32,000 nucleotides of DNA, taken from contig NZ_FRAD01000006.1 in assembly GCF_900142225.1 (NCBI RefSeq), positions 131,548 through 163,547 of the forward strand. Direction: 5' to 3'. Positions 1 to 32,000 of this stretch are shown piece by piece. A model generated the notes under the pieces. It saw only the letters and a program-made list of their open reading frames with translations. It was not told where the DNA came from and did no database searches. How positions within the stretch are numbered: the first letter of the stretch is position 1; every line of letters begins with the position of its first letter. The position numbers and the translations under genes are program-made. Origin of the DNA: Hathewaya proteolytica DSM 3090 (GTDB taxonomy: Bacteria; Bacillota; Clostridia; Clostridiales; Clostridiaceae).

Positions 1-39
1 TATATCCATTCCATAAATGTTCAATTTTACTATTAGCAT
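1..39 (-). CDS. 5' end (13 codons) of an unidentified gene running out of the window
   Basis: Minus strand reads TCAGGGGAGAAATAGTTATG. The SD (GGGGAG/GGAG) lies 8 nt before the ATG at 39, and the frame stays open to position 1 (MLIVKLNIYGMDI...). An extended -10-like TGTTATAAT lies upstream on the minus strand (about 74-87). Too short to assign a function. Confidence 0.3.
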   Translation of the reverse strand, partial: MLIVKLNIYGMDI

Positions 40-144
40 AACTATTTCTCCCCTGATATTTTATTGATAATATGAATATTATAACATATTCTTCTATTTG
101 GTATTTTATATTTTATAAGATAATGCAATAACTAAAAGTACAAT

Positions 145-178
145 AAAAAGGGCTCAACACGTGGTTGAAGCCCTTTTT
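145..178. terminator. Bidirectional rho-independent terminator downstream of the chemotaxis receptor gene
   Basis: aaaaaGGGCTCAACacgtgGTTGAAGCCCttttt: GC-rich stem with one bulge, flanked by an A-run on one side and a T-run on the other. It sits 8 nt past the stop at 186. Confidence 0.65.
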
Positions 179-185
179 ATTTCAA

Positions 186-1871
186 CTATCTTAACTTAAA
201 TTCCTGCACCATTGAATTTAAAGTATCTGACTGTGCTGTTAACTCTTCACTAGCCGCAGCACTTTCTTCTGCTATAGCTGAGTTCGATTGTACAACCTCT
301 GATATTTGATCTATTCCAGCATTTACTTGGCTTATAGATTGCGATTGTTCTAAGGTATCAGCTTTTATTTCATTTACTATTTCAGTTACTCGATTTATGT
401 TTTTAACCACTTTTTCTAGAGATCTGGCAGTATCATCTGCTATATTCTTTCCCTTATTTACAGCATTTATTTCTGATTCAATAAGTTTTGCTGTTTGCTT
501 TACAGCCTCTGAACTTTGTTCCGCTAGTTTTCTAACTTCATCTGCAACTACGGCAAAACCTCGTCCTGCTTCCCCTGCCCTTGCAGATTCTATAGCTGCA
601 TTAAGCGCTAATAAGTTAGTTTGCTCTGCTATGGCATCAATAGCCTTAATAATACTACTAATATCTGCTGATGTTTTTTCAATTTCATCCATGGCTTTAA
701 CCATGTCCACCATTTGCTCATTGCTCTTCTCTATGTTTTCAGCTAATTCCTCAGTAATATCATTTGTATCCTTTGCACGTTGAGCCGTTGCATGAACTTG
801 CTGATTTATTTCATTCATTGATGCTAAAAGTTCTTCAACTACACTTGCTTGCTCTGTAGCACCTTGAGATAGACTTTGTGCTGTAGCTGATACTTGCTCC
901 GAACCACCGTTAACTTGCCCTATAGCTTCTCTGATCTCTAAAAAATTATTATTTAAATATATTATTATGTTTTCTAAGCTATTTTTAATATTAACAAAAT
1001 CACCTATATACTCTTTTTCAATAGTAACTGTCATGTCTTTTTGTGATATTTTGTTTAATATAGAATCAATATCATCTATATATTCTTTTAAAAATCCTTG
1101 TGTCTTTTTTACTGCAAATACTAACTGCCCTAATTCCGTATCATTTTCTTCTATGGGAACTTCAATATTAAGGTTTCCCTGTGATAACAATATAAATTTA
1201 TCTTTTATTATTTCTATAGGTTCAACTACCTTTGATTTAATTTCTTTATTATAGTGTGCATTTATTCTTAAGATTATAGCTAAAATTACTATTAAAACTA
1301 TTATAGAAAGAGTTAATATTATTTGTGATATTTTAGATGAATTATTAGCTCTTGTTTCTATCATATCAGCAAACTTTATTGTTAAATTATCTATCTCTTC
1401 CTTATCAGTAAAATACTCTTTGTCAAAAAGTATTTTCTCTGCACCATCTTTTTCCCCATTTTTAACATATTCTATTGCTTTAGTTTCTTTTTCTGCTAAT
1501 TTATTGGACTTATTTAAAGCTTCTTCAATTGTATTTTTTTCCTCCGTCTTTATTCCAATATTATTTATTTCTTCTAAAGCCTTGTCTCTTCTTTTAGTTT
1601 CATTTACCTCTTTGTTATAATTATCTAGATATTTTTCATCTCCTGTAATGGCATAGTATCTAACTTGATCTGTTAAATAATCAGAGCCATCTTTTAATTG
1701 TTGACTATAAGTATTTAATTTTAATCTTTGAGAGTTTAAGCTACTTGTTTTATAGGATATACCTAAAACTAAAATTGCAGCTACCATACTAACTATCAGC
1801 GATATAGAAGTAATTCTGGACATGTTTTTCATCAACTGTGATACACTTACCATTTTTCTTTTTTCATCCAT
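186..1871 (-). CDS. Methyl-accepting chemotaxis protein (two TM segments, extracytoplasmic sensor, HAMP, MA signalling domain)
   Basis: C-terminal signalling domain carries the highly conserved hairpin motif ([40 protein letters not shown]). N-terminal TM segment ([18 protein letters not shown]) and a second TM segment ([16 protein letters not shown]). I moved the start to the ATG at 1871 (MDEKRKM), which follows GGAGAG. The track start at 1934 has no SD. Confidence 0.9.
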
Positions 1872-2155
1872 AATTTTTCTCTCCAAAATATTTTTTATAT
1901 ATTTTATCATATTTTTATAAAATATTTTTATCAATATTTAGCGATTTTAAATGAATTTTCGCGTTTATTTTTAAAATACTTTTATTTAATACTCTTATCT
2001 ACTTTTTTATAATTCTTTAATTTATTTATTAATTTAATTATAAAAATCATACAATACAATTTCTATCAAAATATTCCTTCTAATTATAATCTCAATTTTC
2101 AAACTTTTATTATTTTTCTTATTCTAAGTATTAGGTAGATTCCTGACTGTAACTG

Positions 2156-2194
2156 TTAAAAAATGCGGCAACTACTTTTAAGTAATTACCACAT
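2156..2194 (-). terminator. Strand-specific intrinsic terminator ending the MarR/fab transcription unit
   Basis: Minus-strand RNA AUGUGGUAAUUAC-UUAAAA-GUAGUUGCCGCAU forms a 13-bp stem (three G.U pairs, so it only pairs well on the minus strand) followed by a U-run. It lies 45 nt past the stop at 2240. Confidence 0.6.
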
Positions 2195-2239
2195 TTTTAA
2201 AATTACGTTATTGTTATAGTGTCCAGAAATCCCATGTCA

Positions 2240-2749
2240 TTAATTTTCTTCTAAGTGTCGTCTCGTTTCTCTTTGGATTTCTTCTCTGTAATCAGCCTTT
2301 GTCTTAATATTTACTTCTTCCATCAGTTCCTTTGATATAACGTCTAGCATATACTCCATTTTATCTAGGTCCTCCTGTGGAAATCTATTTTTGATACGCT
2401 CCATTACTACTCCTATATAATTGTAATTTATAGCATAGTAGTTTAAGAATTTATCCGTCACCTCAAGATAAAATTCCCTCTTATCCAACTCAGACTGTGT
2501 TCTTTTTACATACCCCTTCTTCACAAGGCAGTTTACTTTATAAGCAGCATTGGGAGGTGATATCTGTAAAAATGTTGAAAACTCGTTTATGGTAGGCTTG
2601 TTCAATGCATATATTGTCTCTGCACAGAAAACTTCTAAAGTTGACAAGCTTGCCTCTCTTGTTTCAAAATTTCTGCATACCTGTGAATAAAAATGGAGTT
2701 TAAATTTAGAATAAACATCTAAAAAAACATTAAGTAACATATCATACAC
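2240..2749 (-). CDS. MarR-family winged-helix transcriptional regulator (possible FabT-like regulator of the adjacent fab operon)
   Basis: Central wHTH pattern (LSTLEVFCAETIYALNKPTINEFSTFLQISPPNAAYKVNCLVKKGYVKRTQSELDKREFYLEVTDKF) is typical of MarR/FabT proteins. The track start at 2749 is GTG. An ATG at 2740 (MLLNVF) is an alternative start. The link to fab regulation is inferred from position only. Confidence 0.7.
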   Translation of the reverse strand: MYDMLLNVFLDVYSKFKLHFYSQVCRNFETREASLSTLEVFCAETIYALNKPTINEFSTFLQISPPNAAYKVNCLVKKGYVKRTQSELDKREFYLEVTDKFLNYYAINYNYIGVVMERIKNRFPQEDLDKMEYMLDVISKELMEEVNIKTKADYREEIQRETRRHLEEN

Positions 2750-2947
2750 CTATCCTAGTATTATTTATCCAATATTCACGTATTTATTGTTTCAATAAAT
2801 ATACTTGAGAAGCAATATAAAATGCGTTTTGGATAATAAAATCTGATTTAAGTTAACTTAAAGCTTATGATAAATCAAGATTTTTCTTCGTATAACTTAT
2901 ATTATACTAAAGCATACTTATCTTTTCAATTGTTATACAAAATATTT

Positions 2948-3373
2948 CTAGCCCACAGCAAAAGACAACTCAGCTTTTGCAGCAACTTTTCCATTTACTG
3001 TAGCCACGGCACTGCCAAATCCAACATTGCCTTTACGGGCAATTATCTCACATTTCAGCTCTAACACGTCTCCAGGTACAACTTGTGCCTTAAATCTGGC
3101 ATTCTTAATACCACCAAAAAATACTATTTTACCTTTGTTTTCTTCTTCCGTCAATATGGCAATAGCCCCTACTTGAGCTAAAGCTTCTATAATTAAAACT
3201 CCTGGCATCACATGCTTTTCAGGGAAATGGCCACAAAACTGCATTTCGTTTACTGAAACACACTTTATGCCCTGTGCCCATTTTCCTGGCTCATAGTCAC
3301 ATATTTTATCCACCAGCAAGAATGGATATCTATGCGGAAGAATTTCTTGTATTTCATTTGAATTCAGTTCCAT
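2948..3373 (-). CDS. fabZ: 3-hydroxyacyl-ACP dehydratase FabZ
   Basis: LPHRYPFLLVD and GHFPEKHVMPGVLIIEALAQ hot-dog motifs. SD AAGGGAG upstream of the ATG at 3373. Confidence 0.93.
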   Translation of the reverse strand: MELNSNEIQEILPHRYPFLLVDKICDYEPGKWAQGIKCVSVNEMQFCGHFPEKHVMPGVLIIEALAQVGAIAILTEEENKGKIVFFGGIKNARFKAQVVPGDVLELKCEIIARKGNVGFGSAVATVNGKVAAKAELSFAVG

Positions 3374-3400
3374 AAAATCCGCTCCCTTAATATATCATAT

Positions 3401-4639
3401 TTATTTTTCATATTTTTTTAATGCCAGTGTGCCATTATGACCACCAAATCCTAGGGAATTGGAAAGGGCAAATTTTATATCTGCTTTTCTTCCCTGGTTG
3501 GGAACCACATCAAGATCACAATCCTCATCTGGAACTTTATAATTTATAGTAGCTGGAGCAAAGCCTTCTTTTATAGCCATTGTTGTAAGTATAGCTTCTA
3601 TTCCTCCTGCGGCGCCTAGCAAATGGCCTGTCATAGATTTTGTGGAGCTTACCATTACTTTCCTACAATGTTCTCCAAGGGCAGCTTTTATAGCAAGAGT
3701 TTCGCCCTTATCATTTAAAGGTGTAGAAGTACCATGGGCATTGATATAGTCTACTTTATCAGGAGTCTCACCTGCATCGTGGATGGCTTCCATCATGCAC
3801 TTTGCAGCACCTGAGCCGTCAGGTAATGGAGACGTCATGTGGTATGCATCACAAGTAACACCATACCCTACAATTTCTCCTAAAATATTTGCCCCTCTTT
3901 TTATGGCATGTTCATAATCCTCTAGTACAATTACTCCAGCCCCTTCACCCAAAACAAAGCCTTCTCTTTCCTTGTCAAAAGGAATAGACGCCCTATTAGG
4001 ATCTGTGCTTTCACTTAAAGCCCTTAAGGATGTAAACCCACCTAAAGCAAGAGGTGTTATGGTGCTCTCCGTTCCTCCACATATTATTACATCACTATAA
4101 CCATGTCTTATTTGCCTAAAAGCATCTCCAATAGCATTGGTTCCACCAGCACAAGCTGTTACTGTACATGAACAAATGCCCTTGAATCCAAATTCTATAG
4201 CCACTGTGGCAGATGCCATATTGCATATACACATAGGAATAAAATATGGGGATACCTTGTCAAAACCACGTTCTAACCCCCTAGAATGCTCTCTCTCGAT
4301 AATCTCAAGACCTCCCACTCCAGAAGAAATAATTACTCCACATCTAAAAGGAGCTTCATTTTGCAATTCAATTCCACTTTGCTTTACCGCTTCTCTTGCA
4401 GCTATAACAGCGTACTGTGTAAAATTGTCCATGGTACGGATTTCTTTTTTATCAAAATAACTCAGTGGATCAAAATCCTTAACTTCACCACACAATTTTA
4501 CCTTCTGTTCCGAAGTATCGTAACGAGTTATAGGACCTATGCCACAAACTCCCTTTTTGGCATTTTCCCACATCTCTACAGCTGTATTGCCTATAGGTGA
4601 TATAGCTCCCATGCCTGTTATCACAACTCTTCTATTCAT
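3401..4639 (-). CDS. fabF: 3-oxoacyl-ACP synthase II FabF
   Basis: RRVVITGMGAISPIGN N-terminus, active-site Cys context TACAGGTNAIG, HGTSTPLND and GHLLGAAG motifs. Start reassigned to the ATG at 4639 (MNRRVV), which follows AAGGAGAAAG. The track start at 4690 overlaps fabG. Confidence 0.93.
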   Translation of the reverse strand: MNRRVVITGMGAISPIGNTAVEMWENAKKGVCGIGPITRYDTSEQKVKLCGEVKDFDPLSYFDKKEIRTMDNFTQYAVIAAREAVKQSGIELQNEAPFRCGVIISSGVGGLEIIEREHSRGLERGFDKVSPYFIPMCICNMASATVAIEFGFKGICSCTVTACAGGTNAIGDAFRQIRHGYSDVIICGGTESTITPLALGGFTSLRALSESTDPNRASIPFDKEREGFVLGEGAGVIVLEDYEHAIKRGANILGEIVGYGVTCDAYHMTSPLPDGSGAAKCMMEAIHDAGETPDKVDYINAHGTSTPLNDKGETLAIKAALGEHCRKVMVSSTKSMTGHLLGAAGGIEAILTTMAIKEGFAPATINYKVPDEDCDLDVVPNQGRKADIKFALSNSLGFGGHNGTLALKKYEK

Positions 4640-4662
4640 GTATTCTTTCTCCTTTATACAGA

Positions 4663-5400
4663 TTATATGGCCATGCCACCATCTACGCACAACACCTGAC
4701 CTGTTATATACTCAGAGCACTCTTCCGCAAAAAATGATACCGCCCTAGCCACATGATGTGCTTCACCTAATTTGTTTAGCGGAATTTGCTTTAAGATAGC
4801 ATCTTGTATATCCTCTTTTAAAATTGCTGTCATATCAGTCTTTATAAAACCAGGTGCCACCGCATTTACCGTTATATTTCTGCTAGCTAGCTCCTTAGCA
4901 GCTGACTTTGTCATGCCGATTATTCCAGCTTTACTAGCTGAATAATTAATTTGACCTGCATTACCTCTTACACCCACCACGCTGCTGATATTGATGATTC
5001 TGCCATATCTCTGTTTCATCATTATCCTACATACATTTTTAATGCACAAAAACGCTCCTTTAAGGTTGGTATCTATAACCTGGTCAAATTCCTCTTCTGA
5101 CATTCTCATAATCAAGTTATCCCTTGTGATTCCTGCATTATTCACAAGTACATCTATTCTTCCAAAATTCTCTACAACCGCGTCTATCATAGCTTTACAC
5201 TCAGTGTCTACACTTACATTGGCCTTTATAGCCATAGCTTTTACTCCAAATTCCTGGCACTGCTTTACAACTTCCATAGCCTTTTCTTCCCTAGAAGAAT
5301 AGTTTACAACTATATTGAAGCCCTTTCCCGCCAATTCAATGGCTACAGCTTTTCCAATACCTCTGCTTCCGCCAGTAACCACCGCTACTCTACTTTCCAT
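4663..5400 (-). CDS. fabG: 3-oxoacyl-ACP reductase FabG (SDR)
   Basis: TGGSRGIGKA cofactor motif, NNAGITRD, and YSASKAG catalytic motif. Overlaps the fabD stop by 11 nt. Confidence 0.93.
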   Translation of the reverse strand: MESRVAVVTGGSRGIGKAVAIELAGKGFNIVVNYSSREEKAMEVVKQCQEFGVKAMAIKANVSVDTECKAMIDAVVENFGRIDVLVNNAGITRDNLIMRMSEEEFDQVIDTNLKGAFLCIKNVCRIMMKQRYGRIINISSVVGVRGNAGQINYSASKAGIIGMTKSAAKELASRNITVNAVAPGFIKTDMTAILKEDIQDAILKQIPLNKLGEAHHVARAVSFFAEECSEYITGQVLCVDGGMAI

Positions 5401-6331
5401 TTATCTCACCCCACCTATCCTTTAAATCCTCAAAATCCTCGCAATTTTCCACAGCAAAGGTATTCACTGAAGGGTCTATTTTCTTTATAAACCCTGATAG
5501 AACCTTTCCCGGTCCTATTTCAATGATATTATCTATCCCACAGCCTATCATGTATCTTACACTATCTTCAAAATAGACACTGCTCTGTACTTGTCTTTCC
5601 AAAAGTTCCTTTATAGTTTCACCACTGCCTATTGTTCTACCAGTTACATTAAAAACAACAGGTATATTCATTTCTCTGAATTCCATGGATTTAAACTTCT
5701 CTGCAAGTTTATCTCCCGCTATTTTTAAAAGAGATGTGTGAAATGGTCCGCTTACATTCAATGGAATGCACCTTTTTGCCCCTTCACTCATACACATTTC
5801 GGAAGCTTTATCCACAGCCTCTGCTTCACCTGCTATTACTAGCTGCCCAGGGCAGTTATAATTTGCTATCTCCACTACGCCATAGCGGGAAGCTTCTCTA
5901 CATATTTGACGGAGTTTTTCTCTATCCAATTTAAGTACTGCCACCATTTTACTATGAAGGCCCATAACTGCATCTGCCATGGCATTGCCCCTAAAGGCTG
6001 CTAGTCTTACTGCCGTTTCACCCTTCATGGCCCCCGCTGCACTTAAAGCTGAATACTCTCCAAGACTTAGACCTGCCACCATGCTAGGAGTTATATTGCA
6101 AGATTTTAAAAGCTGTGTCATAGCATAAGCAAAAGCAACCATAGCGGGTTGTGTATTCCTGGTATCCGCCAATTCTGCTTCACTACCATGAAAACAAAGA
6201 TTTTTAAGTTTACCACCATCATAGTCCACACTATCAAAGGCGTTTTTGAAAGTCTCATACTTATTGTATAAATCACTACCCATGCCTTCCTTTTGACTTC
6301 CCTGACCTGCATATACAAATGCTGTTTTCAT
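5390..6331 (-). CDS. fabD: Malonyl-CoA:ACP transacylase FabD
   Basis: FVYAGQGSQ and GLSLGEYSAL (active-site Ser) motifs. I prefer the ATG at 6331 (MKTAF), 8 nt after GTGAGGA. The track start at 6337 sits too close to the SD. Confidence 0.92.
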   Translation of the reverse strand: MKTAFVYAGQGSQKEGMGSDLYNKYETFKNAFDSVDYDGGKLKNLCFHGSEAELADTRNTQPAMVAFAYAMTQLLKSCNITPSMVAGLSLGEYSALSAAGAMKGETAVRLAAFRGNAMADAVMGLHSKMVAVLKLDREKLRQICREASRYGVVEIANYNCPGQLVIAGEAEAVDKASEMCMSEGAKRCIPLNVSGPFHTSLLKIAGDKLAEKFKSMEFREMNIPVVFNVTGRTIGSGETIKELLERQVQSSVYFEDSVRYMIGCGIDNIIEIGPGKVLSGFIKKIDPSVNTFAVENCEDFEDLKDRWGEINGK

Positions 6332-6376
6332 ATTCATATCCTCACTTTTAACCTAAGCAAAATCATCTCATAATAC

Positions 6377-7450
6377 TTAATAATCATTGACCTTGCCCAT
6401 CAATTCATCTATGACATCATGAACTTTTACAATTTTGTCCATTTTATACCCTTCTGCACCTACAAAAAACAATCCTTCTTCATAGTTCCCATGTTGCGCT
6501 TCAATTAAGGCTTTAGTTATGCAATAAGGTGTAGTTGAAGGATTGCATGGAACAATACAATTGATGCATCTTTCATGTCTTATATTCTTTTCTTTCTCCA
6601 TCCGCTGTATAAGTGGAGTGTATAAGGCCCTCCCCGGCATGCCTACAGGACTTTGAACTATTCTAATGTCTTCTTTAGTTGCATTTATTACAATATCCTT
6701 GTATCCTTTAGAAGCATCACACTCTTCAGTGGCGATAAACCTTGTAGCAACCTGCACCGCATTTGCACCAAGATCAAGGTACTTTTTTACATCCTCATCA
6801 TAGCTTATTCCTCCAGCTACAACTATTGGAATGTATTTAGAATCCTCTCCTTGAAAAGAGTCCACCATTTCCCTTACTTCCTTATATATTTCCTCTAAAG
6901 ACTGTGATTTGTTGTCCAACAACTCCTCCCTTGAGAAGCCAAGATGTCCTCCAGCTTTACTTCCTTCCACCACAACAAAATCTGGTAGTCTATTGTATCT
7001 TCTCTTCCAAAGTTTACAGATAGTGTGAACCCCACGGGCACTAGAGATTATTGGTGCTATAAGAATATCAGCACCTGCTGTCATCTCTGGCAGTGACTTT
7101 GGAAGCCCTGCCCCTGAAATTATGCAATCAGCTCCAGCATCAATACAATCCCTCACCAAAAGTTCATAATCTTCCATGGCAACCATTATGTTAACACCTA
7201 TCATACCCCGACCACCTGAAAGCTTTTTTGCCTTTTTAATCTCCCGTTTAAGGGCCCTTGTATTAGCTTCCCTTGAATTTGTCCAGAAATCCTCTTCATC
7301 AAAGCCAGGATTAGCTGCTGAAATTACTCCCATACCACCGCAAGCCGCCACTGCACCTGCCAGGTTCCCAAGAGAAATACCGATTCCCATTCCTCCTTGG
7401 ACTATGGGAATTTGCAACTCTCTGTTTCCAATTTTCATCTTTTTATTCAT
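6377..7450 (-). CDS. FabK-like FMN enoyl-ACP reductase / nitronate monooxygenase-family paralogue with a C-terminal Cys cluster
   Basis: IPIVQGGMG near the N-terminus, EGSKAGGH and AGGI motifs of the NMO/FabK TIM-barrel family, plus CX2CX3CX7C (CINCIVPCNPSTTPYC) near the C-terminus. The ATG at 7450 overlaps the fabK stop (ATGAATAA). The ATG at 7438 is an alternative. The track start at 7501 is a TTG deep inside fabK. Confidence 0.8.
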   Translation of the reverse strand: MNKKMKIGNRELQIPIVQGGMGIGISLGNLAGAVAACGGMGVISAANPGFDEEDFWTNSREANTRALKREIKKAKKLSGGRGMIGVNIMVAMEDYELLVRDCIDAGADCIISGAGLPKSLPEMTAGADILIAPIISSARGVHTICKLWKRRYNRLPDFVVVEGSKAGGHLGFSREELLDNKSQSLEEIYKEVREMVDSFQGEDSKYIPIVVAGGISYDEDVKKYLDLGANAVQVATRFIATEECDASKGYKDIVINATKEDIRIVQSPVGMPGRALYTPLIQRMEKEKNIRHERCINCIVPCNPSTTPYCITKALIEAQHGNYEEGLFFVGAEGYKMDKIVKVHDVIDELMGKVNDY

Positions 7451-8375
7451 CTCCACAAATTTTCTGAAGCTCCAACTTATACTCCTCAGTAATCCTTTCA
7501 AATATTTCTTTAAGAGATTTTATTTCCTTTAGTTGTCCACATACCTGACCAGCCATCACTGAACCATTCTTTACATCACCTTGAAAAGCAGCTCTCTTCA
7601 GTCCACCTATGGCGATTTTCTCCAGTTCCACTCCAGTAACGCCCTTTTTCTCCAGGGAAATATACTCTCTAGTCATGGAGTTTTTTAAAGCTCTTACGGG
7701 ACTTCCCGATATCCTTCCCGTCACCATGGTATCTGTATCCTTTGCTTCAATCAATGCATTTTTATAATTTATATGGATAGGACACTCCTCGCTTACTAAC
7801 AAAGCCGTCCCCATCTGCACACCACAAGCTCCTAAAATACGAGTTGCCAACATTTGTTTGCCATTGGCTATTCCTCCTGCAGCTACCACAGGTAAACTTA
7901 CATTTTCCACAATTTGAGGAATTAAAGTCATAGTGGTCAGTTCTCCCACATGGCCTCCAGCCTCTGTTCCTTCTGCAATAATGCCGTCCACACCGTACCT
8001 CTCCATGCGGATTGCCTGAGCTACACAAGCAACTACTGGAAAAATCTTAATACCCTGAGCTTTCCATTGTTCAATATATTTTGATGGACTTCCAGCGCCA
8101 GTGGTGACCACTGGAACATTCTCCTCTACAATAACCCTTGCAAGATCATCTGACAGTGGGTTCATCAACATGAGATTTACTCCAAAGGGTTTGTCCGTTC
8201 TCTCTTTGCACGCTCTTATATGTGTTCTCAATGTTTCTCCATCCATAGCTCCAGAGCCGATTATTCCAAGGGCTCCAGTGTTAGATACTGCCGCTGCAAA
8301 CTCGCCAGTGGCTATATTTGCCATGCCCCCTTGTATTATTGGGTATTTTATGCCTAATATTTCATTTAATCTCAT
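7443..8375 (-). CDS. fabK: Enoyl-ACP reductase II FabK (FMN-dependent)
   Basis: YPIIQGGMANI, EGTEAGGHVG and AAGGI motifs, about 310 aa, placed between fabH and fabD. Start set at the ATG at 8375 (MRLNEILG), 6 nt after AAGGTGGAG. The track start at 8399 and the ATG at 8381 are possible but poorly spaced from the SD. Confidence 0.85.
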   Translation of the reverse strand: MRLNEILGIKYPIIQGGMANIATGEFAAAVSNTGALGIIGSGAMDGETLRTHIRACKERTDKPFGVNLMLMNPLSDDLARVIVEENVPVVTTGAGSPSKYIEQWKAQGIKIFPVVACVAQAIRMERYGVDGIIAEGTEAGGHVGELTTMTLIPQIVENVSLPVVAAGGIANGKQMLATRILGACGVQMGTALLVSEECPIHINYKNALIEAKDTDTMVTGRISGSPVRALKNSMTREYISLEKKGVTGVELEKIAIGGLKRAAFQGDVKNGSVMAGQVCGQLKEIKSLKEIFERITEEYKLELQKICGDE

Positions 8376-8388
8376 ACGCATCTCCACC

Positions 8389-9324
8389 TTACCATTCAAT
8401 TAGTAATCCGCTCCAAAGGAGACCCGCTCCAAAGCCCACCATGATTACCTTATCTCCTCTATTCAACATATTCTTTTTATTCATATCATCTATTGCTATA
8501 GGAATGCTAGCTGCCGATGTATTGCCGTATTCTTCTACATCCATAAAAAACTTTTCCTTAGACAAATTTAGATTTTTTTGTACCCTAGATATAATCCTTT
8601 CATTGGCTTGATGACAAACAATATAATCTATATCGTTTAAACTTATTCCAGATTCTTTGGCCAAAGAGTGTAAGCTTTCTTCAATAGATTCCACGGCAAA
8701 CTTAAATACCTCTGAGCCTATCATTTTTATACCTTTTTCTTCAGAATTATTCTTGCAATACAAAACATCGAAATTACTTTTACATCCATTTACAGAATAC
8801 ATCTGACTTTCTGCGCAGTACTTTACAACGGCAGCACCAGCGCCATCACCAAACAATACACAAGTTGTTCTGTCTGTAAAATCCAGAACCCTTGATATTA
8901 CTTCGCTCCCTATGATAAGAGCGAATTTATCCTGATTTTCTGCTAAAAGCCCCTTAGCAACTTGCAATGAGTATATAAATCCTGTGCACGCGGCGTTTAA
9001 ATCAAAAGCCATTGCCTCCCGTGGAAGTCCAAGGAGACCATGGACTTCAGAAGCAACAGAGGGGGTGTAATTATCCGGCGTAAAAGTTGCCACTATAACA
9101 CAGCATATTTTATCTTTATCTATGCCCGAGCTTTCCATTGCCTTAATTCCAGCCTTTGCAGCCAGTTCCGCATTGCTTTCCTCATTAGCAAAATAACGCC
9201 TCCCAATGCCAGTCCTAGACCTTATCCACTCATCACTGGTATCTACAATTTTGCTCATATCTTCATTGCTGACGGATTTTTTAGGCACATATGATCCTAC
9301 TCCAACAATCCTAATTCCTTTCAT
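8389..9324 (-). CDS. fabH: 3-oxoacyl-ACP synthase III FabH
   Basis: Active-site Cys context NAACTGF, plus CHQANERI and GNTSAASIP motifs. Overlaps the accA stop by 14 nt. Confidence 0.93.
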   Translation of the reverse strand: MKGIRIVGVGSYVPKKSVSNEDMSKIVDTSDEWIRSRTGIGRRYFANEESNAELAAKAGIKAMESSGIDKDKICCVIVATFTPDNYTPSVASEVHGLLGLPREAMAFDLNAACTGFIYSLQVAKGLLAENQDKFALIIGSEVISRVLDFTDRTTCVLFGDGAGAAVVKYCAESQMYSVNGCKSNFDVLYCKNNSEEKGIKMIGSEVFKFAVESIEESLHSLAKESGISLNDIDYIVCHQANERIISRVQKNLNLSKEKFFMDVEEYGNTSAASIPIAIDDMNKKNMLNRGDKVIMVGFGAGLLWSGLLIEW

Positions 9325-10135
9325 TTACATTCCTTTCCAGAGCATTTCCCATACTTCTCAATTTTTTATATCTTCTCTGCACAAGTTTATTTCTATCTAT
9401 GTTTCTTAATTTTTTTATCTCGCCATATATTACTTCATCTAATTTTTCGTATACGTTTATAGGATTTACTTGTATTCCACCATCAGGCTCAGGTACAATA
9501 TAATCTGCTATATTGTACTGATATAAATCTTGTGCCGTAAGCTTCATCAAAGAACAAGCCTCCTTGCTTTTTGAGCTGTCTTTCCATAAAATCGATGCAA
9601 ATCCTTCAGGTGACAACACCGAAAATATAGAGTTTTCTAGCATTATCATAGTATCTGCAACACCTAAAGCCAAGGCTCCTCCACTACCGCCTTCTCCAAT
9701 AACTACGGATATAATAGGCACCTTAAGACCACTCATAGTGGCAAGGCATTGAGCTATGGCTTCACCTTGTCCCCTTGCTTCTGCTTCAATACCTGGATAA
9801 GCTCCTGGAGTATCAATAAAAGTTATTATAGGTCGGCCAAATCGCTCCGCCTCTTCCATGATTCTTCTAGCCTTCCTATACCCTTCTGGGTTTGGCATGC
9901 CGAAATTGTATTTTATATTTTCTTCTAGATCTTTTCCTTTTCTGTGCCCTATAACCGTCACTGGTATGCCGTGATAAAATGCTATTCCACACAAGATACT
10001 CTTATCGTCAGCACACAATCTATCGCCATCTAAAGGGAAAAAGTCATTGAATAAGTTATCTATATACGCCATTATGTTTGGTCGTTCTGGATTCCTAGCC
10101 AATTTAACTCTTTCAAAAGGACTTACATTACACAT
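9311..10135 (-). CDS. accA: Acetyl-CoA carboxylase carboxyltransferase alpha subunit AccA
   Basis: ARNPERPN, FIDTPGAYPGIEAEARGQGEAIA and GEGGSGGALA motifs. The ATG at 10135 lies 7 nt after AAAGGAAG and directly abuts the accC::accD stop (TGATATG). The track start is 10153. Confidence 0.9.
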   Translation of the reverse strand: MCNVSPFERVKLARNPERPNIMAYIDNLFNDFFPLDGDRLCADDKSILCGIAFYHGIPVTVIGHRKGKDLEENIKYNFGMPNPEGYRKARRIMEEAERFGRPIITFIDTPGAYPGIEAEARGQGEAIAQCLATMSGLKVPIISVVIGEGGSGGALALGVADTMIMLENSIFSVLSPEGFASILWKDSSKSKEACSLMKLTAQDLYQYNIADYIVPEPDGGIQVNPINVYEKLDEVIYGEIKKLRNIDRNKLVQRRYKKLRSMGNALERNVNERN

Positions 10136-10136
10136 A

Positions 10137-12389
10137 TCACATCTTCCTTTCATGCAATTTTAGCAACAATGACAAAACATGCTTAATTTTATTTCTAGGT
10201 ACAATATTGTCGATAAACCCATGTTCCTTAAGGTATTCCGCACTTTGGAACCCCTCTGGAAGCTTCTGTTTTAAGGTTTGCTCGATTACCCTAGGACCAG
10301 CAAAACCGATTAAGGCTTTTGGCTCTGCAATAATGATATCTCCAAGACTTCCAAAGCTGGCAGTTACTCCTCCTGTGGTAGGATTGGTGAGAACTGATAT
10401 ATATAGTAGACCAGCCTTTTTATGCTTTTCTAGTGCAGCAGAAGTCTTTGACATCTGCACCAGTGAGAAAATTCCCTCCTGCATTCTAGCTCCACCACTA
10501 GCGCAGAATATTATGATAGGCAACATATGTTTTGTAGAGTACTCAATTGCTAAGGTAATTTTTTCCCCCACAGCAGTACCCATGCTTCCCATCATAAATC
10601 TACTGTCTAACACAGCTACAACCACAGCTTCTCCACTTATTTTACCTACGCCTGTAACTACGCCCTCTTTAAGGCCAGTTTTTTCTTGAAGTTTTCTTAT
10701 CTTTTCATCATAATCTGGAAATTCCAAAGGATTGCTTCCAACAATGTCCTCATTGATCTCTCTAAAAGTGCCCTCATCGAGGACTAAACTTATTCTATAA
10801 TTTGCCGATATCTTAAAATGATAATCACATTCTGGGCAAACATACATAGAATCCAATAAAGATATCTCTGAAAAAGTTTTTCCACAGTGTGGACAATTTT
10901 CAAAAAGAGCACCTTCTATTTCCTTTTTTTCAATAGTTTTTGATTTATTTAATAGCTTTGCTTGGTATACAAGTTCAGCTTTTCTTCTTTTAAAAGGATC
11001 TTTAAATTCCTTTACGGCTTCAGCCGTTCTCTTATCTATCTCAAGTATATTATCTGCATTGTTTTCAATAAAACCAGTATTATAATTGCCCTTTAAAAAA
11101 TCAGGATGAAACATCAACAGATGCTGAAAAGATTGATTTGTTTCTATGCCTTCAATTAGAGTTTCCTCTAAGGCTCTTCTCATCCTCCTAATGGCATCCA
11201 GTCGATTATTTCCGTGAACAATCACCTTTGCAATCATAGAATCATAAAATGGATTTGTCTCGTACCCATTGTATATGGCACTATCTATCCTTACCCCATT
11301 GCCCTGTGAAAAATGCAAAAAGCTTATCTTTCCCGGACAGGGTTTGAAATTCTCCTTAGGATCTTCGGCATTTATTCTGCACTCAATGGCATGACCTCTA
11401 AACGTTACATTTTCCTGATTTATGTCCAGGGAAAGACCTGATGCGATTCTTATCTGTTGTTTCACAATATCTATCCCAGTAATCAACTCAGTGATAGGGT
11501 GTTCAACCTGTATCCTTGTATTCATCTCTATAAAATAAAAATTGTTATTTTCGTCTACTATAAATTCTATTGTACCTGCCGATTCGTAGCCCGATGCTAT
11601 CCCCGCTCTAACAGCGGCTTCACCCATTTCTCTTCTAAGCTCTTCAGTGAGACATTTCGCTGGAGCTTCTTCTACCATCTTTTGATTTCTTCTCTGCATA
11701 GAGCAATCTCTCTCTCCAAGGTGGATCACATTTCCGTGGCTGTCGGCTAGTATTTGGAACTCTATATGTTTAGGATTTATTATTAGCTTCTCAATGTACA
11801 TTTCACCATTGTTGAAGCAAGCTACCGCCTCTGCCCTTGCAGACATAAAGGCTTGAGCTATTTCTGCCTTTGAATTAACTCTCCTCATCCCTCTGCCTCC
11901 GCCCCCCGCTGAGGCTTTTATAAGCACAGGATATCCTATTTCTTCTGCTATCTTTTCTGCTTCCTCCACAGTATCCACGGTTCCCTCTGAACCCGGTACT
12001 ACTGGAACATTGTTTTCTTTCATCAGCTTTCGCGCCATGGATTTGTTGCCCATCTTATCCATTACGTCTCCACTAGGGCCTATAAACTTTACTCCTGATT
12101 TTTGGCACAGTCTAGCGAACTCGCTATTTTCAGATAAAAAACCGAAGCCTGGGTGTATGGCTTCACACCCAAGTTCCGTTGCCACAGTGAGTATGTTTTT
12201 CATATTTAAATAGCTATCCTTTGCCTTGGGTGGCCCTATACAAACTGCTTCAGTGGCAAACATAGAATGGAGTGCTGTTTTATCTGCTGTAGAGTATACA
12301 GCCACAGTATCAATCCCCATATCTCTGCACGCCCTGATTATTCTTATTGCAATTTCACCTCTATTGGCAATGAGTATCTTTTTAAACAT
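10137..12389 (-). CDS. accC/accD: Fused biotin carboxylase (AccC, residues about 1-450) and carboxyltransferase beta subunit (AccD, residues about 480-750)
   Basis: N-terminal [17 protein letters not shown], the ATP-grasp glycine loop ([10 protein letters not shown]) and [11 protein letters not shown] match AccC. After a roughly 40-aa Lys-rich linker comes the AccD zinc ribbon CPHC...CPEC, followed by GSMG and GGARMQEG motifs. One uninterrupted 750-codon frame. Its start overlaps the accB stop (ATGTTTAA). Confidence 0.88.
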
Positions 12390-12885
12390 CTTTCTCTACC
12401 TCTATTTCCATAAGCACTTCATCAAAGGATATAAGCTGCTCATTGGATATTAATATGGAGCGTACGGTACCAGTGTATGGGCTTTTTATTTCATTTATCA
12501 TTTTCATAGCTTCAATAATACCAATTACGTCACCTTTTTTTATGAACTTGCCAACTTCAACAAAGGGCGGTTGCCCCGGTGCCTGACTTTGATAAAAAAC
12601 TCCTACTAGAGGAGCTTTTATCTTTTGCAAATTATTGTCTTTTACATCATTGTCTTTTATACTGTTCTCTTCTTTTGATTCCCGTAAATTCTTTTCCTTT
12701 AGGCTGATTTTTCTGTTGTTTTCTACCTCACAGCTCATATTGGGGCTAATATCCCCATTGTTTGTGTTGAGCAAACTTTTATTTTTCTCTAGCTTTATAG
12801 AAAAATCCTGTTCCCTTAGTTCCATCAAATCTATATCCATAGAATTAAATAAAACAACTAAATCTTTTATATTCTCATAATTCAT
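12382..12885 (-). CDS. accB: Biotin carboxyl carrier protein AccB
   Basis: C-terminal biotinyl domain with the EAMKM motif ([11 protein letters not shown]). Low-complexity linker. SD GGGAGGA. Confidence 0.92.
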
Positions 12886-12930
12886 AAGATCCTCCCAGTT
12901 CGGTAAAAAAATTTACCCTCACTGCAAAAA

Positions 12931-13164
12931 TTATTCGCCCTTTTCTTTTTTGTAGTATTCTACAATATCGCCTACAGTCTTTATTTTTAGCAATAAGTCA
13001 TCTGGTATCTCTACTCCTAACTTATCCTCAAGCGCCATGTTAAGCTCTACTGCATCAAGAGAGTCCGCTCCAAGGTCTTCAATCAACCTTGTATCCTCCC
13101 TAACCTCATTTTCATCACAGCTTAGTGTATCCACAATAACTTCTTTTATTTCTTCAAATATCAT
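12931..13164 (-). CDS. acpP: Acyl carrier protein
   Basis: 77 aa, acidic, with the phosphopantetheine attachment motif LGADSLDAVEL. SD CAGGGGGAA. Confidence 0.93.
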   Translation of the reverse strand: MIFEEIKEVIVDTLSCDENEVREDTRLIEDLGADSLDAVELNMALEDKLGVEIPDDLLLKIKTVGDIVEYYKKEKGE

Positions 13165-13218
13165 ATTAATTTCCCCCTGGTTTTAATTTGTTAAATTTTA
13201 GTTTTCTATTTAAGTAAG

Positions 13219-13297
13219 ATTTAAATAAATTTCTTTATTTAAATTTATTTAAATAAACATTTTTAATTCATTATACCATATTAAACATCAGTGTCAA
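13219..13297 (-). promoter_or_regulatory. fab operon promoter (near-consensus sigma-A) with a triple ATTTAAATAAA operator-like motif just downstream
   Basis: Minus strand: TTGACA (13292-13297), 16-nt spacer, TGgTATAAT (-10 hexamer 13270-13275). Downstream, ATTTAAATAAA occurs at 13219-13229 and 13247-13257, with its exact inverse TTTATTTAAAT at 13234-13244. That gives an 11-bp-arm palindrome with a 4-bp spacer plus a third copy. Confidence 0.6.
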
Positions 13298-13350
13298 TAT
13301 TTTTTAAAAAAATTTGTTATATTTTTTTCTATTTTATACCATGATATTCG

Positions 13351-13380
13351 CAAAAAAACCTGCCAATTTACTTTGGCAGG
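13351..13380 (-). terminator. Intrinsic terminator ending the kinase-MBL-small protein unit
   Basis: Minus strand CCTGCCAAagtaaaTTGGCAGG followed by TTTTTTT. It lies 26 nt past the stop at 13406. Confidence 0.75.
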
Positions 13381-13405
13381 AAATTCTTATTTTCTGTTTA
13401 AAATC

Positions 13406-13603
13406 TTATTCTCTTTGCCCTACAGGTGGCATAGAAATGTTATTTTTATTAAAGCTGTGGCTCTTTACAAGGCTCATATGATATGCCTTAATGGCAATGT
13501 AATCCTTTTGACCCTTTTCATCTAAAGTACCCTCTTCCTTTTTTTTCTCTAGCTCTTTCATAACCTCTACTACTTGTTCAAAGCTCATTCTCATGTAATC
13601 CAC
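13406..13603 (-). CDS. Small hypothetical protein (65 aa, charged and helical)
   Basis: Strong SD GGAGAGGAGGG 6 nt before a GTG start. Sits between the MBL gene and a terminator. No recognisable motif. Confidence 0.55.
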   Translation of the reverse strand: MDYMRMSFEQVVEVMKELEKKKEEGTLDEKGQKDYIAIKAYHMSLVKSHSFNKNNISMPPVGQRE

Positions 13604-13656
13604 AATAATCCCTCCTCTCCAATTTTTTATTAAACTATGAATATGATTCTCTAAAA

Positions 13657-14601
13657 CTACAGATTTATTTCCATGATCTTTTCTCCTGTAATATTGGGAT
13701 CAGTTCTAGAGTACATAAGGTAGCCATCCTTAAGTTCAAGTTTTATAACTCCAGCCTCATTAAGGTATTCAACATAGGATCGCACCATTCTTTGCATAAA
13801 ATTGTATTTGTAACTGTTTTTGATGGGTATATTGAACTTTTCTACTGCAGCCTTTAATATATCCTCTATAGTCATAGAACCTTTTATAACAGAGTACACC
13901 CCTCTTGCCCTGTCCTTATAAAACATAATATTGTCCTCAATGAGTTCATTTATATTATCATAAACACCTTTATGGGCTATTATATACATAGAGTTATGCA
14001 ACTTCTTAAGGCTATTCTTTGTCTTTAGATCTAAAGACAAAATATAAGCGTAGGGCATTTTTGCCCCCTTCATCACATCATAGCTGATAAGAGAATCACC
14101 TATATATGCTACATCGTCTGGTGTAATTATTCCTATTTGAGCTGGACTATGCCCCGGTAGGTGCAAAACATGAAATTTTACGTTAAACATGCTAATACAT
14201 TCATCACGATCAGAAACCATGATGTCCGTTTCAAAGACTGAATCCCTATAATATGTTTCCACCTCAGTGAGGGTTTGCATATTATAATACATCTTAAGAT
14301 TTGAAGAAGAACTGCAAATTAAAGCCTCATAAGCAGGCATAGCAATGATACAACCGTATTTTTCTTTAAAATATCCACAATTGCTAACATGGTCCATGTG
14401 AAAATGGCTACAAATTATACCTTTTATCCTTAATCCCTCTTTAAGCAGTGCTTCCTCTATACCTTCCCGTTCACCCTTAGCCCATCCAGCATCTAACATT
14501 ATAACTTTATCATCATCTATTTTATAAAAAGGAACATAGGTCATTCCTGTATCAATAAAAAATGTATTTCCCTTTGCATTAATAATGTCCGTAACGCCCA
14601 C
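13657..14601 (-). CDS. MBL-fold metallo-hydrolase with a C-terminal winged-helix-like extension
   Basis: HFHMDHVSN (HxHxDH zinc motif), then later HLPGHSP and AHKG. GTG start only 33 nt after the kinase stop, with no terminator between them. Confidence 0.8.
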   Translation of the reverse strand: MGVTDIINAKGNTFFIDTGMTYVPFYKIDDDKVIMLDAGWAKGEREGIEEALLKEGLRIKGIICSHFHMDHVSNCGYFKEKYGCIIAMPAYEALICSSSSNLKMYYNMQTLTEVETYYRDSVFETDIMVSDRDECISMFNVKFHVLHLPGHSPAQIGIITPDDVAYIGDSLISYDVMKGAKMPYAYILSLDLKTKNSLKKLHNSMYIIAHKGVYDNINELIEDNIMFYKDRARGVYSVIKGSMTIEDILKAAVEKFNIPIKNSYKYNFMQRMVRSYVEYLNEAGVIKLELKDGYLMYSRTDPNITGEKIMEINL

Positions 14602-14634
14602 ATCCTCTCTGCACTTTACTTTAATTATATCTTT

Positions 14635-15987
14635 TTAAACAATCTTTTTATCTATTTTTTCACTTATATTTGTTCTCATCCAAATTTCTGCTGTAAACAT
14701 ATCCTCGCTACACTCTAAGTTAAAGGTTATATTGTCGTACTCATTAACTATTTTCTTTAAATTGTATAACCCTATTCCTCTGCCGTTTTCCTTTGTAGAA
14801 TAGCCCTTTTGTGTCAACTTATAAATTTCATCCACTCTTTTAACACAACTATTTTGAACTACAAAAACCATACTATTATCTTTTTTTATAATACCAAAAT
14901 TAAGATTTTTATTTATCGTCTTTTGGGCCTCCTCTATGGCATTGTCTAAAAGAATTCCAAACACCCTCATGCAATCAATGTATTCCATGGGGATTTTGTC
15001 CACAGGCTCTGAAATGTCAATAAATAAATTGCATCCATTACTTTGCGCCTTCATGAGTTTAGATATTATTATAGATTTAAATGGTAAAATTTTTATATTT
15101 TTTAATTTTACAAAGAAATCATTTTTCTCCATGTAATGTTGTGTAGGCAATATACTCTCCCTAAAATATGTTTCCAAGCCATCATAATCTCCAGAATCAA
15201 TGTATCCTTCCATGGACATCAGTATATTTTTGTAATCATGCTTAAATTGCCTTATATTTGTATACAACTCTTCCATATACCCTGCATATTCTTCCATTCT
15301 TTGAATCTCTTCATTCTTCCTTTTTATTTCCATTTCCTTCACGGAATACTTGTTGTACATATTGGCGCTGAATACAGCAGATAAAATGGAAAAAAGAAAA
15401 ATCACAAGATTTATGAGATAGTTTTCATCAGCTTTTACTACCATCTTATTTATGATAAAAGATCCTATTATCATAACACCGCAAATAAAAATATTAGCAT
15501 AAACGTATATTAGCCTTACCTTATTTACTTTTTTGCTGTTATCATTAATTTTAGTTTTGCTAAAATCTTTGATGATTTTCCCAAATATATTGGAAAGAAT
15601 AAGTATACCAGCACAGGCACATAAAAAATAAATGGTCAGACTAACCCACCTGTAGTCTCTTAAAATACTCTTTCTAAGCACATTGGATATTAAATTGGAT
15701 ATAATGTCGCTTACTAAAAAAATAATTAAAGTAGATATACTATAAACAATATTGGGTATAATCTTCACAGTTTTATCGTGAAAATAATTATACAAAAATA
15801 GCACAATAGGAATAGAGCATAAATTTATAAATATATCTCTAAATATATACCCTATGATCCAAAAGCACACAAGAGTAATTAAAAGAACTGCGCCTTCCTT
15901 GAAGCTTATCTTCTTATCTTTTAAAATACAAAACCCCATTATTACAAATAAACATGTAACAAAAGAGGTAACTAATACTAATGGCAT
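14635..15987 (-). CDS. AgrC/ComD-type (HPK10) membrane sensor histidine kinase
   Basis: About 6 N-terminal TM helices. H-box RQFKHDYKNIL, N-box ILLDNAIEEA, G-box GRGIGLYNLKKIV (GHKL ATPase). SD AAGGGGGG. Confidence 0.88.
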   Translation of the reverse strand: MPLVLVTSFVTCLFVIMGFCILKDKKISFKEGAVLLITLVCFWIIGYIFRDIFINLCSIPIVLFLYNYFHDKTVKIIPNIVYSISTLIIFLVSDIISNLISNVLRKSILRDYRWVSLTIYFLCACAGILILSNIFGKIIKDFSKTKINDNSKKVNKVRLIYVYANIFICGVMIIGSFIINKMVVKADENYLINLVIFLFSILSAVFSANMYNKYSVKEMEIKRKNEEIQRMEEYAGYMEELYTNIRQFKHDYKNILMSMEGYIDSGDYDGLETYFRESILPTQHYMEKNDFFVKLKNIKILPFKSIIISKLMKAQSNGCNLFIDISEPVDKIPMEYIDCMRVFGILLDNAIEEAQKTINKNLNFGIIKKDNSMVFVVQNSCVKRVDEIYKLTQKGYSTKENGRGIGLYNLKKIVNEYDNITFNLECSEDMFTAEIWMRTNISEKIDKKIV

Positions 15988-16086
15988 GTTTTCCCCCCTT
16001 AATTTGTGTTTTACTTTATATTAATTTATCTAATAACATTATACTATAAACATAGCGTAATTCGGATATGTTTTTTCGCCAAATAG

Positions 16087-16118
16087 AAAAAAAGCGCTGC
16101 AAAATTCTACATTTTACA
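16087..16118 (-). terminator. Weak AU-rich hairpin plus U-run between the ABC-like gene and the kinase gene
   Basis: Minus-strand RNA UGUAAAAU-guaga-AUUUUGCA, then GCGC and UUUUUUU. The stem is short and AU-rich, so termination would be partial at best. Confidence 0.35.
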
Positions 16119-16153
16119 ACACTTTTCCCCTTAAACTTTCTATAAATATTCTC

Positions 16154-16597
16154 TTATTGTATATCTATATCATTGCATATAAATTTTAACTCCTCAATGT
16201 CCGATGAATACACAATAAAATTCTTTTTTTCTTGAGCGCTTATTTCATTTATCAAATTCTTAATCTCTATTCTACCTTGCTGGTCAAGTCCACATATTGG
16301 CTTAACTAATTCAATGGGGGATGTATCATTTAGCAACTTCTCCGCTATGTGAATCTTTACCATCATCTCTGGTGTATATTTAGATAACCGTGTTCTTTTG
16401 AATTTCTCAAGACCTACTATTTTTAATATATGCTCTATATCATAAGCTTTCTTACATTTTAGAAAACAAAATATTTTAAGATTGACATATGTGCTCAGGA
16501 ACCTAATAACAAATGGATACTTCCTATTCTCCATTCTATTCTTAACCTGTTTTCTGTCATTATATATGTAAACCCCTTTTATTATGCCTTGCTCCAC
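16154..16597 (-). CDS. Degenerate ABC-ATPase-like protein (C-terminal two thirds of a nucleotide-binding domain, no Walker A)
   Basis: Collinear with the ABC NBD template but decayed. The signature LSGGQ position reads LSKYTPEM. Walker B LILDEP reads IELVKP. The D-loop GLD is retained. The H-loop SSH reads SSD. No GxxGxGKS/T anywhere. GTG start 5 nt after ACGGAGGTG, overlapping the rSAM stop by 1 nt (TAGTG). Confidence 0.6.
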   Translation of the reverse strand: MEQGIIKGVYIYNDRKQVKNRMENRKYPFVIRFLSTYVNLKIFCFLKCKKAYDIEHILKIVGLEKFKRTRLSKYTPEMMVKIHIAEKLLNDTSPIELVKPICGLDQQGRIEIKNLINEISAQEKKNFIVYSSDIEELKFICNDIDIQ

Positions 16598-17979
16598 TAT
16601 TGCACCTCCGTATATTGCTGGCTACGTCTCATCTTTTTTACAAGTTCTACAATAACTTCTTCTGTAATCCGCTTATGCATCTCACAATTAACTTCACTTT
16701 GTCTATGAATATTTCCAGTTTCAAAATAATTAGATCCTATGCATCCATGACATATGGTATTATTAAAACAATTTTTGCAACGTTCATCGTTAAACTTGCT
16801 AAAATTTATAAGTTTCGTCTTTATTTCATTATATTTTTTCGATAAAAACAAATCATCTTCATAAATATTTCCCATTTTATACTCCTGTTGATCTATGAGC
16901 ATAAAGCAGGGATATACATCACCATTTACGGAAACTGATAGTAAAACCAAACCAGCCTCACATAAATACTTGCAAACTTGCTTTTTCTTCAAAATATTTA
17001 TAACGGTACTTATAAGATCATTAATGGGTATATCACCAGAATTTTCTCCCATGAGATCCGAAACCGATTTTACGAACTCATCTCTATTGGATAAAATAAA
17101 TTCATCATCTTCATTTCCCGAGACCGGAGTTATATGAAAATGTTCTATGCCAAATTCTTCCTTGCCGTATTTTATAATATCCTTTATCTTTACACCCATT
17201 TCTTCATGTACCCTATTATACGTGGACTCTATGCAGGATGGTTCCCCTGTGAATTTTCTTAAACGCATTATATTGTCCCCTACAACTCTTCCCGTTCCTT
17301 TTCCGTTTTTAAAAATCCTCATCTTGTCATTTACACTCTCCGGCCCATCCAGGCTAACAGTGACATGAATATTGTATTTTTTAATGATCTCTAACAACTT
17401 TTCGTCCATAACAGTTCCATTGCTAACCATGCCAAGCTTTGTTTTTTCTTTTTCTTCGTCCTTAAACTTTTCCTGTACATATTTACCAATAACCTCTATT
17501 CCCTGAGGATTTAAAGTGGGTTCCCCTCCAAAGATTTGTATGTTTTCTATATTATCATAATGTCCATAGAAAACATCCAAGGCTTTTATTATGGTATCTT
17601 CACTCATCATACATTCCTCTGAACAGTAGTTTCCTCCATTGGCATAACAATATTTACATGCAAGATTGCACACATTTGTGATGTTGATAACCAGTTTCTT
17701 TAGTATGTTTACTTCTTCTTTTCCGCTGTTAACTACCCCTTTGTCATTTTGTTTCTTATTATGACCCCATCCACAATTACAGTTTTCATCAATAACTTTT
17801 TTTAAAGATTCGTATGATTTATCGTCACAAGAAAATTGTTCCATAGTATGCTCTTTATTAATGCCTTCAATTATATCTTTCATTACATTCCTAGTCAGCT
17901 TATTTATCTCATAGAATCTAAGAGTATCAGGGAAAAAGGCCACTGTTATACCATCTTTTTCTACAAAATGTGGTTTCAA
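16597..17979 (-). CDS. Radical SAM / SPASM-domain peptide-modifying enzyme with an N-terminal RRE-like (PqqD-like) region
   Basis: CX3CX2C cluster in NITNVCNLACKYCYANGG. GGEPTL SAM-binding motif. C-terminal Cys-rich SPASM-type region (CKYLCEAG...VYPCFML...CKNCFNNTICHGCIGSNY...CEMH). The first ~70 aa (ITVAFFPDTLRFYEINKLTRNVMKDIIEG) resemble RiPP recognition elements. TTG start 5 nt after GGAGGGG. Confidence 0.88.
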   Translation of the reverse strand: MKPHFVEKDGITVAFFPDTLRFYEINKLTRNVMKDIIEGINKEHTMEQFSCDDKSYESLKKVIDENCNCGWGHNKKQNDKGVVNSGKEEVNILKKLVINITNVCNLACKYCYANGGNYCSEECMMSEDTIIKALDVFYGHYDNIENIQIFGGEPTLNPQGIEVIGKYVQEKFKDEEKEKTKLGMVSNGTVMDEKLLEIIKKYNIHVTVSLDGPESVNDKMRIFKNGKGTGRVVGDNIMRLRKFTGEPSCIESTYNRVHEEMGVKIKDIIKYGKEEFGIEHFHITPVSGNEDDEFILSNRDEFVKSVSDLMGENSGDIPINDLISTVINILKKKQVCKYLCEAGLVLLSVSVNGDVYPCFMLIDQQEYKMGNIYEDDLFLSKKYNEIKTKLINFSKFNDERCKNCFNNTICHGCIGSNYFETGNIHRQSEVNCEMHKRITEEVIVELVKKMRRSQQYTEVQ

Positions 17980-18044
17980 AACAACCCCTCCATACTTTGA
18001 TACATCAATAGGTAAGGAATATAAACTACCCGGTTCTATTTAAT

Positions 18045-18182
18045 TTATATCTGACACATAATACCTAAGCAGACATTACCACACCAATTTCCGTCACGCC
18101 AACCTCCATCCTTTGACTCCTTCACTAGCTTGTCTACGTCTATTTCTACCATCATAATGTCATTTTCACGTTTCTTATCCAT
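18045..18182 (-). CDS. Unannotated 45-aa RiPP precursor peptide: MDKKRENDIMMVEIDVDKLVKESKDGGWRDGNWCGNVCLGIMCQI
   Basis: Hand-translated from the minus strand. SD AGGAGGTGG 7 nt before the ATG at 18182, TAA stop at 18045-18047. Charged leader ending in GG, hydrophobic C-terminal core with 3 Cys (CX3CX4C) and 2 Trp. Lies 65 nt upstream of the rSAM gene on the same strand. Confidence 0.75.
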   Translation of the reverse strand: MDKKRENDIMMVEIDVDKLVKESKDGGWRDGNWCGNVCLGIMCQI

Positions 18183-18228
18183 TATTTATCCACCTCCTAT
18201 ACTTTTTTTACAACAAAGTTATTGGTTT

Positions 18229-18296
18229 AAAATAAAAAAGACAACAGATGCATTATTCTCAACCATGCCTATCTTGAGAATACTGTATATGTTGCC
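18229..18296 (-). terminator. Long hairpin plus U-tract (intrinsic terminator/attenuator) in the leader between the LytTR-box promoter and the precursor gene
   Basis: Minus-strand RNA: GGCAACA-uauacag-UAUUCUCAA-(11-nt loop)-UUGAGAAUA-augcauc-UGUUGUC, followed directly by UUUUUUAUUUU. The inner stem is 9 perfect bp and the outer stem is 7 bp. Confidence 0.55.
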
Positions 18297-18358
18297 TTAA
18301 TTTTATCACAATATTTTACTTTATTTTCAATATTATCTTCAAATGTGCTTGTTATATC

Positions 18359-18419
18359 ACAAACGTTTAAATTATATATTTTCACATATCCTAAACGTAG
18401 TTTTTATATCCTAAACGTA
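18359..18419 (-). promoter_or_regulatory. LytTR-type direct repeats plus a -10 box (activator-dependent promoter of the precursor/rSAM operon)
   Basis: Minus strand: tTACGTTTAGgatataaaaacTACGTTTAGgatatgtgaaaataTATAATttaAACGTTTGTg. TACGTTTAG occurs at 18411-18419 and 18391-18399 (20-bp period; the extended 14-nt repeat is TACGTTTAGGATAT). Both copies fit the AgrA-type consensus [TA][AC][CA]GTTN[AG][TG]. TATAAT at 18371-18376 lies 14 nt after the proximal repeat, with no -35 hexamer. A third consensus-fitting site AACGTTTGT is at 18359-18367. Confidence 0.7.
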
Positions 18420-18420
18420 A

Positions 18421-19146
18421 TTACTTTTTCAGACCAGTCAAGCATCTAAAAGAAACAAAACACTGTTCGCCATTTTTCATCATTAAAATCCTTCTTTTTT
18501 TATCCACCTCTATAATATTATTTTTATTCACTATGTAGGCTCTGTGTGATCTATAAAAGTTTTCCGGTAAATTTTCCTCAAACTCTCGCAAAGTCCCGTA
18601 AATCTCAAAAATCCTGTTTTTCTCGTGAACTACAAGCTTATGTGGTGACTGTGATGTTTCAATGAACATAACCTCATCCAACATAATTTTGATTTTTCTA
18701 CCCTCTTGCTCTAACAAAAGCACATTTTCTTTTTTCTCTGTCTTTTCAAAATTATCATTAATGTAAGATAAGGTTTTCTGTAGATTGGCTCGTACATTGT
18801 TAAAATTATCCTTAATAATATAATCAATGGCCTCAACTTTGTATTTAAACGTAAGGAAACTCATTTCGGAATGAGTAGTTAAAAAAATAATATAGCCAAG
18901 AGCATCCCTCTCCCTTATAAGACTGGCAAGCTGAAGTCCATTCACACTGTTGTTTAAATCTATATCCAGAATGTATATCCCCCTACGTACATTGTTTTCC
19001 TCTATGTATTCCAGTACTTGGTCCGGAGTTCTCGCACTGAGTTTTAACTGAAAGTCAAATTCCCATTGTCCTATTAGATCACTTACAATCTTCTCTATTT
19101 TACTGCATTGAATAGAACTGTCTTCACATATTATAACTGAAAGCAT
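18421..19146 (-). CDS. LytTR-family response regulator (AgrA/ComE-like)
   Basis: N-terminal receiver domain (VIICEDSS...IYILDIDL phospho-acceptor Asp context). C-terminal LytTR domain (VMFIETSQSPHKLVVHEKNRIFEIYGTLREFEENLPENFYRSHRAYIVN). The ATG at 19146 has no adjacent SD. Confidence 0.88.
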   Translation of the reverse strand: MLSVIICEDSSIQCSKIEKIVSDLIGQWEFDFQLKLSARTPDQVLEYIEENNVRRGIYILDIDLNNSVNGLQLASLIRERDALGYIIFLTTHSEMSFLTFKYKVEAIDYIIKDNFNNVRANLQKTLSYINDNFEKTEKKENVLLLEQEGRKIKIMLDEVMFIETSQSPHKLVVHEKNRIFEIYGTLREFEENLPENFYRSHRAYIVNKNNIIEVDKKRRILMMKNGEQCFVSFRCLTGLKK

Positions 19147-19276
19147 ACGGTCATGATAAGGAATATCTTTTCGTTATCCCCTAATTCCTCCTCTTCAGAT
19201 TTGTCATATTAATAAGAAATTATCTACATCTATTATACATTAATAATTATATTTTTCAATATATAGTTAAAACAAG

Positions 19277-19320
19277 CTAAAAAGTCAGCATTTTGCCCGT
19301 AAAGGAAAACACTGACTTTC
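19277..19320 (-). terminator. Intrinsic terminator after the BlaI-family gene
   Basis: Minus strand AAAGTCAGtgTTTTcctttacgggcAAAAtgCTGACTTTTT. It lies 45 nt past the stop at 19364. Confidence 0.6.
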
Positions 19321-19363
19321 ATAATACCCTTGCACCAATTCTATGATAACCGTTGGAAACTCA

Positions 19364-19741
19364 CTATTTTTTTTTATCATCCATTTCATCTAGCATATTT
19401 CTCAATTCTGTTAAATCCTCTTCTCCTATAGCATTGCCATCGTATAAAGATGTAACAAAGCGACTTAGAGAATTTCCAAACATCTTTTTGAAAATGGATT
19501 TTCCTTCTTCCTGAAGATACTTATCCTCATCCACCAAAGGAGAATAATAATTGATTTTACCTTGCTTTTCTTTCTTTATAAATCCTTTATCCTCCAGTCT
19601 AGATAAAAATGATAATACTGTATTGGGTAGGATATCTCTGCTTTTATCTAGCTTAGCTTCTATATCCATTCTTGTAACAGGGCCCTGTGAGTGCCATATT
19701 ATCATCATCAGCTCTAACTCAGAGTCAGGTAACTTCTTCAT
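19364..19741 (-). CDS. BlaI/MecI/CopY-family winged-helix repressor (no cognate BlaR1-type sensor gene adjacent)
   Basis: N-terminus LPDSELELMMIIWHSQGPVTRMDIEAKL...PNTVLSFLSRLEDKGFIKKEKQGKINYYSPLV is the penicillinase-repressor wHTH pattern. Start moved to the ATG at 19741, which follows GGAGGAGGG. Confidence 0.8.
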   Translation of the reverse strand: MKKLPDSELELMMIIWHSQGPVTRMDIEAKLDKSRDILPNTVLSFLSRLEDKGFIKKEKQGKINYYSPLVDEDKYLQEEGKSIFKKMFGNSLSRFVTSLYDGNAIGEEDLTELRNMLDEMDDKKK

Positions 19742-19776
19742 GTACTTCCCTCCTCCTTCAATATTCATTAGACGTT

Positions 19777-19846
19777 TGCCTAACTATATTAACAGTATAT
19801 TGCTTTTTATTTATTATGTCAACAATTATTTTAGGCACATGCCTAA
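19777..19846 (-). promoter_or_regulatory. Promoter of the BlaI-family gene flanked by a TTAGGCA/TGCCTAA dyad and an extra half-site
   Basis: Minus strand: TTAGGCAtgTGCCTAA (19831-19846), then TTGACA (19817-19822), 17-nt spacer, TATACT (19794-19799), then a further TTAGGCA half-site (19777-19783). The 2-nt spacer rules out an RNA hairpin, so a protein-binding dyad is more likely. Confidence 0.5.
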
Positions 19847-21141
19847 TTATACCACCCATTCCACACTTTCAGGTCAGAAAGGTATTGTTCCTCTACTGCA
19901 GGAACATAAAAAACTCCATAAGTATTTAAACCCTTATCCTCTTTCATTGTAGGAATTTCCACATAAATTTTGTAATAGGGCATATAATTTATATCCTTGC
20001 CATTTCTGTATACAAGCTCTGTCTTGCGTATATACTGTTCTCCTGGAAACTTTTCAGGTACTGTAGAGATGTATTTACCTTTGCAAAGGAGTTCCTCAGC
20101 TTTTTCCTTTGTAATAATAGGGTAGTACCCTAGTTTCTCGGAAAGATCAGGTTTATCAATGGTCATGCCAGAGAAATCACCATTTTCATTGTATATAATG
20201 GATATTATATTAAAATTATAGTTTATGATTTTGTCTATATCATTTTCTTTATCATTGTAAAAGTTAAAATTGAACCCACCTAGCTCACCATCATAGGTAT
20301 AATTTCCACCATGTATGTTTGCTTTAGGATTTTTCATAGGAATTATCTTATTGTAAGTATTTTTTATATAATCTTGAGATTTAAGGTGTTTTTCGTAACT
20401 TTCTTGTTTATTACCTCTTATTTTATATTCCTCTGGCAGTTCAAAAGGCTTAACAAATTCTATAGTGGTTTCCACATGGCAATCTACACTTATATTGTAC
20501 TTATCAGATGAAATGGTAGCACTTTTCAGTATATTATAGTCAAGTTCATTAAATTCAATTCCCACTTCTGAATCCCTCTCAACCTTAGAATTTATTTCTT
20601 CTTTATTTGGATGAATTTCTACAGGGTATTTTTCAGTGTCAATACCTAAAAATTCTGCTACTTCATAGGCACGTTTTTTTATGGGTTCTATATCAACCTT
20701 TATGGGCCTTCCGACTTCATCGTAGGAAAGCTTACTTTTAAACACCGGCAACCTAGTGATGTTCATGGATTCATTCCACGGATTCCCGTTTTTTAATTCA
20801 CTAATATCATAGGCCATATAACCCTCATAACCCATACCATCCGTAGAAAAACTACTGAATAAACACAATTTTTCTAGTTGGCCATTTTGATTTTGTTCAT
20901 GGGCTTTATCATCATTATAATCCACTTGAAAACTGTATTTATTACCTTGGTATTTGGGTTTTATTCTAGATTTTAAATAAATTCCTGTACCAACTACAGC
21001 ACACATAATAACAGAAGCCGCCACCACTCCGTATCTTTTCCATGGAATACTATGCTTCATTACAAGATTCTCTTCCTCTGCTTCATTTATGATATCCTCA
21101 CTTAGCATTCCCATGATTTGAAATATCCTTTCCCTCTTCAT
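19843..21141 (-). CDS. Membrane-anchored protein coupled to the sigma factor (putative anti-sigma factor with a large extracytoplasmic domain)
   Basis: About 35 cytoplasmic residues (MKRERIFQIMGMLSEDIINEAEE), one TM segment (YGVVAASVIMCAVVGTGIYL), then about 370 extracytoplasmic residues with no motif I recognise. Its ATG overlaps the sigma gene stop (ATGA). The anti-sigma call rests on position and topology only. Confidence 0.5.
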   Translation of the reverse strand: MKRERIFQIMGMLSEDIINEAEEENLVMKHSIPWKRYGVVAASVIMCAVVGTGIYLKSRIKPKYQGNKYSFQVDYNDDKAHEQNQNGQLEKLCLFSSFSTDGMGYEGYMAYDISELKNGNPWNESMNITRLPVFKSKLSYDEVGRPIKVDIEPIKKRAYEVAEFLGIDTEKYPVEIHPNKEEINSKVERDSEVGIEFNELDYNILKSATISSDKYNISVDCHVETTIEFVKPFELPEEYKIRGNKQESYEKHLKSQDYIKNTYNKIIPMKNPKANIHGGNYTYDGELGGFNFNFYNDKENDIDKIINYNFNIISIIYNENGDFSGMTIDKPDLSEKLGYYPIITKEKAEELLCKGKYISTVPEKFPGEQYIRKTELVYRNGKDINYMPYYKIYVEIPTMKEDKGLNTYGVFYVPAVEEQYLSDLKVWNGWYN

Positions 21142-21698
21142 ATATACACATCCTCCTTCTTCAAAAACACCTTAAGGGCTTTTCTTGTACGAAATAGAGA
21201 TGATAAAACGTTGCTTTTTGAAAGGCTGTATCTTTTTTGGATATCCTCTACACTATCACAATACCAGTACCGTCTAACAAAAATAAGTCTATTATGTTGC
21301 GACTGTTTTCCTAAAAACTCATCTATTAACCTGGCAATTTCTTTTTCCTCTATGCTGCTTTCCACATCATTACTAGAAGGTATACACTGTTCCATCTCTG
21401 TTAATATAAACTCCATGTCACCATTGCCACGTTTTTTTGCTTTTTGTTTTTTATACATATCAAAGGATAAATGCCGTGTAATGCATCCAAGAAAACTTCG
21501 CATAGAATTAGGCCTCTCCTCTGGTATAGAGTTCCATGTGCGGAGATAAGTATCATTAATGCACTCCTGTGAATCTTCATTATCCTTTAAGATATTCATT
21601 GCTATTTTACAAAGATAATTTCCATACTTATTATCCGTTTCAGTTATGGCTTCCTCACACCTCTGCCAGTACAGTTCAACGATTTCTGAATCCTCCAT
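21138..21698 (-). CDS. ECF-type sigma-70 family RNA polymerase sigma factor
   Basis: Region 2-like (IVELYWQRCEEAI...DTYLRTWNSIP) and region 4-like HTH (RLIFVRRYWYCDSVEDIQKRYSLSKSNVLSSLFRTRKALKVFL). Start moved to the ATG at 21698, which follows AAAGGGGTG. Confidence 0.8.
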   Translation of the reverse strand: MEDSEIVELYWQRCEEAITETDNKYGNYLCKIAMNILKDNEDSQECINDTYLRTWNSIPEERPNSMRSFLGCITRHLSFDMYKKQKAKKRGNGDMEFILTEMEQCIPSSNDVESSIEEKEIARLIDEFLGKQSQHNRLIFVRRYWYCDSVEDIQKRYSLSKSNVLSSLFRTRKALKVFLKKEDVYI

Positions 21699-21760
21699 GA
21701 TATCACCCCTTTTCCCTTTCACCTATAAAGACGAATTTTTCAGTAGAAAATTGCATATTA

Positions 21761-23296
21761 TTAAAAATAAATTTTCTTTAATCCAAGCTCTGTGAATTCA
21801 TACACCGTATCAGCAACTTCCCTTATGAACTTTCTGTCGTGAGATATAGAAATTATAGTGCCACCATATTCCTTTAAAATGTTTCTGATAACCGGATTGG
21901 ACAAAGCTGAAAAGTTTCTTGTAGGTTCATCTAAAATTAAAACATTGTGCTTATTCATAATCATTTTAAGGAAAAACAACTTGGCTTTTTGCCCACCAGA
22001 CAGTTCACCTATATTATGCTCCATCTCCAAAGTAGTGTATTTCATGCTACCCAGAAAGGTTCGAATGCGGCTATTCTCTTCCTTGTCCCATGTTATGCTT
22101 AGAAATTCCACAGGAGTTTTATTATAGTCAAGCTCTTCTTCATAATTTTGTGGCATATAAGATGCCTTTATGTCTTTTCTCTGAAGAAGTTCTTCTGCTA
22201 TAGACCTTATAAGTGTAGTTTTACCAACTCCATTTTTACCAATAATACAAATTTTCTTGCCACCCATGACTTTTAGATTTATATCTCGTGATAAAATACG
22301 TTGATGTACAAAAAGTTCATCCCTGTGGAAATCCAATACCACCTTCCCCCTTGGCAATTGAACATCCTCATTGAATTTTACCATAATGGCCTCTTCATCA
22401 TGGGGCATCTCCGTCATATTCTCATACTGTTTTTCAAATCTTTTCTCCATGGATTTCACCACGTGCATCTTCTTTTTTAAAAGTTTTCCACCATGTGGAT
22501 TTTGTCTAGATACGTTTTTTTGGTCATGCTCTACTTTTTGCTGTATCCTTCTAAATTTCTCCTGCTGTTTTTCATATTCCTCTTTTTCCTTTCTAGCCAT
22601 CTGTTCCTGACGCTGAAAGGCTTTCAACCTTGTTTCCACGTACTCCTCATAGCCCATCTTTGCCACCGTATATCGACAAATTGTCTTTCTACGTATCTGC
22701 TCTAAGTGAACAATGATATTTGCCGTATTTTCCAGCAAAGTTTCATCGTGGGATATGAATACTACAGATAATCCACAATTATTGATAAACTCTTCAAGCC
22801 ATTGTAGGGTTGACATATCAATATCATTGGAAGGTTCATCTAAAAGCAACACCTGAGGTTTTTCCATGATTATGCTAGCCATTTGCATTTTCACCTTTTC
22901 ACCACCGGACAATTTTCCCATATGTTGTTGCGAGTAAAACATCTCTAACTCCATACCCATTTTGTATGCAAGATCCGAAAGTTCCTTATTGTCCATATCG
23001 TAAAAACAAGGATTCCCGCAGAAGTATTCATACACCGTCTTTCCCTTATTTTCATCCTCCAACTCTTGCGGCAAGTATGCAATTCTAACATCTTTTTTTA
23101 AGATTTGCCCATTGTATTCCACATAATCGGACACTAACCCTTCATCATATATGAGTTTTAAAAGTGTAGATTTTCCATTACCTTCCTCACCAATAATCGC
23201 CACCTTGTCTCCTTCATTCAGTACAAAGGAAAAATCCTTTATTAATTCCTGTAAATCTTTTCTATGTGTAATATTTAAATTTCTAATTTCAAGCAT
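21761..23296 (-). CDS. ABC-F family ATPase (two NBDs, no TM domain); ARE (ribosome-protection)-like
   Basis: Two Walker A motifs (GEEGNGKST, GKNGVGKTT). Two signatures (LSGGEKVK, LSGGQKAK). Two Walker B motifs (LLLDEPSND, LILDEPTRN). They are joined by a charged ~80-aa linker (QRQEQMARKEKEEYEKQQEKFRRIQQKVEHDQK...). 511 aa, no membrane segments. The ARE assignment is inferred from size, linker and leader. Confidence 0.85.
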   Translation of the reverse strand: MLEIRNLNITHRKDLQELIKDFSFVLNEGDKVAIIGEEGNGKSTLLKLIYDEGLVSDYVEYNGQILKKDVRIAYLPQELEDENKGKTVYEYFCGNPCFYDMDNKELSDLAYKMGMELEMFYSQQHMGKLSGGEKVKMQMASIIMEKPQVLLLDEPSNDIDMSTLQWLEEFINNCGLSVVFISHDETLLENTANIIVHLEQIRRKTICRYTVAKMGYEEYVETRLKAFQRQEQMARKEKEEYEKQQEKFRRIQQKVEHDQKNVSRQNPHGGKLLKKKMHVVKSMEKRFEKQYENMTEMPHDEEAIMVKFNEDVQLPRGKVVLDFHRDELFVHQRILSRDINLKVMGGKKICIIGKNGVGKTTLIRSIAEELLQRKDIKASYMPQNYEEELDYNKTPVEFLSITWDKEENSRIRTFLGSMKYTTLEMEHNIGELSGGQKAKLFFLKMIMNKHNVLILDEPTRNFSALSNPVIRNILKEYGGTIISISHDRKFIREVADTVYEFTELGLKKIYF

Positions 23297-23315
23297 GATA
23301 TCATCTCCTATTTTG

Positions 23316-23358
23316 TAAATAAAAAAGTCCGCCTCTAGCTATTAGCCAAAAACAGACT
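23316..23358 (-). terminator. Leader terminator (attenuator) immediately upstream of the ABC-F ribosome-binding site
   Basis: Minus-strand RNA AGUCUGUUUUUGGC-uaaua-GCUAGAGGCGGACU forms a 14-bp stem (several G.U pairs), followed by UUUUUUAUUU and then AAAAUAGGAGAUGAUAUC-AUG. Confidence 0.55.
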
Positions 23359-23517
23359 GATAATTTCCATATACAGATGATAATGCAAACTTATCCTTTC
23401 ATGTTAACAAATATTATCCACATTGTGGATAACTATTTTAAGGACATTAATTTAATGGTATCTGTATAGTACATGCAAATCCGTTTTAGGCGCTAGAAAC
23501 AAGCCTGCCAAGCAGAC

Positions 23518-23568
23518 CTAAATTTCTAAAATTTCCTTAAAACAGATTACATATTCATGACTATGCAT
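23518..23568 (-). CDS. Candidate 16-codon leader uORF (MHSHEYVICFKEILEI) in the ABC-F leader
   Basis: AAAGGGG followed 3 nt later by ATG. The spacing is short, so this is weak. Stop TAG at 23518-23520. A 3-codon alternative (ATGAATATGTAA) lies 9 nt further downstream. Confidence 0.3.
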   Translation of the reverse strand: MHSHEYVICFKEILEI

Positions 23569-23594
23569 ACACCCCTTTAAATTTTGCTAACTTT

Positions 23595-23623
23595 AATATA
23601 TCACAACAGCTATTTTGTGTCAA
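23595..23623 (-). promoter_or_regulatory. Sigma-A promoter of the ABC-F leader
   Basis: Minus strand TTGACA (23618-23623), 17-nt spacer, TGaTATATT (-10 hexamer 23595-23600). This predicts a leader of about 290 nt. Confidence 0.6.
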
Positions 23624-23662
23624 AAAAATTATATCACATGCTACTTAAAAACAATGTAATAA

Positions 23663-24382
23663 TCATAAGAACAGCGCAAGGATCATAAGAACAATGCCTA
23701 TAACACAAACAATTATTGAACTTATTTTCTGTGCTTTAAAATAAGCTTCTGTGGGCTCTGGATTCTTTACGTATATTGGTATCATAGTTCCTCTAAAATT
23801 TGTACTAGGATACCTGTACCACAAATAACCTAATCCTATAAGAACCAATCCTATAAACAAGAAAATGAAACTTCCTCTAAAGGTAACATCGTATCCCAAA
23901 GCTGTGGTAATTACTAAGCGAACATCCACATTTGAACCATATGAAGACATATCCATAGGGTAAAATAGTGGTAATTTTTCGCCACCCGTTTGACTATTTA
24001 CAGCAATAGGTTTATTTCCATACTCATGAACCACGCCACTGAACAAAAGTTTATAATTTGAAAATACCTTTACTTCTTCACCCAGATTTACTTTTTTAAG
24101 ATCATCACCCATGACCTTATACTCATTCTCATATTTTCCATCTAAAATGTACTTAACACTTATTTCTCTGTCTTGATTTGTAGTATTATCCACTACTATA
24201 TCTACTTTACTGCCAAGATACTTGTAATGATATTCAAAGCCTTTTTCATTACTTATTTTTCTCTTGAAACCACCATATAGACAAGTACCCCTTTGAAAGA
24301 ACAAGATAAAATAACCAACCAAAGCCAATAGCACCATGACTATTGCTGCGTTTTTTTGCCAACCCTTTTTAGTAATATTCAC
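23663..24382 (-). CDS. Hypothetical membrane protein (N-terminal TM, ~130-aa external domain, two C-terminal TM segments)
   Basis: GTG start 7 nt after AAGGAGGG. Hydrophobic segments AAIVMVLLALVGYFILFF, FIFLFIGLVLIGLGYLW and IIVCVIGIVLMILALF. No recognisable motif. Confidence 0.6.
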   Translation of the reverse strand: MNITKKGWQKNAAIVMVLLALVGYFILFFQRGTCLYGGFKRKISNEKGFEYHYKYLGSKVDIVVDNTTNQDREISVKYILDGKYENEYKVMGDDLKKVNLGEEVKVFSNYKLLFSGVVHEYGNKPIAVNSQTGGEKLPLFYPMDMSSYGSNVDVRLVITTALGYDVTFRGSFIFLFIGLVLIGLGYLWYRYPSTNFRGTMIPIYVKNPEPTEAYFKAQKISSIIVCVIGIVLMILALFL

Positions 24383-24522
24383 AGAAATCCCTCCTTGTAT
24401 AATATCTTACATAATATATTACATCAATTTTGAACATTTTGAAATATATTTCTGTAATTTTATTATTTACGTGCTATAATGATGTTATAAATATAAATAT
24501 TCTGATTAGTTTGGAGGCCATT

Positions 24523-24786
24523 ATGTCATTCGAGAAAAAATTTGGTATCGTCACAGATATAGCGTTTTTTATATTTTTTATACCCATATTACTCTACAGA
24601 GACTTTTATAATGCCAATTTATCAATGATACAAAAAATACTTTTATATGTATGCTCAATTTCATTGTATACTATACCCATTATGAAATATTTCACAAAAT
24701 GTTCCTCTGACATGGTAAAAAAGGTAGACAGCATCTTGAGAACCATTGTTGCTATCATATTGGTTGTAACGCTATTCATTTTGTAA
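24523..24786 (+). CDS. Small hypothetical membrane protein (87 aa, ~3 TM)
   Basis: ATG at 24523, 5 nt after TTGGAGG. The track start at 24430 has no SD. Hydrophobic throughout. Confidence 0.5.
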   Translation: MSFEKKFGIVTDIAFFIFFIPILLYRDFYNANLSMIQKILLYVCSISLYTIPIMKYFTKCSSDMVKKVDSILRTIVAIILVVTLFIL

Positions 24787-24852
24787 CCATACTTTTTAAG
24801 GCAAAACCCTACCACGCTGTAACGATATTTTACCATGATAGGGTCTTTTCTC

Positions 24853-25230
24853 CTACTCAGATTTATTTATTATAACAAATTCTGTTCCTTTTTTCTCGAA
24901 CTTTTCTAACATTTCGCCTTCCTCAAAGATAAGATTATTACCTGATACTTTAAATACAAATTTATTATTATCCTTGTCTTCAACATATACTTTTCCATCT
25001 TTGACTTCATATTTCCCAGAAAAACCCCGATCATGAAGTGGATTTACAAGAATGAAAAATTTATCTTTTTTGATGGAAATTGTAGTTTTATTAAGCTCTT
25101 TTACTGGATCCTTTAGGTCTTCTTGTCCCTTTACCACATAGTACCCTTCCTTAATAGGATCACTCTTTTGGCAAGCCACCATGAACCCAAAACATAATAA
25201 ACACATTAAAATTGCAATTATTTTTTTCAT
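24853..25230 (-). CDS. Small lipoprotein
   Basis: Signal peptide with lipobox: MKKIIAILMCLLCFGFMVAC|QKSD. ATG at 25230, 6 nt after AAGGGGGG. Confidence 0.7.
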   Translation of the reverse strand: MKKIIAILMCLLCFGFMVACQKSDPIKEGYYVVKGQEDLKDPVKELNKTTISIKKDKFFILVNPLHDRGFSGKYEVKDGKVYVEDKDNNKFVFKVSGNNLIFEEGEMLEKFEKKGTEFVIINKSE

Positions 25231-25379
25231 GTGCATCCCCCCTTAAACTTAATTTATATTATAGAGTTAAAGCCCCACTTCAAGATAATAATTCAGTTTA
25301 TACGATATATCATATATGTTTAGTATATAATATTCTATATATTTTGTATTATTGTAATAATTCTGTAATTTGTGTTGCA

Positions 25380-25408
25380 TTGAATTTCTATAAACCCTGT
25401 GCTATACT
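25380..25408 (+). promoter_or_regulatory. Promoter of the Rrf2 regulator gene
   Basis: TTGAAT (25380-25385), 17-nt spacer, TGcTATACT (-10 hexamer 25403-25408). Confidence 0.5.
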
Positions 25409-25431
25409 AGGTTAATACGGAGGTGTTGCAT

Positions 25432-25866
25432 ATGATGATTTCAACAAAAGGTCGCTATGCTCTTCGAGTAATGATTGACCTCGCAGAACACAATTCTGGA
25501 AGCTATATTCCCTTATCAGATATAGCGAAACGACAGGAAATTTCCGAAAAGTATTTGGAAAGCATCGTTTCAACATTGAGCAAAAATGGTCTAGTGGACG
25601 CTTTACGTGGTAAAGGCGGAGGATATAAATTAAATCGTGAACCTGAAAATTATACTGTGGCAAGCATTTTAAAGGTTACAGAAGGTTCATTAGCCCCTGT
25701 GGCATGCCTAGACACCACATCTAACTCTAATAAATGTACACGTGCTTCTCAATGCAAAACTCTAGCCATGTGGAAAAATCTCCAGAAAGTCATTGATGAC
25801 TTCTTTGAAGGGATTACTATTGCAGATCTTATGGACCATGAACCAGTGTCTGACTATATTATATAA
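25432..25866 (+). CDS. Rrf2-family transcriptional regulator (CymR-like)
   Basis: MMISTKGRYALRVMIDLAEH...IPLSDIAKRQEISEKYLESIVSTLSKNGLVDALRGKGGGYKL is the Rrf2 wHTH signature. ATG at 25432, 8 nt after GGAGG. The CymR-like call rests on its position next to cysK. Confidence 0.8.
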   Translation: MMISTKGRYALRVMIDLAEHNSGSYIPLSDIAKRQEISEKYLESIVSTLSKNGLVDALRGKGGGYKLNREPENYTVASILKVTEGSLAPVACLDTTSNSNKCTRASQCKTLAMWKNLQKVIDDFFEGITIADLMDHEPVSDYII

Positions 25867-25874
25867 ATTTCTAA

Positions 25875-25908
25875 AACACCATGAGGAAACAACCTTGTGG
25901 TGTTTTTT
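25875..25908 (+). terminator. Intrinsic terminator after the Rrf2 gene
   Basis: AACACCATGAGG-aaacaa-CCTTGTGGTGTT forms a 12-bp stem (two G.U pairs), running into TTTTTT. Confidence 0.7.
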
Positions 25909-25932
25909 GCTGTAAAAATAATAATTTATATT

Positions 25933-25967
25933 AACCTATTTACAAAGTAGGTTTAAAGGAATATAAT
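25933..25967 (+). promoter_or_regulatory. cysK promoter with an inverted repeat over the -35 box
   Basis: TTTACA (25939-25944), 17-nt spacer, TATAAT (25962-25967). AACCTA (25933-25938) and TAGGTT (25948-25953) form a dyad around the -35. A third AACCTA follows at about 25974. Confidence 0.55.
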
Positions 25968-26045
25968 ATTATCAACCTACTAGTTAAGTATTTTACGCAG
26001 AAAATAGATTGATTATATAAAACAATTATTTGAGGAGGAATTATT

Positions 26046-26978
26046 ATGTCAAAAATTTATACTTCAGTAGATGAACTTATAGGAAGAACTCCATTATTGG
26101 AGCTTACACACATTGAAAAAAATATGAAACTACAAGCAAAAATTCTTGCAAAACTTGAGTACTTCAATCCTGCTGGTTCCGTAAAAGATCGTGTAGCAAA
26201 GTCTATGATTGACGATGCAGAAGCTTCTGGTAAGCTTGTACCAGATTCAGTAATTATAGAGCCCACATCTGGAAACACAGGTATAGGCCTAGCCTCTGTT
26301 GCCGCTGCTAGGGGATACAGGATTATCATAGTAATGCCTGAAACTATGTCCATGGAACGCAGACAGCTGATGAAAGCTTACGGTGCTGAACTAGTGCTCA
26401 CTGAAGGGGCAAAGGGTATGAAGGGTGCCATCGAAAAAGCTGAAGAATTGGCAAAGGAAACTCCAAACAGCTTCATACCAGGTCAGTTCATAAACCCATC
26501 CAATCCTAAGGCTCATTTTAAAACTACTGGTCCTGAAATCTACCAAGATACAGATGGAAACGTGGATTATTTTGTAGCTGGTGTAGGTACTGGTGGGACT
26601 GTAACTGGTGTGGGTGAATACCTAAAATCAAAAAATCCTAACGTAAAAATTGTAGCTGTTGAACCCACTGATTCCCCTGTGCTTTCTAAAGGTGTAGGTG
26701 GTTCTCATAAAATTCAAGGTATAGGTGCCGGCTTTGTACCAGATGTATTGAATACAAAAATTTACGATGAAATCATAGCAGTATCCAATGAAGATGCATT
26801 TAAAACAGGAAAGTTCATAGGAATTAACGAGGGGGTATTAGTAGGAATATCCTCCGGTGCGGCTCTTCACGCTGCTATAGAGATTGCAAAGAGACCAGAG
26901 AACAAAGGGAAAAACATTGTTGTTCTTCTGCCAGACACAGGTGACAGATATCTCTCTACCCCTATGTTTGCAGATTAG
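26046..26978 (+). CDS. cysK: Cysteine synthase A (O-acetylserine sulfhydrylase)
   Basis: PLP-lysine context NPAGSVKDR, TSGNTGIGLA, GVGTGGTVTG. SD GAGGAGG. Confidence 0.93.
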   Translation: MSKIYTSVDELIGRTPLLELTHIEKNMKLQAKILAKLEYFNPAGSVKDRVAKSMIDDAEASGKLVPDSVIIEPTSGNTGIGLASVAAARGYRIIIVMPETMSMERRQLMKAYGAELVLTEGAKGMKGAIEKAEELAKETPNSFIPGQFINPSNPKAHFKTTGPEIYQDTDGNVDYFVAGVGTGGTVTGVGEYLKSKNPNVKIVAVEPTDSPVLSKGVGGSHKIQGIGAGFVPDVLNTKIYDEIIAVSNEDAFKTGKFIGINEGVLVGISSGAALHAAIEIAKRPENKGKNIVVLLPDTGDRYLSTPMFAD

Positions 26979-26987
26979 TCAGAAAAA

Positions 26988-27031
26988 TACCCATCATTGC
27001 ATTCTTTACGCTAAATGATGGGTATTTTTTG
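26988..27031 (+). terminator. Intrinsic terminator after cysK
   Basis: ATACCCATCATT...AATGATGGGTAT is a perfect 12-bp stem followed by TTTTTT. Confidence 0.8.
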
Positions 27032-27203
27032 TTAAATAATAGTTTTATTTTAAATTTATCTCAGTTTTCCCATTAATAATTTTAATAAAAATTATTTTTT
27101 TATCTTTCAATCAATTGAATTATGTGATAAAATATTTTTCATTATACTTTTTATTATATATTTTTATCATATATTTTTATTTAATTAAGATGGAGGGAAA
27201 AAC

Positions 27204-28415
27204 ATGAAAAAACTAATGAAAAAATGGAATAGTTTAAGTCTTGTAAAACAGATAGTTTTAGGTTTAGTGTTTGGTATTATTCTTGCGACAACTGTTCCAC
27301 AAATAGCAAAACCAATCGTAATTTTAGGCTCCTTGTTTGTAGGTGCTTTGAAAGCCATCGCACCTATATTAGTATTCTTTTTAGTTATGTCGGCTATATC
27401 TCAGCACAAATCTGGTCATAAAACTAATATGAAATCAATTATTACACTTTATCTTTTAGGAACGTTCTTAGCTGGATTTTTTGCTGTTATTGCAAGTTTT
27501 ATGTTTCCCGTAAAACTAACCTTATCTGCAGGCGCCGGAAACATGACCGCCCCTGGAGGTGTTTCGGAAGTTTTAAAAGCTCTATTAATGAATCTAGTTG
27601 ATAATCCCGTAAAGGCACTTTATAATGCCAACTACATCGGCATATTATCTTGGGCATTACTTCTTGGAGCTGCTTTAAAAAATGCACCTGAGTCTACTAA
27701 AACTTTACTTTCCAACGTTTCAGATGCAGTATCTCAAATAGTTAAATGGATTATTAACTTTGCCCCATTAGGAATCATGGGACTCGTATTCGATACCATT
27801 GCCACAAATGGTATTAAATCTCTGCTAAGTTATGGTCAATTACTTGCAGTTTTAATAGGATGTATGATTTTCATGGCACTTGTGGTAAATCCATTTATTG
27901 TATTTTTGTATATTCATAAAAATCCTTATCCCCTTGTATTAAAGTGCATAAAAGAAAGTGGTATAACAGCCTTCTTTACACGTAGCTCAGCTGCAAATAT
28001 TCCAGTTAATATGAGATTGTGTGAAGATTTAGGTTTAGATAAAGATACTTATTCCGTATCTATTCCCCTAGGAGCCACAATTAATATGGGTGGAGCAGCT
28101 GTAACTATATCTGTTTTGACCCTTGCAGCAGTTAACACCCTTAATGTACAAGTAAATATAATCACAGCTTTAATACTAAGTATATTGTCTGCAGTATCTG
28201 CTTGCGGGGCCTCTGGTGTTGCCGGTGGATCACTATTATTGGTTCCCTTGGCATGTAGCTTATTTGGAATTCCAAATGATATTGCTATGAAAGTAGTAGG
28301 TATAGGCTTTATTGTTGGAGTTCTACAAGATTCATTTGAAACAGCACTTAACTCATCTACAGATGTGCTTTTTACAGCTACAGCTGAATTTGCCCAACGG
28401 CGTAAAAGTAAATAA
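27204..28415 (+). CDS. sstT: Serine/threonine:sodium symporter SstT (DAACS family)
   Basis: The N-terminal region [16 protein letters not shown]...[48 protein letters not shown] closely parallels E. coli SstT as I remember it. Multi-TM. SD GGAGGG. Confidence 0.85.
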
Positions 28416-28438
28416 AAGAAAATAATATCAGTACAAAT

Positions 28439-28483
28439 CCCCATCACTGCAATAATCATATGCTAAGTGATGGGGTTTTTTTT
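28439..28483 (+). terminator. Intrinsic terminator after sstT
   Basis: CCCCATCACT...AGTGATGGGG is a perfect 10-bp stem followed by TTTTTTTT. Confidence 0.8.
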
Positions 28484-28507
28484 ATCACTGCCATTTATAA
28501 AAGAGCC

Positions 28508-30481
28508 CTATACATAATATTGGTGTTCCATCTTCTTGAAGAAATCTATTTTGGGCTCAAGGAACTTAAATTCATGTTTGTCACCATCTTCAAAATACAC
28601 ATTAATTGGCTCAAATATTTTGTCCCAATTCCACAATTCATCGCCAATGTTTAAGTATTCTTTAAACATCTCACAGCCTTCTGGAGCTATTGGGTGAACC
28701 AAAATAGCTATAACCTTGCAAGCATAAAAACAATCTGCTAGCACCTGTCTTTTGTTGCTCTCATCTTTCATATTATTTGCCCAATACTTATTTATCTCTC
28801 TTATATAATCATCAATAACATATGCAATCCTATGCAAATCTTGATTATACATATGCTTTTCATATTCTAGCACAGCTTTCTCCGTAGATTCCTTTATTTT
28901 TTGCGAAACCTCTACTTGTGGAAGCTTTTCCTCTAAACTCTGTAAAGTATAAAAACAAGAACGAATAATTCTGTTAAATACATTAGTCAGAAGGTTTCCT
29001 TCCTTTAGTACTGTGTCCACACCCTCTTTTTCCTCTTCTTTCATATATACCTGAGGCTTAAATCCAACGCTTTTTGAGGATAACCCCAAACTCATAAAAT
29101 GCATACGCAATTGGTCTTTGGTGTAGAATTCCAATAACTCATCTGCCATAGGTGGTTTAACATCGGAACTACTGCTTGCCTTTTTGTCCATAAACAAAAT
29201 ATGTTTATTAGGAACAATGTGTGGAAGCTTTAATTCAGAAACCTCTACACTGTCACCCTTATGGGACTTTAACCCAGCAAACATAGCCATTTCAGCAATG
29301 GAATAAAAATAAATATTATCTTCACCGATAAATTGATAAACCATGGAATCCTTATCTTCCCACCAAGTATGCCACTCTTCAGGATTCTTTCCAATGGACT
29401 CTAAATACGCCTTTGTAAATGAAATCGGTGCCCACAAAGATTCTGGCCATACCCAGAAAGTCAAATCCTTCATTCCATCCCTATCTGGTACCTTTACTCC
29501 CCAAGAAATATTTCCCGACAACCTGAAAGGAACCAAAGTCTTACCACTGGTATAATGAATCTTTAATTCGTCTAAAACCGCCTTTGCTTTATCCCTATCT
29601 TCTAACTTTTCAAAGATAAAAATTAAGGAAGGTTTTTTCTCCTCATCTATAGTTTCATGCTTTGGAAATCTAGCTTCCAGAGCCTCAAGATCCTCCACAT
29701 ATTTTCTAGGAACGTATATCAATGGTTTCTTTAAAAATTCATCTATAGCTTTGATTTCGTATTTTCTTCTGTTAGTATTTTTCATCAAAAACTCATTGAG
29801 CTGCTGCATAAGTTCCATAGACTTATCTAATGTAAAATACCAATTATCCACACTTTTTAATACTGGTTTTTTTCCCGATAATGTACTTATAGGATCGATT
29901 AATTCCGATTCCATGTATTGATGACCTAAAGAACATTCTTCTGCATATGCCTTTTCAGAAGTACACCCAGCAATAGGACATTTGCCAGTGACCTGTCTCC
30001 CATTAAGAAATGTTTTCTTATCTTCATCATAAAACTGCAATGCTGACATCTTCTCTATATATCCATTTTCAAATAAGGTATTAAAGATTTCTGCAGAAAG
30101 TTCCGTGTGTATTTCTCCAGTTCTCCCAAGAGCTGAAGCACCGAATATATTTAAACTAATATCATATGCATCCAGTGTCTTCTTTTGACTTAAATGATTG
30201 CTTGTAACATAATCTTCCATAGTATTTTCATATCCACTTTCCTTAAGCTTTCTATAGCTTTCAAGGATAGGCGAACCATAGCAATCCGTACCAGAAACGA
30301 AAATAACATTGTCCTTCCCTATTCTGTCCCTCAAAAATCTTGCAAATATATCTGCGTGAACAAACATACCCCCAACATGGCCAAAATGTAGATTTTTATT
30401 TCCATATGGCATTCCAGCAGTAACTACAGCCTTCTTTGGAAATATAGGCCTCTCATCTCTTCCCAACCTTTTACTTATCAT
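28508..30481 (-). CDS. metG: Class I aminoacyl-tRNA ligase, divergent methionyl-tRNA synthetase-like
   Basis: HIGH-type motif (PYGNKNLHFGHVGG), GTDCYGSPI, a Cys/His knuckle (CPIAGC...C..GH), and MetRS-like layout around the KMSKS position, which reads KKASSSS. The upstream T-box carries AUG specifier candidates. ATG at 30481 follows TAGGAGGAA. The gene symbol is tentative. Confidence 0.7.
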   Translation of the reverse strand: MISKRLGRDERPIFPKKAVVTAGMPYGNKNLHFGHVGGMFVHADIFARFLRDRIGKDNVIFVSGTDCYGSPILESYRKLKESGYENTMEDYVTSNHLSQKKTLDAYDISLNIFGASALGRTGEIHTELSAEIFNTLFENGYIEKMSALQFYDEDKKTFLNGRQVTGKCPIAGCTSEKAYAEECSLGHQYMESELIDPISTLSGKKPVLKSVDNWYFTLDKSMELMQQLNEFLMKNTNRRKYEIKAIDEFLKKPLIYVPRKYVEDLEALEARFPKHETIDEEKKPSLIFIFEKLEDRDKAKAVLDELKIHYTSGKTLVPFRLSGNISWGVKVPDRDGMKDLTFWVWPESLWAPISFTKAYLESIGKNPEEWHTWWEDKDSMVYQFIGEDNIYFYSIAEMAMFAGLKSHKGDSVEVSELKLPHIVPNKHILFMDKKASSSSDVKPPMADELLEFYTKDQLRMHFMSLGLSSKSVGFKPQVYMKEEEKEGVDTVLKEGNLLTNVFNRIIRSCFYTLQSLEEKLPQVEVSQKIKESTEKAVLEYEKHMYNQDLHRIAYVIDDYIREINKYWANNMKDESNKRQVLADCFYACKVIAILVHPIAPEGCEMFKEYLNIGDELWNWDKIFEPINVYFEDGDKHEFKFLEPKIDFFKKMEHQYYV

Positions 30482-30525
30482 AATATTCCTCCTATAAAAT
30501 TCTTTTATATTGTTATCCAAACGTC

Positions 30526-30822
30526 AAAAAACCCCTGCAGAAATATTCCTACAGGGGTGAAAATTCTATTTCACGATACCACCCTTTTTCCCTAAAATGT
30601 CGCCACTTTAGGCTCTTCAAGTACGTTAAATCATACTCCAGTTCTGTAACGTGAACCTACGTCATACCATCACTTACCCATGCTTACATTTAAATTGTAG
30701 CATTATAAGATCCATATGCAGCTCCGAGCCTTGTTTCATCATGACTTCATAATTTTCTTCCACCAACCGAAAACTCTCTGTGTAATCAACCATAACCACT
30801 CTTCTCTTCATAGCCTTTATTT
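30526..30822 (-). promoter_or_regulatory. T-box riboswitch leader, Met (AUG) specifier
   Basis: Minus strand: AGAGAG...GGTTGGTGGAAG stem I elements. Specifier region GAAAATTATGAAGTCATGATGAAAC, where every candidate codon is AUG. Conserved T-box AAAGGGTGGTATCGTG (UGGU can pair with the ACCA end). Terminator CACCCCTGTAGgaatatttCTGCAGGGG followed by TTTTTT (30526-30559). Confidence 0.85.
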
Positions 30823-30828
30823 TTTATG

Positions 30829-30857
30829 ATTATACAATTTATTACTGAAATTGTCAA
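30829..30857 (-). promoter_or_regulatory. Consensus sigma-A promoter of the T-box/metG-like unit
   Basis: Minus strand TTGACA (30852-30857), 17-nt spacer, TATAAT (30829-30834). Confidence 0.65.
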
Positions 30858-30989
30858 GCTACTCATGGAATATGAACCTGAACCTATGATTGATATATGA
30901 TAATGTCTTATTAGACCACACGTGATTATGTCCAACTTCAGAATAAATTGTAGTATAATAACCTCACGACTTAATATGTGAGGTGCTAG

Positions 30990-32000
30990 ATGAGAAAGGT
31001 AAATTTAAGAATGAATGAAGAGAGAAAATATGAAGTAATTAAGAGGTTAATAGATAGTAATGGAAATAAAGAGAGGGCTGCTGTAGCGTTAGGTTGTACT
31101 GTCAGACACATCAATAGATTAATTAATGGGTATAAAGCAAAAGGAAAAGAATATTTTATTCATGGCAACAGAGGTAGGAGACCTGTTCATGCTATGGATG
31201 AAAAAACTAAGCAATTAATTATAGATCTTTATAAGACTAAGTTCGGTGATTCAAACTTTACACATTTTTCAGAGCTATTATTAAAACCTTATGAGATAAT
31301 AGCTTCACCAGATAGAAGAACTGTCTTTGAATATAAACAAAAAAAATCCACTTCCATTGAAGAGGATACCTTTACGCAATTCGGATATGCTTGTAAACAG
31401 CTTGGTATTGAGATTCAAGCTACTAGTGTAGCCCAAGCTAAGGGAAGAGTTGAACGCTTGTTTCAAACTCTTCAGTCAAGACTCCCAGTCGAGATGCGCT
31501 TAGCTGGTATAACAACTATTGAGCAAGCAAATGAATTCTTAAACTCCTACATAAAAGAATTCAATTCTCAATTTGCATTACCTCTTGATAATACCAAATC
31601 TGTTTTTGAAACGCAACCTTCGGCAGAAAAAATTAATCTTATTTTAGCAGTAATTTCTCAGAGGAAAGTTGATAATGGATCCTGTATAAAGTATAAAAAC
31701 AATTACTATATTCCCGTAAGCAATAGTGGAATAGCAGTTCACTATCACAAAGGGACCTCCGGTCTTATAATTAAAGCATTTAACGAGCAACTATACATAA
31801 GCATAAAAGATAATGTATATTCATTAGAATTGATTCCTAATCATGTTCCAACTTCGAAGAACTTCGACTTTATATCATTACCTAAAAAGCCACGAAAAAA
31901 ATATATACCACCAATGAGTCATCCATGGAAACAAGATTCTTTTGAGGAATATTGTAAGAAACAAGCTCACCGTATGGAAAACGTAGCATTATCCGTATAA
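30990..32000 (+). mobile_element. ISNCY-like (rve/DDE-type) transposase gene, apparently with an in-frame internal deletion
   Basis: N-terminal HTH region (KYEVIKRLIDSNGNKERAAVALGCTVRHINRLINGYKAKGKEYFIHGNRGRRP) and C-terminal part (QAKGRVERLFQTLQSRLPVEMRLAGITTIEQANEFLNSYI) match what I remember of transposases annotated as ISNCY family. The segment between FSELLL and DRRTVFEY is far too short to hold the catalytic core. The stop lies at 31998-32000. IS ends were not identified. Confidence 0.6.

Follow-up and report, generated by a model that had tools for sequence, protein, structure and literature searches.

In the staphylococcal and clostridial agr system (AgrB-AgrD-AgrC-AgrA), a polytopic HPK10 kinase with a HATPase_c_5 domain works with a LytTR regulator, paired LytTR boxes sit at the induced promoter, and the signal is a thiolactone. 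The sensor, peptide and maturation enzyme of agr form a hypervariable cassette inside a conserved frame. The three-component class II bacteriocin and competence systems (ComCDE, BlpRH/BlpC, PlnABCD, SppIP-K-R) also use an HPK10 kinase and a LytTR regulator to sense a ribosomal peptide and activate promoters that carry direct repeats. However, their signals are unmodified peptides with double-glycine leaders that are exported by C39-peptidase ABC transporters, and pherotype polymorphism occurs in comCD and blpCH. In lantibiotic autoinduction (nisin/NisRK and subtilin/SpaRK), a post-translationally thioether-bridged peptide is the ligand of the histidine kinase that induces its own operon, although kinase and regulator belong to other classes (EnvZ-like kinase and OmpR-family regulator) and the thioethers are made by dehydration and Michael addition (LanBC/LanM) and not by radical chemistry.

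Radical-SAM-modified peptides have also been linked to signalling. For example, the streptococcal RaS-RiPPs (streptide, streptosactin, tryglysin and others) are encoded by operons that are switched on by peptide quorum sensing, but the regulator is a cytoplasmic RRNPP-type Rgg that senses a separate SHP pheromone, with the RiPP as the output and not the signal (PMC13361665). CteB, which combines an RRE, an rSAM core and a SPASM domain with two auxiliary clusters, acts in clostridia on Cys-rich precursors with six Cys in 45 residues. A link of such SCIFF peptides to cell-cell signalling has been suggested (2020 work cited in PMC8326336 and bioRxiv 10.1101/2025.02.12.637840), but no receptor is known to have been identified. 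Finally, the yydFGHIJ epipeptide operon of B. subtilis encodes a peptide, an rSAM enzyme, an HExxH membrane protease and an ABC transporter. In this case YydG is an epimerase, and the epipeptide triggers the LiaRS stress system indirectly and not through a dedicated linked kinase (Butcher et al. 2007, cited in PMC8326336).

We have analyzed a 32-kb window (a stretch of 32,000 nucleotides) of Hathewaya proteolytica DSM 3090 in which an Agr-type kinase and LytTR regulator occur together with a radical-SAM peptide cassette. An earlier note, made from the sequence alone, had listed a LytTR regulator, two LytTR boxes with a TATAAT, a short peptide gene, an rSAM/SPASM enzyme with an RRE-like N-terminus, a decayed ABC-ATPase remnant and an HPK10 kinase, and had proposed that they form a self-inducing circuit in which the cross-linked peptide is the ligand, or at least the regulated product, of the kinase. 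All of the listed items are indeed present on the minus strand at the positions that the note gave, so its observation is confirmed. The features of the locus are as follows.

19232..19259 (-), sigma-70-like promoter of the regulator gene (TTGAAA-16-TATAAT)
18421..19146 (-), LytTR-family response regulator, AgrA-like, 241 aa
18406..18418 (-), distal LytTR box ACGTTTAGGATAT, abutting the stop codon of the regulator
18386..18398 (-), proximal LytTR box ACGTTTAGGATAT, overlapping the -35 position
18371..18376 (-), -10 hexamer TATAAT of the box-dependent promoter
18354..18366 (-), third box-like site ACGTTTGTGATAT with 2 mismatches, just downstream of the -10, which could be chance
18227..18298 (-), imperfect 25-bp hairpin plus a U-tract in the 5' leader, between the promoter and the ribosome-binding site of the precursor, resembling a terminator or attenuator
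18045..18182 (-), precursor peptide, 45 aa, with an acidic leader containing the MMVEIDVD motif and the core WCGNVCLGIMCQI (C-x3-C-x4-C)
16597..17979 (-), RRE/radical-SAM/SPASM peptide maturase, CteB-like, 460 aa, TTG start, predicted to form thioethers
16154..16597 (-), conserved truncated ABC-ATPase-like protein, 147 aa, whose start overlaps the rSAM stop by one base (TAGTG)
16085..16131 (-), terminator-like hairpin (21-bp stem, U-rich 3' side) that ends the precursor-rSAM-ABC-like unit
14635..15987 (-), HPK10 (AgrC-type) histidine kinase, 450 aa, with a six-TM sensor (residues 3-208)
13657..14601 (-), MBL-fold hydrolase gene, 33 nt downstream of the kinase

Profile searches support the identity of the two-component proteins. 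The regulator matches Pfam LytTR (7.4e-21) and Response_reg (7.9e-11), while the kinase matches HATPase_c_5 (5.5e-17) and has six predicted TM helices and an H-box, FKHDYKN. AgrA and AgrC are the best-scoring curated NCBIfam families for these two proteins, but the scores of 180 and 178 bits are far below the respective equivalog cutoffs of 400 and 500. The regulator promoter matches 11 of 12 consensus positions, and no LytTR box with 3 or fewer mismatches lies between 19147 and 19363; constitutive expression of the regulator is an inference. In contrast, ACGTTTAGGATAT occurs exactly twice in the window, the two copies together forming a 17-nt direct repeat with 20-nt spacing, and each box fits the LytTR 9-mer consensus [TA][AC][CA]GTTN[AG][TG]. 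The -10 starts 22 nt after the start of the proximal box. RNA folding of the leader hairpin, which was first detected as an inverted repeat, gave a dG of -20.2 kcal/mol (z -3.8), with a z of -2.8 for the full leader, and this hairpin is absent from the leaders of two related loci, L083 and L082 (L numbers denote the sampled loci with related rSAM genes). The hairpin at 16085..16131 gave a dG of -24.8 kcal/mol (z -4.2).

The peptide ORF has an AGGAGG ribosome-binding site, and a phmmer search returned small ORFs at the same position in L082-L084, which shows that it is a real gene, although no curated family recognizes it. The maturase matches Radical_SAM (8e-19) and SPASM (5e-8), and its CX3CX2C motif (C104/C108/C111) and seven SPASM cysteines are invariant in the family. 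Its best match in the PDB is CteB (3.8e-31). An AlphaFold model (pLDDT 88.6) contains a beta-beta-beta-alpha-alpha-alpha unit at residues 4-67, and a Foldseek comparison matched it to CteB, its best fold match, over the full length (TM 0.73-0.82), confirming the RRE-like N-terminus. The enzyme falls below all NCBIfam cutoffs, including those of PapB and SCIFF, and belongs to no curated family, but the nearest curated families (PapB, SCIFF, nif11 and QhpD) all form thioethers. Pfam scans of the other ORFs of 90 aa or more found no AgrB, AgrD or C39-peptidase ABC exporter anywhere in the window, and the three ORFs without a Pfam hit do not look like AgrB.

The arrangement is not an accident of this genome. 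All seven sampled loci whose rSAM enzyme is at least 45% identical to that of the window (45-58%; L083/L084/L095, L089, L082, L090, L085 and L091) carry the orthologous regulator and 6-TM HPK10 kinase next to the rSAM gene and a precursor with a C-x3-C-x4-C core. The phmmer E-values are 1e-71 to 1e-105 for the regulator, whose orthologs in related loci are 53-66% identical, and 1e-69 to 1e-111 for the kinase. None of these loci carries AgrB, AgrD or a C39 transporter, and the C-x3-C-x4-C precursors are the only candidate peptide genes identified next to the two-component genes, in an ORF scan limited to ORFs with at least two cysteines upstream of the rSAM gene. The box ACGTTTAGGA, with 1 mismatch or fewer, lies 100-200 nt upstream of the precursor gene in the window, L083/84, L089, L082, L090 and L085, and in L085 it also precedes the ABC-permease-RR-HK operon. 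It is absent from that position in the loci without the regulator (L087, L088, L002-L005 and L092). The box spacing is 20 nt in the window and 21 nt in relatives, and in L082 and L090 the boxes are inverted.

Comparison with these relatives indicates that the interpretation in the earlier note is only partly supported. That the peptide is a regulated product is well supported by the conserved boxes, and the kinase/regulator and precursor/rSAM pairs do form one conserved functional unit. However, the gene described as a decayed ABC-ATPase remnant has homologs with the same boundaries in five related loci. It matches profile positions 78-195 of 223, lacks Walker A and the H-loop His, and has degenerate signature and Walker B motifs, so it is predicted from sequence to be catalytically dead, yet dN/dS is 0.20 and 0.42 with significantly fewer nonsynonymous changes than neutral (p 5e-5 and 0.011). 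It is therefore a maintained gene under purifying selection, and only about 4 clusters of this short form exist among 1.84e9 representatives. The gene order in which kinase and regulator are wrapped around the cassette is peculiar to this genome, as relatives have the order RR-HK-precursor-rSAM-ABC-like and the kinase is relocated here. In addition, the GG of the leader is not conserved, so this is not a double-glycine leader family. Lastly, more distant members of the family (L085, L091 and L087) encode a dedicated HExxH intramembrane protease, which hits the YydH/LiaK family at 1e-11, and an ABC-2 transporter. The absence of processing and export genes from the clade of the window is therefore a secondary loss, and it leaves a gap in the proposed loop.

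The stronger proposal, that the peptide is the ligand of the kinase, gains real but indirect support from a dimorphism in a sister lineage. In this lineage the regulator gene and both flanks are 100% identical in nucleotides (dS 0.007), while between two discrete alleles the kinase sensor is 58% identical in aa, the cytoplasmic half of the kinase 77%, the precursor 58% (cores SGNWCGGGCYGIYCY and SGNWCGNGCYGIFCTV) and the rSAM enzyme 73%, with dS of 0.66-1.1. Allele I was recovered from 4 independent samples and allele II from 2, each about 100% identical within itself. This is the pattern of agr and comCD specificity groups, and it is the best available evidence for the ligand role. It was seen in one sister lineage with two alleles and not in H. 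proteolytica itself, however, and a second pair (L085 versus L091) shows only uniform divergence.

Compared with agr, the locus shares the kinase and regulator classes, the paired boxes and a variable cassette of sensor, peptide and maturation enzyme inside a conserved frame, but it has no AgrB and no AgrD-like precursor, the gene order differs, no RNAIII-type effector is evident, and a thioether-bridged peptide is predicted in place of a thiolactone. It differs from the class II bacteriocin and competence systems in having no conserved GG site, no C39 transporter and a dedicated rSAM maturase. From the CteB and SCIFF systems, which share its enzyme architecture, clostridial hosts and Cys-rich substrate, it differs in the precursor family, with a C-x3-C-x4-C core at the extreme C-terminus, and in the genetic linkage of a dedicated kinase and regulator. 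Unlike the streptococcal RaS-RiPPs, the sensor is a membrane HPK10 kinase and no separate pheromone gene is present. Lantibiotic autoinduction provides a precedent for the logic proposed below. The gene architecture of the yydFGHIJ operon is that of the full-form relatives, whereas the clade of the window lacks both the protease and the transporter.

We consider it somewhat more likely than not that the locus is a peptide-autoinduction circuit that joins Agr-type sensing parts to a radical-SAM signal-making module, which would be peptide quorum sensing built without the usual Agr signal-making genes. In this view the regulator is made from its own promoter and, once phosphorylated by the kinase, would bind the two ACGTTTAGGA boxes that overlap the -35 region and switch on the operon of precursor, maturase and ABC-like protein. 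The maturase would dock through its RRE on the acidic leader (conserved motif (I/V)E(F/I)D) and cross-link the three cysteines of the core, most probably as thioethers. Functions not encoded in this locus would then remove the leader and export the peptide, and detection of the mature peptide by the membrane sensor of the kinase would close a positive feedback loop. Our analysis establishes the parts, their conservation as a unit, the conserved boxes, the predicted fold of the enzyme and the co-varying two-allele structure, whereas the thioether chemistry, binding of the regulator to the boxes, secretion and, above all, the role of the peptide as the kinase ligand are inferred. In the window neither the regulator nor the kinase gene has a box, and a strong terminator-like hairpin separates the kinase from the induced operon, so feedback would act only on the peptide operon. 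The terminator-like hairpin between the box promoter and the precursor gene also counts against the model, as do the need for unlinked maturation and secretion functions and the differences in box spacing and orientation among the relatives.

Other explanations remain possible. The peptide may be an output only, such as a bacteriocin or other effector, with the kinase sensing a different signal, for example a thiolactone AIP from an agrBD pair outside the window, as the orphan VirSR system of C. perfringens does. The boxes and synteny prove regulation and not sensing, the clade of the window has no processing or export genes at the locus, and the ancestral full-form cluster looks like a standard secreted-RiPP or bacteriocin cluster with a lantibiotic-protection-like ABC transporter. 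We nevertheless regard this as unlikely, since divergence of the kinase sensor together with the local precursor and maturase, while the regulator and flanks stay identical, is hard to explain if the ligand is encoded elsewhere, and no AgrB and, within the limits of the ORF scan given above, no second peptide gene lies within 8 kb in any of the seven linked loci. A self-induced bacteriocin, with sensing that only serves autoinduction as with nisin and NisRK, overlaps with our preferred model and differs from it only in biological purpose. In its favor, full-form relatives carry an immunity-type ABC-2 transporter whose ATPase is closest to lantibiotic-protection subunits (243 bits) and several precursor paralogs (3 in L085, 6 in L002 and 4 in L088), and relatives of the enzyme include sactipeptide and ranthipeptide maturases. 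We regard this reading too as less likely than not, given that the clade of the window has lost the permeases and the active ATPase and thus has no recognizable immunity, yet all genes remain under purifying selection, which fits a non-toxic signal better than a toxin.

It is very unlikely that the short-form locus is a relic that no longer makes an extracellular peptide and whose genes are decaying or kept for an intracellular or unrelated role. The loss of the processing and export genes, the truncated ABC ATPase, the rearrangement of the kinase away from the regulator and the hairpin in the leader would be consistent with such decay. However, all five genes are intact in at least four lineages, with dN/dS of 0.08-0.20 between L082 and L090 and 0.21-0.42 between the two alleles, and the catalytic cysteines, the H-box and the boxes are all conserved. 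The truncated ORF also keeps identical boundaries in every lineage. Membership of the MBL-fold hydrolase gene downstream of the kinase in the system is doubtful, as it matches Lactamase_B (4e-15) but has no homolog in any related locus.

All of the features that the earlier note had described at this locus of Hathewaya proteolytica DSM 3090 are present on the minus strand, and its observation therefore held in full. The rSAM protein is SAMN02745248_00921, and an identical locus occurs in an independent sequencing run. The features of the locus are:
18421-19146, minus strand: response regulator (RR) with a receiver domain and a LytTR domain
18354-18366, minus strand: third box-like site
18227-18298, minus strand: terminator-like hairpin with a U-tract
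18045-18182, minus strand: 45-aa precursor peptide
16597-17979, minus strand: 460-aa radical-SAM/SPASM enzyme
16154-16597, minus strand: 147-aa ABC-ATPase-like ORF
16085-16131, minus strand: strong terminator-like hairpin
14635-15987, minus strand: HPK10-type histidine kinase (HK)
13657-14601, minus strand: MBL-fold hydrolase gene

The two-component pair resembles that of the agr quorum-sensing system in both of its proteins. The kinase has the HPK10-type HATPase_c_5 domain (5.5e-17), six predicted TM helices within residues 3-208 and an H-box FKHDYKN, while the regulator has a LytTR domain (7.4e-21) and paired boxes at the promoter that it presumably induces. AgrC and AgrA are the best-scoring curated families for these two proteins, but both scores are far below the NCBIfam equivalog cutoffs (178 of 500 bits for AgrC and 180 of 400 bits for AgrA), so the kinase is AgrC-like but not an AgrC orthologue. 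In contrast, the signal-making half of agr was not found in the window or in the related loci. Pfam scans of the remaining ORFs in the window found a fatty-acid synthesis cluster, a BlaI-like repressor, an ECF sigma factor, an ABC-F protein and others, but no AgrB, AgrD or C39 exporter. No AgrB domain was detected in any window ORF of 90 aa or more, nor among the called genes of seven related loci, and a hidden AgrB among the ORFs without a Pfam hit was rejected as their size and topology do not fit. The precursor is likewise not of the AgrD type, which has an amphipathic N-leader, a thiolactone Cys and a charged C-terminal tail, as it ends 0-2 residues after the last of its three Cys, has no C-terminal tail and is paired with an rSAM enzyme.

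The enzyme has the features of radical-SAM/SPASM thioether (sacti-/ranthipeptide) maturases. Its Radical_SAM domain (8e-19) carries a CX3CX2C motif in which C104, C108 and C111 are invariant across 30 family members, and its SPASM domain (5.2e-8) is accompanied by seven further invariant cysteines (C340, C358, C401, C404, C410, C413 and C432) as expected for two auxiliary [4Fe-4S] clusters. By sequence, its closest solved structure is the thioether-forming SCIFF maturase CteB (3.8e-31). An AlphaFold model (pLDDT 88.6) predicts that residues 4-67 form a beta-beta-beta-alpha-alpha-alpha unit with pLDDT above 90, which is the PqqD-like winged-helix topology of a RiPP recognition element (RRE), and a Foldseek comparison superposes the whole model on CteB over 460-475 columns with TM 0.73-0.82. 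The best curated families all form thioethers (PapB, SCIFF maturase, nif11 maturase, QhpD). However, the enzyme does not belong to any curated equivalog (PapB, SCIFF maturase, GggB, CcpM and others), as the best hit is PapB at 172 bits (cutoff 340) and SCIFF reaches 155 bits (cutoff 425). The same result was obtained for two distant relatives, from the family loci L091 and L088, and no family recognizes the precursors. This is therefore an uncurated RiPP family for which thioether chemistry is inferred only from three invariant Cys in the core and from the nearest families.

About 100 full-length relatives of the enzyme exist at 31-58% identity, none of which has a functional name, and we examined 14 family loci besides the window (numbered with the prefix L). 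Of 80 loci from a scan of a genome collection with the rSAM family alignment, in which the patterns were the generic CxxxCxxC and GGEP motifs, only 4 were true family members. The precursors form one family with an acidic leader containing a conserved (I/V)E(F/I)D or LEE..P region and a core at the extreme C-terminus with C-x3-C-x4-C, often CGxGC(W/Y)GxxC, and the window's WCGNVCLGIMCQI fits this pattern. The GG at residues 26-27 of the window's peptide is not conserved in L082, L083, L089, L085 or L091, so this is not a double-glycine leader family. The orthologous regulator and kinase occur in two architectures. The short form has the order RR, HK, precursor, rSAM and then a 144-153-aa ABC-like ORF, and is found in L083/L084/L095, L089, L082 (Clostridiaceae bacterium 14S0207, whose regulator cluster is named Hathewaya limosa) and L090. 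The full form has an ABC ATPase, two ABC-2 permeases, RR, HK, one to three precursors, rSAM and then a protein of about 395 aa, and is found in L085 and L091. The 395-aa protein is an intramembrane HExxH metalloprotease whose best hits are the daptide protease (4e-28) and YydH/LiaK (1e-11), both below cutoff, while the full-form ATPase is closest to lantibiotic-protection subunits. The ABC systems of the full-form loci are of the ABC-2 type with separate ATPase and permeases, and no C39-peptidase ABC exporter was found in the related loci. In the full-form locus a SAM synthetase gene directly follows the HExxH protease gene, which may supply SAM for the rSAM enzyme. In L085 this gene and the kinase gene are each split into fragments, which may reflect indel errors in that assembly (L086 3131-4327; L085 10634-11275 and 5531-6846).

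All seven sampled loci at 45% or more rSAM identity have the two-component pair, whereas at 42% or less, six of seven lack it (L003, L004, L005, L087, L088 and L092) and the seventh, L002, has only a distant pair on the other strand. Distant family members carry tandem arrays of precursors (L002 6760-7913; L088 7051-7924; L004 and L005 7400-7935). A Ruminococcus MAG has six, and Bacillus cereus, Enterococcus ureilyticus and Anaerocolumna have longer Gly/Cys-rich cores with many Cys, but none of these has the linked kinase and regulator. Further linked loci probably exist (proteins P0021/P0130 and P0007/P0129), as an rSAM homologue (41% identity) and a regulator homologue (48%) have longest contigs of the same 22,252 nt, and another rSAM/regulator pair comes from the same MAG, Firmicutes bacterium ADurb.Bin419. 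The window has the short-form gene set, but its kinase has moved to the end, behind the hairpin at 16085-16131 (z -4.2). Thus, the order that the note described as a kinase/regulator pair wrapped around the rSAM cassette is a local rearrangement. The MBL-fold hydrolase gene lies 33 nt beyond the kinase, and the two may form a separate transcription unit created by this rearrangement. We do not regard the hydrolase as part of the system, as it is absent from all relatives.

Regulation of the precursor operon was addressed by phylogenetic footprinting. The box ACGTTTAGGATAT occurs exactly twice in 32 kb, with the copies 20 nt apart and abutting the regulator's stop codon, and a TATAAT starts 22 nt after the start of the proximal box. 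The precursor ORF further downstream has a strong ribosome-binding site. A third box-like site, ACGTTTGTGATAT (2 mismatches, 18354-18366), starts 5 nt after the -10 hexamer, where it could act as an operator, although it may also be chance. The core ACGTTTAGGA (1 mismatch or fewer) lies 100-200 nt upstream of the precursor gene in the window, L083/84, L089, L082, L090 and L085. In L085 it precedes two precursor genes and also the ABC-permease-RR-HK operon (L085 2135-2144), such that the transporter and the two-component genes would be autoregulated there, unlike in the window. A degenerate second copy lies 21 nt downstream in L089 and L085, and L083 appears to have one too, although that reading was by eye only. 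In the Hathewaya limosa-like loci (L082 7655-7685 and L090 4411-4441) the two boxes are in inverted and not direct orientation (TCTTAAACGT ... ACGTTTAAGA, 21 nt apart), which is unusual for LytTR regulators, and L091 has only degenerate copies. An automatic search for direct repeats spaced 18-24 nt found them only in the window. In relatives the second box is degenerate or inverted. Loci without the regulator have no box at that position, and elsewhere show only single hits, about the number expected by chance for a 17-kb locus. That the precursor operon is the target of the regulator is therefore a well-supported inference, with binding itself inferred from sequence conservation. In the window the regulator has its own near-consensus promoter and no box, and the kinase also has no box, so that any feedback would act on the peptide operon only.

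A complication is that a hairpin with a 25-bp imperfect stem (18227-18298, dG -20.2, z -3.8), followed by UUUUUUAUUUU, sits between the LytTR-box promoter and the ribosome-binding site of the precursor in the window, but is absent from the equivalent leaders of L083 and L082. It could be the terminator of the regulator gene, an attenuator, or the end of a short box-driven RNA. It may end the regulator's transcript, but it would also attenuate the induced one.

Evidence on whether the peptide is the ligand of the kinase comes from a sister lineage and not from H. proteolytica itself. Two loci from different samples, L083 and L089, have regulator genes that are about 100% identical in nucleotides (dS 0.007), with identity collapsing exactly at the RR/HK junction.

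Table. Nucleotide identity between L083 and L089 by region
Regulator gene: about 100%
Kinase sensor half: 63-78%
Kinase catalytic half: 75-89%
Precursor: 58-71%
rSAM: 72-86%
Last ~300 nt of the ABC-like ORF: 90-100%

A look-up of every contig that encodes this exact regulator revealed two discrete alleles. Allele I is L083, L084, L095 and L098, from four samples, and allele II is L089 and L097, from two samples, with each allele about 100% identical within itself. Between the alleles, amino-acid identity is 58% in the sensor, 77% in the cytoplasmic half of the kinase, 58% in the precursor and 73% in the maturase. Both flanks are identical in nucleotides apart from a variable heptamer repeat in the regulator's 5' UTR, so this is one lineage with a dimorphic cassette. 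The repeat, (GAATAAA)n with about 3 to 12 copies, lies between the promoter and the ribosome-binding site of the regulator gene (L089 1-159; L096 about 790-913; L097 1-92; L083 about 1270-1440, partly masked), and is a possible length-variable 5' UTR. Synonymous divergence inside the cassette (0.66-1.1) is about 100 times that of the adjacent regulator gene. A conserved frame, a hypervariable sensor plus peptide plus maturation enzyme, and discrete alleles are how agr specificity groups and comCD/blpCH pherotypes look, and this pattern is hard to explain if the ligand of the kinase were encoded elsewhere. The support is nonetheless limited to one lineage with two alleles. A second mosaic test, of L085 versus L091, showed only uniform divergence at 65-85% with no sharp breakpoints, and so is not an independent replicate of the dimorphism.

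The ORF at 16154-16597, which the note had called a decayed ABC-ATPase remnant, is not a private pseudogene. It has homologues with the same N- and C-terminal boundaries in all five short-form loci (phmmer 1e-17 to 1e-39) and is related to the full-length ATPases of the full-form loci (2e-18). Alignment with the full-length ATPases of L085, L091 and L087 shows that Walker A is deleted, that the signature YSLGMKQRL has become YTPEMMVKI, that Walker B ILDEP has become ELVKP and that the H-loop CSH has become YSS, with loss of the His. Only the D-loop region, GLDxQGxIEI(K/R)N(L/V)I, is conserved. Nonsynonymous changes are significantly fewer than neutral, with dN/dS of 0.20 (p 5e-5) for L082 versus L090 and 0.42 (p 0.011) between the two alleles. 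Among 1.84 billion representative proteins only about four clusters have this short form, and a metagenome scan with the alignment of this ORF returned only two weak, irrelevant hits. It is a maintained, catalytically dead derivative of the cluster's ATPase, and the simplest history is one ancestral deletion that removed the protease and the transporter. The short-form loci encode no leader protease and no exporter. If the peptide is secreted then unlinked functions must process and export it, for which there is precedent in that streptococcal SHP and enterococcal pheromones depend on the housekeeping protease Eep and the exporter PptAB.

We moderately favor an autoinduction loop in which the rSAM-cross-linked peptide is both the regulated product and the ligand of the kinase. 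The note had proposed a self-inducing circuit in which such a peptide is the ligand, or at least the regulated product, of the kinase, and this interpretation is partly supported. The analysis shows that the feature is real and conserved, and regulation of the peptide operon by the linked two-component system is well supported, whereas the thioether chemistry, binding of the regulator to the boxes and secretion are inferred. The claim that the peptide is the ligand is likewise an inference, resting on one strong piece of evolutionary evidence. It is unlikely, though not excluded, that the peptide is only an output of the system with the kinase sensing another signal, given that the two-allele structure would then be hard to explain. 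That the peptide is a self-induced bacteriocin overlaps with the favored reading and differs only in purpose. We consider it doubtful, as the loss of immunity genes in this clade argues against a toxin. A relic is very unlikely, as purifying selection on all five genes argues against decay. More speculatively, and somewhat less likely than not, this may be a previously unrecognized class of Gram-positive autoinducer, in which a radical-SAM thioether-bridged peptide is the cognate ligand of an AgrC-type kinase with agr-like allelic specificity groups where sensor, peptide and maturase co-diversify. In this view the Hathewaya clade would have stripped down a bacteriocin-type cluster to a pure signalling module by losing the protease, permeases and active ATPase while keeping a catalytically dead ABC-ATPase fragment for a new role.

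The system is assembled from known part families. It works like agr in its sensing half and in its population genetics, but has no AgrB or AgrD at the locus. It works like the three-component systems of class II bacteriocins and competence, but lacks the double-glycine leader and the C39 exporter. Its enzyme is a CteB/PapB-like maturase outside of every curated family. Radical-SAM peptides under quorum-sensing control are known in streptococci, where the regulator is a cytoplasmic Rgg and the signal is a separate SHP peptide (PMC13361665). SCIFF ranthipeptides have been reported to take part in clostridial quorum sensing (Chen et al. 2020, as cited in PMC8326336 and bioRxiv 10.1101/2025.02.12.637840), although no receptor is known for them. 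Nisin and subtilin are precedents for a modified peptide acting as the ligand of a kinase, though with different kinase and enzyme classes. Literature searches, which covered subscription journals incompletely and so give absence of evidence rather than proof of novelty, found no description of an rSAM/SPASM RiPP or sactipeptide paired with an HPK10/LytTR system, AgrC or pherotypes, and none of the core motif.

Peptide quorum sensing through AgrC/ComD-type kinases has been described with only two ways of making the signal, namely AgrB-made thiolactones and unmodified double-glycine peptides exported by C39 transporters. A third route by radical-SAM cross-linking would widen the chemical range of Gram-positive pheromones. 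It would also give rSAM-modified clostridial peptides, for which a role in signalling has been suggested, a genetically linked receptor that makes the question directly testable. The two natural alleles of the sister lineage constitute a ready-made specificity experiment of cross-activation against cross-inhibition, as was done for the agr groups. The small conserved cassette, with five genes, one promoter and two boxes, is also attractive as an orthogonal signalling part for anaerobes.

Elsewhere in the window, a 750-aa ORF within the fatty-acid synthesis cluster (10137-12389, minus strand) reads, as judged from the sequence only, as a biotin carboxylase fused to an AccD-like zinc-finger carboxyltransferase beta subunit. 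Directly upstream of the system (19364-21722, minus strand) lie a BlaI/MecI-type repressor, a single-TM 432-aa protein with no known domain that is possibly an anti-sigma factor, and an ECF-type sigma factor, which appear to be a separate module.

Follow-up and report, generated by a model that had tools for sequence, protein, structure and literature searches.

Peptides modified by radical-SAM (rSAM) enzymes form a known and fast-growing class, and several described systems resemble the locus considered here, which lies within a 32,000-nucleotide stretch of the Hathewaya proteolytica DSM 3090 genome (hereafter, the window). The SCIFF peptides (ranthipeptides) and their maturase CteB, of the ScfB family (PDB 5WGG/5WHY), share with it a precursor of ~45 amino acids encoded directly upstream of an RRE-rSAM-SPASM enzyme, and their minimal clusters, like that of the window, contain neither a protease nor a transporter. 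A role in clostridial quorum sensing has been proposed for SCIFF and rSAM thioether peptides (Chen 2020, via PMC8102284). However, SCIFF peptides contain six Cys and are recognized by model TIGR03973, whereas the window peptide contains three, is not matched by any Pfam or NCBIfam model and carries a different leader motif. A dedicated Agr-like two-component system and promoter boxes further set the window cluster apart from those of SCIFF peptides.

The type 2 unnested sactipeptides provide a second point of comparison. Streptosactin has rings between Cys25 and Ser28 and between Cys31 and Gly34, and QmpB makes similar rings (PMC9389541, PMC8172795). These products of GggB (streptosactin) and QmpB (QmpA) thus feature sequential rings of ~4 residues with Gly as a possible acceptor, which is also the type of ring predicted here. 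The polarity is opposite, in that the streptosactin acceptor is found at +3 of the Cys (PMC8172795) and the Gly of the window family at -3. Regulation by quorum sensing is a shared trait of these RiPP clusters, exerted through Rgg/SHP for streptosactin and Qmp and, in the present case, probably through a LytTR two-component system. The C-x3-D/E motif of PapB-type (freyrasin-like) peptides is absent from the window core, as no Asp or Glu occupies the +4 position of any of its Cys. The epeXEPAB (yydFGHIJ) operon of Bacillus subtilis, with the gene order peptide, rSAM enzyme, M50 protease and ABC transporter, matches the arrangement of one group of relatives described below (PMC10885120). The window differs from epipeptide loci in the absence of a protease and transporter, an enzyme that is not EpeE-like and a core rich in Cys and Gly.

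With respect to regulation, the agr locus (AgrBDCA) likewise pairs an AgrC-type kinase and an AgrA-type regulator with a small peptide gene and a modifying enzyme, and has paired direct repeats upstream of its peptide operon. Its AgrB/AgrD pair generates a thiolactone, whereas the window encodes neither protein but a radical-SAM enzyme, and its regulator and kinase score under the equivalog cutoffs. The Sil, Blp and Pln loci (LytTR/HPK10) also carry two 10-bp repeats with a spacer of ~11 bp upstream of their operons, as do the window and its close relatives; they produce unmodified peptides with double-glycine leaders and C39 exporters, in contrast to the window family, which has no conserved Gly-Gly or C39 protein.

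Against this background, we consider it probable, if not secure, that the window encodes an auto-regulated and probably thioether-cross-linked RiPP, produced from a 45-aa precursor by a CteB-like maturase. Given the Agr-like sensor and regulator to which the gene is wired in this lineage, the product is probably a peptide that induces its own production, for signalling or for killing, and one of a kind that has yet to be studied.

The precursor peptide and its family

The precursor gene occupies positions 18045..18182 of the minus strand and encodes 45 amino acids from an ATG start (MDKKRENDIMMVEIDVDKLVKESKDGGWRDGNWCGNVCLGIMCQI). A Shine-Dalgarno sequence, AGGAGGTGG (18190..18198, minus strand), is situated 7 nt before the ATG, and the stop codon is separated by 65 nt from the TTG start of the rSAM gene at 17979. 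An acidic leader extends to approximately residue 27 and is followed by the core, ...G31-N-W-C34-G35-N-V-C38-L-G40-I-M-C43-Q-I, which is composed of three G-x-x-C units. Its Cys34, Cys38 and Cys43 form a CX3CX4C pattern, and Trp28 and Trp33 are also present. An earlier note on this DNA had reported the minus-strand frame, the spacing of its ribosome-binding site, the 65-nt gap and the Cys pattern, all of which are borne out by the sequence; the ORF is not hidden, as had been thought, since the public record holds it as hypothetical protein SAMN02745248_00922 of H. proteolytica DSM 3090.

Small ORFs of the same family are found directly upstream of the enzyme gene at 13 of 15 independent loci, counted among the enzyme relatives that could be placed on a contig. 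Each of the 13 loci has between one and five such ORFs, often as 2-5 tandem copies that have diverged from one another. A profile built from 61 family peptides, excluding the window peptide and its nearest relatives so that the comparison is not circular, ranks the precursor ORF first among 828 stop-to-stop segments from all six frames of the window (E=4e-4, with leader and core both aligned), and the second-best segment reaches only E=0.3. It could be argued that the frame is open by chance and is never translated, as the window is AT-rich and 12 kb of it contain 82 ORFs of at least 30 aa. This is very improbable in view of the strong Shine-Dalgarno sequence at optimal spacing, the retention of position and family across genera and the profile ranking, and the comparative evidence effectively refutes it. 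The 45-codon ORF is, on these comparative grounds, a genuine gene encoding the predicted substrate of the adjoining rSAM enzyme. The retention of the small ORF at syntenic loci, together with conservation of the family, supports the original proposal of a precursor for the adjacent rSAM/SPASM enzyme in a sactipeptide- or ranthipeptide-like class.

Profile searches place the family at 24 clusters at 90% identity and about 49 at 50%, all annotated as 'hypothetical'. Gly precedes 192 of 196 core Cys at position -3 across the family, and in an alignment of 22 sequences G31, C34, G40 and C43 are invariant while G35 and C38 are conserved in at least 90%. An aromatic residue (W/F) is common at -4, both of the first Cys (32 of 63 peptides) and of the last (39 of 63), although in the window peptide the -4 positions are occupied by Asp and Leu, not by aromatics. 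Of the Cys and Trp positions, whose conservation beside rSAM homologues had been put forward as a check, the Cys are conserved and the double Trp is not. In some family peptides the middle Cys is swapped for Trp, and in one relative (L002) the sole upstream candidate ORF is Cys-less, so that Cys-directed chemistry may not hold for the enzyme family as a whole.

The leader had been described as helix-prone and ending in Gly-Gly. Its alternating hydrophobic and acidic residues (VEIDVDKLV) instead appear to form a β-strand, as would be expected for RRE binding, and the Gly-Gly end is found only in the window peptide, its relatives having ...LEETxTP... or SG/TG at this point. Moreover, no C39 double-glycine protease or transporter is found among the ABC proteins of all clusters. 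A double-glycine leader was accordingly rejected as a family trait. What the family does conserve, as judged from its alignment, is the acidic, β-strand-like leader and the G-x-x-C units. Neither Pfam nor NCBIfam contains a model that matches the window peptide (NCBIfam, E<=1) or ten of its relatives (E<=10), which agrees with the earlier impression that the core belongs to no named family and indicates that the precursor is not a SCIFF peptide. By sequence, then, this is a small, unnamed and conserved peptide family with cores built from G-x-x-C units.

The rSAM/SPASM maturase

The maturase gene (16597..17979, minus strand) begins with TTG and encodes 460 aa with Pfam Radical_SAM and SPASM domains. 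An RRE spans residues 4-67, the rSAM CX3CX2C motif is formed by C104, C108 and C111, and the seven Cys of the SPASM region are C340, C358, C401, C404, C410, C413 and C432; the CX3CX2C and SPASM Cys are invariant in 36 homologues. In the AlphaFold model (pLDDT 90.4 overall), the N-terminus, at 92-96, adopts the β3-α3 topology of an RRE, which sustains the suggestion that this region resembles a leader-binding domain. CteB (5WHY/5WGG) is the best match by both Foldseek and phmmer, with a full-length TM of 0.74-0.80, while the structural similarity to the epimerase EpeE is weak (TMq 0.35-0.36). The residues close to the catalytic site, Y112, F150, V185, S209, F359 and M360, correspond to F, F, T, S, H and Q in CteB.

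The maturase reaches no NCBIfam cutoff. Its best score is to PapB (NF047865; 172 vs 340 bits), and it also stays below the cutoffs of the ScfB equivalog (TIGR03974; 154.6 vs 425 bits), GggB (NF050038; 118.7 vs 650 bits), CcpM / CLI_3235 Cys-rich (115.8 vs 500 bits), CefB (76.9 vs 600 bits), CXXX-repeat (75.2 vs 350 bits) and lachnocin (65.1 vs 550 bits) models. Known thioether formers, namely PapB, the SCIFF maturase, QhpD, GggB and CcpM, account for five of the top seven NCBIfam matches. As in the sactipeptide class, an enzyme with RRE and SPASM domains is paired with a Cys-containing core, and the invariant Gly(-3) is suggestive only of sulfur-to-α-carbon bonds in the product.

RNA folding finds no attenuator between the precursor and rSAM genes; the spacer is unstructured (z +1.1), which fits co-transcription of the two genes. 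Downstream, a 21-bp terminator-like hairpin (16085..16131, minus strand; -24.8 kcal/mol, z -4.1, with none of 200 shuffles as good) is the probable 3' end of a transcription unit composed of the peptide gene, the rSAM gene and the ATPase fragment discussed below.

The two-component system and its candidate sites

The earlier note overlooked both an AgrA/AgrC-like system flanking the peptide and maturase genes and the repeats immediately upstream of the peptide. The AgrA-like response regulator (18421..19146, minus strand; 241 aa) combines receiver and LytTR domains (Pfam LytTR 7.4e-21, Response_reg 7.9e-11) and falls below the NCBIfam AgrA cutoff (NF046049; 179.7 vs 400 bits). The AgrC-like sensor histidine kinase (14635..15987, minus strand; 450 aa) has a polytopic N-terminal sensor and a GHKL domain (HATPase_c_5 5.5e-17), and is likewise below the AgrC cutoff (NF046015; 178.5 vs 500 bits). 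Regulator orthologues with 48-63% identity adjoin every close rSAM relative, and kinase orthologues with 43-45% identity adjoin the cluster in L081, L083, L084, L089, L090 and L091. Together, the pair adjoins all seven enzyme relatives of at least 45% identity that could be placed on contigs, whereas relatives at or below 43% identity are without it. Ranked by identity, the loci come in the same order whether the regulator, the kinase or the rSAM enzyme is compared, as would fit a module inherited as a unit. It is thus strongly supported by these gene neighborhoods that in the subclade of the window the cluster always travels with an AgrA/AgrC-like pair. AgrB and AgrD are absent from the scanned ORFs of the window and from the called genes of related loci, and the remaining window ORFs (fab/acc, cysK, metG and similar) were recognized from their translations. 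No other small peptide gene is found in the clusters.

The candidate site for the LytTR regulator is a pair of direct repeats, TACGTTTAGGATAT (18386..18419, minus strand), with 10-bp cores at 18409-18418 and 18389-18398 and a start-to-start distance of 20 bp. It begins 2 nt past the stop codon of the regulator gene and ~205 nt ahead of the ATG of the peptide gene. The exact ACGTTTAGGA box occurs only twice in the 32-kb window, both times in this pair, and pairs of it at 21 bp precede cluster genes in L081, L084 (twice), L089, L090 and L091. In L084 and L090, boxes precede the peptide/rSAM genes and also an ABC transporter operon. Across the loci with a two-component system (91.7 kb), seven box pairs are observed against 0.2 expected, a number reached in none of 200 shuffles, and each of the seven lies in the promoter region of a cluster gene; where the system is missing, the loci have one pair against 0.26 expected, located inside an rSAM coding region. 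Published LytTR sites consist of a pair of imperfect 9-10-bp direct repeats, separated by 11-12 bp of AT-rich spacer, upstream of the regulated gene (PMC2766830), and the putative boxes share this geometry. The spacing of 20 bp in the window differs from the 21 bp of all relatives, and exact repeat spacing was found to matter for SilA (PMC2766830).

Downstream of the second box are two candidate -10 elements (18351..18376, minus strand), TATAAT at 18371-18376 and TGATATAAC at 18351-18359, the latter overlapped by a degenerate third box, ACGTTTGTGA, at 18357-18366. L081 and L089 have comparable -10-like elements, 27-32 nt past their second box. Between the boxes and the Shine-Dalgarno sequence of the peptide gene lies a long imperfect hairpin with a U-run (18226..18312, minus strand), and the fold of the surrounding region (18183-18330, minus strand) has an energy of -28.3 kcal/mol (z -2.2), matched by 5 of 200 shuffled sequences. 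This element may act as a terminator for the regulator gene, as an attenuator or as both. Its position is a point against the reading favoured here, as it could end transcription before the peptide gene. A search of Rfam with the 5' leader returned no known riboswitch, only generic hairpin matches below threshold.

The ATPase fragment and cluster architectures

Overlapping the rSAM stop codon by 1 nt is a degenerate ABC-ATPase fragment of 147 aa (16154..16597, minus strand), identified by profile and homologue alignment. The fragment corresponds to approximately residues 63-204 of the ABC ATPase in the C. pasteurianum cluster and to positions 78-195 of 223 in profile TIGR03740; it lacks the Walker A motif and has mutations in both the signature and the Walker B motif. 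Although it has no Pfam match, its best NCBIfam match is 'lantibiotic protection ABC transporter'. The ORF is kept in L081, L089, L083 and L092 with 29 invariant columns and identities of 28-51%, and its interpretation as a fresh pseudogene was rejected on this basis. The MBL-fold gene at 13657-14601 was rejected as a part of the module owing to its absence from related loci.

Three architectures can be distinguished. Type-A relatives contain one or more peptide genes, the rSAM enzyme, an M50 membrane protease and an ABC-2 transporter, and type-B relatives contain a fused ABC exporter. Type C, to which the window belongs, is a module of five genes encoding the regulator, kinase, precursor, rSAM enzyme and dead ATPase fragment, and is present in the window, L081, L089 and L083/L092, four lineages independent of one another. 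Every ORF is intact in these lineages despite enzyme identities of only 49-58% and ATPase-fragment identities down to 28%, which argues for selection and not decay. No exporter or leader protease is found in the flanks examined for the window and L083. A genome scan with generic rSAM motif patterns returned 80 loci, 7 of which are true family members, and metagenome scans with the window enzyme and with the alignment of the ATPase fragment returned no further relatives.

Proposed pathway and alternative interpretations

In the proposed pathway, the acidic, β-strand-like leader would dock at the RRE of the maturase, whose three [4Fe-4S] clusters would support abstraction of hydrogen atoms from the core and the linking of every Cys sulfur to a carbon atom in a residue close by. 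Small, sequential (unnested) thioether rings would be the most likely outcome, at most three in the window peptide, with the invariant Gly(-3) serving either as the Cα acceptor or as a turn that presents the residue at -4. The leader would then be removed and a hydrophobic product of ~16-18 residues exported. As the M50 protease and ABC-2 transporter of relatives are missing from the window, these last steps would depend on functions encoded outside the cluster. Outside the cell, the polytopic AgrC-like kinase would sense the product and phosphorylate the LytTR regulator, which, bound at the paired boxes, would increase transcription of the peptide-rSAM operon and so close a loop of self-induction. 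Where relatives retain the protease and the putative immunity transporter, this type of peptide is probably also a membrane-active bacteriocin. The assignment of the peptide as the kinase ligand is drawn from the adjacency of the genes and from the lack of a competing candidate. A more specific proposal, which we advance tentatively, is that in the Hathewaya-type module the cross-linked G-x-x-C peptide acts as the autoinducer of the AgrC-like kinase, with a radical-SAM thioether replacing the AgrB/AgrD thiolactone chemistry, and that this arrangement arose from a bacteriocin cluster that was reduced by losing its M50 protease and ABC-2 immunity transporter. The multi-copy precursors and 'lantibiotic protection'-type ABC-2 transporters of relatives fit a bacteriocin better than a pheromone.

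It is a distinct possibility, although short of probable, that the product is primarily a membrane-active, sactibiotic-like bacteriocin, that the two-component system only times its production, and that the Hathewaya cluster is a reduced and possibly decaying version from which the protease and the immunity/export transporter have been lost. The type-A gene set is that of the antimicrobial epipeptide operon, in which the M50 protease EpeP cleaves and exports the product (PMC10885120); a fused exporter in type-B relatives, the diverged tandem precursors, the NCBIfam profile that best matches the ABC fragment and the frequent control of bacteriocin loci by LytTR systems (PMC2766830) all point the same way, as does the retention of just a dead ATPase fragment in the window. 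However, the reduced five-gene layout recurs intact in four lineages, and making a toxin would be costly for a cell whose cluster has neither immunity nor export genes. This interpretation agrees with the favoured one on the status of the precursor and its regulation, and differs only on the role of the product. Rather less likely is that the kinase senses something else, for example another peptide, stress at the membrane or a host-derived cue, and that the RiPP is a regulated output. The kinase gene of the window is set apart from that of the regulator, past a terminator-like hairpin, and some bacteriocin loci of the Pln/Blp/Sil type have a separate inducing peptide (PMC2766830), but the compact type-C loci contain no second leader-like small ORF and the shared order of regulator, kinase and enzyme identities fits a single co-inherited module.

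The chemistry itself could also differ from that proposed, with the enzyme installing another radical modification, for example an epimerization of the epipeptide type or a C-C or C-O cross-link involving the aromatic residue at -4, and the Cys serving as disulfides, metal ligands or hydrogen-atom donors. One SPASM clade can perform different reactions (PMC10288494), and the frequency of W/F at -4, the replacement of the middle Cys by Trp, the Cys-less candidate substrate in L002 and the resemblance of type-A operons to an epimerase-based system are all compatible with such a modification. We nonetheless regard it as unlikely, since the enzyme is closest in fold and sequence to thioether formers of the CteB, PapB and QhpD type and only weakly similar to EpeE, and the only invariant residues of the core are Cys and Gly(-3), not the aromatics.

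Relation to described families and significance

Literature searches with the core sequences gave one irrelevant match, and searches of the literature on rSAM enzymes with LytTR regulators and precursors, on ranthipeptide quorum sensing and on sactipeptides with AgrA/AgrC uncovered no account of the family. Three uncharacterized clusters in PMC9389541 were considered as possible members and proved to be different. Six new sactipeptide groups are predicted by Precord et al. (2023). Barring a match to one of these groups, the G-x-x-C family and its Agr-type wiring are new, within an otherwise known class of rSAM-modified peptides. The antiSMASH rule for ranthipeptides depends on the SCIFF model TIGR03973 (table in PMC13289728), and standard ranthipeptide mining probably misses the family because this model does not match the window peptide.

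The precursor family has no Pfam or NCBIfam model. Its near-absolute G-x-x-C rule amounts to a sharp and testable prediction of ring topology, and its clade-specific coupling to an Agr-type system with recognizable boxes offers a ready-made reporter assay. Should the peptide be the ligand of the kinase, radical-SAM thioether chemistry would be tied directly to two-component peptide signalling in clostridia, a connection that has so far been suggested only indirectly, for SCIFF peptides. If true, the Hathewaya module would also be an example of a bacteriocin cluster pared down to a signalling module.

The precursor peptide and its family

The ORF at 18045-18182 (minus strand) comprises 45 codons and encodes MDKKRENDIMMVEIDVDKLVKESKDGGWRDGNWCGNVCLGIMCQI. 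A Shine-Dalgarno sequence, AGGAGGTGG (18190-18198, minus strand), is followed by the ATG 7 nt further on, and 65 nt separate the stop codon from the TTG start of a 460-aa gene with Radical_SAM and SPASM domains, as read from the sequence and a domain scan. The core contains three Cys residues arranged as CX3CX4C, along with two Trp residues. The earlier note had given the position, length, ribosome-binding site, gap and residue pattern correctly, as re-reading of the sequence confirmed, but its description of the gene as hidden does not hold: the public record of Hathewaya proteolytica DSM 3090 already contains it under the name hypothetical protein SAMN02745248_00922, beside the enzyme, SAMN02745248_00921.

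Homology searches returned about 100 full-length homologues of the enzyme (31-58% identity), hosted by Clostridia, Ruminococcus, Lachnospiraceae, Enterococcus, Bacillus and Paenibacillus. Contig placement of 17 of them gave 15 independent loci (numbered with the prefix L), and at 13 of these one to five similar small ORFs occur immediately upstream of the enzyme. Examples include MEQKDQNKIMMIEFDMEGSNIASINGVGTMEELSGNWCGGGCYGIYCY at L081, MDIRQEEICLVEFDVETLVDENKDEASALGTGWVCGDGCWGLLC at L083 (7786-7920, uncalled in the record) and MEFKMNEVRVEEIEILEETEAPAFGIICGGGCWGIGCAF, present in several copies, at L001. The two exceptions are L007, on a contig with just 240 nt upstream of the enzyme, and L002, from an Anaeromicropila MAG, where the sole candidate upstream of the rSAM homologue (39% identity) is the Cys-less MRECEKIELTNIIIPTLPTGSDIILSGLW (5820-5927); L002 either employs a different substrate chemistry or has its precursor elsewhere. 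At L091, the rSAM call (5005-6456, 483 aa) is over-extended at its 5' end and masks a 40-aa precursor in another frame (4947-5069; MENQEIVLNEVNTNELDIISEKSTASWGFGCEGGFGILCW).

In profile searches, the precursor family comprises 24 clusters when grouped at 90% identity and 49 when grouped at 50%. All members are unnamed or "hypothetical" and no curated model in Pfam or NCBIfam covers them, in keeping with the earlier note, which matched the core to no named family. An HMM search, also proposed there, used a profile trained on 61 family peptides with the window peptide and its closest relatives left out. Among 828 six-frame segments of the window, this profile ranked the ORF first (E=4e-4; runner-up 0.3), with an alignment covering both leader and core. 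A chance reading frame is excluded, and the status of the ORF as a precursor gene is strongly supported.

The leader alternates hydrophobic and acidic residues, with the consensus h-x-E-h-x-h-[DE][DE]-h-[DE]-x-L-E-E-[TS]-x-[TA]-P, to which IMMVEIDVDKLVKESKDGG corresponds in the window peptide. In the core, the precursor alignment shows G31, C34, G40 and C43 to be invariant, and G35 and C38 to be at least 90% conserved. The double Trp and the Gly-Gly stressed at the outset are peculiar to the window peptide among its relatives. Of the 196 core Cys residues in 63 full-length precursors, 192 have Gly at exactly -3, and position -4 is often aromatic (W/F); because of these two regularities, the repeat unit is defined as [aromatic]-G-x-x-C. 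The window peptide carries three such units, G-N-W-C, G-N-V-C and G-I-M-C, with Asp at -4 of the first and Leu at -4 of the last. The middle Cys is dispensable, since Clostridium pasteurianum and others carry Trp in its place (L086, 6732-6881; precursor relatives P0163, P0177 and P0178; for example, GFGCPHGWFGAYCN). Judged from sequence, the constant part of the precursors is the outer two G-x-x-C units.

The rSAM/SPASM enzyme

An AlphaFold model of the enzyme, built from 36 homologues (mean pLDDT 90.4), begins with three strands and three helices (residues 4-67) in the topology of a PqqD-like RRE, the leader-binding domain that had been suspected at this N-terminus. A disordered linker (residues 69-88) leads to the radical-SAM barrel and SPASM domain. 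The CX3CX2C motif (C104, C108, C111) and seven SPASM Cys residues are invariant in the homologue alignment. The top PDB match, both by sequence (E=3.8e-31) and by fold over the whole length (TM 0.74-0.80), is CteB, the thioether-forming maturase of SCIFF (six-Cys-in-forty-five) peptides, and a CteB-like, RRE-containing maturase is strongly supported. The top NCBIfam matches are PapB, SCIFF maturase, nif11 maturase, ScfB-related orphan, QhpD, GggB and CcpM, five of these seven being thioether formers; no curated NCBIfam cutoff was reached, the closest score being 172 of 340 bits. The enzyme represents a new branch in the neighbourhood of the thioether formers.

Cluster architectures

The loci fall into three types in local tblastn searches with reference proteins. 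Type A (L001, L084/85, L086 of C. pasteurianum and L090) combines one or more peptides and the rSAM enzyme with a membrane metalloprotease of the M50 family (~400 aa) and with an ABC ATPase plus ABC-2 permeases; L005 and L007 hold its rSAM-M50 portion, to which L007 adds the ATPase. M50 proteins exceed the Pfam threshold (31.6 and 38.2 bits versus 27.2). Type A shares its gene order with the epipeptide operon of Bacillus subtilis, where cleavage and export of the peptide are the task of the M50 protease EpeP (PMC10885120). Type B (L003, L004, L006 and L087 of B. cereus) has peptides, the rSAM enzyme and a 588-aa ABC protein. Type C (the window, L081/82, L089 and L083/92) comprises an AgrA-like regulator, an AgrC-like kinase, one peptide, the rSAM enzyme and an ATPase fragment of ~145 aa. 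L084 and L090 unite type A genes with the two-component system, and at L091 this system is divergently transcribed, with a MacB-like ABC pair close by. The L084 kinase is split into two ORFs (5531-6846; 151 and 287 aa), which could be due to either a frameshift or misassembly.

In the window, the fragment is a 147-aa ORF (16154-16597, minus strand) representing the middle part of an ABC ATPase. The type C fragment aligns to residues ~63-204 of the type A ATPase; Walker A is missing and the signature and Walker B motifs are mutated, LSGGQ being replaced by SKYTPEM and the Walker B DE by VK in the window ORF. Four independent lineages nevertheless retain the fragment as an intact ORF 3' of the rSAM gene (51%, 51% and 28% identity; 29 invariant columns); either selection preserves a relic here or the domain has been neofunctionalised. 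The flanks of the window cluster and of L083, a complete genome, contain no exporter or protease.

Several neighbouring genes were also noted. The MBL-fold hydrolase directly 3' of the kinase (13657-14601, minus strand) weakly resembles the AHL lactonase AiiA (E 0.023); it was not found in related clusters and is therefore probably not a module member. Just upstream of the regulator (19364-21722, minus strand), what looks like a sigma/regulator unit of its own comprises genes for a BlaI/CopY-type repressor, a sigma-70 region-2 protein and a 432-aa protein without a family match. A 750-aa ORF in the fatty-acid synthesis operon (10137-12389, minus strand) appears to fuse a biotin carboxylase (AccC-like N-terminus) to a carboxyltransferase beta subunit (AccD-like Zn-ribbon, CPHCGK...CPECDYH), and a transposase-like ORF (30990-32000, plus strand) continues past the window end.

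Probable Agr-like regulation

The window cluster is bounded by the AgrA-like LytTR regulator (18421-19146, minus strand) and the AgrC-like kinase (14635-15987, minus strand), both clear homologues of the staphylococcal proteins that score under equivalog cutoffs. Pfam and NCBIfam scans of the scanned window ORFs and the genes of related clusters found no AgrB, AgrD or C39 domain. An orthologous pair adjoins the enzyme in all seven placed relatives of at least 45% identity, and the identity ranking across loci is the same for regulator, kinase and enzyme; placed relatives at or below 43% lack the pair, L001 having only a distant LytTR pair on the opposite strand. Linkage at the level of the module is strongly supported.

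TACGTTTAGGATAT is present in two exact copies at a distance of 20 bp, starting 2 nt past the regulator stop codon, and their 10-bp core has no further copy in the 32-kb window. Pairs of this core at 21 bp lie 129-135 nt upstream of peptide genes at L089 and L081, between the divergent operons at L091 and, at L084, ahead of the third peptide gene. Others precede the ABC-2 transporter operon at L084 (2135-2165) and L090 (175-205; a slightly weaker pair precedes the rSAM gene), which places the transporter in the predicted regulon of the peptide. Loci with the two-component system (91.7 kb) hold seven pairs against 0.2 expected, a number reached in none of 200 shuffles, versus one against 0.26 expected, inside a coding region, in loci without it (131.6 kb). 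In published LytTR sites, a 12-bp spacer separates 9-bp repeats or, for SilA, an AT-rich spacer of 11 bp separates 10-bp repeats (PMC2766830), a geometry that the boxes match. Given the pairing, enrichment and geometry, the regulator very probably drives the peptide-rSAM operon, with the boxes as candidate sites.

The peptide-rSAM spacer is unstructured in RNA folding (z +1.1), consistent with co-transcription. A 21-bp hairpin between fragment and kinase gene (16085-16131, minus strand; -24.8 kcal/mol, z -4.1), overlooked by a simple terminator scan owing to its AT-rich stem, probably ends the peptide-rSAM-fragment unit; the kinase would then require its own promoter or read-through. Between boxes and Shine-Dalgarno sequence lies a long imperfect hairpin with a U-run (~18226-18312, minus strand; z -2.2), in which Rfam recognised no family. 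It could terminate the regulator transcript, attenuate the induced promoter or mark where a short RNA driven from the boxes ends. Together with the box spacing of 20 rather than 21 bp, it calls for caution regarding expression of the window copy.

Proposed mechanism and role

Since SPASM clades can be polyfunctional (PMC10288494), the reaction proposed here is an inference. The leader would dock on the RRE as a beta-strand, and the enzyme would join each Cys sulfur to a nearby carbon, generating small sequential rings. The obvious candidate for the acceptor is the invariant Gly at -3, which would give a sactionine in a four-residue ring; the Cys31-Gly34 ring of streptosactin is alike in size and linkage, but opposite in polarity to the proposed G(-3)...C ring. 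Alternatively, this Gly may form a turn presenting the -4 residue. The product would then be exported and sensed by the kinase, inducing its own operon.

Type A and type B relatives look like bacteriocin clusters, given their multi-copy precursors, protease and putative immunity/export transporter; the type C module may be a derivative that serves signalling alone, or else a bacteriocin cluster that has been reduced. Among rSAM thioether peptides, those of the SCIFF type have been suggested to take part in quorum sensing in clostridia (Chen 2020, as cited in PMC8102284). The antiSMASH ranthipeptide rule depends on the SCIFF model TIGR03973 (as tabulated in PMC13289728), which does not match the window peptide. 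The class itself, an rSAM/SPASM RiPP with an RRE, is already known. The precursor family, the G-x-x-C rule, the enzyme branch and the clade-specific Agr-type wiring with its boxes were undescribed in the literature searched, a comparison lying outside the six uncharacterised predicted sactipeptide groups in the supplement of Precord et al. (2023). Unsurprising in kind, the system does provide a candidate peptide signal made by a radical-SAM enzyme, one that is compact and unusually open to testing.

Follow-up and report, generated by a model that had tools for sequence, protein, structure and literature searches.

A gene cluster on the minus strand of a 32-kb stretch of Hathewaya proteolytica DNA (hereafter the window, that is, the whole stretch that was analysed) carries two exact copies of a 14-nt sequence between the gene of a LytTR response regulator and that of a small Cys-rich peptide, raising the question of what these repeats do and where transcription towards the peptide gene begins. 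The initial annotation had proposed that the repeats replace the -35 element of the precursor promoter, with a TATAAT as -10 element and a third site over the predicted start. Our analyses suggested that the exact repeats are very probably docking sites of the adjacent AgrA-like regulator, which would switch on a modified-peptide operon, and that the start site probably lies further downstream than had been proposed.

Along the minus strand, to which all features of the locus described below belong, the gene order is regulator, repeats, precursor, radical SAM/SPASM protein, a 147-aa protein, histidine kinase and MBL-fold protein. The regulator gene (18421-19146) encodes a 241-aa protein with a receiver and a LytTR domain (Pfam LytTR, 7.4e-21; Response_reg, 7.9e-11) whose best NCBIfam match was AgrA, with 179.7 bits against a cutoff of 400, and the gene at the operon end (14635-15987) encodes a GHKL histidine kinase (Pfam HATPase_c_5) whose best NCBIfam match was AgrC, with 178.5 bits against a cutoff of 500. 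On these scores, which are the best obtained yet fall below the cutoffs, the two proteins are classified as AgrA/AgrC-like and not as orthologues, and the locus is not an agr locus. The regulator gene is preceded by a sigma-A-type promoter (TTGAAA-16-TATAAT, 19232-19259) that matches the consensus at 11 of 12 positions, and neither a scan with the family model described below nor inspection of the sequence revealed any boxes 5' of the regulator gene or of the kinase gene. Further upstream of the regulator (19364-21722) we observed a gene resembling BlaI/penicillinase repressors, a gene for a 432-aa protein with no Pfam match and a gene for an ECF-type sigma factor, whose stop codon overlaps the 432-aa gene; the latter two may form a sigma/anti-sigma pair unrelated to the peptide cluster.

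The precursor gene (18045-18182) encodes a peptide of 45 aa (...KDGG/WRDGNWCGNVCLGIMCQI) and has a GGAGG ribosome-binding site at 18197-18193. Its CGxxCxGxxC core is conserved among the precursors, the related loci carrying homologous Cys-triad precursors. The neighbouring gene (16597-17979) encodes a peptide maturase with Pfam Radical_SAM and SPASM domains, 100% identical to a Hathewaya proteolytica DSM 3090 protein. The closest NCBIfam models were those of the PapB and SCIFF thioether maturases, both below cutoff (172 vs 340 and 154.6 vs 425, respectively), and CcpM gave 115.8 against a cutoff of 500, so that by its scores the maturase belongs to an unnamed subfamily, below the level of these named equivalogs. 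A SPASM maturase beside a Cys-rich precursor gives the locus the gene content of a radical-SAM thioether RiPP cluster of the ranthipeptide/sactipeptide type. The next gene (16154-16597) encodes a conserved protein of 147 aa that is similar to the C-terminal half of ABC ATPases; its alignment covers only positions 78-195 of the 223 of the profile and it therefore lacks the Walker A region, and the protein is kept in L081, L083 and L084/L165.

Several features of the distal part of the cluster were also recorded. The 166-nt gap ahead of the kinase gene (window positions 15990-16110) holds the promoter-like TAGTATAAT at 16046-16038, and the kinase may thus have its own promoter besides operon read-through; about 12 nt 5' of the TATAAT hexamer in this sequence stands TTACGCTATG, a weak single box-like sequence. 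The MBL-fold protein gene (13657-14601) is followed by a 65-aa ORF with no Pfam match (13355-13603), after which a clear terminator (cctgccaaagtaaattggcagg and a T-run) marks the end of the cluster, before an acpP/acc/fab operon.

The repeats themselves consist of the 14-mer TACGTTTAGGATAT, present at 18419-18406 (box 1) and again 20 bp 3' of it at 18399-18386 (box 2), box 1 beginning one base after the TAA stop codon of the regulator gene (18423-18421). The tandem arrangement reported in the initial annotation was therefore confirmed to the letter. Within the boxes, the 9-mer TACGTTTAG occupies 18419-18411 and 18399-18391, with a period of 20 bp and a spacer of 11 nt. Both the exact 9-mer and the exact 14-mer occur only twice on the two strands of the 32 kb, namely in boxes 1 and 2, and over 441 nt the locus shows 100% identity to an independent assembly (Logan SRR33868088, L174), which indicates that the repeats are not an assembly artefact.

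Other elements of the earlier reading proved to be less informative. The 9-mer of the boxes indeed fits the AgrA-type consensus [TA][AC][CA]GTTN[AG][TG] at all positions, as do all three 9-mers put forward; however, the same degenerate consensus (WMMGTTNRK) had 29 matches in the window vs 34.5 expected, and the fit is thus uninformative. TATAAT occurs 87 times in the window vs 69 expected, and 14-mers with up to three mismatches, the level of similarity shown by the third site, occur 13 times vs 4.9 expected. Consensus fit, TATAAT and third-site similarity are therefore without statistical weight as support for the earlier reading. As for the spacer, LytTR regulators recognise pairs of direct repeats, each of 9-11 nt, with 11-13 nt between them (PMC4847170), the spacer of AgrA sites being 12-13 bp (PMC5600425) and the linker of the ComE repeats a 12-mer (PMC4005675). 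The Hathewaya spacer of 11 nt, which had been remarked as shorter than those of AgrA and ComE, differs from the 12 nt found in all relatives and lies at the edge of the published range, but inside it.

Related loci were taken from contigs with maturase homologues 43-58% identical to the Hathewaya protein. In L081/L082, L083, L084 and L165/L166 the gene order is regulator, kinase, intergenic region, precursor, hairpin, maturase and a 144-153-aa protein, and the regulators show 53-63% identity to that of Hathewaya, with a nearly invariant LytTR domain. L167, L169 and L172 represent more distant versions, which carry an M50-like protease and an ABC transporter. In L081-L084, L165-L167, L169 and L172 the kinase gene lies directly 3' of the regulator gene and overlaps it by a few bases; in Hathewaya the perfect boxes stand where these relatives have their kinase gene, and the kinase gene is at the operon end. 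Two broader scans were also performed. Among the matches listed by a scan of a genome collection with the maturase alignment, whose patterns were overly general, just four loci (36-40% identity) proved to be related, with an AgrCA-like pair that was either absent or only distantly similar (25-26% identity, L001 and L004). A scan of metagenomes with the regulator alignment returned 80 LytTR regulators of at most 48% identity, none adjoining a maturase, and these were therefore unusable as orthologues.

A box of the form TACGTTTAGGAcA was found 5' of each relative's precursor gene and 5' of the L169 maturase gene, with the exception of L172, and a degenerate second copy stands exactly 21 bp 3' of it, leaving a spacer of 12 nt. 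The exception, L172, has the proximal copy only and no recognisable distal box. Eight promoters were compared on this basis (L081, L083, L084/L165, L167, L169 and L172, with two each in L167 and L169). A 75-column full-length matrix built from them was too noisy, its window scores being not significant, and was replaced by a three-block model (distal box, proximal box and -10, with variable spacing) that was trained on the relatives only and run over the whole window on both strands. This model ranked boxes 1-2 first in the 32 kb, with a score of 25.9 vs 10.9 for the runner-up; the score of box 1 against the relatives' distal-box matrix was 12.6. The conservation of the box in orthologous clusters and the first rank of the pair under a model that had not seen it are the principal grounds for regarding the repeats as the cognate operator of this regulator family.

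Some additional boxes and repeats were noticed in the relatives. L169 has a second complete module of box and -10 directly 5' of the maturase gene (4860-5000), and an extra box lies at the maturase stop codon of L084 (7346-7359) and L165 (6101-6114). A box pair on the opposite strand of L170 (4789-4802, minus) faces a divergent regulator-kinase operon and may represent autoregulation. Just 5' of the regulator gene, the two closest relatives have tandem AATAAAG heptamers (L081, 1371-1435, a region that also contains a run of N; L083, about 105-135), and no similar repeats are present in Hathewaya.

The position of the -10 element in the relatives was then considered. A TAnnnT hexamer stands exactly 32 nt after the proximal 9-mer in 7/8 promoters, against a background of 7.5% per position, and the next commonest offset is shared by only 3/8. 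The hexamers at this offset are TATAAT, TGaTAAAAT, TGaTAGAAT, TAATAT and TATTAT, with TATATA in the eighth promoter, and the leader from hexamer to start codon measures about 36-64 nt. If the hexamer occupies -12 to -7, the distal and proximal boxes extend over -74 to -66 and -53 to -45, respectively, and the pair is centred at -59.5. AgrA sites are likewise centred at about -60 in promoters with a suboptimal, over-long spacer (PMC4227749) and stand 5' of the -35 element (PMC5600425). The 32-nt gap and the pair centre near -60 thus suggest that the relatives use an AgrA-like architecture. In none of the eight promoters is the -10 at a short, fixed distance from the box, the best coincidence near 14 nt being 3/8 at offset 15.

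In the Hathewaya locus this architecture could be fitted in more than one way. The TATAAT at 18376-18371 indeed lies exactly 14 nt after the 9-mer of box 2, as had been described, and no TTGACA-like hexamer is present 16-18 nt 5' of it; the interpretation built on these facts, that the boxes replace the -35 element and TATAAT acts as -10, is not supported by the relatives, with their -10 at 32 nt in 7/8 promoters and their pair centre at about -60. Counted from box 2, TAnnnT hexamers stand at offsets 14, 16 and then 55, with none at 17-54, so that the perfect pair is left without a clean -10 of the family type. The sole candidate near the family position is the extended -10 TGaTATAAC (18359-18351), 34 nt after box 2, which has a C at -7, predicts a start at about 18344 and would place the centre of boxes 1-2 at about -61. 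Further downstream, a second extended -10, TGaTAAAAT (18308-18300), predicts a start at about A18293 and is identical to TGATAAAAT at the same position in L081; a -35-like TTGAAA (18330-18325) precedes its TAAAAT hexamer with a spacer of 19 bp, the over-long kind reported for AgrA-dependent promoters (PMC4227749).

This second candidate is accompanied by two weaker box-like sites. Site 3, AACGTTTGTGATAT (18367-18354), contains the 9-mer AACGTTTGT at 18367-18359 and matches boxes 1 and 2 at 11/14 positions, and site 4, ACATTTGAAGATAA (18346-18333), located 21 bp after site 3, is a degenerate proximal box that contains the 9-mer ACATTTGAA at 18346-18338 and matches the proximal box of L083 at 11/14 positions; TGaTAAAAT lies exactly 32 nt after site 4. 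The register of sites 3 and 4 hence reproduces the family geometry exactly, with its 12-nt spacer, 9-mer, 32-nt gap and TGaTAAAAT. In a MAFFT alignment the relatives' distal box was aligned with site 3 (18367) and not with box 1. When the whole 91-nt module was compared without gaps, L081 gave 50 identities, above both the 99.9th percentile of 43 and the window maximum of 47, L083 gave 48 vs a 99.9th percentile of 44, and L084 gave 44 vs 42, tied with another register. These comparisons suggest that site 3 is the counterpart of the relatives' distal box. Of the third 9-mer put forward in the initial annotation, then, the sequence is present but the assignment to the start site was not supported by the whole-module comparison. 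The TATAAT itself falls on an AT-rich stretch, aaaatatataat (aaatatata in L081 and L083), which in these two relatives separates the kinase stop codon from the distal box, and it probably belongs to the AT-rich spacer that preceded the ancestral distal box rather than being a -10. A pair centre near -60 would be obtained in Hathewaya by sites 3-4 with TGaTAAAAT and, roughly, by boxes 1-2 with TGaTATAAC, and not with the proposed TATAAT.

Several observations count against the downstream module. Site 3 reads GTGA vs the invariant A(G/A)GA of the family; the family matrix assigned only 1.8 to site 3 and -0.5 to site 4, vs 12.6 for boxes 1-2; and as a composite the site 3/4 module scored 8.2, only about seventh in the window. 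With a start at 18293, boxes 1-2 would lie at -126 to -98, far for direct activation. The region is so AT-rich that -10-like hexamers abound, and none of the relatives, whose closest maturase is 58% identical, is near enough for fine phylogenetic footprinting.

Between the box sites and the precursor ribosome-binding site we also detected a terminator-like hairpin that the initial annotation had missed. The structure extends over 18298-18229 and consists of 25-nt arms (18298-18274 and 18262-18238), which form an inverted repeat with 84% complementarity, and an 11-nt loop, followed by UUUUUUAUUUU at 18239-18229. Its predicted dG was -20.5 kcal/mol (z -4.06), with 0/200 shuffles as stable. It was identified by a repeat finder and by folding, since a terminator scan with a loop limit of 8 nt did not match it because of its loop of 11 nt. 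The possibility that it is a repeated element was discarded, the hairpin being unique in the window. A 38-codon GTG ORF between boxes and hairpin (18385-18269), considered as a small ORF or precursor remnant, was likewise rejected, showing no resemblance to the precursors. A 15-codon ORF that starts in the hairpin loop (ATG at 18266) and continues across the U-run lacks a usable ribosome-binding site. In L081, L083 and L084 the hairpin is found after the precursor, and in L167, L169 and L172 a terminator lies after the kinase gene, 5' of the boxes. The Hathewaya hairpin, being the first terminator-like structure after the regulator gene, probably ends the regulator's constitutive transcript. 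The start predicted at about A18293, seven bases after TAAAAT, falls within the 5' arm, with the loss of the five basal pairs beside the U-run, and the stem remaining in an RNA that begins there had a dG of -11.3 (z -0.54) and would begin at the first RNA nucleotide. The truncated hairpin with its U-run might still terminate.

The geometry of the initial annotation was weighed against these data. It holds that the boxes overlap and replace the -35 element in a class II-like manner, centred at about -41, that transcription starts at about 18364 from the TATAAT and that AACGTTTGT serves repression or autoregulation, and we consider it improbable. Sites centred at -41 are standard for other families of activators, no -35 is present, no perfect hexamer other than TATAAT lies close to the perfect boxes, with no TAnnnT available 17-54 nt after box 2, and three of the relatives have a TAnnnT at offset 15. 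However, the distance that is fixed in the relatives is 32 nt, with nothing fixed near 14 nt, and published LytTR sites stand 5' of the -35 with a centre near -60 (PMC5600425, PMC4227749). The hexamer moreover lacks a TG extension, is common in the window, aligns with sequence 5' of the operator in the relatives, and would produce transcripts running from 18364 into the full terminator hairpin.

That same hairpin is the starting point of a somewhat less probable explanation, in which the boxes promote the synthesis of a short RNA (about 70-140 nt) that depends on the regulator and ends at the hairpin (18229-18239), either an RNAIII/VR-RNA-like effector or an attenuated leader that sets precursor expression by read-through. 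LytTR regulators do drive regulatory RNAs such as RNAIII and VR-RNA, a strong hairpin with its U-run separates the precursor gene from all the candidate promoters upstream, and the relatives have their hairpin after the precursor instead. Against it, a search of the hairpin in Rfam returned only spurious plant microRNA matches far below threshold, the segment is not conserved in any related locus, and the interval from the U-run to the ribosome-binding site is too short for the precursor to have a promoter of its own, which implies that precursor expression depends on read-through or on a start within the hairpin. A still more doubtful explanation regards the exact pair as a recent 20-bp tandem duplication, left by removal of the kinase gene from between regulator and promoter, that adds little to a promoter in which only the ancestral sites 3-4 matter. 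The 14-mers are in fact identical whereas all the relatives' proximal boxes are degenerate, their period is 20 vs 21 in the family, and the pair lies exactly where the kinase gene of the relatives is located. Boxes 1-2, however, are much closer to the family consensus than sites 3-4, so that it would be odd if the regulator ignored them, and the 52-bp offset keeps both pairs on one helix face.

We therefore favour, as reasonably probable though far from certain, a model in which boxes 1-2 and the weaker sites 3-4 together constitute an operator/promoter of the precursor operon that works in the manner of AgrA. The phosphorylated AgrA-like LytTR regulator, made constitutively from its own promoter, would bind boxes 1-2 with high affinity and also the weaker sites 3 and 4, located 52 bp downstream on the same helical face, and the four sites would form the operator of the operon for precursor peptide, radical-SAM maturase, ABC-like protein and histidine kinase. 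A regulator dimer on a direct-repeat pair near -60, 5' of a poor -35 with an over-long spacer, would then help RNA polymerase to use an extended -10. The likeliest candidate for this -10 is TGaTAAAAT, with a start near A18293, although we hold even this identification at somewhat below even confidence; TGaTATAAC, with a start near 18344, is a possible but clearly weaker choice, and TATAAT (18376-18371) is the least likely of the three, some other element accounting for what is left.

If transcription starts at 18293, inside the 5' arm of the hairpin, induced transcripts would retain the hairpin in weakened form only and continue into the precursor gene, whereas the constitutive regulator transcript would be stopped there; the induced transcripts may also gain a 5'-terminal stabilising stem. 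As the kinase gene closes the induced operon, its product would become more abundant upon induction, which would establish a positive feedback. Binding, activation, start site and terminator bypass are all features that we infer from the sequence. A more elaborate and rather unlikely version of this model would make the locus an AgrCA-type autoinduction circuit devoid of AgrB/AgrD, in which the radical-SAM cross-linked peptide is the signal, the start inside the regulator's terminator lets induced transcripts escape and the perfect pair nucleates cooperative filling of the weak pair.

Comparison with known systems placed the operator, by its sequence features, among those of the AgrA/ComE type, an ordinary kind of switch. 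The AgrA operators of the Staphylococcus aureus agr P2 and P3 promoters resemble it in having a LytTR regulator and 9-bp direct repeats that fit the same consensus, and they share with the relatives of this locus the 12-nt spacer, the centre near -60, the weaker proximal repeat and the poor -35 with over-long spacer (PMC5600425, PMC4227749). Unlike P2 and P3, the unit recognised here extends to 13-14 nt (TACGTTTAGGAcA), the Hathewaya pair combines an 11-nt spacer with two identical boxes, and the regulator promoter is without boxes. The locus also differs from agrBDCA in that no AgrB or AgrD is present in the window, its only small peptide gene encoding the radical-SAM substrate; no AgrB-family Pfam match was found among the scanned window ORFs of at least 90 aa, which comprised nearly all such ORFs. 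The ComE boxes of Streptococcus pneumoniae and the Pln and Blp promoters similarly have two imperfect 9-bp direct repeats 12 nt apart before peptide/export operons, under the control of an HPK10-type kinase and a LytTR regulator (PMC4005675). In these systems the pheromones are of the unmodified double-glycine type and have a dedicated ABC exporter, whereas here the only peptide gene encodes the substrate of a radical-SAM maturase.

As a clostridial precedent, Clostridium acetobutylicum has a comparable arrangement, in which agrCA is followed by a short intergenic region that confers Agr-dependence on the downstream peptide-modification gene CA_C0082 (PMC10301443). In that organism, however, agrBD is the signal source and a LanM-like protein takes the place of the radical-SAM cluster as target, and the consulted passages define no operator (PMC10301443). 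Pho-box and class II promoters, in which the activator replaces the -35 element, have the architecture assumed by the initial annotation, with direct repeats at a short fixed distance before a good -10 and no -35; they differ from the relatives of this locus, where the fixed distance is 32 nt and none exists near 14 nt. A literature search on this type of cluster or on the H. proteolytica locus returned nothing specific.

Taken alone, the finding of a binding site for a LytTR regulator is an ordinary one. The comparison with the relatives nevertheless provides, for an uncharacterised group of AgrCA-like systems in clostridia that are associated with a radical-SAM peptide maturase, an operator specific to the family (TACGTTTAGGAcA, a 12-nt spacer and 32 nt to the -10), which can be used in the definition of regulons, for instance by searching for TACGTTTAGGAYA pairs 20-21 bp apart, and in inducible reporters, and the corrected promoter model changes the mutations and primers that an experimenter would choose. 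Should the modified peptide prove to be the ligand of the kinase, sensing of the AgrC/HPK10 type would be extended to radical-SAM cross-linked signals.
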